NCBI GenBank assembly: GCA_965220085.1
Contig: CBDCOZ010000003.1
Coordinates: forward strand, 1,056,001-1,120,000
Source of the DNA: Candidatus Oxydemutatoraceae bacterium
GTDB taxonomy: Bacteria > Pseudomonadota > Gammaproteobacteria > Poriferisulfidales > Oxydemutatoraceae
Reading direction: 5' to 3'
DNA: 64,000 nucleotides
Shown here: piece after piece, positions 1 through 64,000 of the stretch
Position numbering within the stretch: the stretch's first letter is position 1
Layout of the letters: the number at the start of each line of letters is the position of its first letter
The notes under the pieces: generated by a model
Seen by the model: only the letters and a program-made list of their open reading frames with translations
What the model was told of the DNA's origin: nothing
Databases searched by the model: none
Position numbers and translations under genes: made by a program

Positions 1-20
1 GCGAGCATATCGTCCGCTGA
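1..20 (+). CDS. 3' end of a sensor histidine kinase (PhoR-like), truncated by window edge
   Basis: Ends ...EHIVR-TGA at 18-20, identical to the end of the HATPase-tail copy at 38-172; adjacency to pstB suggests phoR. Confidence 0.45.
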
Positions 21-37
21 CGGCGCATAGAATCGCC

Positions 38-172
38 GGCGGCGTCGGTCTGGGCTTGGCAATCGTCGCCCGAACCCTCGACCGTTACGGCGCTCGGCTC
101 AGAATCGACAGCGAATACGGCGTCGGCAACACCTTCTCGCGCATCTTTCCGCGCGAGCATATCGTCCGCTGA
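38..172 (+). pseudogene. Tandem duplicate of the last 45 codons of a histidine kinase (HATPase_c G2 box region)
   Basis: Translates GGVGLGLAIVARTLDRYGARLRIDSEYGVGNTFSRIFPREHIVR*; bases 1-48 recur at 153-200 (152-bp period); no start codon of its own. Confidence 0.7.
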
Positions 173-201
173 CGGCGCATAGAATCGCCGGCGGCGTCGC
201 T

Positions 202-1014
202 TCAGCCAAATCTCCCGGTGATGTAGTCTTCGGTCAACTTGTGCTTGGGATTGGTAAATAGGTTCTGGGTATAGCCGACCTCGACCAAATAACCCAGGTG
301 GAAGTAAGCCGTGCGCTGGGAGACCCGGGCGGCTTGTTGCATGGAGTGGGTGACGATGACGATCGCATAGTTTCTTCTCAACTCGTCTATCAATTCTTCT
401 ATCCGCGCCGTTGCAATCGGGTCCAGCGCGGAACAGGGTTCGTCCATCAAAATCACTTCGGGGTTGATGGCGATGGCCCGGGCGATGCACAGGCGTTGTT
501 GCTGCCCGCCGGACAGACTGAGGCCCGAGTCGTTTATATTGTCTTTGACTTCTTCCCACAGTCCGGCTTTTTGCAAACTGGTTTCCACAATCCCGTCCAA
601 CTCGGAGCGCGAATCTGTCAAGCCGTGGATGCGCACGCCGTAGGCGACATTGTCGTAGATCGATTTCGGGAAAGGGGTCGGCTTCTGGAACACCATGCCG
701 ACGCGGGCGCGCAACTCGACGATGTCGATCTCCTTGCTGTTGATGTCTTTGCCATCCAGAGTGATTCGGCCGCTTACCTTGCAGTCGTGAATGGTGTCGT
801 TCATGCGGTTGAAGCAACGCAGGAAAGTGGATTTGCCGCAGCCGGAAGGTCCGATCATGGCCAGCACCTCATGGTTTTTTATCTTGATGCTGACGTCTTT
901 GATGGCGTGTTTCTTGCCGTAGCGAACATGGATGCGCTCCGCTGTCATATACGGGTTGCCGACTTCGGTGGAGTCTATGGTGCGGAAGTTTTCCAAATTG
1001 GTTTGCAGTGTCAT
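202..1014 (-). CDS. pstB: Phosphate ABC transporter ATP-binding protein
   Basis: GPSGCGKS Walker A, LSGGQQQR signature, [10 protein letters not shown]-terminal DYITGRFG typical of PstB. Confidence 0.97.
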
Positions 1015-1043
1015 GGCGTCGGGTTTGAGCAGGAAATGTCGAA

Positions 1044-2327
1044 TTACAGTTTGCGTTCAAAGCGGTTGCGGAGTATGACGGCGCTCAGGTTCATGACGAT
1101 GAGAAAGGTCAGCAGCACCAGTATCGCGCCCGCCGTACGTTCGGCAAAAGCGCGTTCCGGGCTGTCCGCCCACAGGTATATCTGCACCGGCAAGGCGGTT
1201 GCCGGATCGGTAATGCCCTGCGGCGCATCGACGATAAACGCCACCATCCCGATCATCAGCAGGGGCGCCGTTTCCCCCAGCGCCTGTGCCATGCCGATCA
1301 CGCTGCTGGTCAGTATGCCGGGCATGCCGAGGGGCAATACGTGATGAAAGACCGCTTGGGTCTTTGATGCGCCGAGGCTGAGCGCGGCTTCGCGAATGGA
1401 GTCGGGCACCATTTTTAATGCGGCGCGACCGGCAATGATGATGGTCGGCAACGTCATCAAAGACAGTACGATGCCGCCGACTAACGGGGTCGAGCGCGGC
1501 AAGCCGGCAAAATTCAACAGCGCCGCCAGCCCCAGCAAGCCGAAGATGATGGAGGGCACCGCCGCCAGGTTGTTGATACTGATCTCTATGATGTCTGTCA
1601 GCCAATTTTGCGGCGCAAACTCTTCCAAGTATATGACGGTCGCAATGCCAATCGGAAATGCCAACACAAACGCGATGATGAGCGCATACAAAGAGCCCTT
1701 GAGCGCAACCAGTATTCCGGCTTGCTCGGCTTCTCTGGAATCGCCGCTGGTGAAAAAGGTTTTGTTGAAGCGCTTTCCCAGCCGCTCCTGCGCCTCAAGG
1801 GTTTGCAGCAGGGCAATCTGATCGTCTTTGAGCCGGCGGTCGTCTTCGGGCAGCGTCAAGTCTATATGCCCCTTTGCGTATAAGTCGACTTCGTCATCGG
1901 CGATAGCCTTAAACGCAATGGTGCGGCCGATCAATTCGGGGTCTGCTTTGACCATCGCGGCCAACTCATATTCCGCGCCGTTGCTGACCAGCGAGTACAG
2001 CGTTCTTTTCTGCCGCCGTGTGTTTGTGTTCGGGAAAATATCATGCAACGACGCGCGTATCATCTTTTGATAATTGGCATTCGCGATCGCTTCTTGCGCT
2101 GTGTCGCCTGTCGCAAATTCTTCTTCCGCCAACTCAACGTCCAGTTTGACATAGGTCTGGACGAATGTGCCTTTGCCCATGTCTATCAGCGTCGCAAAGA
2201 AGACCAGCAGAAAGAGCAGCCCGATGAGAACCGAAGCGCCCGAGACGATTCTCAATCCGGTCTCAATGTAATAACGCCGCTTCAGCGAAGCGCGAATCTT
2301 CTTTTGTTGCGGTATCAGCTCACTCAT
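1044..2327 (-). CDS. pstA: Phosphate ABC transporter permease PstA (long N-terminal periplasmic domain)
   Basis: [41 protein letters not shown] motifs; overlaps the pstC stop. Confidence 0.95.
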
Positions 2328-3540
2328 ATTTTTCGCGATAGTGTCGCACGGTTACCAGCGCGGTAATATTCAACAGCAGGGTGGAAACAAACAGAGTTAA
2401 TCCGAGCGCGAAGGAGGCCAAAGTCTTGGCGCTGTCAAATTCGTGGTCGCCGACTAACAGCGTGGTAATCTGCACGGTTACGGTCGTCATCGCATCGAGC
2501 GGATTGCCGCTTAGTTTCGCCATCAGGCCGGCGGCCATGACGACGATCATCGTTTCTCCGATGGCGCGCGAGATCGCCAGCAGAAAACTGCCGATGATGC
2601 CGGGCAGGGCCGCGGGCAGGATCACTTTTATGATCGTTTCCGACCGGGTAGCCCCCATTGCATAGGAACTGTCGCGCAGACTGTTCGGCACGGCGGCGAT
2701 GACATCATCGGACAACGAGCAGATGAAAGGGATCAACATGATTCCCATTACCAATCCCGCCGCCAGCGCGCTTTCCGACGAGGCTTCCAGACCGAGGGCA
2801 AACGCCGCATCTCTGATCCGGGGGGCGACCCATAGCGCCGCAAAAAAGCCGTACACGACGGTCGGTATGCCGGCCAGAATTTCCAGCGCCGGTTTTGCGA
2901 TGGCTCTGATTTTTGCCGGCGCGTATTCGCCCAAAAAGATTGCCGATAAGAATCCGATCGGGGAGGCGACCATCATCGCGATGAAAGAAATCATCATCGT
3001 GCCGGCAAATAACGGCACGAACCCGAAGGCTCCGGAACCGCCGACCTGATCTTCTCTGATGGCCGTTTGCGGGTTCCAGCGCAGACCGAACAGAAACTCT
3101 TGCAGCGGATACAACTTAAAGAAGCGCATGCTTTCAAACAACACCGACAGCACGATTCCGAGCGTGGTCAGAATGGCGACGACGGAGCAAATAATCAGCG
3201 CGCAATGAATCAATTTCTCAATGCTTTTGCGGGCGTTGTGCCGCGGCCGCAAATGGCGCCAGGCAAAGGCAAAACCGAGCAAGGCAACGGCGCTCGCAAT
3301 CCAGACGCAAGCAAACTGTCCGCCGAAGATCGCGCTCGGCAAGCGCGCGTCAAGTCCGGCCACAACGAACAGACTCAGCGCCGCCGGCAGTCCCGTCCAC
3401 AGTGCGACATACCAAGCCGAGTAGGAGGCATTGGCATGGCGCGCGCGCTTGCCGGCGGCGGGGCGTGTCACTTTTTTTGCTCCGGCAACGTATGCGATGC
3501 TGCTGATAATGGCGATGACTGTTAGTGTGAGTTCCAGCAT
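2320..3540 (-). CDS. pstC: Phosphate ABC transporter permease PstC
   Basis: KPALEILAGIPTVVYGFFA, SRAIGETMIVVMAAG motifs. Confidence 0.95.
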   Translation of the reverse strand: MLELTLTVIAIISSIAYVAGAKKVTRPAAGKRARHANASYSAWYVALWTGLPAALSLFVVAGLDARLPSAIFGGQFACVWIASAVALLGFAFAWRHLRPRHNARKSIEKLIHCALIICSVVAILTTLGIVLSVLFESMRFFKLYPLQEFLFGLRWNPQTAIREDQVGGSGAFGFVPLFAGTMMISFIAMMVASPIGFLSAIFLGEYAPAKIRAIAKPALEILAGIPTVVYGFFAALWVAPRIRDAAFALGLEASSESALAAGLVMGIMLIPFICSLSDDVIAAVPNSLRDSSYAMGATRSETIIKVILPAALPGIIGSFLLAISRAIGETMIVVMAAGLMAKLSGNPLDAMTTVTVQITTLLVGDHEFDSAKTLASFALGLTLFVSTLLLNITALVTVRHYREKYE

Positions 3541-3654
3541 GTTCGTTCGGTTTCTAAAGTTTGTTCGGCGCCGCAGCGGATGATTCGCCCGCGCATCGTG
3601 TTGCCGAAAATCATGGCATGGATTATGCCGTCCCCTCCTATTAAGAGGCTATCA

Positions 3655-3687
3655 GACTATGCCATAAACATGACAGTTTTATTACAT
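3655..3687 (-). promoter_or_regulatory. Pho box (PhoB binding site) upstream of pstC
   Basis: Minus strand reads ATGTAATAAAA-CTGTCATGTTT-ATGGCATAGTC: three 11-bp direct repeats resembling the CTGTCAT consensus, ~115 bp upstream of pstC. Confidence 0.75.
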
Positions 3688-3967
3688 ACGGGTTGCTTCA
3701 CAAAAGTACCGGCATATCAATATGATAGGTCGGCCTTGGCCGACAGCGGAACCCGGGCGGATGCGATTTGAAGCCCGTATGCCAGAGGGCCTCGTCACAG
3801 AGACGGGCACAGCGTCGCAGGAGATATTGACGGGGCTATGCGATTGTGGCCGACTGTCTGTTAAGGGCAAGCCCCCATCTGTGCGAAGGCGCGGGGCGAT
3901 CTACCCGTTTGGCGACAGGGAACATTCTTCTGCCGCTCACCCGCCGCCGTTGCGTCTGTGTTTCCCG

Positions 3968-4828
3968 CTACCGCAACGGGCCTTCCAGGAAGAGGCGCAG
4001 GCGCAGATTGATCGCGTCCCCGATTATCCGGACGCCGTCGGAGCACAACGGCCCCTCGTTGCCGGGAGTGGTATGCCTGTCCATAAAGCTGATGCAGACC
4101 CTGATGTACATCCACGCCTGATCATCCGCGGGGACAAATATTCTGTTGGTCGCGCCGCTGATGTCGGCATATGCGCCGGTGCGGGCGGGGGATTGTTGCC
4201 ATTGCCAACTCTGGGTGAGAATGTTGATGATATTGAGGTCAACAACATCGGAACTATCGTCCGTCAGTTGCTGACCTCTGTCGTATGTTCTCCGGGGAGG
4301 CGAGCCCGGGGCGATTATCGTGGGCGCGCCGGTGGCTTTTTGTTGCTGGGATGCGCGAAGATGGATGGTGGCCGTGGCGGTACGGGATTCATCGCCGCCG
4401 GCAGTGATGCTGTATGTAAAGGCGGTGTAGTTCAATTGCGCGCTCTGGCTCGGTTGCGGGTAGTAGGTGATGGTGTTGATACTGCCTTCTGCCACATTCT
4501 GGCCTGCGGTGGCGGCGGAGTTGCCTACCCGCATGGTGCCAAGGAGCGGCAGGCTCTTTATCGTGATGTGGTCCAAGGGATCGGAATCTGCGTCAAGAAA
4601 AGGGAAGTCGCTTTTCACGAAGCTGTCCGGGCTGGCGGCGGTGGCGTTGTGCGGCACCCATATTGCGGTGTCCCTGGCCGCCGGTCCGGCCTGTGCGACT
4701 GGCGCGGTCGGGTCTGCGGTGTTGTGCGGTTGGTCGCTATGTGCCTGACCGCAGACGGCAATCAGGACGAGCAACCAGAGGGCGCGACCATCGCTGTTGC
4801 CCGTCGGTTGCGTCAAGGGAGTAAACAT
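3968..4828 (-). CDS. Secreted Ig/cadherin-like domain protein with C-terminal LRLRLFLEGPLR motif
   Basis: Signal-peptide-like RALWLLVLIAVCGQAHS; two beta-rich domains (DADSDPLDHITI...YTAFTYSI and ATGAPTI...WQWQQS...ISGAT); ends DAINLRLRLFLEGPLR*. Confidence 0.8.
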   Translation of the reverse strand: MFTPLTQPTGNSDGRALWLLVLIAVCGQAHSDQPHNTADPTAPVAQAGPAARDTAIWVPHNATAASPDSFVKSDFPFLDADSDPLDHITIKSLPLLGTMRVGNSAATAGQNVAEGSINTITYYPQPSQSAQLNYTAFTYSITAGGDESRTATATIHLRASQQQKATGAPTIIAPGSPPRRTYDRGQQLTDDSSDVVDLNIINILTQSWQWQQSPARTGAYADISGATNRIFVPADDQAWMYIRVCISFMDRHTTPGNEGPLCSDGVRIIGDAINLRLRLFLEGPLR

Positions 4829-5175
4829 GATTCGGTATCCTTATGAAGTTTATGCGCAAGATATTATACAAAGTATTCGCACAGCTGCGCATTCGCCCGC
4901 GGTGATGTCCGCATTCCCTCACGCGTACGAAGGGAGTGTGCGGGCGCGAATGACAGACTGCCATCCGTCGGCAAACACAAGCGGCGGCGGGTGCGCATCA
5001 GAAAACGCTCCCCGCGCCAGGCGGGCAGGCCGCGCCCGCGCCTCCGCATGGATGCGGGACTTGTCCTGACAGCCGGTCGGCCCGCCGTATACGCCCCTGC
5101 GCTATGTGTTGGCCGCATATCTTTGTACAATACTCCTTCGCTGATTCCTGCTTACCTCTATTTGGAGTACCTCTT

Positions 5176-6171
5176 ATGACAGAACCTAAACGCCCCATAA
5201 AAGTCGCAATAACCGGCGCGACCGGAAATATCGGCTATTCGCTGCTCTTTAGAATCGCTTCGGGAGAAATGCTGGGCGCCGACCAGCCGATCATGTTGAC
5301 GCTGATCGACAGGAACGCGGTATGCAAACCTCTGCAAGCGGCGATGATGGAGCTTGAAGATTGCGCCTGCCCGCTGCTTGTAAGTTGCGACACAACGGCT
5401 GATCTCAGTCAGGGGTTTCGCGATGCCGACATTGTGATTCTTCTCGGCGCCAAGCCGCGCTCGGCCGGCATGGAACGCAAGGACTTGCTGAGAGTGAACG
5501 GCGAGGTGTTCAAAACGCAGGGGCAAGTATTAAACGATGTCGCGGCGCGCGATGTAAAAGTCCTGATAGTCGGCAACCCGGCAAACACCAACGCTCTGAT
5601 CGCATTGTCAAACGCGCCCGATCTCAGCCCCAAGCAATTCAGTTGCCTGACCCGGCTGGATCACAATCGGGCGGTCGCCTTGCTTGCAAAGACGCTCGGG
5701 CGACCGGTCTCTGAGATTCGCAAGATGATTATCTGGGGGAATCATTCCTCTACCCAGTTTCCCGATTTGTTACACAGCGAGACGGACGCCGGCAAGGTTG
5801 CGGTCGATAAGAACTGGTTTGAAGGGGAATTTATTTCTGCCGTGCAGAAGCGCGGCGGCCAAGTGATTGAGATGCGCGGTCTGTCTTCGGCGGCATCGGC
5901 CGCTTCCGCCGCGATCGATCACATCAGAGATTGGCGCGAGGGCACGCCGCCCGACGATTGGACGAGCATGGGTGTGTTGTCCGACGGCAGTTATGGGGCG
6001 ACAGCCGATTTGATGTTTTCTTATCCGGTTACGATTGAGAACGGCGATTGGAATATCGTAGCGGGCATAGAACTCGGCGAATTTGAAAAGCGGCTGATTC
6101 GCAAAACCGATGCCGAACTGCGCGAGGAGCGCGACGCCGTGGCGGACTTGCTCGGCAAAGCGCTCGCTTAG
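5176..6171 (+). CDS. mdh: Malate dehydrogenase (type 2)
   Basis: [48 protein letters not shown]; start placed at ATG 5176 after GGAG. Confidence 0.95.
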
Positions 6172-6175
6172 CGGC

Positions 6176-6628
6176 CTAGCCGAAGTATTTGAGCGCTCGG
6201 CTCAAAGCGGAGTTGGCGGCCCATTTCTCGGCTAATGCGGAGTGTCTGCGCGGCATCGGCGGCAGAAACCTTTGCGCCGGCGCGGGACGACCTGTCCGGA
6301 TTGCGGCGGGCCACGGCGGCAATACTTCCATCTGCCCGGCATCGTGGTAGGCGCGCACCTTGAGTTGTAGCAGCGGCAACGGCTTTCGCATCTTCGCGTC
6401 TTGAAAAGCGCAGACGAAATCAAAGGTCTCGGTATACGGGGTCTTTTGCGGTGCGCGCAGCCACAGGCGGTAATGGTCTTTTTGTGCCGAGGCCGTCTTC
6501 GCGCCGGCGTCTGTTTCCATAGCCTGGAACAAGATGTAGTTTGCCTGATACAGATGCATCAGATAGCGGAAGTACCGCGTCGCCGAAAGCGCCGGTTTAG
6601 GGGCGGCGTATAAGATGTTCTTGTGCAT
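6176..6628 (-). CDS. DUF1249 (YqiB-like) family protein
   Basis: LYQANY...TPYT...VRAYHDA...EV...EKWAAN pattern recalled for DUF1249. Confidence 0.65.
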   Translation of the reverse strand: MHKNILYAAPKPALSATRYFRYLMHLYQANYILFQAMETDAGAKTASAQKDHYRLWLRAPQKTPYTETFDFVCAFQDAKMRKPLPLLQLKVRAYHDAGQMEVLPPWPAAIRTGRPAPAQRFLPPMPRRHSALAEKWAANSALSRALKYFG

Positions 6629-6637
6629 GTCTCTGTT

Positions 6638-7087
6638 TCACCGATGACGCATTGCATGACGGTCGCGGTATTGCAACGCAAAACTGCGCAACACCCTGAA
6701 GGCATCGGCATCGATCGCGTCCGCAAAGATATGTATCCGTTCTTCGCCTCTGTTTTCCACTTGTAAGCGCATTGCAAGATAATAGCAAATAATCCGTTCA
6801 AACTTTAATATTTCGGCCGAGCGCGCCCGCCCGCGCAAGTCCCGTATTGTAACTTTTTGCTCCGGATCTATTTGTAACCGCCGAATACACAAACTGTTAC
6901 GGCGCTTTTGTCGGCGGGCAAAGGCAAAGAGCAATACGATTGCGAGCAAGCCGATTTTAGTCGCAACCGGGAAATGGGCTATGAATATTGCCGCCGTGCC
7001 CGCCGCATAGAGCGAGGCGACCAGCGCTTGCCCGACGGCGGAGGGGGCGAGATCAACGGCGATAGTTTGTGCGGATGATGTCGGCAA
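6638..7087 (-). CDS. YgfX/CptA-like small membrane protein
   Basis: Two N-terminal hydrophobic segments and C-terminal IFADAIDADAFRVLR; lies directly downstream of sdhE as ygfX does; start uncertain. Confidence 0.65.
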   Translation of the reverse strand: MPTSSAQTIAVDLAPSAVGQALVASLYAAGTAAIFIAHFPVATKIGLLAIVLLFAFARRQKRRNSLCIRRLQIDPEQKVTIRDLRGRARSAEILKFERIICYYLAMRLQVENRGEERIHIFADAIDADAFRVLRSFALQYRDRHAMRHR

Positions 7088-7298
7088 TATCGCGAATCTC
7101 CGGATCGGCGCTGCGGTGACCGTAGATCAGAATATCTTGCAGGTCGGGGTCGCTCATTTGCAACAGCCGCAGAAACGTGTCTTTCTGTTCCTGCGGCGCA
7201 TCATCATAGAGGCGGTTCAGATAATACGACGCCATCTGATCGAGCTCTTTGGCGCCGCGCCGGCACATCCAGACCAGTTGTTTCTTATCCGGGTTCAT
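7053..7298 (-). CDS. sdhE: Succinate dehydrogenase flavinylation/assembly factor SdhE
   Basis: WMCRRGAKELD (RGxxE motif), F.RLL..SDPDL; 81 aa. Confidence 0.92.
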   Translation of the reverse strand: MNPDKKQLVWMCRRGAKELDQMASYYLNRLYDDAPQEQKDTFLRLLQMSDPDLQDILIYGHRSADPEIRDIADIIRTNYRR

Positions 7299-7332
7299 CC
7301 GACTCGGCTAGTCCTGCGCGCGCGCCCAAGCG

Positions 7333-8109
7333 CTACAGGCTGCGCGCGACCAGCAGCTTTTTGATCTGCGCGATGGCCTTGGCCGGATTGAGATTTTTGG
7401 GGCAGGTATCGGCGCAATTCATGATGGTATGACAGCGGTAGAGCTTAAACGGGTCTTCCAGCGCGTCCAGCCGCTCGCCGGTCGCCTCATCGCGGCTGTC
7501 GGCAATCCAACGATACGCTTGCAGCAGGGTGGCGGGGCCGAGATAGCGGTCGCTGTTCCACCAATAACTCGGGCAACTCGCGGAACAACACGCGCATAAG
7601 ATGCATTCTTCAAGGCCTTTGATCTGTTCGCGGCTCTCGGGCGATTGCAATCTCTCGCGGTCGGCGAGCGGGGTCTGTGTTTGCAGCCAAGGTTTGATCG
7701 ACGCATATTGCGCGTAGAAATGGGTCAGGTCGGTGACGAGGTCTTTTATCACCGACATATGCGGCAGCGGAAAGACTTTGACCGCGCCCTTGATATCTGC
7801 GATCGCTTTGGTGCAGGCCAGCGTGTTGCGCCCGTCGATGTTCATGGAGCACGAGCCGCAGATACCTTCGCGGCACGAGCGTCGGAAAGTCAATGTCGGA
7901 TCAATCTCATCCTTCGCCTTTATCAGCGCGTCCAACACCATCGGGCCGCAATCATCAAGATGCAGCTCGTACGTATCGGTGCGCGGGTTTTTCCCCGAGT
8001 CGGGATCGTAGCGATAGACGACGAACGTCTTCTTATCGCCTTCGCCGTCGGCGGCAAAGTGTTTGCCTTTCTTTACGATCGAGTTTGCCGGCAGGGTGAA
8101 TTGCGCCAA
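7333..8109 (-). CDS. sdhB: Succinate dehydrogenase iron-sulfur subunit
   Basis: [42 protein letters not shown]; TTG start with AGGAG RBS. Confidence 0.97.
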
Positions 8110-8142
8110 TGTCGTCTCTCCTTATAATCAACAAATAATCAT

Positions 8143-9942
8143 TTAATAAACTCTCGCCTGAGGAGCGATTGTATCAACCTCGTCGGTCAAGGTCTGTAAG
8201 CGTACCGGGCGAAACCCTATTTCCGCATCCGCCCCGGGGGTTTGGGTGTCCAGACGGGTCAGCGAATGTTTCATCCAATTCTCATCGTCGCGCTGCGGGA
8301 AATCATCGCGCGCATGGGCGCCGCGGCTCTCCTGCCGCCGCAAGGCCGCGGCCACGGTGCAGACGGCTTGCGCGAGCAGGTTATCGAGTTCGAGTGTTTC
8401 GACCAAATCGGTATTCCATATCATAGAGCGGTCTTTGACCGAGATGTCGGCAAACTTTTGTCGCAGCGCGCGCAACTTCTCAAGACCTTGCGCAAGACTC
8501 TCGCCGGTGCGAAAGACCGCGGCATATTTTTGCATGACCTTTTGCATTTCAACCCGCACCGCCGCCGTCGGGTATTCGCCGTCGGCGTGACGCAGCTTAT
8601 CAAAGCGCGCCAGACAAAAATCCAACCGCTCTTTGCGGCAGGGGCGCGCCTGTGTCTTGTCTTGTTTGATCAGGGTCACGGCGCGTTGCGCCGCCGCGCG
8701 TCCGAATACGATCAGGTCGAGCAAGGAGTTGGAGCCGAGGCGGTTTGCCCCGTGTACCGATACGCAAGCCGCTTCGCCGATGGCCATCAGGCCCGGCACA
8801 ACGTGATTCGGATCATCGCCTTTCGGCACGACAACCTGTCCGCGATAGTCGGTCGGGATGCCCCCCATGTTGTAGTGCACCGTCGGCAGAACCGGTATCG
8901 GTTCTTTGCTTACATCCACGCCGGCAAAAATGCGCGCCGACTCGGCGATGCCGGGCAGGCGTTCGTCGATGACGTCTTTGCCGAGGTGCTCAAGGTGCAA
9001 ATGGATATGATCTTTCTCGGGCCCGACCCCGCGCCCTTCGTTGATCTCTATCGTCATGGAGCGGCTGACCACATCGCGCGAAGCGAGGTCCTTGGCGTTC
9101 GGCGCATAGCGCTCCATAAAGCGTTCGCCATCGGCGTTGGTCAGGTAACCGCCTTCGCCTCGCGCGCCTTCGGTAATCAGGCAACCCGACCCGTAGATGC
9201 CGGAAGGGTGGAACTGAACGAATTCCATGTCCTGCAACGGCAAGCCCGCGCGGATAGCCATCGCGTTGCCGTCGCCGGTGCAGGTATGCGCCGATGTGCA
9301 CGAGAAATAAGCGCGGCCATAGCCGCCCGTTGCGAGTATCGTGAGGGCCGCTTTGAAGACATGCAGTTTGCCGGTCGCCAATTCCCACGCCAGCGCGCCG
9401 CAACACCCGCCGTCATCGTCGGTCAGCAAATCCAACGCAAAGTATTCAATGAAGAACTGCGCGTTGTGTTTGAGCGATTGTTGATACAAGGTGTGGAGAA
9501 TGGAATGCCCGGTGCGATCGGCCGCGGCGCAAGTCCGCTGGGCGATGCCTTTGCCGAAGTCGGTGGTCATGCCGCCGAAGGGGCGCTGATAGATGCGGCC
9601 GCTTTCGGTTCTTGAGAACGGCACCCCGTAGTGCTCCAGTTCTATCACCGATGCCGGCGCTTCTTTGCACATATACTCAATCGAGTCCTGATCGCCGAGC
9701 CAGTCCGAACCTTTGACCGTGTCGTACATATGCCAGCGCCAGTCGTCCCGTCCCATGTTGCCAAGCGCCGCGCTGATGCCGCCTTGCGCCGCCACCGTGT
9801 GGCTGCGGGTCGGAAATACTTTTGTCAGGCAAGCGGTTTTCAGACCTTCGCTTGCCATCCCGAAAGTCGCCCGCAAGCCGGCTCCGCCGGCTCCGACAAC
9901 GACGACATCGCATTGATGTTCTTCAAGAGGGTAAGAATTCAT
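8143..9942 (-). CDS. sdhA: Succinate dehydrogenase flavoprotein subunit
   Basis: [19 protein letters not shown] (FAD-His), [19 protein letters not shown]. Confidence 0.98.
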
Positions 9943-10319
9943 AGCGCTATTTTTATAATGGCATAAAGCCCGCCGATAGCAAGCAGTATTGACCAGAAGT
10001 TTGCCGCAACAATGACCGCGACCTTAAGCGGGACAGAGCGGATATAGTCTTCTGCGATGATGCGCAACCCAAGCGCTTGATGGTAACAAACCGTGATCAC
10101 AGATGCCGCGATCAAAATGGCGACCGGCGGTTGTTGCAGCCACCCCTTCAGCGCCGCATGACTCAGGCTCGGCAGCATCGCAACCGAGAAGCTGAGCCAG
10201 AGTACGAGCGGCGCCAGCGCGACAGATGTCAGTCGTTGTAACCGCCAGTGCGCCGTGCCTTCGCGCGCCGCCCCAAGGCCTTTTGCTTTGGATAGCGGGG
10301 TGTCTAATCGCGTATTCAT
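9939..10319 (-). CDS. sdhD: Succinate dehydrogenase hydrophobic membrane anchor
   Basis: [33 protein letters not shown]; start placed at MNTRL (10319), overlapping the sdhC stop. Confidence 0.92.
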
Positions 10320-10693
10320 AGCGCTATCGCAATCAGCCAGGTCGCCGCGGTGAGTACGACGGTGCCGACAAGAGTCAATATATTTGCCAGTCGTCCCGCC
10401 GCTTTTGAATACCCTATGGCGGCATCCCAAAGCAGGTGGCGGATGCCGTGACAAAAATGAAAATAGAGCGCCGCCGTCCATAACACCAGCAGGCTTTGCC
10501 CCGGCCAACCGGCGAGCGCTCCGTGTATCGCTTCATAACTTGTTCTGTCGGTCGCGGCGATGAGCAGGATAATGATCAGCGCCGATACCCCGATACTCAG
10601 AACGACCGAGGTCAGGCGATGCGTGATTGAGAAAATCGCGGTCAGCGGCAGGCGATATACCTGCAGATGCGGAGAGGTCGGGTGTTCTTGCAT
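10316..10693 (-). CDS. sdhC: Succinate dehydrogenase cytochrome b556 subunit
   Basis: PTSPHLQVYR, SITHRLT, HFCHGIRHLLWD; start placed at MQEHP (10693). Confidence 0.93.
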   Translation of the reverse strand: MQEHPTSPHLQVYRLPLTAIFSITHRLTSVVLSIGVSALIIILLIAATDRTSYEAIHGALAGWPGQSLLVLWTAALYFHFCHGIRHLLWDAAIGYSKAAGRLANILTLVGTVVLTAATWLIAIAL

Positions 10694-10990
10694 TCTTTCT
10701 ATTGTCCGGCCAACACTTGAGTGCGACCGCTTCATATCGGTTAGTCGGAGGGTATCTTAACACAAGGCGATGCGGTTCAGGGACATCGGGCTTGTTTGCC
10801 GACTGCCGCGCTCGCCCTTGGGCTTCCCTTGCGCTTCTTTGACTCGTGCTTGCCGGGTTCCTTGCCAGCCGGATAAACCGCGTTCCTTTCAATACAACCC
10901 GACAGATTGCCATCATCCTCGCATGTCTCTCGGCAGGCGCCGAACCTCGCCGCGACCGCGTTTCTTTCATGGATCGGTTTTCCGTGCCCG

Positions 10991-11020
10991 CGCCTCTTCT
11001 TTGAAGGCCTGTTGCAATAG
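10991..11020 (+). pseudogene. Orphan, decayed copy of the LEGPLR C-terminal motif (3' relic of a lost array gene)
   Basis: cgc ctc ttc ttt gaa ggc ctg ttg caa tag = RLFFEGLLQ*; the following ~140 bp are highly similar to 26671-26810, which follow the intact motif of the 4985-aa gene. Confidence 0.75.
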
Positions 11021-11089
11021 CGCGAGCGCCCCGCGGCGAAGGAGGGGAATGTCAGGGAATGCACAGGGGATGAGGCAGGATACTAAAGG

Positions 11090-11605
11090 GATTTGGGCAT
11101 TTAGTAATCATCTGATAGACTGTCTGCTATGATTCAATACTTGATAACCATACTGCGGAGCAGCGCCCGTGGCGAGATTACTGTAGGGTTATGATTCGAT
11201 ACTTGACAACCATACTGCGGAGCAGCGCCCGTGGCGAGATTACTGTAGGGTTATGATTCGATACTTGACAACCATACTGCGGAGCAGCGCCCGTGGCGAG
11301 ATTACTGTAGGGTTATGATTCGATACTTAACAACCACGCTGCGGAGTAGCACCCGTGGCGAGATTACTGTAGGGTTATGATTCGATACTTAACAACCACG
11401 TTGCGGAGCAGCGCCCGTGGCGAGATTACTGTAGGGTTATGATTCAATACTTAACAACCATACTGCGGAGCAGCGCCCGTGGCGAGATTACTGTAGGGTT
11501 ATGATTCGATACTTAACAACCACGTTGCGGAGCGCTTGCATGATGTCAATGACACCAATCGCACAACGTTTGACTCAGGTGTTCAATATGTCTTGGCATC
11601 ATACA
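11090..11605 (+). mobile_element. Decayed 3' end and right end of an IS481-like element (interrupted by the 62-bp VNTR)
   Basis: Pseudo-translation FSNHLIDCLL*FNT..P...TP...FNMSWHHT resembles an integrase-core C-terminus (W/Y-N-T-x-R-P-H); homologous to 44560-44886; ends ...ggcatcatACA. Confidence 0.55.
11128..11533 (+). repeat. 62-bp tandem repeat, 6 full units plus a partial unit
   Basis: Unit tatgattcgatacttgacaaccatactgcggagcagcgcccgtggcgagattactgtagggt starts at 11128, 11190, 11252, 11314, 11376, 11438 and 11500. Confidence 0.95.
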
Positions 11606-11712
11606 TCTTGCAATCCAACACTCGGCACAATAATGAGAAGCCGCCTTCAGGTCGCCCGCAGGATAATTACTGAATTTAAGATCACCGAGATGCTTAGTAA
11701 AATAATGAAAAA

Positions 11713-14700
11713 ATGCCCCTCCCCCTATTTTTACGAAGGAGAAGTAATCGGAGAGGACGACACGCATGCTACTTTGTTTGTCGCTTCATGCGAATGGGGA
11801 GCAAGGGGGTGACCGGCGTTCGGCATCGCTTGTTGCTTGGCGCATTCGCTATTGCCACAACGGTTTTGGCGTACCCCGTCGCGGCACAGACAGACTACGA
11901 CAGCGACGACGACGGTCTGATAGAGATTACGACACTGGAGCAGCTCGACGCAATCCGGTTTGACTTTGACGGCGACGGAGTGCCCGGCGAGAGCACACCG
12001 ACATATGCGGAGGCATTTCCCGATGCTGCTGACAATATGGTCCAAATGGGTTGCCCGGGCGGAATTTGTAGCGGTTATGAGTTGATGAATGATCTGGACT
12101 TTGACGATCCGACCAGCTATGCCGCGAGCACAGCGAACACAGCCTGGACAAGCGACGCCGGGTGGCCAGCGATCGGAAACGCGACGGACAGCTTCTCAGC
12201 GACGTTTAACGGCAATGGTCATACGATTGCCAACCTGCATATCGACGATAGCACAAGGTTGCAAGGCTTGTTCGGTTACGTGAGCGGCACGGTGTCAAAC
12301 ATCGGCGTGACCGGGGCGGCATCGGTCTTTACCGGCGGCGGCGTGGCGGGCCTGTTGCGCGACGGCACGGTAGAGCGTTCTTATTCAACGGTGTCGGTGA
12401 ACGGTGACAGTTCGGTAGGTTCGTTGCTGGGCCTCCTTGTCCCCGGCACGGTGCGACTGAGTTATGCGACCGGTGTTGTCTTCGTCTCTGCGGGTCTCGG
12501 CGGCGCCAGCGGCGGCTTGCTCGGCGCCAGCTCCGATGATGACCCCTCTGGCAGCAACAAGGCGGAGCATGTCTATGCGACCGGTTTTGTCGATAGAGAC
12601 AGAGGGGGTGCCAACAACTCTGCCGGCGGTTTGCTGGGCTCTCCGGGTCTGTTAGAGTTGCAATACGCTTACACCACCGCCTTGGTTGGCGGCAGCGGAG
12701 GGCAAAGCGGCGGTTTGGCCGGCGGCAATGACGATGACTTTTCGGCGACAGCGGTGTATTGGGATACCGAGGCATCGGGCCGGGCTGTGGCGATTCCGTC
12801 GGCGGCTAAAACCGGCGTTGATGGGCGGACCGCCGCCGAGTTGCAAGCGCCGACGACCTATGCCGGCATCTACGCCAACTGGGACGAAGGCGACACCGCA
12901 GACTACTGGGACTTCGGCAACGCCTCGCAATACCCGGCATTAAAGATCGACTTTGACAACAACAGCGACGCGAGTTGGGAAGAATTCGGTTATCAGTTGC
13001 GCGAGGGCCCGCGCCTGCGCGAAGGCTTGCAACGCGTGACACAAGACAAGATTGACTTTGACCTGCGCTGGAGCGCGCCGGATACTTCGCACTGGGACAG
13101 CCCGCCGCAGATCAGTTACCGTATCTACCGTGACGGTTCGGCCTTGGAGATCGGGGCCGATGACATCGGCGAGACCCTCGATGCGAACGGCGATACTGTC
13201 TATTCCTATGCCGATGCGGGTCTGTCAGGCGACACTGTTCATATCTATCACATCGCCGCGGTCGTGGGCGGCGGCGAGCCGAGCCGCAGCGCGATCGTAT
13301 TTGAAGCAGACTACGACCGCGACGACGACGGTCTGATAGAAATCAACACACTGGAACAACTCAACGCCATCCGCTGGGACCCGGACGGCGACGGAAAACC
13401 CGCGAACGCAAGCTCACGGACCTACGCGGAAGCCTTCCCCGGCATCACGGACAACACGGGTTGTCCGGACACTTGCGGCGGCTATGAGCTAATCAACGAT
13501 TTGGACTTTGAAGACCCGCGCAGTTACGCCGTCGCCGACCCCTTGGACTATGACTGGATTGATAACCCCGACGATGGCAATGCGGAAGAAGGCTGGCCGC
13601 CGATTTCGGGCTTCACGGCGACTTTCAACGGCAACGGCCATGCCGTTTACAACCTGTATGTCAGCCGCAATGCAAACGACCAGGGCCTGTTCGGTTCCGT
13701 TAGCGGCACGATTACAAACATCGGCATCACCGGTTTGATCGTGTCCCCGGTTTTCTTTGCCGGCGGCTTGGCGGGCCAGTTGAACAACGGCGGCATGATA
13801 GAGAAATCTTACTCTGCGGTAGCGGTGGAAGACGGCATATGGAGCGGTTCCTTGGCGGGCATGATGAACGGCGGCGCGGCGGTGCGACTGAGCTATGCGA
13901 GCGGTGTTGTCAACGCCTCTGCGAACGCCGGCGGGTTGCTGGGCGTCACTTTGGATGCGCTTATTCCTAACACGACCACAGAGACTTTGGAGCATGTCTA
14001 TGCGACCGGCTTTGTCGATGCATCCGATGCCGGCAACGCCGGCGGCTTGACCGCCACAGTAGGGGCGTTGCGACTGAAATATATCTATGCCACCGCCTTG
14101 GTGAGCGGCAGCGGGGAGGGGAGCAGCGGTTTGGGCGGCTATGACGAAGCAGGCTTCGCAGCGACGGCGGTATATTGGGATACCGAGACCTCGAACCAGA
14201 GTGTCGGGGTTGCCACACGCTCGGGGATGCCTGTGACCGGCGTTGAAGGCAAGACGACCGCCGAGTTGCAAGCGCCGACGACCTACACCGGCATCTACGC
14301 CAACTGGGACGAAGGCGACACCGCCGACTACTGGGACTTCGGCACCGCGGAACAATACCCGGCATTGAAGATTGACTTTGACAACAACGATATGGCGAGA
14401 TGGCAGGAGTTCGGTTATCAATTACGCGAAGGCCCGCAAAATGTGGAAATCTCCGCCGCCAGCGCTACCGGCATAACACTGAGTTGGACTGCGCCCGATA
14501 CCTCGCACTGGGACAACCCGCCGTCGGTGACTTACGCCCTCTACCGTGACGGCGCGCCCTTGAGCCTTGCCGCCGATGCCATCGCCGAGACTGCCGATGC
14601 GAACGGCGATGTTGTCTATTCCTATGCCGATTTGGGCGCATCCGCCGACACTGCGTATCGCTACCACATCGCCGCAACCGTTAACGGCGGCGAGCCGAGT

Positions 14701-17700
14701 CGTTCCTATGTGTTTGCCGGACGGCTGGGGGTGACGGACAGAGACGCCGCCTTAAACACAATTGCCGAGAGCGGTACGACGGGCACGGCGGTTTCGGGGT
14801 TGCGGTTGTCGGTAACAGAGATGGGCGCGGCGCCGTTTGGCGACGTGATTTGGGGTTTGGATGATCCGACCGACACCTTCGGGATCAGCGCTGCCAGCGC
14901 CGAGATCGGCTTGCTCGCGAGTGACACGCTGGATTACGCAAGCACGCGAACTTATTCCGTAGCGGTGACGGCAACGCTGGACGGAACGGAATTGCCCCCG
15001 CTGCCACTGACGATAAACGTTTTGAATGACATAGAGAATGTTCGGGTTCAGGATGACGACCCGTCGCCGAACCGGGTTCTTGAGAACACGCCGATAGACA
15101 CGCCGATATCGGGCTTGTCGCTGGCGGCGTATGAAATGCCCGCTTCCGGCGGGTCTGTCGAGTTGGAACAAGCGACATGGAGCTTGGCGGATAATGCCGA
15201 TTTTGACCCGTACACGGGCGGCATATTTGCGATTGATGCCGCCGCCGGCACATTAACTTTGGTCGCTGCGGCGGATTACGAAACCTCGTCGCAACATTCT
15301 GTGTGGGCGGTCGCCGCCGTAACGCATCCCATAACAGGCGATGTGTTGCGAGGAGGCGAGCGCTTTGAGGTGCGGGTTGTCAACATACCGGAGACGTTGA
15401 CGATTATGGATGGCGACCCCGCCGCCAACACCATCGCCGAGAATGCGACAACCGGCACGGCGGTGACCGGTATCGCCTTGCAAGCGCACGAAGATGATCT
15501 GCCCCTGACCGGCGGCGCGGATTTCAGATGGGAGTTGACAGATACCGCTGCCGACCTGTTCGCGATTGACCCTGTTAGCGGCGAGATAACATTAGTTGCG
15601 AGTGGCATGCTGAACTACGAAGACATCGGCGCTCGCACCCATAGCGTGACGGTGCGGGCTGTGGCAGGCGCCGTGGTATCCGATGACTTGGAGCTGACGA
15701 TAAGCGTTTTGAATGTGCCGGATACCTTGACGATTATTGATAGCGATATGAACGCCAATACCATCGCCGAGAATGCGGTGGCGAACATGCCGGTGACCGG
15801 CATTGTCCTGAGCGCAAGCGATGAAGCGGGCGCTACGGTGAGCGCTGTGACTTGGAGCGTAGCGAGTAGCCCGACCGATCTGTTCACGATAGATGCAGGC
15901 GGCGCTGTCAGGCTGAGTGCTTCGGACACTTTGGATTACGAGACGACAACGATGCATACGATAGAGGTGCGGGGCATGGCGGACGGCATACGGTCCGACA
16001 CATTGTCCCTGACAATCGTCGTGACCGACTTTGATGAGACGATCGTCCCGCCGACCGTGACCGACGCCGACCCTGCCGCCAACACCATTGCTGAGAACAG
16101 TACGGACACGGCAGTCAGCGGGGTGGCGTTGGCGGCGATACGGGACGGCAACCAGCTAAGCGACATCACATGGATACTGACCGACGATGCCGACGGCCTG
16201 TTCGTGATTGCCACCGACACCGGCGTCATCAAAACCGCGACCGATCGCGCGCCGGATTACGAAGCGGCTGTGAGACATGCTGTGACGGCGGTCGCCATCG
16301 CCGCCGACGGCAGCATCGTCGCGCTTGATTTGCCGATAGAGGTGCGAAATGTGCCGGAGAGCCTGACGATTGCGGATAGCGATACGAACGCCAACGCCAT
16401 CGCCGAGAACGCGACGACGGGCACCGAGGTAGCGGGCATCAATCTGACGGTGACCGACGAGGGTGGCGATGGGGTAAGCGGAGTGAGCTGGAGCTTGGAG
16501 AGCACCCCGACCGGTTTGTTCGGGATTGATACCGACGGTGTCATCACTTTGGCAGCGAGCGGCAGGCTGGACTACGACGCGGGTGCGCGCAACCATAGCG
16601 TAATGGTAACCGCCGCCGCCGCCGGTTATCAGTCTGCCACAGCGACATTGACAATAAACGTAACGAATGTGCTGGAGGAGCTGAAGATAGCGAACAGAAG
16701 CACGGGTACTACGATAGCGCTTGCCGAGGATGCGACAACCGGCACCGGCACCGTGGTACCGGGCATCGATCTGGAAGTGACCGACGAAGCGGATAGGGAA
16801 GTGACAGAAGGGCTGACTTGGAGTTTGGTGACGAATCCGGGCAACTTGTTCGCGATAAGCACGACCAGTGGCGAGATTACATTAGCCGGCAAATTGAATT
16901 ACGAGGCGGCAACGCAACACACAGTGATGGTGCAAGCCGCCAAAGGCGAAATAAATTCCGCTCCGTTCTCGCTGACGATAAGGGTGACCGTTTCCTGCGC
17001 CGCGCCGGCGACATTGAACTCAGCGACGAATGTTTGCGAGTGCAGTGCGCCGAATGTGGGAATGGGTTCGGATTGTCAAGCGCCAAGCGTACAGGTTTGC
17101 GGGGCTTTGATGCCGCCGAAGTTTTTCAGAGAGACAGCCTGCGTTGATTTTGTTTTCTGCGACGCACCGATGGTATTAGACGCAATGACGAATACGTGCG
17201 TGCCGCCGCAGTTGCGGATTGCGGACACCGCTGAGGGCGCAAACGAGATAGCCGAGACTGCGACGACGGACACTGAGATAGCGGGTGTGACATTGGAAGC
17301 GCAATACCCCGCTGGCGTTGCGGTGAGCGGTGTGACTGTGACCTGGGGCTTGAGCGATAATGCCGACGGCTTGTTCACAATAGGCAGCGCCAGCGGTGTC
17401 ATCACTTTGGCAGCGAGCGGCAGGCTGGACTACGACGCGGGTGCGCGCAACCATAGCGTAATGGTAACCGCCGCCGCCGCCGGTTATCAGTCTGCCACAG
17501 CGACATTGACAATAAACGTAACGAATGTGCTGGAGGAGCTGAAGATAGCGAACAGAAGCACGGGTACTACGATAGCGCTTGCCGAGGATGCGACAACCGG
17601 CACCGGCACCGTGGTACCGGGCATCGATCTGGAAGTGACCGACGAAGCGGATAGGGAAGTGACAGAAGGGCTGACTTGGAGTTTGGTGACGAATCCGGGC

Positions 17701-20700
17701 AACTTGTTCGCGATAAGCACGACCAGTGGCGAGATTACATTAGCCGGCAAATTGAATTACGAGGCGGCAACGCAACACACAGTCACGGTGCAAGCCGCCA
17801 AAGGCGAAATAAACTCCGCTCCGTTCTCGCTGACGATAAGGGTGACCGTTTCCTGCGCCGCGCCGGCGACATTGAACTCAGCGACGAATGTTTGCGAGTG
17901 CAGTGCGCCGAATGTGGGAATGGGTTCGGATTGTCAAGCGCCAAGCGTACAGGTTTGCGGGGCTTTGATGCCGCCGAAGTTTTTCAGAGAGACAGCCTGC
18001 GTTGATTTTGTTTTCTGCGACGCACCGATGGTATTAGACGCAATGACGAATACGTGCGTGCCGCCGCAGTTGCGGATTGCGGACACCGCTGAGGGCGCAA
18101 ACGAGATAGCCGAGACTGCGACGACGGGCACTGAGATAGCGGGCGTGACATTGGAAGCGCAATACCCCGCTGGCGTTGCGGTGAGCGGTGTGACTGTGAC
18201 CTGGGGCTTGAGCGATAATGCCGACGGCTTGTTCACAATAGGCAGCACCAGCGGTGTCATCACTTTGGCAGCGAGCGGCAGGCTGGACTACGACGCGGGT
18301 GCGCGCAACCATAGCGTAATGGTAACCGCCGCCGCCGCCGGTTATCAGTCTGCCACAGCGACATTGACAATAAACGTAACGAATGTGCTGGAGGAGCTGA
18401 AGATAGCGAACAGAAGCACGGGTACTACGATAGCGCTTGCCGAGGATGCGACAACCGGCACCGGCACCATGGTACCGGGCATCGATCTGGAAGTGACCGA
18501 CGAAGCGGATAGGGAAGTGACAGAAGGGCTGACTTGGAGTTTGGTGACGAATCCGGGCAACTTGTTCGCGATAAGCACGACCAGTGGCGAGATTACATTA
18601 GCCGGCAAATTGAATTACGAGGCGGCAACGCAACACACAGTGACGGTGCAAGCCGCCAAAGGCGAAATAAATTCCGCTCCGTTCTCGCTGACGATAAGGG
18701 TGACCGTTTCCTGCGCCGCGCCGGCGACATTGAACTCAGCGACGAATGTTTGCGAGTGCAGTGCGCCGAATGTGGGAATGGGTTCGGATTGTCAAGCGCC
18801 AAGCGTACAGGTTTGCGGGGCTTTGATGCCGCCGAAGTTTTTCAGAGAGACAGCCTGCGTTGATTTTGTTTTCTGCGACGCACCGATGGTATTAGACGCA
18901 ATGACGAATACGTGCGTGCCGCCGCAGTTGCGGATTGCGGACACCGCTGAGGGCGCAAACGAGATAGCCGAGACTGCGACGACGGACACTGAGATAGCGG
19001 GTGTGACATTGGAAGCGCAATACCCCGCTGGCGTTGCGGTGAGCGGTGTGACTGTGACCTGGGGCTTGAGCGATAATGCCGACGGCTTGTTCACAATAGG
19101 CAGCGCCAGCGGTGTCATCACTTTGGCAGCGAGCGGCAGGCTGGACTACGACGCGGGTGCGCGCAACCATAGCGTAATGGTAACCGCCGCCGCCGCCGGT
19201 TATCAGTCTGCCACAGCGACATTGACAATAAACGTAACGAATGTGCTGGAGGAGCTGAAGATAGCGAACAGAAGCACGGGTACTACGATAGCGCTTGCCG
19301 AGGATGCGACAACCGGCACCGGCACCGTGGTACCGGGCATCGATCTGGAAGTGACCGACGAAGCGGATAGGGAAGTGACAGAAGGGCTGACTTGGAGTTT
19401 GGTGACGAATCCGGGCAACTTGTTCGCGATAAGCACGACCAGTGGCGAGATTACATTAGCCGGCAAATTGAATTACGAGGCGGCAACGCAACACACAGTG
19501 ATGGTGCAAGCCGCCAAAGGCGAAATAAATTCCGCTCCGTTCTCGCTGACGATAAACGTATTGAATGTGCTGGAGGAATTGAAGGTAGCGAACGGCGGCA
19601 GCGGCGAGATAGCGCTTGCCGAGAATGCGACAATCGACACCGTGGTACCGGGCATCGCTCTGGAAGTGACCGACGAGGACGATAACACAGTGAGCGGCGT
19701 AGAGTGGAGCTTGGCGAGCGCCCCGAGCGGTTTGTTTGCAATAGGCAGTACCAGCGGTGTCATCACTTTGGCAGCGAGCGGCAGGCTGGACTACGACGCG
19801 GGTGCGCGCAACCATAGCGTAACGGTAACCGCCGCCGCCGCCGATTATGAGCCTTCCACACTGACACTGATAATAAACGTATTGAATGTGTTGGAAGAGT
19901 TGGCGATATCCGACAGCGATGCGGCTGCCGCGATGATATCGGAGGCGGCGGTCTTTGGTTCCGCGCTAACGGGCGTGGCCTTGACAGTCTCGGCGGAAGA
20001 GGGAGGAACGATTCCGGATTTAACCTGGAGATTGTCGCGCAATCCGAACAGAGCATTTGCAATAGCCTCGACCAATGGCGCGATTACGTTGGCACGAGAG
20101 GGCGTATTGGATTTTGAGACGGCTCCGAGCATAGACATAGAGGTTATAGCGACACCGCGGAATATAAGGACCGAAGTGCCGGAGTCAAACCCATTCCCAA
20201 TCACGGTGACGGTGACGAATGCCTTGGAGACATTGGAGGTTGACGATACCGCCCGCGCCGATAACAGTATCTCTGAGAACGCTGCGACAGGTACGGCGGT
20301 AGCGGGCGTTGTTCTGGAAGCAACCGACGAAGACGCCAATCTGGTGAGCGGAGTGACCTGGATCTTGAAGAGCACCCCGGCCGATCTGTTCACGATAGAC
20401 AACAATCCGGGCGTAATCCGCTTGGTTGCCGGCGGCAGGTTGGATTTTGAGACCACGCCGAGCGTCGCAGTGATGGTGCAAGCCGCCAAAGGCGAAATAG
20501 AGTCCGCTCCGCTCTCGCTGACGATAGCGGTGGAGGATGCCTTGGAGAATCTGACAGTTCGCGACAGCAACGCCGACGCGAACAGGATTGCCGAAGATGC
20601 GGCGACCGGTACGCAAGTTCTGGGTATCGCACTGAGTGCAAGCGAAACCGATAATCCGGTGAGCGGCGTGAAGTGGAGCCTGAGCGATGCGAGCGGTCTG

Positions 20701-23700
20701 TTCGCAATAGGCGCCGATACGGGCGTAATCAGTCTGATTGCCGGCGGCAGTTTGGATTTTGCGACCACGCCGAGCGTCGCAGTGATGGTTCAAGCCGAAA
20801 AAGACGAAATCACTTCGGATCCGCTTGATCTGACAATCACGGTGCTGGATACCGATGAGAATATCCGGATTGTTGACACCGCCGGCGATGACCTCTTCGC
20901 GGCGATAGACGAAGATGCGGAGGCGGGCGATGCGCTGTCCGGTTTGGCTCTTGTCGCAAGAGACGCCGCCGCTAACGTCTTGACCGGCGTGGTTTGGAGC
21001 CTGAACGATGATGCCGACAGCCGGTTTGCGATTGCGACTGACACGGGTGTGATTACGGTGGCCGGCATGTTGGATTATGAGACGACCCCGACCCACACGG
21101 TGGTGATTCGGGCGACACACGAGGGGAATTCAAGCGACTTTGTATTGCAGGTGAATGTGGGGAATGTCTTGGAGACCTTGGCTGTGACAGACTCCGACGA
21201 TGATGCCAACACGATAACGGAGAACGCGACTTCGGGCACCGCGGTGAGCGGTATCGCATTGAGAGTGACCGACGAAGGCAGCAGGCCGGTGACAGAAGGG
21301 CTGGATTGGATCTTGGCGTCCGACCCGAGCGGCTTGTTTGCGATTTCAACCGACGGCGCAATCACCGCGACCGCGCCATTGGATTATGAGACGACCCCGA
21401 CGACCCACACGGTGATGGTTCAAGTCGCAAAAGGCGACATCACTTCGTCGGCGGTTGAACTGACGATAGATGTGGGGAATGTCTTGGAGCTCTTGACTGT
21501 GACCGACTCCGACGAAGATGACAACACGATAGCGGAGACGGCGACTTCGGGTACCGCGGTGGCCGGCATAGCTTTGGCAGTGACCGACGAAGGCGGCAGG
21601 CCGGTGACAGAAGGGCTGACTTGGAGCTTGGTGACGAACCCCGGCAACTTGTTCGCGATAAGCGTGAGCGGCGGCGAGATTGCCTTGGCCGGCGAAGCGG
21701 ACTATGAGACGACCCCGACCCATGTGCTGAGGGTGGCGGCAGCGGCGGATGGCATAAGCGATGCGATAGAGTTAACGGTAGAGGTTCAAAACGCGCTGGA
21801 GACATTGATGATCTCCGACAGAGACGACGATGCGAACGAGATTGTCGAGAATGTGGCAACGGCCACGGCGGTGTCGGGCATAGATTTGGCGGCGCTTGAC
21901 GAAGCGGGCACGGAAGTGACAGACGGACTGGTCTGGAGACTGACCGAGAATGCGGACGGCAGGTTTGCAATTGATTCGGATAGCGGCGTCATCACCGCGG
22001 GCCGGGCGTTTGATTATGAGACATCAACTCAGACGAGTTTCTCGGTAACGGTTGCGGTCACAAAAGACGGGGTGGATTCGGCCCCGCTGAGTCTGTCGAT
22101 AGCCCTGAGGAATGTGTTGGAGAGCCTGACCTTGGAAGACATTAACGCGGCGGCAAACGGCATCGATGAGAATGCATTGGCGGGCGTTGCGGTGTCGGGC
22201 ATTAGCTTTGTGGCAAGGGATGAAGCGGGCAATGAGGTCACCGCCGGCCTGACATGGACTCTGCCCGAAAGCGCCGGCGATTTGTTTGTGATAAGCAACC
22301 AAGGCGTGATCAGCGTAACGAAGGTAACGAGCGAGGCTCTGGATGCCGAGAATGTTGCCGACTACGCATTGCAAGCGCGGGTATCAAAAGACGGGGTGGA
22401 TTCAAACATAGCGGATGTGCCCGTTGTTGTGCGGAATTTGTTGGAGGAATTGACGATAGCGAACGGCGGTAGCGGCGCGATAGCGCTTGCCGAGGATGCG
22501 ACAACCGGCGCCGTGGTGCCCGGCATCGCTCTGACCGCGACCGATGAGGGCGGCAATGCGGTAAGCAGCGCGACCTGGAGCCTGACCGATGCGAGCGGTC
22601 TGTTCGCAATCAGCGCCGATACGGGCGTCATCAGTCTGATTGCCGCAAACACATTGGACTATGATATTGAGGCGTTGCGGAGTCATACGGTGAGGGCGCA
22701 AGCGAGCAAAGACGGCGTGGTTTCGGGCCCGTTTGCGCTGACGATAGATGTCACGGACGTGTTGGAGACCTTGCAAATTGTCGATAACAATCCCGCCGAG
22801 GATACGATTATTGAGAACGCGGCGAGCGGCACGGCGGTGTCGGGCATAGAGTTGGCGGCAGAAAATGAAGCGGGCGATTCGGTGCGCGATGTGCTTTGGA
22901 GTCTGACCGATAATGCGGGCGGCTTGTTTGCGATTTCAACCGCCGGCGCAATCACCGCGACCGCGCCATTGGATCATGAGACGACCCCGACCCACGCGGT
23001 CATAGTGCGAGCCGAGAAAGACGGAATAAATTCCGCTCCGTTCTTGCTGACGATAGCGGTCGGGGATGTGTTGGAGAGACTGACGGTTGCCGACGGCAAC
23101 GCTGATGCGAACAGGATTGCCGAAGATGCGACGTCCGGCACGCAAGTTCTGGGCATCACACTGAGCGCAAGCGACGAAAAATCAGAGGCGGTGACCGATG
23201 TGACCTGGAGCCTGAGCGATGATGCCGGCGGTCGGTTCGCGATCAGCGCCGATACGGGCGTAATCAGTCTGATTGCCGACAGCGGTTTGAATTTTGCGAC
23301 CACGCCGAGCGTCGCAGTGACGGTTCAAGCCGAAAAAGACGGCGTTCATTCGGCTGGGTTTGAGTTGCCAATCACGGTGCTGGAGGTCAATGAGAATGTT
23401 CTGATTGTTGACATCGAGGGCGATGACGCCTTTGCGACGATAGACGAGGATGCGACGACAGGCACGATGCTATCCGGCGCGCGTCTGGTCGCGCGAGATG
23501 CCGACTCTGCCGAGTTGATGACCGGCGTGACTTGGAGTCTGAGCGATGCCGCCGGCGGCCTGTTTGCGATTGCGACTGACACGGCCGTGATTACGTTGAC
23601 CGGCATGTTGGATTACGAGACGACCCCGACCCACACGGTGGTGATTCGGGCGACACACGAGGGGAATTCAAGCAACTTTGTATTGCAGGTCAATGTCGGG

Positions 23701-26670
23701 AATGTCTTGGAGAGCCTGACTGCGACAGACTCCGACGAGGATGCCAACACGATAGCGGAGACGGCGACTACGGGTACCGCGGTGGCCGGCATAGTTTTCG
23801 CGGCGACCGACGAAGGCGGCAGGCCGGTGACAGAAGGGCTGACTTGGAGCTTGGCGGCTGATCCGAGCGGCTTGTTTGCGATTAGCACCGGCGGCGAAGT
23901 GACATTGATTGGCACGGCGGACTACGAGACGACCCCGACCCACACGGTGATGGTTCAAGTCGCAAAAGGCGGCACCACTTCGTCGGCGGTCGCACTGACG
24001 ATAGATGTGACGAATATTCCGGAGACACTGACCGTAACAAATGCCGACAGCACGGGGACAGCCATGATTGCGGTCGCGGAGAACGCAATCATAGGCACCA
24101 GGGTGCCGGGCATCCGGCTTATCGTGACCGACGAAGCGGGCACGGAAGTGGCGGAAGGGCTGACTTGGAGTTCAACCAGCACCTTGTTTATGGTCAATCC
24201 GGCTACCGGCGTGATTGCGACAAGCGCCGCATTGGATTATGAGACTGCGACGAGCCACACGATAACAGTCACGGCGGCTTCCGGCGGTGTCAGCGGCAGC
24301 ATCGGCTTGACGATAGATGTGGAGGATGTGCTGGAGACGCTGGCGATTACAGACGACGATCCTGCCGCTAATACAATTCCCGAGAATGCGTCGATTGCCT
24401 CAGTGGCGGGTGTGGATTTGACCGTGGCGGATGAAGGCGGCAATCCCGTAACCGGAGTGGCCTGGGCCCTGACCGATAACGCCGGCGGCAGGTTTGAAAT
24501 CAATCCGAACTTTGACTTGATTACAGCGACAGCGCCGTTGGATTATGAATCATCGACAAACTTCGTGATAATGGTTCGCGCCACAAGCGACGGGGTGAAT
24601 TCCGCCTCGTTCCCGATGACGATAGAGGTGACGAATGTATTTGAGACCTTGAAAATTGTTGATAACAATGCCGCTGACAATACGATTGCCGCAAACGCCG
24701 ACACAGGCGCCATAGTTGACGGTGTTGAACTGGAGGCAATCCCTGACATCGACGAAGGTCGCTCCATAGCATGGATGTTGGTCGATAACTCCGAGGGGCT
24801 GTTCCAAATAGATGCGCACACCGGTGTCATCAGCCTGATGAGCGGCGGCGCGCTGGATTATGATGCGAGGCAGAGCCACACTGTGAGAGTGCAAGCTCAG
24901 GCAGTCGGCGGTCCTGAAGGCAGCGAGGATGTGCGGTCCAATGTGTTGGAAGTGATAATTGCAGTAGGGACAGACTACGACCGTGACGACGATAACCTGA
25001 TAGAAATCACGACACTGGAACAACTCGACGCGGTGCGCTACGATCTGGATGGCGACGGCAAGCCGTCTACGGGCAGCCAGACTGCTTATGAAATGGCATT
25101 CCCCGACGCCGCCGTTGCCATGGGTTGTGCCAGCGCCTGCACCGGATATGAATTATTGAACGGGCTTGATTTCGCCGCCACGACGAATACGGCATGGACA
25201 AGCGGCGAAGGTTGGGAGCCGATTGGCGATGGCGGCAATCACTTTACGGCGATATTCAATGGCAATGGCAATACGATTGCCAACCTGCATATCAACCGCA
25301 ACGCGGACAGCCAAGGCTTGTTCGGCGTGATTGGCGGCAATGGCACGGTAACAAATGTCGGCGTGACCGGTTCGGTGACTAGCGATGGCTATATTTACGC
25401 CGGCGGCTTGGCAGGCCGATCGTATGGCGGCGCGATAGAGCGGTCTTACTCAACAGTGTCAGTGAATATTGACGATGGGATAGCCGGCTCATTGCTGGGC
25501 TTTGGCACCGGCGGCGAGGTGCGCGCAAGTTATGCGACCGGCAATGTGCATAGCGGCGGTTCTTATGCGGGCGGTTTAATCGCCGGTACTAATGCTGACA
25601 GCAGGGCAGAGCATGTCTATGCAACCGGATATGTAAACGTGACCGATTCGGATCGTGGATTAGTTGGCGGTTTATTTGGCGCCTTCACTAATCGACTCAG
25701 CCTGATTAATTATGCTTACTCCACCGCGTTTGTTAATCCTACTGCGCGATTCAGAGGCGGTATCAGCGGAGGAAACGAGTCCAGTAACAGCATATTTGCC
25801 TCTGTTTATTGGGATACCGAAACCTCCGGTGTGACTGCTGCAGTCGGAGCGGGCGTTTCCGACGGTATCACGGCGCAGACAACCGCCGGATTGCAAACTC
25901 CGACAACCTACACCGGCATCTATGCCAACTGGAACGCGAATGATGCCGATGGCAATCCGACCGATTATTGGGACTTCGGTGAGAACGACGAATACCCGGC
26001 ATTGAAGATTGACTTTAACAACGACGACAGGGCGAGCTGGCAGGAGTTTGGTTGTCAGTTGCGCCAAGGCCCGATAGGGTTGGGAATTGCGCCTGGCAAT
26101 ACGGACACGGCAATATTGAACTGGACAGCGCCCGACACATCGCATTGTGCTAACGCGGGGATTACGTATCGCGTCTATCGTGGCGGGGTGGCGCTCGCAT
26201 CGACTGCGGCTGTAACATATACGGCGCCCGGGGCAACGGAAGGCGCCACATACTATGTCGCGGCGGTTATCAACGGCGGCGAGGCGAGTCGCTCCGCAAT
26301 AGCTTACAGTCCGCCCATCCCCCCGGCATTGACGATTGCGGATAGCAACGATGCTGACAATGCCATCGCCGGAGATGCGGCGGCAGGTACGGAGGTATCC
26401 GGCATTGAACTGATTGTGCGCGATGAGAACGGCGCGGATGTGACGGATGATGTGAGCTGGGAGTTGACCGATAACGCGGACGGCATGTTCGCAATAAACG
26501 CCGAGGGCGTAATCACTGTCGCAGGCGCGTTGACCGCAGGAGATCAAACGATAACGGTTCAAGCCGAAAGGGACGGAGTGACTTCGGATCCGTTTGAGTT
26601 GATAATAACTGTGGAAGCCAGCGTGCTGAGGTTGCGTCTGCGCCTCTTCTTGGAAGGCCCGTTGCGATAG
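11713..26670 (+). CDS. Giant secreted adhesin-like protein 1 (GLUG/Ca-binding modules, roughly 30 cadherin-like repeats, Cys-rich inserts, LEGPLR C-terminus)
   Basis: 4985-aa ORF; signal peptide RHRLLLGAFAIATTVLAYPVAA|Q (true start probably 11788-11809); three DYDxDDDxLIEI modules; cadherin hallmarks IAENA..GT, LFAI...G.I, LDYE; ends LRLRLRLFLEGPLR*. Confidence 0.9.
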   Translation: MPLPLFLRRRSNRRGRHACYFVCRFMRMGSKGVTGVRHRLLLGAFAIATTVLAYPVAAQTDYDSDDDGLIEITTLEQLDAIRFDFDGDGVPGESTPTYAEAFPDAADNMVQMGCPGGICSGYELMNDLDFDDPTSYAASTANTAWTSDAGWPAIGNATDSFSATFNGNGHTIANLHIDDSTRLQGLFGYVSGTVSNIGVTGAASVFTGGGVAGLLRDGTVERSYSTVSVNGDSSVGSLLGLLVPGTVRLSYATGVVFVSAGLGGASGGLLGASSDDDPSGSNKAEHVYATGFVDRDRGGANNSAGGLLGSPGLLELQYAYTTALVGGSGGQSGGLAGGNDDDFSATAVYWDTEASGRAVAIPSAAKTGVDGRTAAELQAPTTYAGIYANWDEGDTADYWDFGNASQYPALKIDFDNNSDASWEEFGYQLREGPRLREGLQRVTQDKIDFDLRWSAPDTSHWDSPPQISYRIYRDGSALEIGADDIGETLDANGDTVYSYADAGLSGDTVHIYHIAAVVGGGEPSRSAIVFEADYDRDDDGLIEINTLEQLNAIRWDPDGDGKPANASSRTYAEAFPGITDNTGCPDTCGGYELINDLDFEDPRSYAVADPLDYDWIDNPDDGNAEEGWPPISGFTATFNGNGHAVYNLYVSRNANDQGLFGSVSGTITNIGITGLIVSPVFFAGGLAGQLNNGGMIEKSYSAVAVEDGIWSGSLAGMMNGGAAVRLSYASGVVNASANAGGLLGVTLDALIPNTTTETLEHVYATGFVDASDAGNAGGLTATVGALRLKYIYATALVSGSGEGSSGLGGYDEAGFAATAVYWDTETSNQSVGVATRSGMPVTGVEGKTTAELQAPTTYTGIYANWDEGDTADYWDFGTAEQYPALKIDFDNNDMARWQEFGYQLREGPQNVEISAASATGITLSWTAPDTSHWDNPPSVTYALYRDGAPLSLAADAIAETADANGDVVYSYADLGASADTAYRYHIAATVNGGEPSRSYVFAGRLGVTDRDAALNTIAESGTTGTAVSGLRLSVTEMGAAPFGDVIWGLDDPTDTFGISAASAEIGLLASDTLDYASTRTYSVAVTATLDGTELPPLPLTINVLNDIENVRVQDDDPSPNRVLENTPIDTPISGLSLAAYEMPASGGSVELEQATWSLADNADFDPYTGGIFAIDAAAGTLTLVAAADYETSSQHSVWAVAAVTHPITGDVLRGGERFEVRVVNIPETLTIMDGDPAANTIAENATTGTAVTGIALQAHEDDLPLTGGADFRWELTDTAADLFAIDPVSGEITLVASGMLNYEDIGARTHSVTVRAVAGAVVSDDLELTISVLNVPDTLTIIDSDMNANTIAENAVANMPVTGIVLSASDEAGATVSAVTWSVASSPTDLFTIDAGGAVRLSASDTLDYETTTMHTIEVRGMADGIRSDTLSLTIVVTDFDETIVPPTVTDADPAANTIAENSTDTAVSGVALAAIRDGNQLSDITWILTDDADGLFVIATDTGVIKTATDRAPDYEAAVRHAVTAVAIAADGSIVALDLPIEVRNVPESLTIADSDTNANAIAENATTGTEVAGINLTVTDEGGDGVSGVSWSLESTPTGLFGIDTDGVITLAASGRLDYDAGARNHSVMVTAAAAGYQSATATLTINVTNVLEELKIANRSTGTTIALAEDATTGTGTVVPGIDLEVTDEADREVTEGLTWSLVTNPGNLFAISTTSGEITLAGKLNYEAATQHTVMVQAAKGEINSAPFSLTIRVTVSCAAPATLNSATNVCECSAPNVGMGSDCQAPSVQVCGALMPPKFFRETACVDFVFCDAPMVLDAMTNTCVPPQLRIADTAEGANEIAETATTDTEIAGVTLEAQYPAGVAVSGVTVTWGLSDNADGLFTIGSASGVITLAASGRLDYDAGARNHSVMVTAAAAGYQSATATLTINVTNVLEELKIANRSTGTTIALAEDATTGTGTVVPGIDLEVTDEADREVTEGLTWSLVTNPGNLFAISTTSGEITLAGKLNYEAATQHTVTVQAAKGEINSAPFSLTIRVTVSCAAPATLNSATNVCECSAPNVGMGSDCQAPSVQVCGALMPPKFFRETACVDFVFCDAPMVLDAMTNTCVPPQLRIADTAEGANEIAETATTGTEIAGVTLEAQYPAGVAVSGVTVTWGLSDNADGLFTIGSTSGVITLAASGRLDYDAGARNHSVMVTAAAAGYQSATATLTINVTNVLEELKIANRSTGTTIALAEDATTGTGTMVPGIDLEVTDEADREVTEGLTWSLVTNPGNLFAISTTSGEITLAGKLNYEAATQHTVTVQAAKGEINSAPFSLTIRVTVSCAAPATLNSATNVCECSAPNVGMGSDCQAPSVQVCGALMPPKFFRETACVDFVFCDAPMVLDAMTNTCVPPQLRIADTAEGANEIAETATTDTEIAGVTLEAQYPAGVAVSGVTVTWGLSDNADGLFTIGSASGVITLAASGRLDYDAGARNHSVMVTAAAAGYQSATATLTINVTNVLEELKIANRSTGTTIALAEDATTGTGTVVPGIDLEVTDEADREVTEGLTWSLVTNPGNLFAISTTSGEITLAGKLNYEAATQHTVMVQAAKGEINSAPFSLTINVLNVLEELKVANGGSGEIALAENATIDTVVPGIALEVTDEDDNTVSGVEWSLASAPSGLFAIGSTSGVITLAASGRLDYDAGARNHSVTVTAAAADYEPSTLTLIINVLNVLEELAISDSDAAAAMISEAAVFGSALTGVALTVSAEEGGTIPDLTWRLSRNPNRAFAIASTNGAITLAREGVLDFETAPSIDIEVIATPRNIRTEVPESNPFPITVTVTNALETLEVDDTARADNSISENAATGTAVAGVVLEATDEDANLVSGVTWILKSTPADLFTIDNNPGVIRLVAGGRLDFETTPSVAVMVQAAKGEIESAPLSLTIAVEDALENLTVRDSNADANRIAEDAATGTQVLGIALSASETDNPVSGVKWSLSDASGLFAIGADTGVISLIAGGSLDFATTPSVAVMVQAEKDEITSDPLDLTITVLDTDENIRIVDTAGDDLFAAIDEDAEAGDALSGLALVARDAAANVLTGVVWSLNDDADSRFAIATDTGVITVAGMLDYETTPTHTVVIRATHEGNSSDFVLQVNVGNVLETLAVTDSDDDANTITENATSGTAVSGIALRVTDEGSRPVTEGLDWILASDPSGLFAISTDGAITATAPLDYETTPTTHTVMVQVAKGDITSSAVELTIDVGNVLELLTVTDSDEDDNTIAETATSGTAVAGIALAVTDEGGRPVTEGLTWSLVTNPGNLFAISVSGGEIALAGEADYETTPTHVLRVAAAADGISDAIELTVEVQNALETLMISDRDDDANEIVENVATATAVSGIDLAALDEAGTEVTDGLVWRLTENADGRFAIDSDSGVITAGRAFDYETSTQTSFSVTVAVTKDGVDSAPLSLSIALRNVLESLTLEDINAAANGIDENALAGVAVSGISFVARDEAGNEVTAGLTWTLPESAGDLFVISNQGVISVTKVTSEALDAENVADYALQARVSKDGVDSNIADVPVVVRNLLEELTIANGGSGAIALAEDATTGAVVPGIALTATDEGGNAVSSATWSLTDASGLFAISADTGVISLIAANTLDYDIEALRSHTVRAQASKDGVVSGPFALTIDVTDVLETLQIVDNNPAEDTIIENAASGTAVSGIELAAENEAGDSVRDVLWSLTDNAGGLFAISTAGAITATAPLDHETTPTHAVIVRAEKDGINSAPFLLTIAVGDVLERLTVADGNADANRIAEDATSGTQVLGITLSASDEKSEAVTDVTWSLSDDAGGRFAISADTGVISLIADSGLNFATTPSVAVTVQAEKDGVHSAGFELPITVLEVNENVLIVDIEGDDAFATIDEDATTGTMLSGARLVARDADSAELMTGVTWSLSDAAGGLFAIATDTAVITLTGMLDYETTPTHTVVIRATHEGNSSNFVLQVNVGNVLESLTATDSDEDANTIAETATTGTAVAGIVFAATDEGGRPVTEGLTWSLAADPSGLFAISTGGEVTLIGTADYETTPTHTVMVQVAKGGTTSSAVALTIDVTNIPETLTVTNADSTGTAMIAVAENAIIGTRVPGIRLIVTDEAGTEVAEGLTWSSTSTLFMVNPATGVIATSAALDYETATSHTITVTAASGGVSGSIGLTIDVEDVLETLAITDDDPAANTIPENASIASVAGVDLTVADEGGNPVTGVAWALTDNAGGRFEINPNFDLITATAPLDYESSTNFVIMVRATSDGVNSASFPMTIEVTNVFETLKIVDNNAADNTIAANADTGAIVDGVELEAIPDIDEGRSIAWMLVDNSEGLFQIDAHTGVISLMSGGALDYDARQSHTVRVQAQAVGGPEGSEDVRSNVLEVIIAVGTDYDRDDDNLIEITTLEQLDAVRYDLDGDGKPSTGSQTAYEMAFPDAAVAMGCASACTGYELLNGLDFAATTNTAWTSGEGWEPIGDGGNHFTAIFNGNGNTIANLHINRNADSQGLFGVIGGNGTVTNVGVTGSVTSDGYIYAGGLAGRSYGGAIERSYSTVSVNIDDGIAGSLLGFGTGGEVRASYATGNVHSGGSYAGGLIAGTNADSRAEHVYATGYVNVTDSDRGLVGGLFGAFTNRLSLINYAYSTAFVNPTARFRGGISGGNESSNSIFASVYWDTETSGVTAAVGAGVSDGITAQTTAGLQTPTTYTGIYANWNANDADGNPTDYWDFGENDEYPALKIDFNNDDRASWQEFGCQLRQGPIGLGIAPGNTDTAILNWTAPDTSHCANAGITYRVYRGGVALASTAAVTYTAPGATEGATYYVAAVINGGEASRSAIAYSPPIPPALTIADSNDADNAIAGDAAAGTEVSGIELIVRDENGADVTDDVSWELTDNADGMFAINAEGVITVAGALTAGDQTITVQAERDGVTSDPFELIITVEASVLRLRLRLFLEGPLR
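16536..19555 (+). repeat. 858-bp (286-aa) near-identical intragenic tandem repeat, ~3.5 copies
   Basis: Shadow ORFs recur at 16629, 17487, 18345 and 19203 (period 858); unit = two cadherin-like domains plus an 8-Cys module. Confidence 0.95.
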
Positions 26671-26885
26671 CGCGAGTACCCCGCGGCGAAGGAGGGGAAT
26701 GTCAGGGGATGTACAAGGAATAAGGCGGGATACCCAAGGCATTCGGGCATTTCATAATCATCTGATAGACTGTCTGTTATGATTTAATACTTAACAACCA
26801 TATTACGGAGCGCTGTATGATATCAATGACACCCATCGCACAATATTTGATTCATGTGTCCAAGTATGTCTTGGCATCAGATGCC
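26671..26885 (+). mobile_element. Spacer paralogous to 11021-11605, including the IS481-like right-end relic
   Basis: Near-identical to 11021-11160 and 11530-11610, but with only a single partial copy of the 62-bp unit. Confidence 0.55.
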
Positions 26886-26896
26886 TTGCAATCCGA

Positions 26897-27140
26897 CGCC
26901 CGGCGAAACAACGAGAAACCGCCTTCAAGTCGCTCGCACAATCATGAAGGCGCTATCGAGCGCTACAACGCCCGGCGAAACAACGAGAAGCCGCCTTCAA
27001 GTCGCCCGCAAAATCATGAGGGCGTTGCCTTGCGCCGCAACACTCGGCGAAACAACGAGAAGCCGCCTTCAAGTCGCCCGCAAAATCATGAGGGCGTTGC
27101 CTTGCGCCGCAACACTCGGCAAAACAACGAGAAGCCACCG
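26897..27140 (+). repeat. 72-bp tandem repeat, ~3.4 units
   Basis: cggcgaaacaacgagaagccgccttcaagtcg... core at 26901, 26973, 27045 and 27117; one homologous copy at ~11615-11665. Confidence 0.9.
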
Positions 27141-27193
27141 CAAGACAATGAAGGAACTAATGAGAACTGTAATGCTGTGCATAATAACAGAAA

Positions 27194-30100
27194 ATGCCCC
27201 CCCCCCCCCCCCCCCCCTGTACGTACAAAGAGAATGATGGAAAGGGACAATACGCGAACCACTTTGTCTGCCGCTCCATGCGAAAGGGGAGCAAGAGGGT
27301 GACCGGCATTCGGCATCTGCTTGGCACACTCGCTATTGCGACGGCAGTTTTGGCACATCCCGTCGCGGCACAGACAGACTACGACACCGACGACGACAAC
27401 CTGATAGAAATCACCAAGTTGGAGCAACTCAATATGCTCCGTCACGACCTGGATGGCGACAGTTCTGTCGCCGCGGATGTTCTTGACGATTACCAGGCGG
27501 CATTTGTCGATTCCATCAGCGACATGGGTTGCCCGGACACGTGCATGGGTTACGAGCTCCGCGCCGATCTGGACTTCAACAACGACAACGACTACCGCGA
27601 CACCGACAACAAAAGCGCTTGGACCACCGGCGCCGGCTGGATGCCGATAGGCGATCTGGACTCCCCGTACGCCGCCGTACTCAACGGCAACGGCCACACC
27701 GTTCGCAACTTGCATATCGCTCGCGACAGGAGCGACCAAGGTTTGTTCGGCGTCATCAGCGGCGCGACGATTCGCAACATCGGCGTGACCGGGACAGTCG
27801 GCGCACTCGACAGCAACCGTATCGGCGGTCTGGTCGGCTACGGCAGCGACAGCGTGATAGCGGACAGCTACTCGGCGGTCGCGGTCGAAGGCGGACAACA
27901 TGTCGGTTCGTTGGCCGGCCTTACCGCGGCAGGCTCGGCCATCCGCCGCAGTTACGCCACCGGCAATGTCTATGCTAACTTTGAGTCGGGCGGTCTGCTC
28001 GGCGCGGACGACCACCGCGCGACGCCCGGAATCGTCGAGTACGCCTACGCCGCCGGCTATGTGGATCTGACCCGCGGCGGCGACATGGCGAGGGGCGGCG
28101 GCCTGATCGGCAACCTGGGCGATGTGCGCGTTCTATATAGCTACTCCGTCGCCCTGCTCAACCCGGGCGCAAGCGTAAGCGGCGGTATCGGCGGCATTGC
28201 CGATGACATATCTTGTCTGTCTTTTTCGTCTTCAATTCTTTCATCGTGTATTGATCCTACGGACGATGGCGACCGTCTTGCGGACATCGCCATAGCCATC
28301 GCCGTCTACTCGGATAGCGAGACATCGGGCAAGATCAATGCGCTCGGAACCTTTGTGCCGTCGCTCGCCGGCATCACCGGCAGGACGACCGCGCAACTCC
28401 AAAACCCGACCGCATACGCCGGCATCTATGCTAACTGGGACGACGATGGCAACGATTACTGGGACTTCGGCAGCGCCGAGCAATACCCGGCGCTGAAGAT
28501 TGACTTTGACAACGACGACACGGCGACTTGGCAAGAATTCGGTTATCAGTTGCGCGAAGGCCCGCGCTTCTTCAGAAAGCGCGGCAGCGGCGCCTCCAGA
28601 ACGCTGAGTTGGTCCGCGCCAATCACATCGCACTGGAGCAATCCGCCGCCGGTGACCTACGCCCTCTATCGTGACGGGGTGGCATTGAATGTCGGCGCGA
28701 ACGCAATCACAGAGCGCGTCGGCGCCGACGGCGTCACCGTCTATTCCCACACCGATAGCGGCTTGCGCGCCGACGCCGTCTACGATTACAACATCGCGGC
28801 TGTCATAAACGGCGGCGAAGCATCGCGCAACATCACAGAGCGCGTCGGCGGCGCCGCCGACTACGATCGCGACGACGACGGGCTGATAGAAATCACGACA
28901 TTGGAACAACTCGCCGCAATCCGCTACGACTTAAACGGCGATGGCGCCGTCGCCAGAGGGGCGTGGCCGGACTACGCGGCGGCCTTCGTCGATGCCATGG
29001 TCGGCATGGGTTGCCCCGGCGACTGTATCGGCTATGAGTTGCAAAACGATCTGGACTTCGACAACGACGATGACTACCGCGACCTCGCCAACAAAAGCGC
29101 TTGGACCGCCGGCGCCGGCTGGGCGCCGCTCGGAAGCGCTGACGAACCCTTTGCGGCGACGTTTGACGGCGGCGGTCACACGATCCGCTCCCTCTTCATC
29201 GCCCGCAGCGCGCAACGTCAAGGGTTGTTCGGATATGCCGTCAATGCGACGATCCGCAACGTCGGCGTGACCGGTTCCGTCGATGCGGATGACCATCTCT
29301 ATGTCGGCGGTCTGGTCGCGCAAAGCGACGCCGGCACGATAGAGGGCAGCTACTCGGCGGCGGAAGTCGAAGGCCGAGCCTATGTCGGTTCGCTGGTCGG
29401 CTTCGCCAGCGCCGGCTCTGCCATCGTGCGCAGTTATGCGACCGGCAACGCATATGCCGACACCGAAGCGGGCGGTTTGCTCGGCAGAGACAACCACCAC
29501 CGGGCGCGCGGAACCGTCACGCACAGCTACGCCACCGGCTATGTCGATGTCACCCGCGGCGGCAGCCTGGCGAGTAGCGGCGGTCTGATCGGCAACCTGG
29601 GCGATGCGGCGGTGCGCTACGGCTATGCCACCGGGCTGGTTCGCCCCGGCGACGCCAGCGGCGGCTTCGGCGGTATGCGTGACGATGCCGCCGAAGCCGT
29701 TGCCGTCTACTGGGACCGCGAGACCTCGGGCCGGAGCAACGCGCTCGGCCGAGGCGACCTCGCCGGCGTTGAGGGCAAGACCGCCGCCGAACTCCAAGCC
29801 CCGACGACCTACACCGGCATCTACGCCGGCTGGAATAGCGACGGCAGCGACTACTGGGACTTCGGCAGCGCCGAACAATACCCGGCGCTGAAGATCGACT
29901 TTGACGGCGACGGCACAGCGAGTTGGCAAGAATTCGGCTACCAGTTGCGCGAAGGCCCGCGCGATGCGACGGCGATACGCGTCGATCACGCCAACGTGCT
30001 GGTCTGGAACGCGCCCGATACAAGCCACTGGCCTTCGCTGTCAGCCGTCGCGTATGCCGTCTATCGCGATGGCGCGGTGATAAGCGAAGCGGAAAATATC

Positions 30101-33100
30101 CTCGCGACCACATACGTTGACACGGCGCGCACCGACGGCGTGACGCACGCTTATGTGGTGGCGGCGCTCGTCAATGGCGGCGAGGCGGCTCGCAGCGTGG
30201 CCGCACGTCCGCGAGCCGAAGACATTGATTACGATCGCGATGACGACGGTCTGATAGAAATCAACACACTGGAACAACTCAACGCCATCCGCTGGGACCC
30301 GGACGGCGACGGAAAGCCCGCGAACGCAAGCTCACGGACCTACGCGGAAGCCTTCCCCGGCATCACGGACAACACGGGTTGTCCGGACACTTGCGGCGGC
30401 TATGAGCTAATCAACGATTTGGACTTTGCAGACCCGCGCAGTTACGCCGTCGCCGACCCCTTGGACTATGACTGGATTGATAACCCCGACGATGGCAATG
30501 CGGAAGAAGGCTGGCCGCCGATTTCGGGCTTCGCGGCGACTTTCAACGGCAACGGCCATGCCGTTTACAACCTGTATGTCAGCCGCAATGCAAACGACCA
30601 GGGCCTGTTCGGTTCCGTTAGCGGCACGATTACAAACATCGGCATCACCGGTTTGATCGTGTCCCCGGTTTTCTTTGCCGGCGGCTTGGCGGGCCAGTTG
30701 AACAACGGCGGCATGATAGAGAAATCTTACTCTGCGGTAGCGGTGGAAGACGGCATATGGAGCGGTTCCTTGGCGGGCATGATGAACGGCGGCGCGGCGG
30801 TGCGACTGAGCTATGCGAGCGGTGTTGTCAACGCCTCTGCGAACGCCGGCGGCTTGCTGGGCGTCACTTTGGATGCGCTTATTCCTAACACGACCACAGA
30901 GACTTTGGAGCATGTCTATGCGACTGGCTTTGTGGATGCATCCGATGCCGGCAACGCCGGCGGCTTGACCGCCACAGTAGGGGCGTTGCGACTGAAATAT
31001 ATCTATGCCACCGCCTTGGTGAGCGGCAGCGGGGAGGGGAGCAGCGGTTTGGGCGGCTATGACGAAGCAGGCTTCGCAGCGACGGCGGTATATTGGGATA
31101 CCGAGACCTCGAACCAGAGTGTCGGGGTTGCCACGCGCTCGGGGATGCCTGTGACCGGCGTTGAAGGCAAGACGACCGCCGAGTTGCAAGCGCCGACGAC
31201 CTACACCGGCATCTACGCCAACTGGGACGAAGGCGACACCGCCGACTACTGGGACTTCGGCACCGCGGAACAATACCCGGCATTGAAGATTGACTTTGAC
31301 AATGACGGCACGGCGAGTTGGCAAGAATTCGGCTATCAGTTGCGCGAGGGCCCGCGGGGGGCGGCAATCTCCGCCGCGAACGCCCTGATCTGGAGCGCGC
31401 CGGATACCTCGCACTGGGACAATCCTCCGCCGATCAGCTACCGCGTCTATCGTGACGGCTTGGCGCTGAGCGCCGATAGCGCTTACTCTTATCTCGATGC
31501 GAGCGCATCCACCGGCACCGAGCATATCTACCATATCGCCGCGGTCGTGGGCGGCGGCGAGGCGGCTCGCACCGCGTTTGCGCATGCCTATGCGCGAGTC
31601 GGACGCGATTACGATACCGACGACGACGGTCTGATAGAGATCGCGACATTGGAACAACTCAACGCAATCCGCTGGGACTTGGACGGCGACGGGGCGCCCG
31701 CGAACGCAAGCTCACCGACCTACGCGGAGGCATTCCCTGATGCCGTTATCGGCATGGGTTGCCCGGACGATGTTTGCGCCGGCTACGAATTGATCAAGGA
31801 CTTGGACTTTGGCGATGCCGCCGACTACGCCTCGGGCACAGCGAACACCGATTGGACGAGCGGCGAGGGCTGGATGCCGCTCGGCGGCATCGCCGAAGGC
31901 TTTGCCGCCGTATTCAACGGCAACGGTCATACCGTCCGCAACCTGCATATCAGACGCAGTGCGTTCTATCAGGGCTTGTTTGGCATCGTCGGCGAGGATG
32001 TTCTGATAACAAATGTCGGTGTTACCGGTTCGGTCGATTCGAGTTACGACACACACCCGCTTGGCGCGCCGATTTACAACTGGCACACGGGCGGGCTGGT
32101 CGGCAACGTTAATAACAGCGCGATAGAAAACAGTTATTCCGCAGTGGCGGTCGCTGGCGGGGCGCGGGCCGGCTCTCTGCTCGGCTATGCCACGGATGCT
32201 TCGGCGGTGCGCCGCAGCTATGCCACCGGCGCCGTATACGCCGACTCCGAGTCGGGCGGTCTGCTCGGACGGGACTTTGACAGCCAAGCGCATGGCACGG
32301 TTGAGCATGCGTACGCGACCGGCTATGTGAACGTAACCCGTGGCTCGCTTGCCAGCAACGGAGGCGGCCTGATAGGCGTTCTGGGCAATGTGGCGCTCCG
32401 CTACGGCTATGCCACCGGTCTGATTCACCCGGACAGTCAATCGAGCGGCGGTCTGGGCGGCAGCGTTGAGGCGAGCGCCGTGGCTGCCGCTGTCTATTGG
32501 GATAGCGAGACCTCGGCCAAGACCAATGCGTTCGGGGAAGGCGCGCTCGCCGGCGTGAGCGGCAAGACCGCCGCCGAATTGCAAGCGCCGACGTCCTATG
32601 CCGGCATCTATGCCGACTGGAACGCGGCCGATGCCGACGGCAATGCGACCGACTACTGGGACTTCGGAAACGCTTCGCAATACCCGGCGCTAAAGATTGA
32701 CTTTGACAACGACGGCACGGCGAGTTGGCAAGAATTCGGCTATCAGTTGCGCGAAGGCCCGCGCTTGCGCGAGGGCCTGCAGCGCGTGACACGAGACGGG
32801 ATTGCCTTTGACCTGAGATGGAGCGCGCCGGACACCTCGCACTGGGACAATCCGCCGCAGATCGACTACCGCATCTACCGTGACGGCGCGGCCTTGGACA
32901 TCGGAGCCGATGACATCGCCGAGACCCGTGATGCGAACGGCGAGATTGTCTATTCTTATGCCGATACGGGTCTGTTTAACGGCACGGCGTATGCCTATCA
33001 CATCGCCGCGGTCGTCAATGGCGGCGAGGCGAGCCGCAGCGCGACCGCGGTTGAAGTTGACTACGACAGCGACGACGACGGTCTGATAGAGATTACGACG

Positions 33101-36100
33101 CTGGAACAACTCAACGCGGTGCGCTGGGACTTGAACGGCGACGGGACGCCCGCAACCGAAAATGCGGGGGAATATGCGCAAGCCTTCCCCGGCATCGCGG
33201 GCAATACGGGTTGCCCGGCCGCTTGCGTCGGCTACGAATTGCGCCGCGATCTGGACTTTGAAGACCCGCAGAGCTACGCCGCCGCCGACCCCTCGGCCTA
33301 TGGCTGGGTCGATGACCCTAACGATAGCGATACGGAAGAAGGTTGGGCGCCGATTGCCCCCGTTTCCATGGGCAACGACTTTGTCTCCTTCACGGCGACT
33401 TTCAACGGCAACGGTCATACGATTTACAACCTGTATCTCAGTAACGCAAATAATCAGGGTCTGTTCGGTTACGTCAGCGGCGCGGTATCCAACATCGGCG
33501 TCACCGGTTCGGCGCTGGGGTCGCCGTCCGGCTTTGTCGGCGGCACAGACGGTCAAAATATTATTCGGGCGTTGCGCTTCCTGCGAGGAGTAGGCGGTTT
33601 TGTCGGCGGCGTGGCGGCTCAGTTGGTGGAGGGCGGCGTGATAGAGAAATCTTACTCGGCGATGTCGGCGGACGGCAGCTCGGGGGTGGGTTCGTTGCTG
33701 GGTTTTCTCGACAGTGGCACGGTGCGATTGAGTTATGCGACCGGCGCGGTCGGCGCTTCTGCGGTCGGCGGCGGCGGCGGCAACGGCGGCTTGATTGGCA
33801 TGCAATCCGGCGTTGCCGGCAACGAGTTGGAGCATGTCTATGCGACCGGCTTTGTCGATACGGCGACCGCCGACGACTTTTTCGCCGGCGGTCTGATTGG
33901 CATTACGGGGGCGTTGCAACCGCGATACGCTTATGCCACCGCCTTGGTCGGCGGCGCCGGAACGGTCGGCGCGATCGCCGCTTCCGCCCCCGACGATTTC
34001 GCGGGCACGGCGGTCTATTGGGATGCCGAGACCGCGGACCGGAGCATCGTGTTTGATTCGGGAGCGAGCACCGCAACCGGCATCGCCAGCAAGACGAGCG
34101 CCGAATTGCAAGCGCCGACCGGCTATGACGGCATCTACGCCAACTGGAATAGCGACGGCAGCGATTACTGGGACTTCGGCAACGCCGAGCAATACCCGGC
34201 GCTAAAGATTGACTTTGACAACGACGGCATGGCGCGTTGGCAAGAATTCGGCTATCAGTTGCGCGAAGGCCCGCGCAACCTGACGGTTTCCGATGTCAGC
34301 GAGGGCTTTCGGACATTGCGCTGGAGCGCGCCCGACACCTCGCACTGGCCGCACAACCCGCCGGCTGTCACTTATGCCGTCTATCACGACGGGGCGGAGT
34401 TGAGCGGGGACATCACCGAGACGACCGATGCGAACGGCGATGTTGTCTACTCCTATGTCGACTCGGATGCCTTCGCCAACCTCGGTTATGGCTATCACGT
34501 TGCCGCGGTCGTGGGCGGCGGCGAGCCGAGTCGCAGCGCGATGGCATGGCGGATCGATTACGACCGCGACGACGATGGTCTGATAGACATCACGACACTG
34601 GAAGAGCTCAACGCAATCCGCTGGGACTTGGACGGCGACGCGGCGCCGGTGGCGAATGCAGATGCACATCTCTATGCGGCAGTGTTTCCCGGCATCTCCG
34701 GCCGCAGTTGCCCGGGTCGCGCTTGCGGCGGCTATGAATTGCTCAATGATTTGGACTTTGGCGATGCCGCCGACTACGCCTCGGGCGAAGTGAGAGCAGA
34801 GTGGACGAGCGGCATCGGGTGGTTATCGATCGGAGGCGCAGCGGACAGCTTCGCGACGACGTTTAACGGCAATGGTCATACGATTGCCAACCTGCATATC
34901 GACGATAGCACAAGGTCGCAAGGCTTGTTCGGTTACGTGAGCGGCACGGTGTCCAACCTCGGCGTGACCGGGGCGGTATCGGTCTTTGCCGGCGGCGGCA
35001 TTGCTGGCCAACTGAGCGGCGGCGCGATAGAGCGTTCTTATTCGGCGGTGTCGGCGAGCGGCAACAGAGCGATAGGTTCGTTGCTGGGTCTCCTTGCCCC
35101 TGGCACGGCGCGACTGAGTTATGCGACCGGCGTTGTCGGCGCCTCTGCGGGCAGCGGCGGCTTGCTCGGCGCCATTCGCGACCTTCCTGTCGGCAACGAA
35201 GCGGAGCATGTCTACGCGACCGGTTTTATCGATACGGCGGATGGCGATAACGTTGGCGGCGGTCTGATTGGCTTTCTCGGTCCGTTACGGTTGCAATACG
35301 CTTACGCCACCGCCTTGGTCGGCGGCAGCGGAGGGCAAAGCGGCGGTTTGGGCGGCGGCGAAGACGATGACTTTTCGGCGACAGCGGTGTATTGGGATAC
35401 CGAAGCATCGGGCCTGGCTGTGGCGACCCCGTCGGCGACTATGACCGGCGCTGAAGGACGGACCGCCGCCGAGTTGCAAGCGCCGACGACCTATGCCGGC
35501 ATCTACGCCGACTGGGACGAGGGCGGCGCCGCCGACTACTGGGACTTCGGCAGCGCTTCGCAATACCCGGCATTAAAGATTGACTTTGACAACGACGGCA
35601 CGGCGAGTTGGGAAGAATTCGGCTATCAGTTGCGCGAGGGCCCGCGCCTGCGCGAAGGCTTGCAACGCGTGACACAAGACAAGATTGACTTTGACCTGCG
35701 CTGGAGCGCGCCGGATACTTCGCACTGGGACAGCCCGCCGCAGATCAGTTACCGTATCTACCGTGACGGTTCGGCCTTGGAGATCGGGGCCGATGACATC
35801 GGCGAGACCCTCGATGCGAACGGCGATACTGTCTATTCCTATGCCGATGCGGGTCTGTCAGGCGACACTGTTCATATCTATCACATCGCCGCGGTCGTGG
35901 GCGGCGGCGAGCCGAGCCGCAGCGCGATTGTATTTGAAGCAGACTACGACCGCGACGACGACGGTCTGATAGAAATCAACACACTGGAACAACTCAACGC
36001 CATCCGCTGGGACCCGGACGGCGACGGAAAACCCGCGAACGCAAGCTCACGGACCTACGCGGAAGCCTTCCCCGGCATCACGGACAACACGGGTTGTCCG

Positions 36101-39100
36101 GACACTTGCGGCGGCTATGAGCTAATCAACGATTTGGACTTTGAAGACCCGCGCAGTTACGCCGTCGCCGACCCCTTGGACTATGACTGGATTGATAACC
36201 CCGACGATGGCAATGCGGAAGAAGGCTGGCCGCCGATTTCGGGCTTCACGGCGACTTTCAACGGCAACGGCCATGCCGTTTACAACCTGTATGTCAGCCG
36301 CAATGCAAACGACCAGGGCCTGTTCGGTTCCGTTAGCGGCACGATTACAAACATCGGCATCACCGGTTTGATCGTGTCCCCGGTTTTCTTTGCCGGCGGC
36401 TTGGCGGGCCAGTTGAACAACGGCGGCATGATAGAGAAATCTTACTCTGCGGTAGCGGTGGAAGACGGCATATGGAGCGGTTCCTTGGCGGGCATGATGA
36501 ACGGCGGCGCGGCGGTGCGACTGAGCTATGCGAGCGGTGTTGTCAACGCCTCTGCGAACGCCGGCGGCTTGCTGGGCGTCACTTTGGATGCGCTTATTCC
36601 TAACACGACCACAGAGACTTTGGAGCATGTCTATGCGACTGGCTTTGTGGATGCATCCGATGCCGGCAACGCCGGCGGCTTGACCGCCACAGTAGGGGCG
36701 TTGCGACTGAAATATATCTATGCTACCGCCTTGGTGAGCGGCAGCGGGGAGGGGAGCAGCGGTTTGGGCGGCTATGACGAAGCAGGCTTCGCAGCGACGG
36801 CGGTATATTGGGATACCGAGACCTCGAACCAGAGTGTCGGGGTTGCCACACGCTCGGGGATGCCTGTGACCGGCGTTGAAGGCAAGACGACCGCCGAGTT
36901 GCAAGCGCCGACGACCTACACCGGCATCTACGCCAACTGGGACGAAGGCGACACCGCCGACTACTGGGACTTCGGCACCGCGGAACAATACCCGGCATTG
37001 AAGATTGACTTTGACAACAACGATATGGCGAGATGGCAGGAGTTCGGTTATCAATTACGCGAAGGCCCGCAAAATGTGGAAATCTCCGCCGCCAGCGCTA
37101 CCGGCATAACACTGAGTTGGACTGCGCCCGATACCTCGCACTGGGACAACCCGCCGTCGGTGACTTACGCCCTCTACCGTGACGGCGCGCCCTTGAGCCT
37201 TGCCGCCGATGCCATCGCCGAGACTGCCGATGCGAACGGCGATGTTGTCTATTCCTATGCCGATTTGGGCGCATCCGCCGACACCGCGTATCGCTACCAC
37301 ATCGCCGCAACCGTTAACGGCGGCGAGCCGAGTCGTTCCTATGTGTTTGCCGGACGGCTGGGGGTGACGGACAGAGACGCCGCCTTAAACACAATTGCCG
37401 AGAGCGGTACGACGGGCACGGCGGTTTCGGGGTTGCGGTTGTCGGTAACAGAGATGGGCGCGGCGCCGTTTGGCGACGTGATTTGGGGTTTGGATGATCC
37501 GACCGACACCTTCGGGATCAGCGCTGCCAGCGCCGAGATCGGCTTGCTCGCGAGTGACACGCTGGATTACGCAAGCACGCGAACTTATTCCGTAGCGGTG
37601 ACGGCAACGCTGGACGGAACGGAATTGCCCCCGCTGCCACTGACGATAAACGTTTTGAATGACATAGAGAATGTTCGGGTTCAGGATGACGACCCGTCGC
37701 CGAACCGGGTTCTTGAGAACACGCCGATAGACACGCCGATATCGGGCTTGTCGCCGGCGGCGTATGAAATGCCCGCTTCCGGCGGGTCTGTCGAGTTGGA
37801 ACAAGCGACATGGAGCTTGGCGGATAATGCCGATTTTGACCCGTACACGGGCGGCATATTTGCGATTGATGCCGCCGCCGGCACATTAACTTTGGTCGCT
37901 GCGGCGGATTACGAAACCTCGTCGCAACATTCTGTGTGGGCGGTCGCCGCCGTAACGCATCCCATAACAGGCGATGTGTTGCGAGGAGGCGAGCGCTTTG
38001 AGGTGCGGGTTGTCAACATACCGGAGACGTTGACGATTATGGATGGCGACCCCGCCGCCAACACCATCGCCGAGAATGCGACAACCGGCACGGCGGTGAC
38101 CGGCATCATCCTGAGCGCAAGCGAAGGCAACTTGCCCTTGACCGGCGGCGAAGACTTCCGATGGGAGTTGACAGATACCGCCGCCGACCTGTTCGCGATT
38201 GACCCTGTTAGCGGCGAGATAACATTAGTTGCGAGTGGCATGCTGAACTACGAAGATATCGGCGCTCGCACCCATAGCGTGACGGTGCGGGCTGTGGCAG
38301 GCACCGTGGTATCCGATGACTTGGAGCTGACGATAAGCGTTTTGAATGTGCCGGATACCTTGACGATTATTGATAGCGATATGAACGCCAATACCATCGC
38401 CGAGAACGCGACGACGGGCACCGAGGTGGCGGGCATCGATTTGACGGCGACCGATGAGGGTGGCAATACCGTAAGCAGCGCGACCTGGAGCCTGACCGAC
38501 TCGAATGAGCCCGCCTTGTTTGCGATAGCGACCGACACGGGCGCAATCACTTTGATTGCGAGCGACAGACTGGACCACGAAACCGCGCCCACGCATAGCG
38601 TAATAGTAACCGCCGCCGCCGCCGGTTATCAGTCTGCCACAGCGACATTGACAATCAACGTGACGAATGCGCTGGAGAAGCTGACGATAGCGAACAGCGG
38701 CAACGGTGTGATAGAGATTGCCGAGGGTGCGCCGACCGGCACAGCGGTGCCGGGCATTAATCTGGTCGCGACCGACGAGAATGACGAACCGGTAACCGAC
38801 CTGATTTGGCGCCTGACCGATAGCGCCGGCGACTTGTTTGCGATTGCGTCTGACACGGGCGTGATTAGCGTAAACCGGGCTTTGATTTTTGAGATGAGCA
38901 CAAGCCATAGCATAACGGCACAGGCCAGCTCGCAGACTGTGGTGTCTGATGCGCTAACACTGGAAATCAATGTGCTGAGCGCAGAAGCTTGCGCGGCTTT
39001 GACGCCTGCGCAATTTTTTAACGGAACGGCTTGCGTTGATTTTGCTGTCTGTGTTGAGCCGGCGACATTAGACGAAACGGAGAATACGTGCACGGTGCCG

Positions 39101-39865
39101 AAGTTGCGGATTGTTGCCGACACGGCGACGATAGCGGAGAACGCGACGACGGGCACCGAGGTAGCGGGCATCGATTTGACGGCGACCGATGAGGGTGGCA
39201 ATACCGTAAGCAGCGCGACCTGGAGCCTGACCGACTCGAATGAGCCCGCCTTGTTTGCGATAGCGACCGACGCGGGCGCAATCACTTTGATTGCGAGCGA
39301 CAGACTGGACCACGAAACTACGCCCACGCATAGCGTAATAGTAACCGCCGCCGCCGCCGGTTATCAGTCTGCCACAGCGACATTGACAATCAACGTGACG
39401 AATGCGCTGGAGAAGCTGACGATAGCGAACAGCGGCAACGGTGTGATAGAGATTGCCGAGGGTGCGCCGACCGGCACAGCGGTGCCGGGCATTAATCTGG
39501 TCGCGACCGACGAGAATGACGAACCGGTAACCGACCTGATTTGGCGCCTGACCGATAGCGCCGGCGACTTGTTTGCGATTGCGTCTGACACGGGCGTGAT
39601 TAGCGTAAACCGGGCTTTGATTTTTGAGATGAGCACAAGCCATAGCATAACGGCACAGGCCAGCTCGCAGACTGTGGTGTCTGATGCGCTAACACTGGAA
39701 ATCAATGTGCTGAGCGCAGAAGCTTGCGCGGCTTTGACGCCGGCGCAATTTTTTAACGGAACGGCTTGCGTTGATTTTGCTGTCTGTGTTGAGCCGGCGA
39801 CGACGAAACGGAGAATACGTGCACGGTGCCGAAGTTGCGGATTGTTGCCGACACGGCGACGATAG
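27194..39865 (+). CDS. Giant secreted adhesin-like protein 2, 5' part (seven GLUG/Ca-binding modules, then cadherin-like repeats); frameshifted at ~39800
   Basis: Signal peptide RHLLGTLAIATAVLAHPVAA|Q; seven DYDxDDDxLI(E/D)I modules; reading frame lost where a repeat copy lacks 4 bp (ccggcga-cgacgaaacg vs ccggcgacattagacgaaacg). Confidence 0.88.
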   Translation: MPPPPPPPCTYKENDGKGQYANHFVCRSMRKGSKRVTGIRHLLGTLAIATAVLAHPVAAQTDYDTDDDNLIEITKLEQLNMLRHDLDGDSSVAADVLDDYQAAFVDSISDMGCPDTCMGYELRADLDFNNDNDYRDTDNKSAWTTGAGWMPIGDLDSPYAAVLNGNGHTVRNLHIARDRSDQGLFGVISGATIRNIGVTGTVGALDSNRIGGLVGYGSDSVIADSYSAVAVEGGQHVGSLAGLTAAGSAIRRSYATGNVYANFESGGLLGADDHRATPGIVEYAYAAGYVDLTRGGDMARGGGLIGNLGDVRVLYSYSVALLNPGASVSGGIGGIADDISCLSFSSSILSSCIDPTDDGDRLADIAIAIAVYSDSETSGKINALGTFVPSLAGITGRTTAQLQNPTAYAGIYANWDDDGNDYWDFGSAEQYPALKIDFDNDDTATWQEFGYQLREGPRFFRKRGSGASRTLSWSAPITSHWSNPPPVTYALYRDGVALNVGANAITERVGADGVTVYSHTDSGLRADAVYDYNIAAVINGGEASRNITERVGGAADYDRDDDGLIEITTLEQLAAIRYDLNGDGAVARGAWPDYAAAFVDAMVGMGCPGDCIGYELQNDLDFDNDDDYRDLANKSAWTAGAGWAPLGSADEPFAATFDGGGHTIRSLFIARSAQRQGLFGYAVNATIRNVGVTGSVDADDHLYVGGLVAQSDAGTIEGSYSAAEVEGRAYVGSLVGFASAGSAIVRSYATGNAYADTEAGGLLGRDNHHRARGTVTHSYATGYVDVTRGGSLASSGGLIGNLGDAAVRYGYATGLVRPGDASGGFGGMRDDAAEAVAVYWDRETSGRSNALGRGDLAGVEGKTAAELQAPTTYTGIYAGWNSDGSDYWDFGSAEQYPALKIDFDGDGTASWQEFGYQLREGPRDATAIRVDHANVLVWNAPDTSHWPSLSAVAYAVYRDGAVISEAENILATTYVDTARTDGVTHAYVVAALVNGGEAARSVAARPRAEDIDYDRDDDGLIEINTLEQLNAIRWDPDGDGKPANASSRTYAEAFPGITDNTGCPDTCGGYELINDLDFADPRSYAVADPLDYDWIDNPDDGNAEEGWPPISGFAATFNGNGHAVYNLYVSRNANDQGLFGSVSGTITNIGITGLIVSPVFFAGGLAGQLNNGGMIEKSYSAVAVEDGIWSGSLAGMMNGGAAVRLSYASGVVNASANAGGLLGVTLDALIPNTTTETLEHVYATGFVDASDAGNAGGLTATVGALRLKYIYATALVSGSGEGSSGLGGYDEAGFAATAVYWDTETSNQSVGVATRSGMPVTGVEGKTTAELQAPTTYTGIYANWDEGDTADYWDFGTAEQYPALKIDFDNDGTASWQEFGYQLREGPRGAAISAANALIWSAPDTSHWDNPPPISYRVYRDGLALSADSAYSYLDASASTGTEHIYHIAAVVGGGEAARTAFAHAYARVGRDYDTDDDGLIEIATLEQLNAIRWDLDGDGAPANASSPTYAEAFPDAVIGMGCPDDVCAGYELIKDLDFGDAADYASGTANTDWTSGEGWMPLGGIAEGFAAVFNGNGHTVRNLHIRRSAFYQGLFGIVGEDVLITNVGVTGSVDSSYDTHPLGAPIYNWHTGGLVGNVNNSAIENSYSAVAVAGGARAGSLLGYATDASAVRRSYATGAVYADSESGGLLGRDFDSQAHGTVEHAYATGYVNVTRGSLASNGGGLIGVLGNVALRYGYATGLIHPDSQSSGGLGGSVEASAVAAAVYWDSETSAKTNAFGEGALAGVSGKTAAELQAPTSYAGIYADWNAADADGNATDYWDFGNASQYPALKIDFDNDGTASWQEFGYQLREGPRLREGLQRVTRDGIAFDLRWSAPDTSHWDNPPQIDYRIYRDGAALDIGADDIAETRDANGEIVYSYADTGLFNGTAYAYHIAAVVNGGEASRSATAVEVDYDSDDDGLIEITTLEQLNAVRWDLNGDGTPATENAGEYAQAFPGIAGNTGCPAACVGYELRRDLDFEDPQSYAAADPSAYGWVDDPNDSDTEEGWAPIAPVSMGNDFVSFTATFNGNGHTIYNLYLSNANNQGLFGYVSGAVSNIGVTGSALGSPSGFVGGTDGQNIIRALRFLRGVGGFVGGVAAQLVEGGVIEKSYSAMSADGSSGVGSLLGFLDSGTVRLSYATGAVGASAVGGGGGNGGLIGMQSGVAGNELEHVYATGFVDTATADDFFAGGLIGITGALQPRYAYATALVGGAGTVGAIAASAPDDFAGTAVYWDAETADRSIVFDSGASTATGIASKTSAELQAPTGYDGIYANWNSDGSDYWDFGNAEQYPALKIDFDNDGMARWQEFGYQLREGPRNLTVSDVSEGFRTLRWSAPDTSHWPHNPPAVTYAVYHDGAELSGDITETTDANGDVVYSYVDSDAFANLGYGYHVAAVVGGGEPSRSAMAWRIDYDRDDDGLIDITTLEELNAIRWDLDGDAAPVANADAHLYAAVFPGISGRSCPGRACGGYELLNDLDFGDAADYASGEVRAEWTSGIGWLSIGGAADSFATTFNGNGHTIANLHIDDSTRSQGLFGYVSGTVSNLGVTGAVSVFAGGGIAGQLSGGAIERSYSAVSASGNRAIGSLLGLLAPGTARLSYATGVVGASAGSGGLLGAIRDLPVGNEAEHVYATGFIDTADGDNVGGGLIGFLGPLRLQYAYATALVGGSGGQSGGLGGGEDDDFSATAVYWDTEASGLAVATPSATMTGAEGRTAAELQAPTTYAGIYADWDEGGAADYWDFGSASQYPALKIDFDNDGTASWEEFGYQLREGPRLREGLQRVTQDKIDFDLRWSAPDTSHWDSPPQISYRIYRDGSALEIGADDIGETLDANGDTVYSYADAGLSGDTVHIYHIAAVVGGGEPSRSAIVFEADYDRDDDGLIEINTLEQLNAIRWDPDGDGKPANASSRTYAEAFPGITDNTGCPDTCGGYELINDLDFEDPRSYAVADPLDYDWIDNPDDGNAEEGWPPISGFTATFNGNGHAVYNLYVSRNANDQGLFGSVSGTITNIGITGLIVSPVFFAGGLAGQLNNGGMIEKSYSAVAVEDGIWSGSLAGMMNGGAAVRLSYASGVVNASANAGGLLGVTLDALIPNTTTETLEHVYATGFVDASDAGNAGGLTATVGALRLKYIYATALVSGSGEGSSGLGGYDEAGFAATAVYWDTETSNQSVGVATRSGMPVTGVEGKTTAELQAPTTYTGIYANWDEGDTADYWDFGTAEQYPALKIDFDNNDMARWQEFGYQLREGPQNVEISAASATGITLSWTAPDTSHWDNPPSVTYALYRDGAPLSLAADAIAETADANGDVVYSYADLGASADTAYRYHIAATVNGGEPSRSYVFAGRLGVTDRDAALNTIAESGTTGTAVSGLRLSVTEMGAAPFGDVIWGLDDPTDTFGISAASAEIGLLASDTLDYASTRTYSVAVTATLDGTELPPLPLTINVLNDIENVRVQDDDPSPNRVLENTPIDTPISGLSPAAYEMPASGGSVELEQATWSLADNADFDPYTGGIFAIDAAAGTLTLVAAADYETSSQHSVWAVAAVTHPITGDVLRGGERFEVRVVNIPETLTIMDGDPAANTIAENATTGTAVTGIILSASEGNLPLTGGEDFRWELTDTAADLFAIDPVSGEITLVASGMLNYEDIGARTHSVTVRAVAGTVVSDDLELTISVLNVPDTLTIIDSDMNANTIAENATTGTEVAGIDLTATDEGGNTVSSATWSLTDSNEPALFAIATDTGAITLIASDRLDHETAPTHSVIVTAAAAGYQSATATLTINVTNALEKLTIANSGNGVIEIAEGAPTGTAVPGINLVATDENDEPVTDLIWRLTDSAGDLFAIASDTGVISVNRALIFEMSTSHSITAQASSQTVVSDALTLEINVLSAEACAALTPAQFFNGTACVDFAVCVEPATLDETENTCTVPKLRIVADTATIAENATTGTEVAGIDLTATDEGGNTVSSATWSLTDSNEPALFAIATDAGAITLIASDRLDHETTPTHSVIVTAAAAGYQSATATLTINVTNALEKLTIANSGNGVIEIAEGAPTGTAVPGINLVATDENDEPVTDLIWRLTDSAGDLFAIASDTGVISVNRALIFEMSTSHSITAQASSQTVVSDALTLEINVLSAEACAALTPAQFFNGTACVDFAVCVEPATTKRRIRARCRSCGLLPTRRR
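27197..27217 (+). repeat. Homopolymer C21 tract (candidate phase-variation site)
   Basis: aaaatg followed by 21 C; the paralogous position 11713-11725 is the interrupted atgcccctccccc. Confidence 0.85.
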
Positions 39866-41475
39866 CGGAGAACGCGACGACGGGCACCGAGGTAGACTGG
39901 ACCACGAAACTGGACGCGACCACGCATAGCGTAATAGTAACCGCCGTAACCGCCGCCGGTTATCAGTCTGCCACAGCGACATTGACAATCAACGTGACGA
40001 ATGCGCTGGAGAAGCTGACGATAGCGAACAGCGGCAACGGTGTGATAGAGATTGCCGAGGGTGCGCCGACCGGCACAGCGGTGCCGGGCATTAATCTGGT
40101 CGCGACCGACGAGAATGACGAACCGGTAACCGACCTGATTTGGCGCCTGACCGATAGCGCCGGCGACTTGTTTGCGATTGCGTCTGACACGGGCGTGATT
40201 AGCGTAAACCGGGCTTTGATTTTTGAGATGAGCACAAGCCATAGCATAACGGCACAGGCCAGCTCGCAGACTGTGGTGTCTGATGCGCTAACACTGGAAA
40301 TCAATGTGCTGAGCGCAGAAGCTTGCGCGGCTTTGACGCCGGCGCAATTTTTTAACGGAACGGCTTGCGTTGATTTTGCTGTCTGTGTTGAGCCGGCGAC
40401 ATTAGACGAAACGGAGAATACGTGCACGGTGCCGAAGTTGCGGATTGTTGCCGACACGGCGACGATAGCGGAGAACGCGACGACGGGCACCGAGGTAGCG
40501 GGCATCGATTTGACGGCGACCGACGAGGGTGGCAATACCGTAAGTAGCGCGACCTGGAGCCTGACCGACTCGAATGAGCCCGCCTTGTTTGCGATAGCGA
40601 CCGACACGGGCGCAATCACTTTGATTGCGAGCGACAGACTGGACCACGAAACCACGCCCACGCATAGCGTAATAGTAACCGCCGAAGCCGACGGTTATCA
40701 GTCTGCCACAGCGACATTGACAATCAACGTGACGAATGCGCTGGAGAAGCTGACGATAGCGAACAGCGGCAACGGTGTGATAGAGATTGCCGAGGGTGCG
40801 CCGACCGGCACAGCGGTGCCGGGCATTAATCTGGTCGCGACCGACGAGAATGACGAACCGGTAACCGACCTGATTTGGCGCCTGACCGATAGCGCCGGCG
40901 ACTTGTTTGCGATTGCGTCTGACACGGGCGTGATTAGCGTAAACCGGGCTTTGATTTTTGAGATGAGCACAAGCCATAGCATAACGGCACAGGCCAGCTC
41001 GCAGACTGTGGTGTCTGATGCGCTAACACTGGAAATCAATGTGCTGAGCGCAGAAGCTTGCGCGGCTTTGACGCCGGCGCAATTTTTTAACGGAACGGCT
41101 TGCGTTGATTTTGCTGTCTGTGTTGAGCCGGCGACATTAGACGAAACGGAGAATACGTGCACGGTGCCGAAGTTGCGGATTGTTGCCGACACGGCGACGA
41201 TAGCGGAGAACGCGACGACGGGCACCGAGGTGGCGGGCATCGATTTGACGGCGACCGACGAGGGTGGCAATACCGTAAGCAGCGCGACCTGGAGCCTGAC
41301 CGACTCGAATGAGCCCGCCTTGTTTGCGATAGCGACCGACACGGGCGCAATCACTTTGATTGCGAGCGACAGACTGGACCACGAAACCACGCCCACGCAT
41401 AGCGTAACGGTAACCGCCGCCGCCGCCGGTTATCAGTCTGCCACAGCGACATTGACAATCAACGTGACGAATGTG
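38400..41475 (+). repeat. 735-bp (245-aa) near-identical intragenic tandem repeat, ~4 copies, one damaged
   Basis: aagttgcggattgttg at 39101, 39832 (+731), 40435 (+603) and 41170 (+735). Confidence 0.92.
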
Positions 41476-44172
41476 CTGGAGGAGTTGATGATATCCGACG
41501 GCGATACGGATGCCGCGACGATATCGGAGGCGGCGACCGTCGGTTCCACGCTAACGGGCGTGGCCTTGACAGTCTCGGTGGAGGAAGGAGGAACGATTCC
41601 GGATTTAGCCTGGAGATTGTCGCGCAATCCGAACGAAGCGTTCGCAATAGCCTCGACCAATGGCGCGATTACGTTGGCACAAGCGGGCGTATTGGATTTT
41701 GAGACGGCTCCGAGCATAGACCTAGAGGTCGTAGCGAAACCGCTGAATATAAGGACCGAAGTGCCGGAGTCAGACCCATTCACAATCACGGTGACGGTGA
41801 CGAATGCCTTGGAGACGCTGACCGTCGCAGACAGCAATACCGACGACAATACAATCGCCGAGAACGCGGCGACGGGCACCGCGGTAGCGGGTATCACTTT
41901 GATCGCGAGCGAAGGCAACACTGCCGTGACCGGAGTGGACTGGAGTTTGGCGAGCACCCCAACCGGTCTGTTCGCGATAGATGGCGACGGCGTAATCCGC
42001 TTGGTTGCCGGCGGCAGTTTGGATTTTGAGACCTCGCCGACCGCCGCAGTGATGGTGCGAGCCGAAAAAGACGGAATCACTTCGCCGGCGGTTGAACTGA
42101 CGATAGCGGTTGAGGACGCGCCGGAGATCTTGACGATTAACAGGCCGGATACCTTGGCGATTATGGATAGCGACCCTGCCGCCAACACCATCGCCGAGAA
42201 CGCGGCGACCGGCACGACGGTGACCGGCATCACCCTGCAAGCCCGCGATGAAGCGGGCGCTACGGTGAGTGTTGCGATCTGGAGCGTAGTAAGTACCCCG
42301 ACCGATCTGTTTACGATAGATGCCGGCGGCGCTGTCAGGCTGACCGCCTCAAACACCTTGAATTACGAGATATCCACGAGCCACACGATAGAAGTGCGGG
42401 CTACGGCTGACGGCATACAGTCCGACGCATTGTCCCTGATTATCCTGGTGACCGACTTTGATGAGACGATTGTTCCGCCGACCGTAAGCGACACCGACCC
42501 CGCCTTAAACACGATCGCCGAGAACAGTGCGACGGGCACGGCGGTTTCGGGGTTGCGGTTGTCGGTAACAGAGATGGGCGCGGCGCCGTTTGGCGACGTG
42601 ATTTGGGGTTTGGATGATCCGACCGACACCTTCGGGATTGGCGCTGTCAGCGCCGAGATCGGTTTGCTCGCGAGCGGTGCGCTGGATTACGCAAGTACGC
42701 GAACCTATTCCGTAACAGTGACGGCAACGCTGGACGGGGCAGAATTGCCCTCGCTGACACTGACGATAAACGTTTTGAATGACATAGAGAATGTTCGGGT
42801 TCAAGATGACGACCCGTCGCCGAACCGGGTTCTTGAGAACGCGCCGATTGATACGCCGATATCGGGCCTGTCGCTGGCGGCGTATGAAATGCCCGCTTCC
42901 GGCGGGTCTGTCGAGTTGGAACAAGTGACATGGAGCTTGGCGGATAATGCCGATTTTGACCCGTACACGGGCGGCGTATTTGCGATCGATGCCGCCAGCG
43001 GCGAATTAACTTTGGCCGTTGCGGCGGATTACGAAACATCATCGCAACATTCTGTGTGGGCGGTCGCCGCCGTAACGCATCCCATAACGGGCGATGTGTT
43101 GCGCGGCGGCGAGCGCTTTGAAATACGGGTTGTCAACATACCGGAGACGTTGACGATTATGGATGGCGACCCCGCCGCGAACACCATCGCCGAGAATGCG
43201 GCGACCGACACGGCGGTGACCGGCATCGCCTTGCAAGCAAGCGAAGGCGATCTGCCTCTGACTGGCGGCATAGACTTTATATGGGGGCTGAGCGATGCCG
43301 CGGGCGGTCTGTTCGCGATTGACCCCGATAGCGGCGTAGTCACGGTGGCGGGCGCATTGAATTTTGAGACCGCGCCGACGCATACGATAATCGCACAGGC
43401 ATCAACCGGCACGGTCAGCGACACGATAGAACTGACCATCGACGTAACGGATGTTGATGATGTCCCGCCGCCGCAGCTTGTCTACACGGCGACGATAGCG
43501 GAGGACGCAACGACGGGCACGGCGGTAGCGGGTGTGACACTGACGGCACAGGTTGCCGACGGCACAGCCGCAGGCAGCGCCGTGAGATGGTACCTGCTCG
43601 ACTCAAACGACCCCGACTTGTTCGCAATAAGTCGCGCCACCGGCGTCATCACTTTGGTTGCGAGCGGCATGCTGGACTACGAGACCGCGCGCCGCCATCG
43701 CGTAATGGTAACCGCCGTAGCCGACGGTTACGAGTCCGTCACAGCGCCGCTGATGATACGCGTGACCAATGTGCTGGAGAGATTGACGATTACAAACAGC
43801 GGCAGCGGTGCGATAGAAATTGCCGAGAATGCGCCGACCGGCACGGTGGCGCTGGCGGCCACGGATCTGACGGTGCGCGATGAGGGCAATCGCGCGGTCA
43901 GCGGAGTAATCTGGAGCGTAGCGAGCGCCCCGACCGGTTTGTTTGCGATTGACCCCGCTAACGGCGAGGTGACGGTGGCGGGCGCGATGGATTACGAGGC
44001 ATCAACCGGCCACACGGTAATCGTGCGGGCGACAAAAGACGCTGTGGTATCCAATGACCTGAGTCTGACAATAGAGGTTTTGAACGACCCGACTGATGAC
44101 GGTGGCACCGGGCCGTCCGACCCGGTGCTCAGACTCCGCCTGCGCCTATTCCTGGAGGGCCCGTTACGATGA
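39826..44172 (+). CDS. Giant adhesin-like protein 2, 3' part (cadherin-like repeats, LEGPLR C-terminus)
   Basis: Continues the same 245-aa repeat; no signal peptide of its own; ends DPTDDGGTGPSDPVLRLRLRLFLEGPLR*. Confidence 0.88.
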   Translation: MPKLRIVADTATIAENATTGTEVDWTTKLDATTHSVIVTAVTAAGYQSATATLTINVTNALEKLTIANSGNGVIEIAEGAPTGTAVPGINLVATDENDEPVTDLIWRLTDSAGDLFAIASDTGVISVNRALIFEMSTSHSITAQASSQTVVSDALTLEINVLSAEACAALTPAQFFNGTACVDFAVCVEPATLDETENTCTVPKLRIVADTATIAENATTGTEVAGIDLTATDEGGNTVSSATWSLTDSNEPALFAIATDTGAITLIASDRLDHETTPTHSVIVTAEADGYQSATATLTINVTNALEKLTIANSGNGVIEIAEGAPTGTAVPGINLVATDENDEPVTDLIWRLTDSAGDLFAIASDTGVISVNRALIFEMSTSHSITAQASSQTVVSDALTLEINVLSAEACAALTPAQFFNGTACVDFAVCVEPATLDETENTCTVPKLRIVADTATIAENATTGTEVAGIDLTATDEGGNTVSSATWSLTDSNEPALFAIATDTGAITLIASDRLDHETTPTHSVTVTAAAAGYQSATATLTINVTNVLEELMISDGDTDAATISEAATVGSTLTGVALTVSVEEGGTIPDLAWRLSRNPNEAFAIASTNGAITLAQAGVLDFETAPSIDLEVVAKPLNIRTEVPESDPFTITVTVTNALETLTVADSNTDDNTIAENAATGTAVAGITLIASEGNTAVTGVDWSLASTPTGLFAIDGDGVIRLVAGGSLDFETSPTAAVMVRAEKDGITSPAVELTIAVEDAPEILTINRPDTLAIMDSDPAANTIAENAATGTTVTGITLQARDEAGATVSVAIWSVVSTPTDLFTIDAGGAVRLTASNTLNYEISTSHTIEVRATADGIQSDALSLIILVTDFDETIVPPTVSDTDPALNTIAENSATGTAVSGLRLSVTEMGAAPFGDVIWGLDDPTDTFGIGAVSAEIGLLASGALDYASTRTYSVTVTATLDGAELPSLTLTINVLNDIENVRVQDDDPSPNRVLENAPIDTPISGLSLAAYEMPASGGSVELEQVTWSLADNADFDPYTGGVFAIDAASGELTLAVAADYETSSQHSVWAVAAVTHPITGDVLRGGERFEIRVVNIPETLTIMDGDPAANTIAENAATDTAVTGIALQASEGDLPLTGGIDFIWGLSDAAGGLFAIDPDSGVVTVAGALNFETAPTHTIIAQASTGTVSDTIELTIDVTDVDDVPPPQLVYTATIAEDATTGTAVAGVTLTAQVADGTAAGSAVRWYLLDSNDPDLFAISRATGVITLVASGMLDYETARRHRVMVTAVADGYESVTAPLMIRVTNVLERLTITNSGSGAIEIAENAPTGTVALAATDLTVRDEGNRAVSGVIWSVASAPTGLFAIDPANGEVTVAGAMDYEASTGHTVIVRATKDAVVSNDLSLTIEVLNDPTDDGGTGPSDPVLRLRLRLFLEGPLR

Positions 44173-44199
44173 ACCTAAGCCGTTCCCTCCGAGCCGATG

Positions 44200-44886
44200 G
44201 TATGTTACGCCACAAACAATTGAGCATTGTTCGCGCACCCATTAAGAAGCCACGAGGGGAGAGCAATCACGTTATTCGCTTTCGTGCAAAGCCCCCGCGA
44301 AAGGAGTGGCAAAGGGGCGGACAGCGCGCCATCGCGCGACTGATTGCCGAAACCTTTCTCGGCAAGACAGACCCGGCGCTCATGGACAACGGCTCCGAGT
44401 TCTGCGGCGCGTTTGATCGCTGCCCGCAACAAGCTCTCCGCCGCCGCCGCACCTATCCCTAATGCCCGAAAATGAAGGCTCAAGGAATGTTTTAACCGCG
44501 CGCTTCGGGAATGGTTTGCAGAGTTTGAAGAGGGTTTGTTGCTGACCGATATGCGGACATTTAATGATTGTCGATAGGCCATCTGTTATGGTTTGATACT
44601 CAACGACCGCGCTATAGACTGAAATTTCAAGCGCTTACGACACACAATATTTGCCTCAGGCATCCGATATGTCATGGCATCAAAGGGAATTATATGCCTG
44701 TGTATGCAAAACATCCTATCAGTCCGCAATCCTAAAATTGACTCCAGCCATTTCACTGCTTTGTGCTCTGTTTCATCTTATGCAGTTCAAATAATCCGAT
44801 TGTCTTTGCCTTTCTCTTTGTCATTGAAATACCCCTGTTTAATGGTCTAATTGCATACACAGGCATATAATTCCCGCATCAAACAC
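44200..44886 (+). mobile_element. Internally deleted, frameshifted IS481-like (rve integrase core) transposase relic
   Basis: Fragments RAIARLIA / MDNGSEFCGAF / TYP*CPKM / ECFNRALREWF...LLLTD..FND / LWFDTQRP match the DNGSEF...P..P.MN...ERFNRT..EEF...WYNT.RPH pattern; putative ends gtatgttacgccacaaacaattgagca and ggcatcaaACA. Confidence 0.75.
44685..44875. mobile_element. 191-bp MITE with perfect 25-bp terminal inverted repeats and 8-bp target duplication (IS1595-family-like)
   Basis: gggaattatatgcctgtgtatgcaa (44685-44709) is the reverse complement of 44851-44875; gcatcaaa flanks both sides (44677-44684, 44876-44883); the paralogous site at ~56376-56385 is empty. Confidence 0.9.
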
Positions 44887-44924
44887 ATTTCCCGACATTT
44901 TAGTATAATGGGAGACATTTTAAT

Positions 44925-47900
44925 TTGATCACAAAGATCTGCGGAGATCGCCAGTTGCATATGATAATTAAGTCCCGCTTTACAAGGCGTCTGCTTCCAT
45001 CCCTGCCATTCAAACGGTCGTTCACAACAACGTCACTTGCCTTAGCCTTTGTCGTTTTGCTATTCCATGCATCCGCTACGGCACAGGCTCCGATAGATTA
45101 TGACATCGACGACGACGGTCTGATAGGAATCACGACATTGGAACAGCTCAACGCGGTCCGGTTTGATCTTCTTGACAGTGATGGGATACCTACCTCCGAC
45201 GCGCCGGCATACAGGGAAGCATTCCCGAACGCCCTTGTCGGCATGGGTTGCCCGGACATTTGCGGCGGCTATGAATTGCTGAATGATTTGGACTTTGACG
45301 ATGCCGCCGACTACGCCTCGGGCACAGTGAACACGGACTGGACGAGCGGCAGCGGCTGGGAGCCGATTGGCAGATTTGGCATAACCCTTGCCAGTGTATT
45401 CAACGGCAACGGTCATACCATCTACAATCTGCATATCAACCGTTCCGCGGATTTTCAGGGTCTGTTTGGCACCGTCGGCAAGGATGCTCTGATAACAAAT
45501 GTCGGCGTCACCGGTTCGGTCAATGCGGGCGGGTATTCGCGTGTCGGCGGACTGGTCAGCGGCATTGATAAAAGCGCGATAGAAAGCAGTTATTCCGCGG
45601 TAGCGGTTGAGGGCGGAGCGTATTCCGGTTCTTTGCTTGGCTTTATGACGGATTCCGCGGCCGTTGCTTCGTCTGTGCGCCGGAGCTATGTCACCGGCTC
45701 CGTATACGCCGGCGCCGACTCTGGCGGTCTGCTCGGGCAGGACTTTCATAGTCAAGCGCAAGGCACGATTGAGCATACTTATGCGACCGGTTATGTGGAC
45801 TTGACCCGTACCGGCAGCCATGCAAGAGGCGGCGGCCTGATAGGCAATCTGGGCAATATGGCGCTCCGCTACAGCTATGCCACCGGTCTGATTCATCCGG
45901 GCAGTCAATCAGGCGGCGGTCTGGGCGGCGTCGTTGATGCTACCCATGTGGCTATCAATGTCTATGCTGCGGCTACCGCTGTCTATTGGGATAGCGAGAC
46001 TTCGGCCAAGACCAATGCGCTCGGAAGAGGCGCGCTCGCCGGCATTAGCGCCAAGACCACCGCCGAGTTGCAAGCGCCGACGACCTATACCGGCATCTAC
46101 GCCGACTGGGACGCAGCCGATGCCGCCGGTGATGCGACCGACTACTGGGACTTCGGCGCCGCGAACCAATACCCGGCGCTGAAGATTGACTTTAACAACG
46201 ATGACATCGCGAGCTGGCAAGAATTTGGCTATCAGTTGCGCGAAGGCCCGACAGTGACGACAACCGACACCTCCGTGCCGGGAACTTTGAGTTGGAGAGC
46301 GCCGGACACCTCGCACTGGGATGACCCGCCGCCGGTTACGTATAACATCTATCGCGACGGTATACTCTTGAGCCTTGCCGCCGATGCCATCACCGAGACC
46401 GTTGATGCGGACGGCGAGGTTACCTATTCCTATGCCGATGCGAGTCTGCTCCCCGACACGGTTTATACCTATCACATCGCCGCAGTCGTCAACGGCGGCG
46501 AGCCAAGTCGTTCCAGTCCGTTTGTCAGACGACCGGAGGCTAAGAACATGCCGGATGCATTGACGGTTGTCGATAGCAATGCCGCCGCCAATACCATCGC
46601 CGAGAACGCAACATCCGGCACGGCGGTGACTGGCATCGCCCTGCAAGCGAGAGAAGGCGGCCTGCCTCTGACCGATGGCGCGGGTCTCACATGGACGCTG
46701 ATCGACAATGCCGGCGGTCTGTTTGCGATTGCCACCGACACCGGTGTGGTCACGGCGGCGGGCGCATTGAATTACGAGATGGCTATGAGGCACACGATAA
46801 CGGCGCAGGCTTCAACCGGCGCTGTCGCCGGCGCCCTGACTCTGGCGATAACGGTTGAGAATGTGGCGGAGAGTTTGACGGTTGCGGATGACGATCCGAG
46901 CGCGAACCGCATCGCCGAGAATTCCATAGCCGGCACGGCGGTGACCGGCATCGCCCTGCAAGCGAGAGAAGGCGACCTGCTTCTGACCGGCGGCAAAGAC
47001 TTTCTCTGGATGTTGATCGACAATGCCAACGGTCTGTTTAAGATTGCCACCGACACCGGTGTGGTCACGGCGGCGGGCGCACTGAATTACGAGACGGCTA
47101 TGAGGCACACGATAACGGCGCAGGCTTCAACCGGCGCTGTCGTCAGCGCCCTGACTCTGGCGATAACGGTTGAGAATGTGGCGGAGAGTTTGACGGTTGC
47201 GGATGACGATCCGAGCGCGAACCGCATCGCCGAGAATTCCGCAGCCGGCACGGCGGTGACCGGCATCGCCCTGCAAGCGAGAGAAGGCGACCTGCTTCTG
47301 ACCGGCGGCAAAGACTTTCTCTGGATGTTGATCGACAATGCCGGCGGTCTGTTTAAGATTGCCACCGACACCGGTGTGGTCACGGCGGCGGGCGCATTGG
47401 ATTACGAGACGACTATGAGGCACACGATAACGGCGCAGGCTTCGACCGGCGCTGTCGTCAGCGCCCTGACTCTGGCGATAACGGTTGAGAATGCGCCGGA
47501 GAGTCTGATGATTGCGGATGACGATCCGAGCGCGAACCGCATCGCCGAGAATGCGGTGGCGAATATGCCGGTAACCGGAATCGCCTTGGAAGCCCGCGAC
47601 GAAGCGGGCGTTGCGGTGAGCGCCGTGACTTGGAGCGTAGCGAGCGCATCGAGCGATTTATTTGTGATTAACCCCGATAGCGGCGAGGTGACCGTGGCGG
47701 GCGCCTTGGATTACGAGACATCCATGAGTCACACGATAGAGGTGCGGGGCGAGGCGGACGGCATGCTGCCAGGCGCATTGTCGCTGACCATTACGGTGAC
47801 CGACTTTGACGAGACGATTATCCCGCCGACCGTGACCGACGCCGACCCCGCCGTCAACACCATCGCCGAGAACAGCACGGACACGGCAGTCGCCGGGATA

Positions 47901-49787
47901 ATGCTGGCGGTGATGCGAGGCGGCGCCCAGCTAAGCGACATCACATGGATACTGACCGACGATGCCGACGACCTGTTCGTGATTGCCACCGACACCGGCG
48001 TCATCAAAACCGCGACCGATCGCGCGCCGGATTACGAAGCGGCTGTGAGACATGACGTGACGGCGGTCGCCATCGCCTCCGACGGCAGCATCGTCGCACT
48101 CGATCTGACGATAGATGTGCGGAATGTGCCGGAGAGCCTGACGATTGCGGATAACGATCCGAGCGCGAACCGCATCGCCGAGAATTCCGCAGTCGGCGCG
48201 GCGGTGACCGGCATCGATCTGCAAGCGCGCGAAGATGAGCTGCTTCTGGCCGACGGCGCGGGTTTCATGTGGGAGCTGACCGATACCGCCGGCGGTCTGT
48301 TCGCGATTGCCACCGACACCGGTGTGGTCACGGTGGCGGGCGCATTGGATTACGAGAGTACGCCGACCCATAGCATAACCGCGCGGGCTGTGGCGGGCGC
48401 TGTGGTGTCTGATGCCTTGGCGCTGATGATTGCTGTCTTGGATGCGCCGGATGCATTGACGATTGCGGATAGCGATTCGAGCGCGAACCGCATCGCCGAG
48501 AATTCCGCAGTCGGCGCGGCGGTGACCGGCATCGCGCTGCAAGCGCGCGACGAGGACGACAATGAGGCAAGCGGGGTGACCTGGAGCGTAACGAGCGCCT
48601 CGGGCGATTTATTTGTGATTAACCCCGATAGCGGCGAGGTGACCGTGGCGGGCGCGCTGGATTACGAGAGTGCGCCGACCCATGACGTGACGGTGCGGGC
48701 TGCTGCGGGCACCGTGGTATCCGATGACTTGGCGCTGACGATACGCGTTTTGAATGTGCCGGAGACGCTGATAGTGGCAAACAGCGGCAGCGGCGCGGAG
48801 ATTGCCGAGGATGCGCGGGTCGGCACAGAGGTGCCGGGCATCGCCCTGACCGCAAGAGAAGGCGGAGTGCGTCTGGTCGGCGGCAAAGACTTCCTCTGGG
48901 ATCTGAGCTACAATGCCGGCGGCCTGTTTGCGATTGACCCCGATAGCGGCGCGGTCACGGTGGCAGGCGCATTGAATTTTGAGACCGCGCAGACGCATAC
49001 GATCATCGCGCGGGCATCAACCGGGACGGTCAGCGGCGCGATAGGGCTGACCATCGTCGTAACGGATGTTGATGATGTCCCGCCGCCGCAACAGGTTGCC
49101 TACACGGCGACGATAGCGGAGGACGCAACGACGGGCACGGCGGTAGCGGGCGTGACGCTGACGGCACAGGTTGCCGGCGGCGCTGCCGTAGGCAGCGCCG
49201 TGAGGTGGTATCTGGCCGACTCAAACAATCCCGACTTGTTCGCGATAAGCCGCGCTACCGGCATCATCACTTTGGCTGCGAGCGACAGGCTGGACTACGA
49301 GACCGCGCCCCGCCATCGCGTAATGATAACCGCCGCCGCCGACGGTTATGAGTCCGTCACAGAGCCCCTGATGATACGCGTGACCAATGTATTGGAGAGC
49401 TTGGCGATTGCCGATAGCGATGCCATGACCAATACGGTTGCGGAGAATGCGGCGGTCGGCACGACGGTGACCGGCATCACGCTGACGGTGCGCGACGAGG
49501 CCAATCGCGCGGTAAACGGGGTGATCTGGAGCGTAGCGAGCACATCGAGCGATTTATTTGTGATCAACCCCGATAGCGGCGAGGTGACCGTGGCGGGCGC
49601 GCTGGATTATGAGGCTTCCTCCAACCACTTGGTAATCGCGCGGGCCGCAAAAGACGCCGTGGTATCCAATGACCTGAAGCTGACAATAGAGGTTTTGAAC
49701 GACCCGAATGATGACGATGGCGCCGGGCCGTTTGAACCGGCGCTCAGACTCCGCCTGCGGCTGTTCCTGGAAGGCCCGTTGCGATAA
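44925..49787 (+). CDS. Secreted adhesin-like protein 3 (one GLUG/Ca-binding module, about 10 cadherin-like repeats, LEGPLR C-terminus)
   Basis: Signal peptide SLALAFVVLLFHASATA|Q (ATG 44961 likely); internal 315-bp repeats at ~46590-47555; ends FEPALRLRLRLFLEGPLR*. Confidence 0.9.
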   Translation: MITKICGDRQLHMIIKSRFTRRLLPSLPFKRSFTTTSLALAFVVLLFHASATAQAPIDYDIDDDGLIGITTLEQLNAVRFDLLDSDGIPTSDAPAYREAFPNALVGMGCPDICGGYELLNDLDFDDAADYASGTVNTDWTSGSGWEPIGRFGITLASVFNGNGHTIYNLHINRSADFQGLFGTVGKDALITNVGVTGSVNAGGYSRVGGLVSGIDKSAIESSYSAVAVEGGAYSGSLLGFMTDSAAVASSVRRSYVTGSVYAGADSGGLLGQDFHSQAQGTIEHTYATGYVDLTRTGSHARGGGLIGNLGNMALRYSYATGLIHPGSQSGGGLGGVVDATHVAINVYAAATAVYWDSETSAKTNALGRGALAGISAKTTAELQAPTTYTGIYADWDAADAAGDATDYWDFGAANQYPALKIDFNNDDIASWQEFGYQLREGPTVTTTDTSVPGTLSWRAPDTSHWDDPPPVTYNIYRDGILLSLAADAITETVDADGEVTYSYADASLLPDTVYTYHIAAVVNGGEPSRSSPFVRRPEAKNMPDALTVVDSNAAANTIAENATSGTAVTGIALQAREGGLPLTDGAGLTWTLIDNAGGLFAIATDTGVVTAAGALNYEMAMRHTITAQASTGAVAGALTLAITVENVAESLTVADDDPSANRIAENSIAGTAVTGIALQAREGDLLLTGGKDFLWMLIDNANGLFKIATDTGVVTAAGALNYETAMRHTITAQASTGAVVSALTLAITVENVAESLTVADDDPSANRIAENSAAGTAVTGIALQAREGDLLLTGGKDFLWMLIDNAGGLFKIATDTGVVTAAGALDYETTMRHTITAQASTGAVVSALTLAITVENAPESLMIADDDPSANRIAENAVANMPVTGIALEARDEAGVAVSAVTWSVASASSDLFVINPDSGEVTVAGALDYETSMSHTIEVRGEADGMLPGALSLTITVTDFDETIIPPTVTDADPAVNTIAENSTDTAVAGIMLAVMRGGAQLSDITWILTDDADDLFVIATDTGVIKTATDRAPDYEAAVRHDVTAVAIASDGSIVALDLTIDVRNVPESLTIADNDPSANRIAENSAVGAAVTGIDLQAREDELLLADGAGFMWELTDTAGGLFAIATDTGVVTVAGALDYESTPTHSITARAVAGAVVSDALALMIAVLDAPDALTIADSDSSANRIAENSAVGAAVTGIALQARDEDDNEASGVTWSVTSASGDLFVINPDSGEVTVAGALDYESAPTHDVTVRAAAGTVVSDDLALTIRVLNVPETLIVANSGSGAEIAEDARVGTEVPGIALTAREGGVRLVGGKDFLWDLSYNAGGLFAIDPDSGAVTVAGALNFETAQTHTIIARASTGTVSGAIGLTIVVTDVDDVPPPQQVAYTATIAEDATTGTAVAGVTLTAQVAGGAAVGSAVRWYLADSNNPDLFAISRATGIITLAASDRLDYETAPRHRVMITAAADGYESVTEPLMIRVTNVLESLAIADSDAMTNTVAENAAVGTTVTGITLTVRDEANRAVNGVIWSVASTSSDLFVINPDSGEVTVAGALDYEASSNHLVIARAAKDAVVSNDLKLTIEVLNDPNDDDGAGPFEPALRLRLRLFLEGPLR

Positions 49788-49879
49788 GCCTAAGTTCCCG
49801 TGCTCCCGCCCCTTTTATTGTTCCCTTCGCGAGGGCATTGGCTTGCCCGCTCATTTTACGATCTTACAATCGTGGCGCG

Positions 49880-50165
49880 CCGAACGGCTTCCCTTGTCCC
49901 GCCCCGCGCGCCATCGCGCGACCGGTTGCCGATGCGCCCGAAGATGCGCCGGGCGCGCGACCCCGCGTCGTCACGGCGCGCCGCAATGCAAGCCCTGTCT
50001 TGGCAAGGGTTTCAAGGCCGCGCATCCCGGGCATTGCCATGGATACCGCGCGACGGTTTATTCAAGGCCGGGGCCGCTATCTGCTTGCCGCCGCGGATTT
50101 GCATAACCGGTTTGGTTTTGCTATCGCCGCCTATCGCGGCAATCGCGCCGCCGTTGCCTTCTTGC
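49880..50165 (+). mobile_element. Relic of the N-terminal/first-Asp part of the same IS481-like transposase
   Basis: Frameshifted fragments FPCPAPRAIARPVADAP / KGFKAAHPGHC / AMDTARRFIQGRGRYLLAAADLHNRFGFA; the RAIAR segment is shared with ~44325 and ~56281. Confidence 0.65.
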
Positions 50166-50264
50166 TTTTGACACTGCGCCACGGTGTTGTTAGTATGCGC
50201 TGAGTTTTGCGAGGGTCGGAATATGAAGTCGCCGACATTTGACATATGAAACTGTCTTGTACGG

Positions 50265-53200
50265 ATGGAACTTGAGCGACACATTGCAAATCGTATGCCT
50301 CGCGCAACCGCTTCTTTCCTTCGCCTGTTGCCGAAAGCGAGCGCGCTTGTTTTGGCGCTCGCGGTCTTGCTCTTCCGCGCATCCGCCATGGCACAGCAGG
50401 CGGACTATGACAGCGACAACAACAACCTGATAGACATCACGACAGCGGAGCAACTCAACGCGATGCGCTACGACCTTGACGGCGACGGGATGCCCGGCGC
50501 CGGCACGCAGACATACGCGGAGGCGTTTGTCAATGCCGTTGACGGCATGGGTTGCGCGTCCGATTGCATCGGTTATGAGTTGCTGAATGATCTGGACTTT
50601 GACGATGCTGCCGACTATGCCTCGGGCACAGTGAACGCGGACTGGACGAGCGGCGCGGGCTGGGCGCCGATTGGCAGCCTTGGCAAAAACTTTGCCGCCG
50701 TATTCAACGGCAACGGTCATGCCGTCCGCAACCTGCGTATCAGCCGCGCCGCGCACTTCCAGAGCCTGTTTGGCATCGTCGGCGAAGATGCTCTGATTAC
50801 AAATGTCGGCGTCACCGGATCGGTCAATGCGCGCGGTTTTTGGTTTGCGGGCGGACTGGTCGGCGGCGTTGATAAAAGCGCGATAGAAAACAGTTATTCC
50901 GCGGTGGCGGTCGAGGGCGGGGCGCAGTCCGGCTCTCTGCTCGGCTATGCCACGGATGCTTCGGCTGTGCGCCGCAGCTATGCCACCGGCGCCGTATACG
51001 CCGACTCCGAATCGGGCGGTCTGCTCGGGCGAGACTTTGACAGCCAAGCGCATGGCACGGTTGAGCACACTTATGCGACCGGCTATGTGGACGTGACCCG
51101 TGGCGGCGGCCTGATAGGCGTTCTGGGCAATGTGGCGCTCCGCTACGGCTATGCCACCGGTCTGATTCACCCGGGCAACCAATCGAGCGGCGGTCTGGGC
51201 GGCAGCGTTGAGGCGGGCGCCGTGGCTGCCGCTGTCTATTGGGATAGCGAGACCTCGGCCAAGACCAATGCGTTCGGGGAAGGCGCGCTCGCCGGCGTGA
51301 GCGGCAAGACCGCCGCCGAATTGCAAGCGCCGACGTCCTATGCCGGCATCTATGCCGACTGGAACGCGACCGATGCCGACGGCAATGCGACCGACTACTG
51401 GGACTTCGGCAACGCGAACCAATACCCGGCGCTAAAGATTGACTTTGACAACGACGGCACGGCGAGTTGGCAGGAGTTCGGCTATCAGTTGCGCGAAGGC
51501 CCGCGCCTGCGCGAAGGCCTGCAGCGCGTGACACGAGACAGGATTGCCTTTGACCTGAGATGGAGCGCGCCGGACACCTCGCACTGGGACAATCCGCCGC
51601 AGATCGACTACCGCATCTACCGTGACGGCGCGGCCTTGGACATCGGAGCCGATGACATCGCCGAGACCCGCGCTGCGAACGGCGAGATTGTCTATTCCTA
51701 TGCCGATGCGGGTCTGCTCGCAGACACTGTTTATGCCTATCACATCGCCGCGGTCGTGGGCGGCGGCGAGCCGAGCCGCAGCGCGACCGCGTTTGAAGTT
51801 GATTACGACAGAGACGACGACGGTCTGATAGAGATTACGACACTGGAACAACTCAGCGCAATCCGCTGGGACTTGGACGGCGACGGGAAGCCCGACGAAA
51901 GTGCGCGGGAATACGCGCAAGCCTTCCCCGGCATCACGGACAGCGCGGGTTGCCCGGACACCTGCAACGGCTACGAATTGCGCCGCGATCTGGACTTTGA
52001 CGATGCCGCCAGCTACGCTTCGGGATCGGTGAACACGGCATGGACGAGCGGCGTCGGTTGGTTGCCGATTGGCACCGTTTTCACGGAGAGCTTCGCGGCG
52101 ACTTTCAACGGCAACGGTCATGCCATTTACAACCTGTATGTCAATAGCGCCGAACGTTACCGAAGCTTGTTCGGCGTCGTTAACGGCGTGATATCAAACA
52201 TCGGCGTCACCGGTTCGGTCTCATCCACAGGCTCCTTTATCGGCGGCTTGGCGGGTGTGCTGGCCGGTTTTGGCATGATAGAAAAATCCTACTCGGCGGT
52301 ATCGGTGGAAGCCGACGCATCGGGCGGTTCCTTGGCGGGTTGGGTTTCCGCTAGCACGGTGCGACTGAGTTATGCGAGCGGTGTTGTCAACGCCTCTGCG
52401 AGCGCCGGCGGCTTGCTGGGCCATATTTTCCTCACATCTGCCCACCGCGCAGAAATAGAGCATGTCTATGCGACCGGTTTTGTCAATGCAACGGGCGACG
52501 ACAATTCTGTCGGCGGTTTGCTTGGCTTTCCGGGGCAGGCGCGCCTGAAATACGCTTATGCCACCGCCTTGGTTGCCCCCTCGGGCGGCGGTTTGAGCGG
52601 CGACGATACCGATGATTTTTCGGCGACAGCGGCATATTGGGATATCGAGGCATCGGACCGGGCTACCGCAACTCCGTCGGCGGCCATAGATGGCGTTGAG
52701 GGCAAGGCCACCGCCAAACTACAGGCGCCGACGGCCTATGCCGGCATCTACGCCGACTGGGACGAGGGCAACGCCGCCGATTACTGGGACTTCGGCGCCG
52801 CGAACCAATACCCGGCGTTGAATATTGACTTTGACAACGACGGCATGGCGAGTTGGCAAGAATTCGGCTATCAGTTACGCGAAGGCCCGGCAGTGGCGAC
52901 AACCGACACATCCGCGGGAGTTTTGAGTTGGAGCGCGCCGGATACCTCGCACTGGCCGCGCGACCCGCCGTCTGTCGGCTACGCCATCTATCGCAACGGT
53001 GCGCCCTTGCGCCTTGCCGCCGATGCCATCGCCAAGACCGCCGATGCCAACGGCGATGTTGTCTACTCCTATGTTGACCCGGATGCATCCGCCGACAGCG
53101 CTTATCGCTACCACATTGCCGCAACCGTCAACGGCGGCGAGGCGAGTCGTTCCGGCGCGTCTGATGCGCCGGAGAGCCTGACGATTGCGGATAGCAATGA

Positions 53201-54812
53201 TGCTGCCAATGCCATCGCCGAGAATGCGGCGGTCGGCACGGCGGTGACTGGCATCGCTCTGAGCGCAAGCGACGAAGCAGGCAATGCGGTGAGCGCTGTG
53301 ACCTGGAGCATAGCGAGCGCCCCGACCGGTTTGTTCGCGATAGATGCCGACGGCGTTGTCAGGCTGGCCGCTTCGGATGCCTTGGATTACGAGAGCACGC
53401 CAACCCATAGCATAACCGCGCGGGCTGTGGCGGGCGCCGTGGTATCCAATGACTTGTCGCTGACGATAAGCGTTTTGAATGTGCCGAAGAGCCTGACGAT
53501 TGCGGATAGCAATGATGCCGCCAATGCCATCGCCGAGAATGCGGCGGTCGGCACGGCGGTGACTGGCATCGCTCTGAGCGCAAGCGACGAAGCAGGCAAT
53601 GCGGTGAGCGCTGTGACCTGGAGCATAGCGAGCGCCCCGACCAATCTGTTCGCGATAGATGCCGACGGCGTTGTCAGGCTGGCCGCTTCGGATGCCTTGG
53701 ATCACGAGAGTGCGCCGATCCATAGCGTGACCGCGCGGGCTATGGCGGGCGCCGTGGTATCCAATGACTTGTCGCTGACGATAAGCGTTTTGAATGTGCC
53801 GAAGAGCCTGACGATTGCGGATAGCAATGATGCCGCCAATGCCATCGCCGAGAATGCGGCGGTCGGCACGGCGGTGACTGGCATCGCTCTGAGCGCAAGC
53901 GACGAAGCAGGCAATGCGGTGAGCGCTGTGACCTGGAGCATAGCGAGCGCTCCGACCAATCTGTTCGCGATAGATGCCGACGGCGTTGTCAGGCTGGCCG
54001 CTTCGGATGCCTTGGATTACGAGAGTGCGCCGACCCATAGCGTGACCGCGCAAGCCTCAACCGGCAGTGTCAGCGCCACGATAGAACTGGCCATCGCCGT
54101 AACGGATGTTGATGAGACCCCGCCGCCGCAGCTTGTCTACACAGCGATAGTAGCGGAGTCGGCGACGGCGGGCACGGCGATAGCGGGCGTGACACTGGCT
54201 ACACAGGCTGTCGATGGCGCTGTGACATGGAGCCTGAGCGACCCGAACGACCCCGACTTGTTTGCGATAAGCGCCGACGGCGTAATCACTTTGATTGCGA
54301 GCGGCGCGCTGGATTACGAAGATGCCGATGCCCGCATCCATCGCGTGATGGTAACCGCCGAAGCTGACGGCGAGGAGCTCGTCACGATGCCGCTGACGAT
54401 ACGCGTGACCAATGTGCTGGAGGCATTGACGATTGTCGATAGCGATGCCACGACCAATGCGGTTGCGGAGAATGCGGCGATTGGCACGACGGTGACCGGC
54501 ATCACGCTGACGGTGCGCGATGAGGGCGATCGCGCGGTCGGCGGAGTGACTTGGAGCATAGCGAGCGTTCCGAGCGACTTGTTCGCGATTGATTCCGCAA
54601 GCGGCGAGGTGACCTTGGCGGGCGCGCCGGATTACGAGACATCGACCGCCCACGCGGTAATCGCGCGGGCGACAAAAGACGCCGTGGTATCCGATGATTT
54701 GAGGCTGACAATAGCGATTACGAAGGACCCGACTGACGACGACGGCACGGAGCCGTCCGAACCGGCGCTCAAACTCCGCCTGCGTCTCTTCCTGGAAGGG
54801 CCGTTGCGATAA
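50265..54812 (+). CDS. Secreted adhesin-like protein 4 (two GLUG/Ca-binding modules, five cadherin-like repeats, LEGPLR C-terminus)
   Basis: Signal peptide KASALVLALAVLLFRASAMA|Q; three 315-bp tandem repeats at ~53165-54050; ends SEPALKLRLRLFLEGPLR*. Confidence 0.9.
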   Translation: MELERHIANRMPRATASFLRLLPKASALVLALAVLLFRASAMAQQADYDSDNNNLIDITTAEQLNAMRYDLDGDGMPGAGTQTYAEAFVNAVDGMGCASDCIGYELLNDLDFDDAADYASGTVNADWTSGAGWAPIGSLGKNFAAVFNGNGHAVRNLRISRAAHFQSLFGIVGEDALITNVGVTGSVNARGFWFAGGLVGGVDKSAIENSYSAVAVEGGAQSGSLLGYATDASAVRRSYATGAVYADSESGGLLGRDFDSQAHGTVEHTYATGYVDVTRGGGLIGVLGNVALRYGYATGLIHPGNQSSGGLGGSVEAGAVAAAVYWDSETSAKTNAFGEGALAGVSGKTAAELQAPTSYAGIYADWNATDADGNATDYWDFGNANQYPALKIDFDNDGTASWQEFGYQLREGPRLREGLQRVTRDRIAFDLRWSAPDTSHWDNPPQIDYRIYRDGAALDIGADDIAETRAANGEIVYSYADAGLLADTVYAYHIAAVVGGGEPSRSATAFEVDYDRDDDGLIEITTLEQLSAIRWDLDGDGKPDESAREYAQAFPGITDSAGCPDTCNGYELRRDLDFDDAASYASGSVNTAWTSGVGWLPIGTVFTESFAATFNGNGHAIYNLYVNSAERYRSLFGVVNGVISNIGVTGSVSSTGSFIGGLAGVLAGFGMIEKSYSAVSVEADASGGSLAGWVSASTVRLSYASGVVNASASAGGLLGHIFLTSAHRAEIEHVYATGFVNATGDDNSVGGLLGFPGQARLKYAYATALVAPSGGGLSGDDTDDFSATAAYWDIEASDRATATPSAAIDGVEGKATAKLQAPTAYAGIYADWDEGNAADYWDFGAANQYPALNIDFDNDGMASWQEFGYQLREGPAVATTDTSAGVLSWSAPDTSHWPRDPPSVGYAIYRNGAPLRLAADAIAKTADANGDVVYSYVDPDASADSAYRYHIAATVNGGEASRSGASDAPESLTIADSNDAANAIAENAAVGTAVTGIALSASDEAGNAVSAVTWSIASAPTGLFAIDADGVVRLAASDALDYESTPTHSITARAVAGAVVSNDLSLTISVLNVPKSLTIADSNDAANAIAENAAVGTAVTGIALSASDEAGNAVSAVTWSIASAPTNLFAIDADGVVRLAASDALDHESAPIHSVTARAMAGAVVSNDLSLTISVLNVPKSLTIADSNDAANAIAENAAVGTAVTGIALSASDEAGNAVSAVTWSIASAPTNLFAIDADGVVRLAASDALDYESAPTHSVTAQASTGSVSATIELAIAVTDVDETPPPQLVYTAIVAESATAGTAIAGVTLATQAVDGAVTWSLSDPNDPDLFAISADGVITLIASGALDYEDADARIHRVMVTAEADGEELVTMPLTIRVTNVLEALTIVDSDATTNAVAENAAIGTTVTGITLTVRDEGDRAVGGVTWSIASVPSDLFAIDSASGEVTLAGAPDYETSTAHAVIARATKDAVVSDDLRLTIAITKDPTDDDGTEPSEPALKLRLRLFLEGPLR

Positions 54813-54960
54813 GCCGGAGCCGTCCTTGAGCCGACAATCTCAGAAGCCACAAACAATTGAGTGTTGTTTGTGTGCCGCCTCCCTCCGTCAGGGGAGGGTG
54901 ATTACGTTGTCTGCGTTCGCGCAAAAGCCCCCCGCAAAGGAAGCGGCAAAGGGACAGACG
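54813..54960 (+). repeat. Conserved post-stop spacer element (IS left-end-like, two hairpins)
   Basis: gagccgacaatctcagaagccacaaacaattgag... shared with 44173-44320, 56133-56280 and 59740-59835. Confidence 0.7.
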
Positions 54961-55103
54961 GCATGGGGGAGCAATGGGCCGGGAGGGGTGCGCGATGTAT
55001 TGCTAGCACTCATATTTTTAGCGGATTCTGACGTTAGGAGGTAGTGTCATATATAATCAGAGCTTTGCAAGGAGACAAACAAGGATTCTAAGTCGCCGAC
55101 ACA

Positions 55104-56132
55104 TTGACATATAGATTTATGCGGATAGAGCCCGAACAATACATTAACAAGTTGCGTGTTTCGCGTAACTCTCCCTTCCCTCGCCCGTTACCAAAAACAA
55201 GCGCGCTTGTTTTGGCGCTCGTGGTTTTGCTCTTCTCCGTATCCGCTCTTGCGAAACAACCCGCGCAACTATCGATCGACTTTGACGACAACGACGCGAA
55301 TACGGCAGTCGGTACGCCGGTCACGGCGACGGACGCATCGGATTTTGAAACCGCACAGGCGCATACGACAACGGCGCCAAATAGAGCGGTATCAGATCCG
55401 CGGTTCCCAATCACCGTCGCAACGGCCCTGCCACAGCTACAGATTACCTACATAGCGGTGGTAGCGGAGTCGGCAACGACGGGCACGACGATAGCGGAGG
55501 TAACGCTGGCACAGGTTGCCGATAGCGATGCCGCAAGCAGCGCGACATGGAGCCTGAGCGACCCGAACGAACCCGACTTGTTCGCAATAAGCAGCGCCAG
55601 CGGCGTAATCACGCTGATTGCGGGCGGCACGCTGGATTACGAGACATTAACGCAACACATAGTAATGGTGCGAGCCGAAGCCGACGGTGAGGAACTCATC
55701 ACAGTGCCGCTGACGATACGCGTGACCAATGTGCTGGAGGCATTGATGATTGACGATAGCGATGCCACGACCAATACGGTTGCGGAGAATGCGGCGGCCG
55801 GCACGACGGTGACCGGCATCGCGCTGACGGTGCGCGATGAGGGCGATCGCGCGGTCGGCGGAGTGACCTGGAACGTAGCGGGCGCCCCGGCCGACCTGTT
55901 CACGGTAGATGCCGACGGCGCTATCAGGCTGGCTACTTCGGGCGCCTTGGATTACGAGGCATCAACCGCCCACGCGGTAATCGTGCGGGCGACAAAAGAC
56001 GCCGTGGTATCCAATGACCTGGGACTGACGATAGAGGTTACGAACGACCCGACCGACGACGACGGCACAGAGCCGTCCGAACCGGCGCTCAGAATCCGCC
56101 TGCGCCTCTTCCTGGAAGGCCCGTTGCGATAA
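55104..56132 (+). CDS. Short secreted paralog 5 (two cadherin-like repeats, LEGPLR C-terminus); deletion derivative of protein 4
   Basis: Leader and signal peptide homologous to those of 50265; last two domains very similar to protein 4; ends SEPALRIRLRLFLEGPLR*; ATG 55119 likely. Confidence 0.85.
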   Translation: MTYRFMRIEPEQYINKLRVSRNSPFPRPLPKTSALVLALVVLLFSVSALAKQPAQLSIDFDDNDANTAVGTPVTATDASDFETAQAHTTTAPNRAVSDPRFPITVATALPQLQITYIAVVAESATTGTTIAEVTLAQVADSDAASSATWSLSDPNEPDLFAISSASGVITLIAGGTLDYETLTQHIVMVRAEADGEELITVPLTIRVTNVLEALMIDDSDATTNTVAENAAAGTTVTGIALTVRDEGDRAVGGVTWNVAGAPADLFTVDADGAIRLATSGALDYEASTAHAVIVRATKDAVVSNDLGLTIEVTNDPTDDDGTEPSEPALRIRLRLFLEGPLR

Positions 56133-56159
56133 GCTTAAATTGTTCCCCGAGCCGACAAT

Positions 56160-56416
56160 TCAAGGAGCCGCAAACAATTGAGCATTGTTTGTGTGTCGCC
56201 TCGCTCCCGCGAGGGGGAGAGCGCTCACATCGTCCGCTTTCGCGCAAAGCTCCCGCGAAGGGAGTGGCAAAGGCAGACAGCGCGCCATCGCACGACTGAG
56301 CGACCACACCACGGACCGAAGTTTCAAAAACCCATGACACACACAACATTTGCCTCAGGTGTCCGATATGTTATGGCATCAAACATGTCCAATATGTCTT
56401 GTCTTGGCATCATGCA
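56160..56416 (+). mobile_element. Miniature derivative of the IS481-like element (left end joined to right end, right end duplicated)
   Basis: Left-end motif gccgcaaacaattgagca, RAIARL fragment, then cacacaacatttgcctcagg...ggcatcaaACA as at 44641-44886, followed by a second tgtccaatatgtct...ggcatcatgca. Confidence 0.55.
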
Positions 56417-56455
56417 TAGCGCTCCGGTTCATGGGGTCTGTGATAAAATCCCCGA

Positions 56456-57802
56456 ATGGCTTTTTCCGTTAAAATTAATAACCTTGGTAAGATTACCGAG
56501 AAACCGATTGTGGTAGGGGGGTTGACCGTATTGGCCGGCCCTAATGCCACAGGCAAAACCTTCTTTTCCAAGGCGCTTTATTCCGTGTTTGACGCGATGA
56601 ACGCAAACCATACGCTAGTGGCGATTCAAGGACTTGCGCGTCCATTGCGACAGTATCTGCAGATACTGACGAGGATGCCGGAGTTTGAAAAAAACACGGC
56701 ACTGGACTCAATAAAAGCCCAATTCAAACAGTTGGAAAGATTATGTGCACCGCTTTCCGGCACAGACGATGAAATTGCCGCCGTTGAGGAAATGCATCCA
56801 AAACTCTCCGGCGCTGTGAAGGAAATTGTTCGTGCCTATGGGGAGGTGCGACCCGCCATTGATAAAGTTAAAGGAATTGGCATTCGCGAAAACATTCTTG
56901 ATCTAAGTGATTCCGGTATCAAGGATTTGAAGGAATTAACGAATCTTTCGTCGGAGGAAGTAGTGCTTAAAGGATTTAAGCGGGCTCTCGGTCGCAACCT
57001 AAGAGGCAATTTCCAGACTGCAAGATTAACGGATTTGCGGGGAAATTCGGATGAGGACACCTTCATCCAAATAGAGGGCGTAGGAAGAATTGCGATTGAT
57101 GGAAATCACTTGCAGAGTGACATTGAGCCCGCCGGGCTGGCACGGTTGCAGAAATACTCCAGAGTGATTTATCTGGAGTCGCCTATTCATTGGAAATTGA
57201 GGGGAGCGCTCAAGCAGTACGCCCCGCGCTTTCGGCATTTCGGGGGGAGTTTGAATATCCCCAAATATTTCACCGACTTGGATGCCGCGCTGAACGACGA
57301 ATATTCCGGCGAGGTTGCTTTTCCAGAGTTGCTTCAAGAGTTGATTACGGATGTTTTGCAAGGGAAAATGGTTATTGCCGAAAGTGGCGAATTGCAATTC
57401 GCAGAAAATGGTCAAGCGCGTCCGTTCTCCCTGCCCATGACGGCTACCGGCATGGTAAACCTCGGTATTCTGGGGATGTTGATTGAAAGGAAAATCATTG
57501 ACAAGGGCGCGTTTCTTTTCATTGACGAGCCCGAGGCCAACCTTCACCCGAAGTGGCAAGCGGAGATGATTCGTGTTCTCTTTGAGTTGGCACAAGGCGG
57601 CGTTCATGTCGTCATAGCCACGCATAGTCCTGACATCGCAGAGCGTTTATCCGCACTGGCGAAGCAGAATCCGGGCTCCGAGGACATGATTGCCCTGAAT
57701 CATTTTTCATCGGAAGGCGTGGAAAGCAATGAGAAAAACTTTGACAAAAAAATGGGAGCTATCATAAAAGAGTTGACGGATGCTTTTTCCACTCCTACGT
57801 GA
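56456..57802 (+). CDS. AAA_15/AAA_21-type (ABC-like) ATPase
   Basis: KINNLGKI start, Walker A GPNATGKT, Walker B FLFIDEPEANLHP, IATHS H-loop; visibly AT-richer DNA. Confidence 0.88.
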   Translation: MAFSVKINNLGKITEKPIVVGGLTVLAGPNATGKTFFSKALYSVFDAMNANHTLVAIQGLARPLRQYLQILTRMPEFEKNTALDSIKAQFKQLERLCAPLSGTDDEIAAVEEMHPKLSGAVKEIVRAYGEVRPAIDKVKGIGIRENILDLSDSGIKDLKELTNLSSEEVVLKGFKRALGRNLRGNFQTARLTDLRGNSDEDTFIQIEGVGRIAIDGNHLQSDIEPAGLARLQKYSRVIYLESPIHWKLRGALKQYAPRFRHFGGSLNIPKYFTDLDAALNDEYSGEVAFPELLQELITDVLQGKMVIAESGELQFAENGQARPFSLPMTATGMVNLGILGMLIERKIIDKGAFLFIDEPEANLHPKWQAEMIRVLFELAQGGVHVVIATHSPDIAERLSALAKQNPGSEDMIALNHFSSEGVESNEKNFDKKMGAIIKELTDAFSTPT

Positions 57803-57821
57803 TGAATCAGGAATAGATGTG

Positions 57822-58376
57822 ATGGAGGATTTGGCTGAGTTTCTGGAACCGATTAGGATACAAGACCACGACGATCCGATTGGGGAAGCATATAAAATGG
57901 ACGGTTGCGCCCCGGCTCCAAGCATGCGCAAACGCGCCGGTTTGGGCACACTGCATTGTTGTGACTATGTGCGCATAGACGGAGAAAAAACCATCCTCAT
58001 TGAAGACACTCAATTGGGTAAAACCATGGTGCGCTTGCAAGAAAAATATGATTCCATGGAAAAAGAAAAAAGGGAGGAATATATTCGGGAGCGCATTAAG
58101 AGTGAAAATTGCCTGAAAGTTTATGGTTCGCTTCTGGTCTTATGCCGCTTGGACAAATGGTCGGAGCATCGCGAATTTATACTTGTGAGTAGCGATGGCA
58201 GCGAAGCGATTTTTTTGCAAAACAGGAATCCGAATAACGAACTGCAAGCAGCAATCCGAGAAGAATTATGCGGTGAGCAATCGAGTGTCAGAGGGGCGTT
58301 GCAAGGGGGCGGATCGGTAAAAGATGTAAGAGTGATAAGTGTTGACAAACTGCGGGATATACTGAGGGGCAATTGA
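57822..58376 (+). CDS. Hypothetical protein, possible PD-(D/E)xK-like nuclease partner of the ATPase
   Basis: Closely coupled to the ATPase; CCDYVRI...TILIEDT and ENCLKVYGSLL segments; ORF track start is 57780 but ATG 57822 is preferred. Confidence 0.55.
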   Translation: MEDLAEFLEPIRIQDHDDPIGEAYKMDGCAPAPSMRKRAGLGTLHCCDYVRIDGEKTILIEDTQLGKTMVRLQEKYDSMEKEKREEYIRERIKSENCLKVYGSLLVLCRLDKWSEHREFILVSSDGSEAIFLQNRNPNNELQAAIREELCGEQSSVRGALQGGGSVKDVRVISVDKLRDILRGN

Positions 58377-58510
58377 TTCTGGGTTCCTTGTGGGGCAACG
58401 AGCTTTGCTCGCCAGAGGGGGAGGAGGAGCGGACTTTGATGAGTTCCATAAAGACATAGTTCGCATCCCTCTTTGTTGCCGACAAAGTGCATGCTCAGGG
58501 GGGTCGCCAT

Positions 58511-59698
58511 CTACTCTGTGCATCGCGCATGTCTTGCCCGAATTGCCTCTATACGGCGCTTGGCTTCGTCTTGTGCCTTCACTAAGTCTCTGGGAGACAA
58601 CCCAGACAGCGATTTGTCGAGAGCATCCCGGTATTCCCTCGACATCTCAAACCCATTCGCCACCGCAATGGAAATCCAGATATACGCCTCCTTGTAGTTT
58701 TGTGGAACACTTTTGCCATCGAAATACATCCCTCCAAGACCAGCTTGTGCGTCAGCAGCGTTTCCCCATTCGGCAGCCCTCCGAACCCACTTCACTGCTT
58801 CAGCACCATCTCGATAAACATCTGGCCCCTTGGCATATATCGCTCCAAGAAGGACTTGCGCCTGAGCGTTTCCCTGTTCGGCAGCGCGTCTGGCCCATTT
58901 CTCTTCTTCCGCATAATCTTGCGTGTCACCCTCGCTGTCGGAATACATCGAGGCGAGAAGATATTGCGCTACAGCAAGTCCCTGCTTGGCGGCATAGCTA
59001 TACCACTTCATCGCTTGCGTATCATCTGGCATGATGCCTAAACCATATTGATACATTGCGCCGATACTGGCTTGCGCTACAGCAAGTCCCTGCTCGGCAG
59101 CGAGCTGATACCATTTATATGCTTCCGCATAATCTTGCTCAGTGCCCCGACCGGCACCATGCATCTGGCCGAGATCAAATTGTGCATCAGCATCCCCTCC
59201 TTTCGCCTTCTCCATGATTTCGTTGAAAGACTCACTTGGCGGGATTGTCTTGCCTATTGTTAGGTGGTCGTTATCTACTACTCTGATGTGGTTAACCTTG
59301 CATTCCTTCAGAGGGCATAATTCAATGGATAATCCAAAGGGTTTTATTTCAGTATCCATAGTGGCTATGTTGAGAATCTTGATTTTTTCTTCAGGAAGCT
59401 CGGGACATTTAATACCCAATAAGAATGCCAATGGAATGGCGGAGATGGCTCCTGCGATGTACATCAGGCTTTTGGGGATACCAAATAATTTGGCAATCCA
59501 TAGAAGGGAAAAGATAACCGCTACCGTAGCGACCAAAAAGATCAGGAAAGGTGAGTTGAAGAACCATAGAAGGAAAGAGGCAACAGCAAGCAACGCCAAG
59601 CGCAACTCCATTGGTTGTACTAGAAAAAATTTGAACATTTTTTTGATGAATGATGGCATCGTATATTCCTTTGATGTGGAGGGGTACCAGTATGCCAT
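58511..59698 (-). CDS. Membrane-anchored Sel1-like repeat protein
   Basis: N-terminal hydrophobic helices, then ~5 Sel1 repeats (AQFDLGQMH..GRGTEQDYAEAYKWYQLAAEQG etc.). Confidence 0.88.
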   Translation of the reverse strand: MAYWYPSTSKEYTMPSFIKKMFKFFLVQPMELRLALLAVASFLLWFFNSPFLIFLVATVAVIFSLLWIAKLFGIPKSLMYIAGAISAIPLAFLLGIKCPELPEEKIKILNIATMDTEIKPFGLSIELCPLKECKVNHIRVVDNDHLTIGKTIPPSESFNEIMEKAKGGDADAQFDLGQMHGAGRGTEQDYAEAYKWYQLAAEQGLAVAQASIGAMYQYGLGIMPDDTQAMKWYSYAAKQGLAVAQYLLASMYSDSEGDTQDYAEEEKWARRAAEQGNAQAQVLLGAIYAKGPDVYRDGAEAVKWVRRAAEWGNAADAQAGLGGMYFDGKSVPQNYKEAYIWISIAVANGFEMSREYRDALDKSLSGLSPRDLVKAQDEAKRRIEAIRARHARCTE

Positions 59699-59706
59699 AC
59701 CCTGAT

Positions 59707-59739
59707 GTGCGCCTCTTCCTGGAAGGGCCGTTACGATAA
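59707..59739 (+). pseudogene. Orphan intact copy of the C-terminal motif coding sequence
   Basis: gtg cgc ctc ttc ctg gaa ggg ccg tta cga taa = VRLFLEGPLR*, followed by the conserved post-stop spacer; no gene body upstream. Confidence 0.85.
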
Positions 59740-59814
59740 ACCTAAGCCGTTCCCCGAGCCGACAATCTCAGAAGCCACAAACAATTGAGTACTGTTTGTG
59801 TACCATCTCTCTCC

Positions 59815-59834
59815 CTCCCCCCGCGAGGGGGGAG
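59815..59834. terminator. GC-rich hairpin between the array end and convergent zapE
   Basis: CTCCCCCC-GCGA-GGGGGGAG, perfect 8-bp stem with GNRA loop; no clear U-tract. Confidence 0.4.
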
Positions 59835-59912
59835 TGCGGTTAGCGCAAGCACGGAGCTTGCTCGCCTTGTGCGGCGGAGTCAAGCACAGAAGTCCCTTGC
59901 GTATGCTCTGCG

Positions 59913-61091
59913 TCAGACAATCCGGTGGGCGCGCAACAGGTATTCGTCGCTTTGCATTTCATGCAGCCGGCTTTGGGCGCGTTTGAATATCTCGCCGAGT
60001 TCGCCTTCGCGATACAGATTGTCAATCGTTGTTTCAGCCGAGAGAATCAGAGCCACATTGCGGTCATAGAATTCGTCGATCAGATGAATAAACCGGCGCG
60101 CTTTGTCGTCGCACAGATAAAATTCGGGCACACCCGACACGATGACCGTGTCATAGCAGTTGGCGATAGCGATATAGTCTTTTGCCGAACGGGGGCCGCC
60201 GCAAATGTGCTCAAAGTCAAACCATATCGTATTGTGAATCTTGTTCTCGATCGCTATTTTGCGATTATTGACAGTGACCGCTTTCGCATCGTGTCGGCTC
60301 GGGTCATATCCTGTCTCGCGCAGGAAGAATTTTTCTTCCAGCAGCCGATAGGTGTTATTGCTATGCGGGCAGAAGTAGGTGCCGGCTTTGCGCATATGCT
60401 TGGCGCGGAAATCCTCGCCGCAATCCAGATGGATGGCGTCGGTGTATGCTTCGAGCAATGCGATAGCGGGGGCGAAGCGTTCGTATTGCAAACCGCCCTT
60501 GTACAGGTCTTGCGGCGGCGTGTTTGATGTGACGACCAGCGCCATATCGCGCTCAAACAACCCTTTGAGAAACCGGTTCATGAGCATCGCGTCGACGATA
60601 TTCGTGATGTGAAACTCATCGATGCATAAGACTTTTGTGCGGCGGGAAAAATACGAAGCGACCGCTTCGACCGGGTCGGGTTGTCGGCGGCAGGATTGCA
60701 GCAACTCGTGCACTTCTTCCATAAAACGGTAAAAGTGCATTCGTTGCTTTTCGTTGTGCTCGAGCGATTCAAAGAATATGTCCATCAGAAAGGTCTTGCC
60801 GCTTCCGATGTTGCCCCAGAGAAAAATCCCTCTGGGCGGCGGCGCACACAGCCGGCGCTTGGCTCCGAACCATTTTTTCCAACGCGGCGTGTCGGATGAT
60901 TGTGTCAGCCTGTCCGACAGATCTTGAAACCTGTCTATGACTATGCGTTGCCGGTCATTGGGCCGGTGTCCCATCTGTTTCAGGGCGTCTTCGTATATAT
61001 GTGTCAGTCGGGACATCTTGGCTGGCATGGTGTTTTGCGGATAATGCTGATTGAAATGGTACGGGAGATTAAAATGTTCGCGTGTTTTCAC
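59913..61091 (-). CDS. zapE: Cell division ATPase ZapE (AFG1 family)
   Basis: RGIFLWGNIGSGKTFLMDIFF, RMHFYRFM, LCIDEF, TSNTPPQDLY, ARRFIHLIDEFYD, RAQSRLHEMQS; true start may be ~61028 or 61016. Confidence 0.92.
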   Translation of the reverse strand: MKTREHFNLPYHFNQHYPQNTMPAKMSRLTHIYEDALKQMGHRPNDRQRIVIDRFQDLSDRLTQSSDTPRWKKWFGAKRRLCAPPPRGIFLWGNIGSGKTFLMDIFFESLEHNEKQRMHFYRFMEEVHELLQSCRRQPDPVEAVASYFSRRTKVLCIDEFHITNIVDAMLMNRFLKGLFERDMALVVTSNTPPQDLYKGGLQYERFAPAIALLEAYTDAIHLDCGEDFRAKHMRKAGTYFCPHSNNTYRLLEEKFFLRETGYDPSRHDAKAVTVNNRKIAIENKIHNTIWFDFEHICGGPRSAKDYIAIANCYDTVIVSGVPEFYLCDDKARRFIHLIDEFYDRNVALILSAETTIDNLYREGELGEIFKRAQSRLHEMQSDEYLLRAHRIV

Positions 61092-61107
61092 GTGTTAAAA
61101 TTATACA

Positions 61108-62067
61108 ATGCAACATCATATTGACTATTTGGACTTTGAGCAACCGATCGCGGAGATTGACCTTAAATTGGAAGAACTCAAGCGCTTATCCGGCAACGAC
61201 GATTTGAATCTGGATCGCGAAATTGCGCAACTGGAAAAGAAGCGCGAGAAACTGGTTACCAATATCTATTCAAATTTGAGCGAATGGCAAATCGTCCGCA
61301 TTGCCCGTCATCCCAAGCGTCCGCACACCTCCGATTATATCGAACGCCTGATGACTGACTTTGAGGAACTGCACGGCGACCGGCAGTACGCCGATGACGC
61401 GTCCGTCATCGCCGGTATCGGCCGTCTCGGCGAGCGCTCTGTGGCGGTCGTCGGCCATCAGAAGGGGCGCGATACGGATGAAAAGATCCGGCGCAATTTC
61501 GGCATGCCGAGGCCGGAAGCCTATCGCAAAGCGGCGCGCATCTTTCGCCTTGCCGAACGTTTCGCGATGCCGATCATAACCTTTGTCGATACCCCGGGCG
61601 CGTATCCGGGGATTGACGCGGAAGAGAGAAACCAGAGCGCTGCGATTGCCGAGAACCTGCGCCTGATGTCCGCGCTGGAAGCGCCGATTATCAGCGTGGT
61701 AATCGGCGAGGGCGGTTCCGGCGGCGCATTGGCGATTGCGGTGTGCGATTACCTGTTCATGTTGCAGCACAGCATCTATTCGGTCATCTCCCCCGAAGGT
61801 TGCGCCTCTATTCTGTGGAAGAGCGCGGACAAAGCCGCTCAGGCCGCTCAGGCCATGTCGATCACATCGGACAAGCTGAAACAGTTGGAACTGGTTGACG
61901 AAATTGTCCCGGAGCCGCTCGGCGGCGCGCATTGCGATGCGGATAGCGCTTGCGCCCTGTTGCGGCCGCTCTTGCGCAAACAACTGGACAGCTTGTCGGA
62001 AATGCCCATTGATAAGTTGCTTGAGAGGCGTTACGAGCGCCTCACCGATGTCGGCCGCTTTAAGTAA
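61108..62067 (+). CDS. accA: Acetyl-CoA carboxylase carboxyltransferase alpha subunit
   Basis: YLDFEQPI, ARHPKRP, ELHGDR, DTPGAYPG, GEGGSGGALA, YSVISPEGCASILW. Confidence 0.97.
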   Translation: MQHHIDYLDFEQPIAEIDLKLEELKRLSGNDDLNLDREIAQLEKKREKLVTNIYSNLSEWQIVRIARHPKRPHTSDYIERLMTDFEELHGDRQYADDASVIAGIGRLGERSVAVVGHQKGRDTDEKIRRNFGMPRPEAYRKAARIFRLAERFAMPIITFVDTPGAYPGIDAEERNQSAAIAENLRLMSALEAPIISVVIGEGGSGGALAIAVCDYLFMLQHSIYSVISPEGCASILWKSADKAAQAAQAMSITSDKLKQLELVDEIVPEPLGGAHCDADSACALLRPLLRKQLDSLSEMPIDKLLERRYERLTDVGRFK

Positions 62068-62088
62068 GCGCGCCCCCCCGCAGGCAAT

Positions 62089-63423
62089 ATGATGAGCGAT
62101 AAAAACAAACTTGTCGATCGCGACCGAGCGCTCGCTTTCCCGCACCCGACATCCCCGAAAGAATTTATTGCCGCCGCGTTTAAGCGGCTGCAAGATGTGT
62201 TGCTGCTGACGCACAGCAAACGCATCGTGCTGGCTTATAGCGGCGGGTTGGATTCCAATGTGTTGCTGGATGTGCTCCGGCGTTTTGCGCGCGAGCAAGC
62301 GCCCGCGCTTGAGTTGCTTGCGGTACATATCAATCACGGCATCAGCGACGATGCCGATCGCTGGCAAGCGGCTTGCGAGAGCCGGGCGGCGCGGCTCGGA
62401 GTGCCGCTGGTGACAGAGCGCATTGAGATACCGCACAGCGCCAATGTTGAAGCGATTGCGCGCGAACATCGTTATCGCGCGCTCAGACGGCATCTCGTTG
62501 CAAACTCTGTGTTGTGCGCGGCACACCATCGCGCCGATCAGGCGGAAACCGTATTGCTCCGCCTCCTGCGCGGCGCCGGGCCGGCGGGTCTCTCGGCGAT
62601 GGCGGGCATATCGCGCTTTGCCCCCGGCTGGTTGGCGAGACCGTTGCTCGACCAGTCGCGCGATACGATTCGCGCCTACGCGCAGGCCGAAAACATCAAC
62701 TGGTCGGAGGATGAAAGCAATCGCAACACGGATTACTCGCGCAACCACATTCGCCGCCGAGTCATGCCGTTGCTCAAAACAAAGTGGCCCGGGTGCGATG
62801 CGACCCTCGCGCGGGCGGCGCGTCACCAGTCCGCGGCACAGGCAACCCTTGAAGCCGAAAGCCGGCGTTGGTTGGGCCGCTGTCTGGTCGGGAAAATGCT
62901 ATCGCGCAAAGCCTGTCGCGCGGTGCCTGCGATACGCCGCAATCCGGTTTTGCGAGCGTGGATCACATCGCATGGCGTCGCCGCGCCCGATGAGCAAAAG
63001 CTCATGACTCTGTGGCATAAGCTGATTGCGGGCGATGCGCAAAACGGAGCGGCGGTTGCGTGGTCCGGAGTGACGTTTCGTTTTTATCGCGGTTTGTTGT
63101 ACTTGGCAAAGATGCCCGAACACAAGGCCCCGCAAGACGACATCCGCTGGCAACGCGGCGCCGATATCAAAGTTCCCGAGCTCGGCATAACGCTTTATTG
63201 GCGTGATCTTGTGCGCCAAGCGCCGGAGTTGGAAAAGAGCGATGTCAGCCTGCGCTTTCGCAGCGGCAATGAGCTCTGCGGATACGCCGGCGGATGCCGC
63301 CGCCGCAGCTTGAAGAAACTCTTCCAGCAGAACGGAATTCCGCCGTGGGAGAGAAAGAACATACCGCTGATATATGCCGACGACAAACTCCGCCTGGTAT
63401 GGAATGTGGCGAGTTGCAAATGA
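62089..63423 (+). CDS. tilS: tRNA(Ile)-lysidine synthetase
   Basis: AYSGGLDS PP-loop, HINHG, AHHRADQAETVL, RPLL, EDESN, LKKLFQQNGIPPWER; accA-tilS synteny. Confidence 0.95.
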   Translation: MMSDKNKLVDRDRALAFPHPTSPKEFIAAAFKRLQDVLLLTHSKRIVLAYSGGLDSNVLLDVLRRFAREQAPALELLAVHINHGISDDADRWQAACESRAARLGVPLVTERIEIPHSANVEAIAREHRYRALRRHLVANSVLCAAHHRADQAETVLLRLLRGAGPAGLSAMAGISRFAPGWLARPLLDQSRDTIRAYAQAENINWSEDESNRNTDYSRNHIRRRVMPLLKTKWPGCDATLARAARHQSAAQATLEAESRRWLGRCLVGKMLSRKACRAVPAIRRNPVLRAWITSHGVAAPDEQKLMTLWHKLIAGDAQNGAAVAWSGVTFRFYRGLLYLAKMPEHKAPQDDIRWQRGADIKVPELGITLYWRDLVRQAPELEKSDVSLRFRSGNELCGYAGGCRRRSLKKLFQQNGIPPWERKNIPLIYADDKLRLVWNVASCK

Positions 63424-63447
63424 TTGCCGTTTCCGCCGCCGCAATAG

Positions 63448-64000
<553 letters not shown>

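What the first reader, a model, noticed from the sequence alone, without database searches (positions are those of the whole stretch)
3968..4828. Same tail on an unrelated small protein outside the array
This 286-aa protein lies ~7 kb from the array on the opposite strand. It lacks the GLUG modules and LDYE-type cadherin repeats and has a different 3' flank, yet ends NLRLRLFLEGPLR. The motif is therefore portable between unrelated passengers rather than a by-product of tandem duplication, as expected of a sorting signal.
Basis: partly seen in the sequence, partly recalled or inferred. Interest (0 to 1): 0.75.

Follow-up and report, generated by a model that had tools for sequence, protein, structure and literature searches.

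The report
Shared C-terminal tag on many surface proteins
A small secreted two-domain protein ends in the same 12-residue tail as the giant adhesin-like proteins nearby, and that tail caps about 130 otherwise different proteins of one bacterium, which fits a new kind of protein-sorting tag whose function is not yet shown.

Summary
Window 3968..4828 (-) encodes a 286-aa protein, here called X, ending INLRLRLFLEGPLR-stop. The same tail ends five + strand genes of the array.

X shares nothing else with the array. BLASTP without the tail finds no significant match. A profile-profile comparison aligns only the 17 tail columns.

X reads as signal peptide, Big_9/cadherin-like Ig domain, AIR9/SCAB-like Ig domain, then tail.

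The tail is widespread but narrow in range. 131 proteins in the public protein sets carry it, always at the very C-terminus. The 90 residues before it fall into 7 unrelated classes. Of the 122 tail-bearers whose contig was listed, all but one lie on contigs of three lengths. It is absent from 185,579 species-representative genomes, from Pfam and NCBIfam models, and from searchable papers.

Among the six window copies, 8 of the last 11 codons vary, all synonymously. This points to selection on the peptide.

Best reading: a lineage-specific, post-Sec sorting or anchoring tag without a transmembrane helix. That function is inferred, not shown, and the machinery is unknown.

The parts
3968..4828 (-). 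Gene X: a 286-aa secreted two-domain Ig-type protein carrying the C-terminal tail (stop codon 3968-3970).
   Evidence: ORF. 1589 homologues at E<=1e-3. AF2 mean pLDDT 86.4.
4736..4828 (-). Residues 1-31: a Sec-type signal peptide as read from the sequence. The n-region ends in R, the h-region is ALWLLVLIAVC, and the c-region is GQAHS followed by D.
   Evidence: Read directly; no signal-peptide predictor was available. pLDDT is about 50 over residues 1-40. A crude hydrophobic-stretch test scores 83 of 129 tail-bearers.
4355..4684 (-). Residues ~49-158: domain D1, a Big_9/bacterial cadherin-like beta-sandwich.
   Evidence: Pfam Big_9 at residues 65-155, E 5e-4, below the cut-off. Paralogues hit Big_9, Cadherin_4, Cadherin_5 and Cadherin_3. 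pLDDT >90, all-beta.
4019..4336 (-). Residues ~165-270: domain D2, an Ig domain of AIR9/SCAB-Ig type with signature WQWQ...YIRVCxSF...C.
   Evidence: Atlas look-alikes score 0.90-0.91 and include IG_AIR9 and SCAB-Ig clusters. Paralogues give sub-threshold SCAB-Ig hits. pLDDT >90.
3971..4012 (-). Residues 273-286: the tail INLRLRLFLEGPLR. It reads as an amphipathic strand followed by EGPLR-COOH.
   Evidence: pLDDT is about 58, so it does not dock on the domains.
4838..4868 (-). Expression signals of X: TATAAT at 4868-4863 and AAGGA at 4842-4838, with 9 nt between the AAGGA and the ATG.
   Evidence: Read. The consensus scan did not list it as a full promoter, so only the -10 box and the ribosome-binding site are seen.
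26626..26667 (+). Tail of array gene A (11713-26670, 4985 aa).
44128..44169 (+). Tail of array gene C (39826-44172). C is probably the 3' part of a frameshifted B+C gene.
49743..49784 (+). Tail of array gene D (44925-49787).
54768..54809 (+). Tail of array gene E (50265-54812).
56088..56129 (+). Tail of small cadherin gene F (55104-56132, 342 aa).

Best explanation
X is a real, Sec-exported, adhesin-like protein. It consists of a signal peptide, a Big_9/cadherin-like Ig domain, an AIR9/SCAB-like Ig domain and a 12-14-residue tail, (L/I)RLRLR(L/V/I)FLEGPLR-COOH.

The tail is a portable peptide module selected at the protein level. It is attached to about 130 otherwise different secreted proteins of one organism. 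I read it as a lineage-specific C-terminal sorting or anchoring tag. After Sec export to the periplasm, a dedicated and still unidentified receptor, translocator or processing enzyme would read the tail and deliver or fix the passenger at the cell surface.

In this role the tail would replace the autotransporter beta-barrel that the same passenger modules carry in other bacteria. Residues LRLRLRLFLE form a 10-residue strand with one all-Leu face and one R/R/R/F/E face. This is the pattern of a membrane-spanning or sheet-augmenting beta-strand. GP would end the strand.

Shown: the motif, its strict terminal position, its spread over unrelated passengers, the synonymous-only variation, and the lack of a transmembrane helix.

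Inferred: export by Sec, surface destination, recognition by dedicated machinery, and the strand conformation.
For: (1) Distribution. A tail-profile search found 127 proteins at E<=1 (120 listed) among proteins of 87-2000 aa. No fetched protein has an internal FLEGP.

(2) Portability. There are 7 unrelated tail-proximal classes among 129 proteins. Only the tail aligns between the X family and the array.

(3) Peptide-level selection. In the six window copies, 8 of the last 11 codons vary and every change is synonymous. The three different stop codons are all used, and DNA similarity ends at the stop.

(4) Secreted-passenger character. Signal-peptide-like N-termini are readable in X and in array genes A, D and E. 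At least 83 of 129 tail-bearers pass a crude test.

(5) Passenger homologues elsewhere. X's D1+D2 module recurs up to 29 times in giant proteins elsewhere. Homologues that end in an aromatic residue carry PF03797 Autotransporter: 4 of the 7 such homologues scanned (P0084, P0132, P0088, P0148; P0169, P0031 and P0076 gave no PF03797 hit).

(6) Precedent for barrel-less Ig proteins exported in trans. 30 of 122 tail-bearers give sub-threshold hits to NCBIfam ZirU_fam across D1+D2 (X itself E 0.012). ZirS and ZirU are barrel-less Ig proteins that depend on the separate outer-membrane protein ZirT (passages read in PMC4943183).

(7) Tail conformation in the model. The tail is not packed on the domains in the AF2 model (pLDDT ~58 against >90), as expected of a free recognition peptide.
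Against: No function was tested, and no candidate machinery lies in the window. The neighbours are pstBAC, mdh, sdhCDAB, accA and tilS.

The rest of the genome could not be read.

The tail fits no known class. It has no hydrophobic helix (Arg at every second position), no aromatic C-terminus, and no Pfam or NCBIfam model hit.

The Phe is in phase with the Arg face, so the strand is not a canonical OMP beta-signal.

There is DNA-level conservation beyond codon bias. The copies differ by at most 3 of 33 nt, and the rare CGA codon is used in 5 of 6 copies. So recent common descent or gene conversion contributes to the identity.

46 of 129 tail-bearers fail the crude signal-peptide test. Several of these visibly have a signal peptide and others start inside a domain, so some may be fragments or pseudogenes.
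Confidence: 0.55

Rival explanations
1. The conserved 3' end is mainly a DNA-level handle. It would be a short homology block, together with the conserved signal-peptide-coding 5' ends, that lets the ~130 genes exchange domain cassettes by recombination or gene conversion to vary surface antigens. On this view the peptide is incidental.
For: The six window copies differ by at most 3 of 33 nt. The rare Arg codon CGA is kept in 5 of 6 copies, although it makes up 5-10% of Arg codons. The family is visibly modular, with D1, D2, He_PIG and PPC in many orders. One chimera joins a cytoplasmic SLOG domain to half a D1 plus the tail (P0200). A 21-nt poly-C tract upstream of gene B suggests phase variation.
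Against: Conservation stops exactly at the stop codon and respects the reading frame. Every difference in the last 11 codons is synonymous. Across 131 proteins, the only substitutions in the last 11 residues are L/V/I at one position and one P-to-S. 33 nt interrupted by mismatches is short for homologous recombination.
Confidence: 0.15
2. The tail works without dedicated machinery. As a cationic amphipathic strand it sticks the proteins non-covalently to anionic envelope components (LPS, capsule, matrix) or to each other, for example by sheet stacking or donor-strand pairing.
For: The sequence alternates Leu and Arg, with a net charge of about +3. The tail is free in the model. The passengers are adhesin-like Ig modules.
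Against: General electrostatic binding would not require FLEGPLR to be invariant in 130 of 131 proteins. It also does not explain how the proteins cross the outer membrane.
Confidence: 0.15
3. X is simply a diverged paralogue of the array proteins, and the tail is a leftover of duplication.
For: Both are Ig/cadherin-type beta-sandwich proteins by fold. X's D1 gives a weak Big_9 hit, a bacterial cadherin-like family.
Against: BLASTP without the tail gives a best E of 0.35. hhalign aligns only 17 tail columns. X has no Cadherin or Glug hit. The tail also follows PPC, He_PIG and Cys-rich domains.
Confidence: 0.05
4. The tail is a translation-termination, stalling or degradation tag. It would control the amount of protein rather than its location.
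For: The context Pro-Leu-Arg(CGA)-stop, with its rare codon, is conserved.
Against: All three stop codons occur, and X uses CGG. Nothing ties such a tag specifically to signal-peptide-bearing adhesin-like proteins. No known arrest motif was matched, but this rests on recall and was not tested.
Confidence: 0.05

Closest known systems
Tripartite C-terminal sorting signals read by sortase-like enzymes (PEP-CTERM/exosortase, LPXTG/sortase, GlyGly-CTERM/rhombosortase, PGF-CTERM/archaeosortase, MYXO-CTERM). The description of these systems is from established knowledge, not from a call.
   Same: A short, near-invariant signature sits at the extreme C-terminus of many Sec-exported, otherwise unrelated, often adhesin-like proteins. 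The set is greatly expanded within one genome and lineage-restricted.
   Different: Those signals are a motif followed by a ~15-20-residue hydrophobic helix and a basic cluster. Here Arg occupies every second position before the EGP, and only LR follows it, so no membrane helix is possible. No NCBIfam sorting-domain model matches the tail. A cognate enzyme could not be searched for.
Classical autotransporters (type Va secretion, PF03797 beta-domain)
   Same: The same D1/D2 passenger modules sit on autotransporter barrels in other organisms. Both have an N-terminal signal peptide. The tail begins with an amphipathic strand like a barrel strand.
   Different: X has no barrel domain. It ends in Arg rather than an aromatic residue, and one strand cannot form a pore.
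ZirT/ZirS/ZirU of Salmonella (an inverse autotransporter that exports separate, barrel-less Ig-fold proteins)
   Same: Small Sec-exported Ig-fold proteins without a barrel of their own that depend on a separate outer-membrane protein (PMC4943183, passages read). 30 of 122 tail-bearers give weak ZirU_fam hits over D1+D2.
   Different: Scores are far below the 100-bit cut-off (best 42.5; X 15.8). No ZirT-like gene lies in the window. In the passages read, no conserved C-terminal tag is described for ZirS or ZirU.
Type IX secretion C-terminal domain (TIGR04183 / PF18962)
   Same: A signal peptide plus a C-terminal signal on many diverse passengers in one genome.
   Different: That signal is a 70-100-aa folded domain; this one is 14 residues. 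The only TIGR04183 hits (P0225, P0227) lie internally, at residues 193-266, among PPC repeats and not at the C-terminus.

Membership tests
Array cadherin/GLUG proteins (paralogy with X) | PF00028 Cadherin repeats and/or the Glug motif | tested here: not met
   X has only a Big_9 hit at E 5e-4. The array proteins hit Cadherin at E 1e-15 to 1e-84, and E hits Glug at 0.006.
Array cadherin/GLUG proteins (paralogy with X) | Sequence or profile homology outside the tail | tested here: not met
   BLASTP without the tail gives a best E of 0.35. hhalign of A3 against A4 aligns only the 17 tail columns.
Tail-bearing protein set of this organism | Ends in R-L-R-(L/V/I)-F-L-E-G-P-L-R directly before the stop | tested here: met
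   X is 1 of 131.
PEP-CTERM / LPXTG / GlyGly-CTERM-type sorting signals | A hydrophobic transmembrane helix after the signature motif | tested here: not met
   Read directly: the tail is LRLRLRLFLEGPLR, and its longest uncharged run is LFL.
PEP-CTERM / LPXTG / GlyGly-CTERM-type sorting signals | Match to a curated sorting-domain model | tested here: not met
   NCBIfam scans of 5 window proteins and 122 tail-bearers gave no model hit on the tail.
PEP-CTERM / LPXTG / GlyGly-CTERM-type sorting signals | A cognate sortase, exosortase or rhombosortase in the genome | not testable with these tools
   The genome outside the window was not available.
Classical autotransporter (T5aSS) | A C-terminal PF03797 beta-barrel and an aromatic last residue | tested here: not met
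   X has no PF03797 hit and ends in Arg. Homologues elsewhere do have the barrel.
T9SS cargo | A C-terminal TIGR04183/PF18962 domain | tested here: not met
   X and 119 others have none. Two proteins have internal hits only.
ZirU family (NF040485) | Score at or above the curated 100-bit cut-off | tested here: not met
   X scores 15.8 bits, E 0.012. The best paralogue scores 42.5 bits.
Big_9 bacterial Ig/cadherin-like domain (PF17963) | Score at or above the gathering cut-off of 23.6 bits | tested here: inconclusive
   X scores 21.3 bits. Paralogue P0043 scores 34.7 bits. The fold is an Ig/cadherin-like sandwich.

The most novel reading that the evidence does not exclude
The tail defines a new class of bacterial C-terminal sorting signal with no membrane helix and no folded domain. 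It is a 10-residue amphipathic strand plus EGPLR, read in the periplasm by a shared translocator or anchor. This could be an outer-membrane barrel that accepts the strand by sheet augmentation, that is, an autotransporter barrel supplied in trans. About 130 adhesin-like proteins would reach the surface of one uncultured-looking proteobacterial lineage this way, with poly-C tracts switching individual members on and off.
Probability: 0.35. Interest if true: 0.8.

Novelty: new variant of a known kind. Interest (0 to 1): 0.66.

Why it matters
C-terminal sorting tags have repeatedly led to the discovery of their processing machines, such as sortases, exosortases, rhombosortases and the type IX system.

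This tag marks about 130 proteins, is invariant over 11 residues, and breaks the usual rule of motif, helix and basic cluster. It would therefore point to an unknown route for surface display in a Gram-negative cell.

It would also supply a ready-made list of that organism's surface proteome. The limit is that so far it is seen in essentially one assembly.

Tried and rejected
(1) Genome-collection scan for the back-translated LRLRLFLEGPL. It gave one hit, in an archaeal MAG contig. The hit is internal, with no stop after it, and is taken as chance. The source genome is therefore not in that collection, and no context for the other tail genes or any machinery could be fetched.

(2) The listing of cluster members for accessions and names. 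The organism and the record names remain unknown.

(3) A first tail profile of 24 columns was too short for the search for homologous proteins. It was rebuilt with 40-aa ends and run.

(4) Paper searches. The motif strings returned 0 papers. Two keyword searches gave nothing relevant in the listings.

(5) Complex prediction with four copies of X residues 160-286. The verdict was 'no answer' (score 0.00), so it counts neither for nor against self-association.

(6) Rfam and tRNA scans of the window found nothing.

(7) The promoter/terminator scan around X found nothing above shuffle expectation.

(8) The idea that the tail is a canonical OMP beta-signal, perhaps exposed by cleavage after Phe, was rejected on reading. 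The Phe lies on the Arg face, out of phase with the Leu face.

(9) The Sel1-repeat membrane protein and the AAA ATPase just after the array were considered as partners. They sit in a low-GC stretch and nothing links them to the tail, so they were not pursued.

Wider environmental occurrence of the tail at the DNA level was not checked.

Full report
**Observation.** The ORF listing returns an ORF at exactly 3968..4828 on the minus strand: ATG start, 286 aa, ending ...GDAINLRLRLFLEGPLR-stop. I call this protein X. A six-frame regular-expression scan finds the R-x-R-x-x-LEG core six times in the 64-kb window, each time directly before a stop codon. Five sites are on the + strand, ending genes A (11713-26670), C (39826-44172), D (44925-49787), E (50265-54812) and F, a small sixth gene (55104-56132). 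The sixth site ends X on the - strand. The 33-nt consensus with up to 3 mismatches matches six times, and none is expected from 100 shuffles. Gene B (27194-39865) has no tail. It overlaps C by 40 nt in another frame, and C's frame is open only from 39793, so B+C looks like one gene interrupted by a frameshift.

**Is X a gene?** A 374-aa ORF lies antisense to X (3722..4846, +). It is Arg/Gly-rich and has no Pfam hit. The X frame has 1589 homologues at E<=1e-3 among 1.84 billion representatives. It folds into two beta-sandwich domains with pLDDT above 90 over residues 50-270. Upstream of it lie a TATAAT and an AAGGA; the AAGGA is separated from the ATG by 9 nt. X lies between pstC and mdh and is transcribed divergently from mdh.

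**What X is.** By reading, the N-terminus is a Sec signal peptide (…GR-ALWLLVLIAVC-GQAHS|D); no predictor was available.
- Residues 65-155 give a sub-threshold Big_9 hit.
- Residues ~165-270 have no Pfam hit but resemble AIR9/SCAB-type Ig domains in the protein atlas, with scores of 0.90-0.91. Paralogues give weak SCAB-Ig hits.
- Foldseek against the PDB returns tandem Ig, cadherin and fibronectin pairs at E ~1e-4 with low TM-scores. This is the generic class only.
- The last 16 residues have pLDDT ~58 and no secondary structure.

**Relation to the array.** Without its tail, X has no significant BLASTP match to A-F (best E 0.35). hhalign of a 32-member X-family profile (A3) against the last ~330 residues of A, C, D, E and F (A4) returns a single alignment of 17 columns, which is the tail. 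X has no Cadherin or Glug hit. Both proteins are still Ig/cadherin-like sandwiches by fold, so 'unrelated' means no detectable homology, not a different structural class.

**Census.** A search with X in the 5.8-billion-protein set (157-501 aa) gave 28 other proteins, and all 28 end in LRLRLFLEGPLR. A profile of 40-aa C-termini, searched over proteins of 87-2000 aa, gave 127 hits at E<=1, of which 120 were listed. A region search with the end of A over 2741-8724 aa added one further giant protein of 6018 aa.
- Over all proteins fetched, 131 end in the motif, one of them with Ser for Pro. No fetched protein has an internal FLEGP.
- The gap of 2000-2741 aa was not searched.
- Of the 122 tail-bearers whose contig was listed, all but one have as 'longest contig' 2,046,636, 230,214 or 215,991 bp. 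The exception, P0240, sits on a 4.4-kb contig from another source.
- A scan of one genome for each of 185,579 species found only one hit. It is internal, is taken as chance, and lies in an archaeal MAG.
- The tail is thus essentially confined to one assembly, which is not in that genome collection.

**Diversity of passengers.** Whole-protein single linkage merges 124 of 129 tail-bearers, because modules are shared. The 90 residues just before the tail fall into 7 components: 64, 39 (including X), 18, 4 (the array), 2, 1 and 1. These correspond to the following:
- Big_9-like or He_PIG ends.
- The AIR9-like Ig domain, as in X.
- A Cys-rich family with no Pfam hit (…YVFNCGxGMxPAGANLNGATEC…).
- Cadherin followed by an acidic linker.
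- PPC repeats.
- Two singletons.

One protein, P0200, joins the first half of a cytoplasmic SLOG domain to half a D1 plus the tail. It is probably a rearrangement product.

**Peptide or DNA?** In the six window copies, 8 of the last 11 codons vary and every change is synonymous. The stops are TAG, TGA and TAA, and similarity ends at the stop. This argues for selection on the peptide. However, the copies differ by at most 3 of 33 nt, and the last Arg is the rare CGA in 5 of 6 copies (5-10% usage). Shared descent or conversion of the DNA segment therefore also contributes.

**Comparison with known signals.**
- No Pfam or NCBIfam model touches the tail. X and four array proteins (C, D, E, F) were scanned, and 122 tail-bearers.
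- The two TIGR04183 hits are internal, among PPC repeats.
- The tail has no run of uncharged residues longer than LFL. It therefore cannot be the helix-bearing type read by sortase-like enzymes; the description of that type is from established knowledge.
- It ends in Arg, not an aromatic residue, and the Phe lies on the Arg face. It is therefore not a canonical OMP beta-signal.
- No paper in the searchable library contains the motif strings.

**Clues to function.** X's module recurs up to 29 times in giant proteins elsewhere. About 20 of the listed homologues without the tail end in strands such as …YRLQARLRW or …GRLRF. Of seven such homologues scanned, four carry PF03797 Autotransporter. The passenger type is therefore a surface-displayed one. 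30 of 122 tail-bearers give sub-threshold ZirU_fam hits over both domains. ZirS and ZirU are barrel-less Ig proteins that need the separate outer-membrane protein ZirT for export (PMC4943183, passages read). This is a precedent for export of such modules in trans. It is not evidence of family membership, because the scores are far below the cut-off.

**Verdict.** The most likely meaning is a lineage-specific, post-Sec C-terminal sorting or anchoring tag of a new architecture. A DNA-level recombination role and a machinery-free sticky-strand role are the main rivals. Function, destination and machinery are all inferred. The decisive data are the rest of the genome and localisation experiments, and neither was within reach.

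Noticed in passing
window 27197-27217 (+): A 21-nt poly-C tract lies about 60 nt upstream of the probable true start of array gene B (ATG near 27279). It is the only C run of 10 or more in the window (0.03 expected). Paralogues P0002 and P0019 show PPPPPPP before their signal peptides, which implies similar tracts. This is a candidate for slipped-strand phase variation.
   Followed up: partly
window 39793-39865: Genes B and C overlap by 40 nt in different frames, and C's frame opens only at 39793. They look like one gene of about 5660 aa broken by a frameshift or a sequencing error, which leaves B without the tail.
   Followed up: partly
window 44215-44245, 54860-54890, 56175-56205 (approximate): About 45-60 nt after the stops of C, E and F lies a shared inverted repeat, ACAAACAAT-(5 nt)-ATTGTTTGT. 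It is a hairpin or terminator-like element. It is absent after X, A and D (read).
   Followed up: no
window 56000-60000: GC drops to 0.49-0.50, against 0.57-0.63 around it. This stretch holds an AAA_15/AAA_21 ATPase (56456-57802) and a membrane Sel1-repeat protein (58511-59698). It is probably an inserted island unrelated to the tail.
   Followed up: partly
tails at 3971-4012, 26626-26667, 44128-44169, 49743-49784, 54768-54809, 56088-56129: The final Arg codon is CGA in 5 of 6 copies, although CGA makes up only 5-10% of Arg codons in the window's genes. This is unexplained. It could reflect common descent of the DNA or the termination context.
   Followed up: partly
protein P0200 (not in the window): A 149-aa protein whose first 75 residues match the cytoplasmic SLOG/LDcluster4 and TIGR00725 families. 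The rest is half a Big_9-like domain plus the tail. It is an apparent chimera from a rearrangement.
   Followed up: no
window 3722-4846 (+): A 374-aa ORF lies antisense to X. It is Arg/Gly-rich, has no Pfam hit, and is taken as a shadow ORF of a GC-rich gene.
   Followed up: yes
L001 3296-3327 (-): This is the only genome-collection match to the back-translated tail. It lies in a 7.4-kb Hermodarchaeota MAG contig and has no stop after it, so it is taken as chance.
   Followed up: yes
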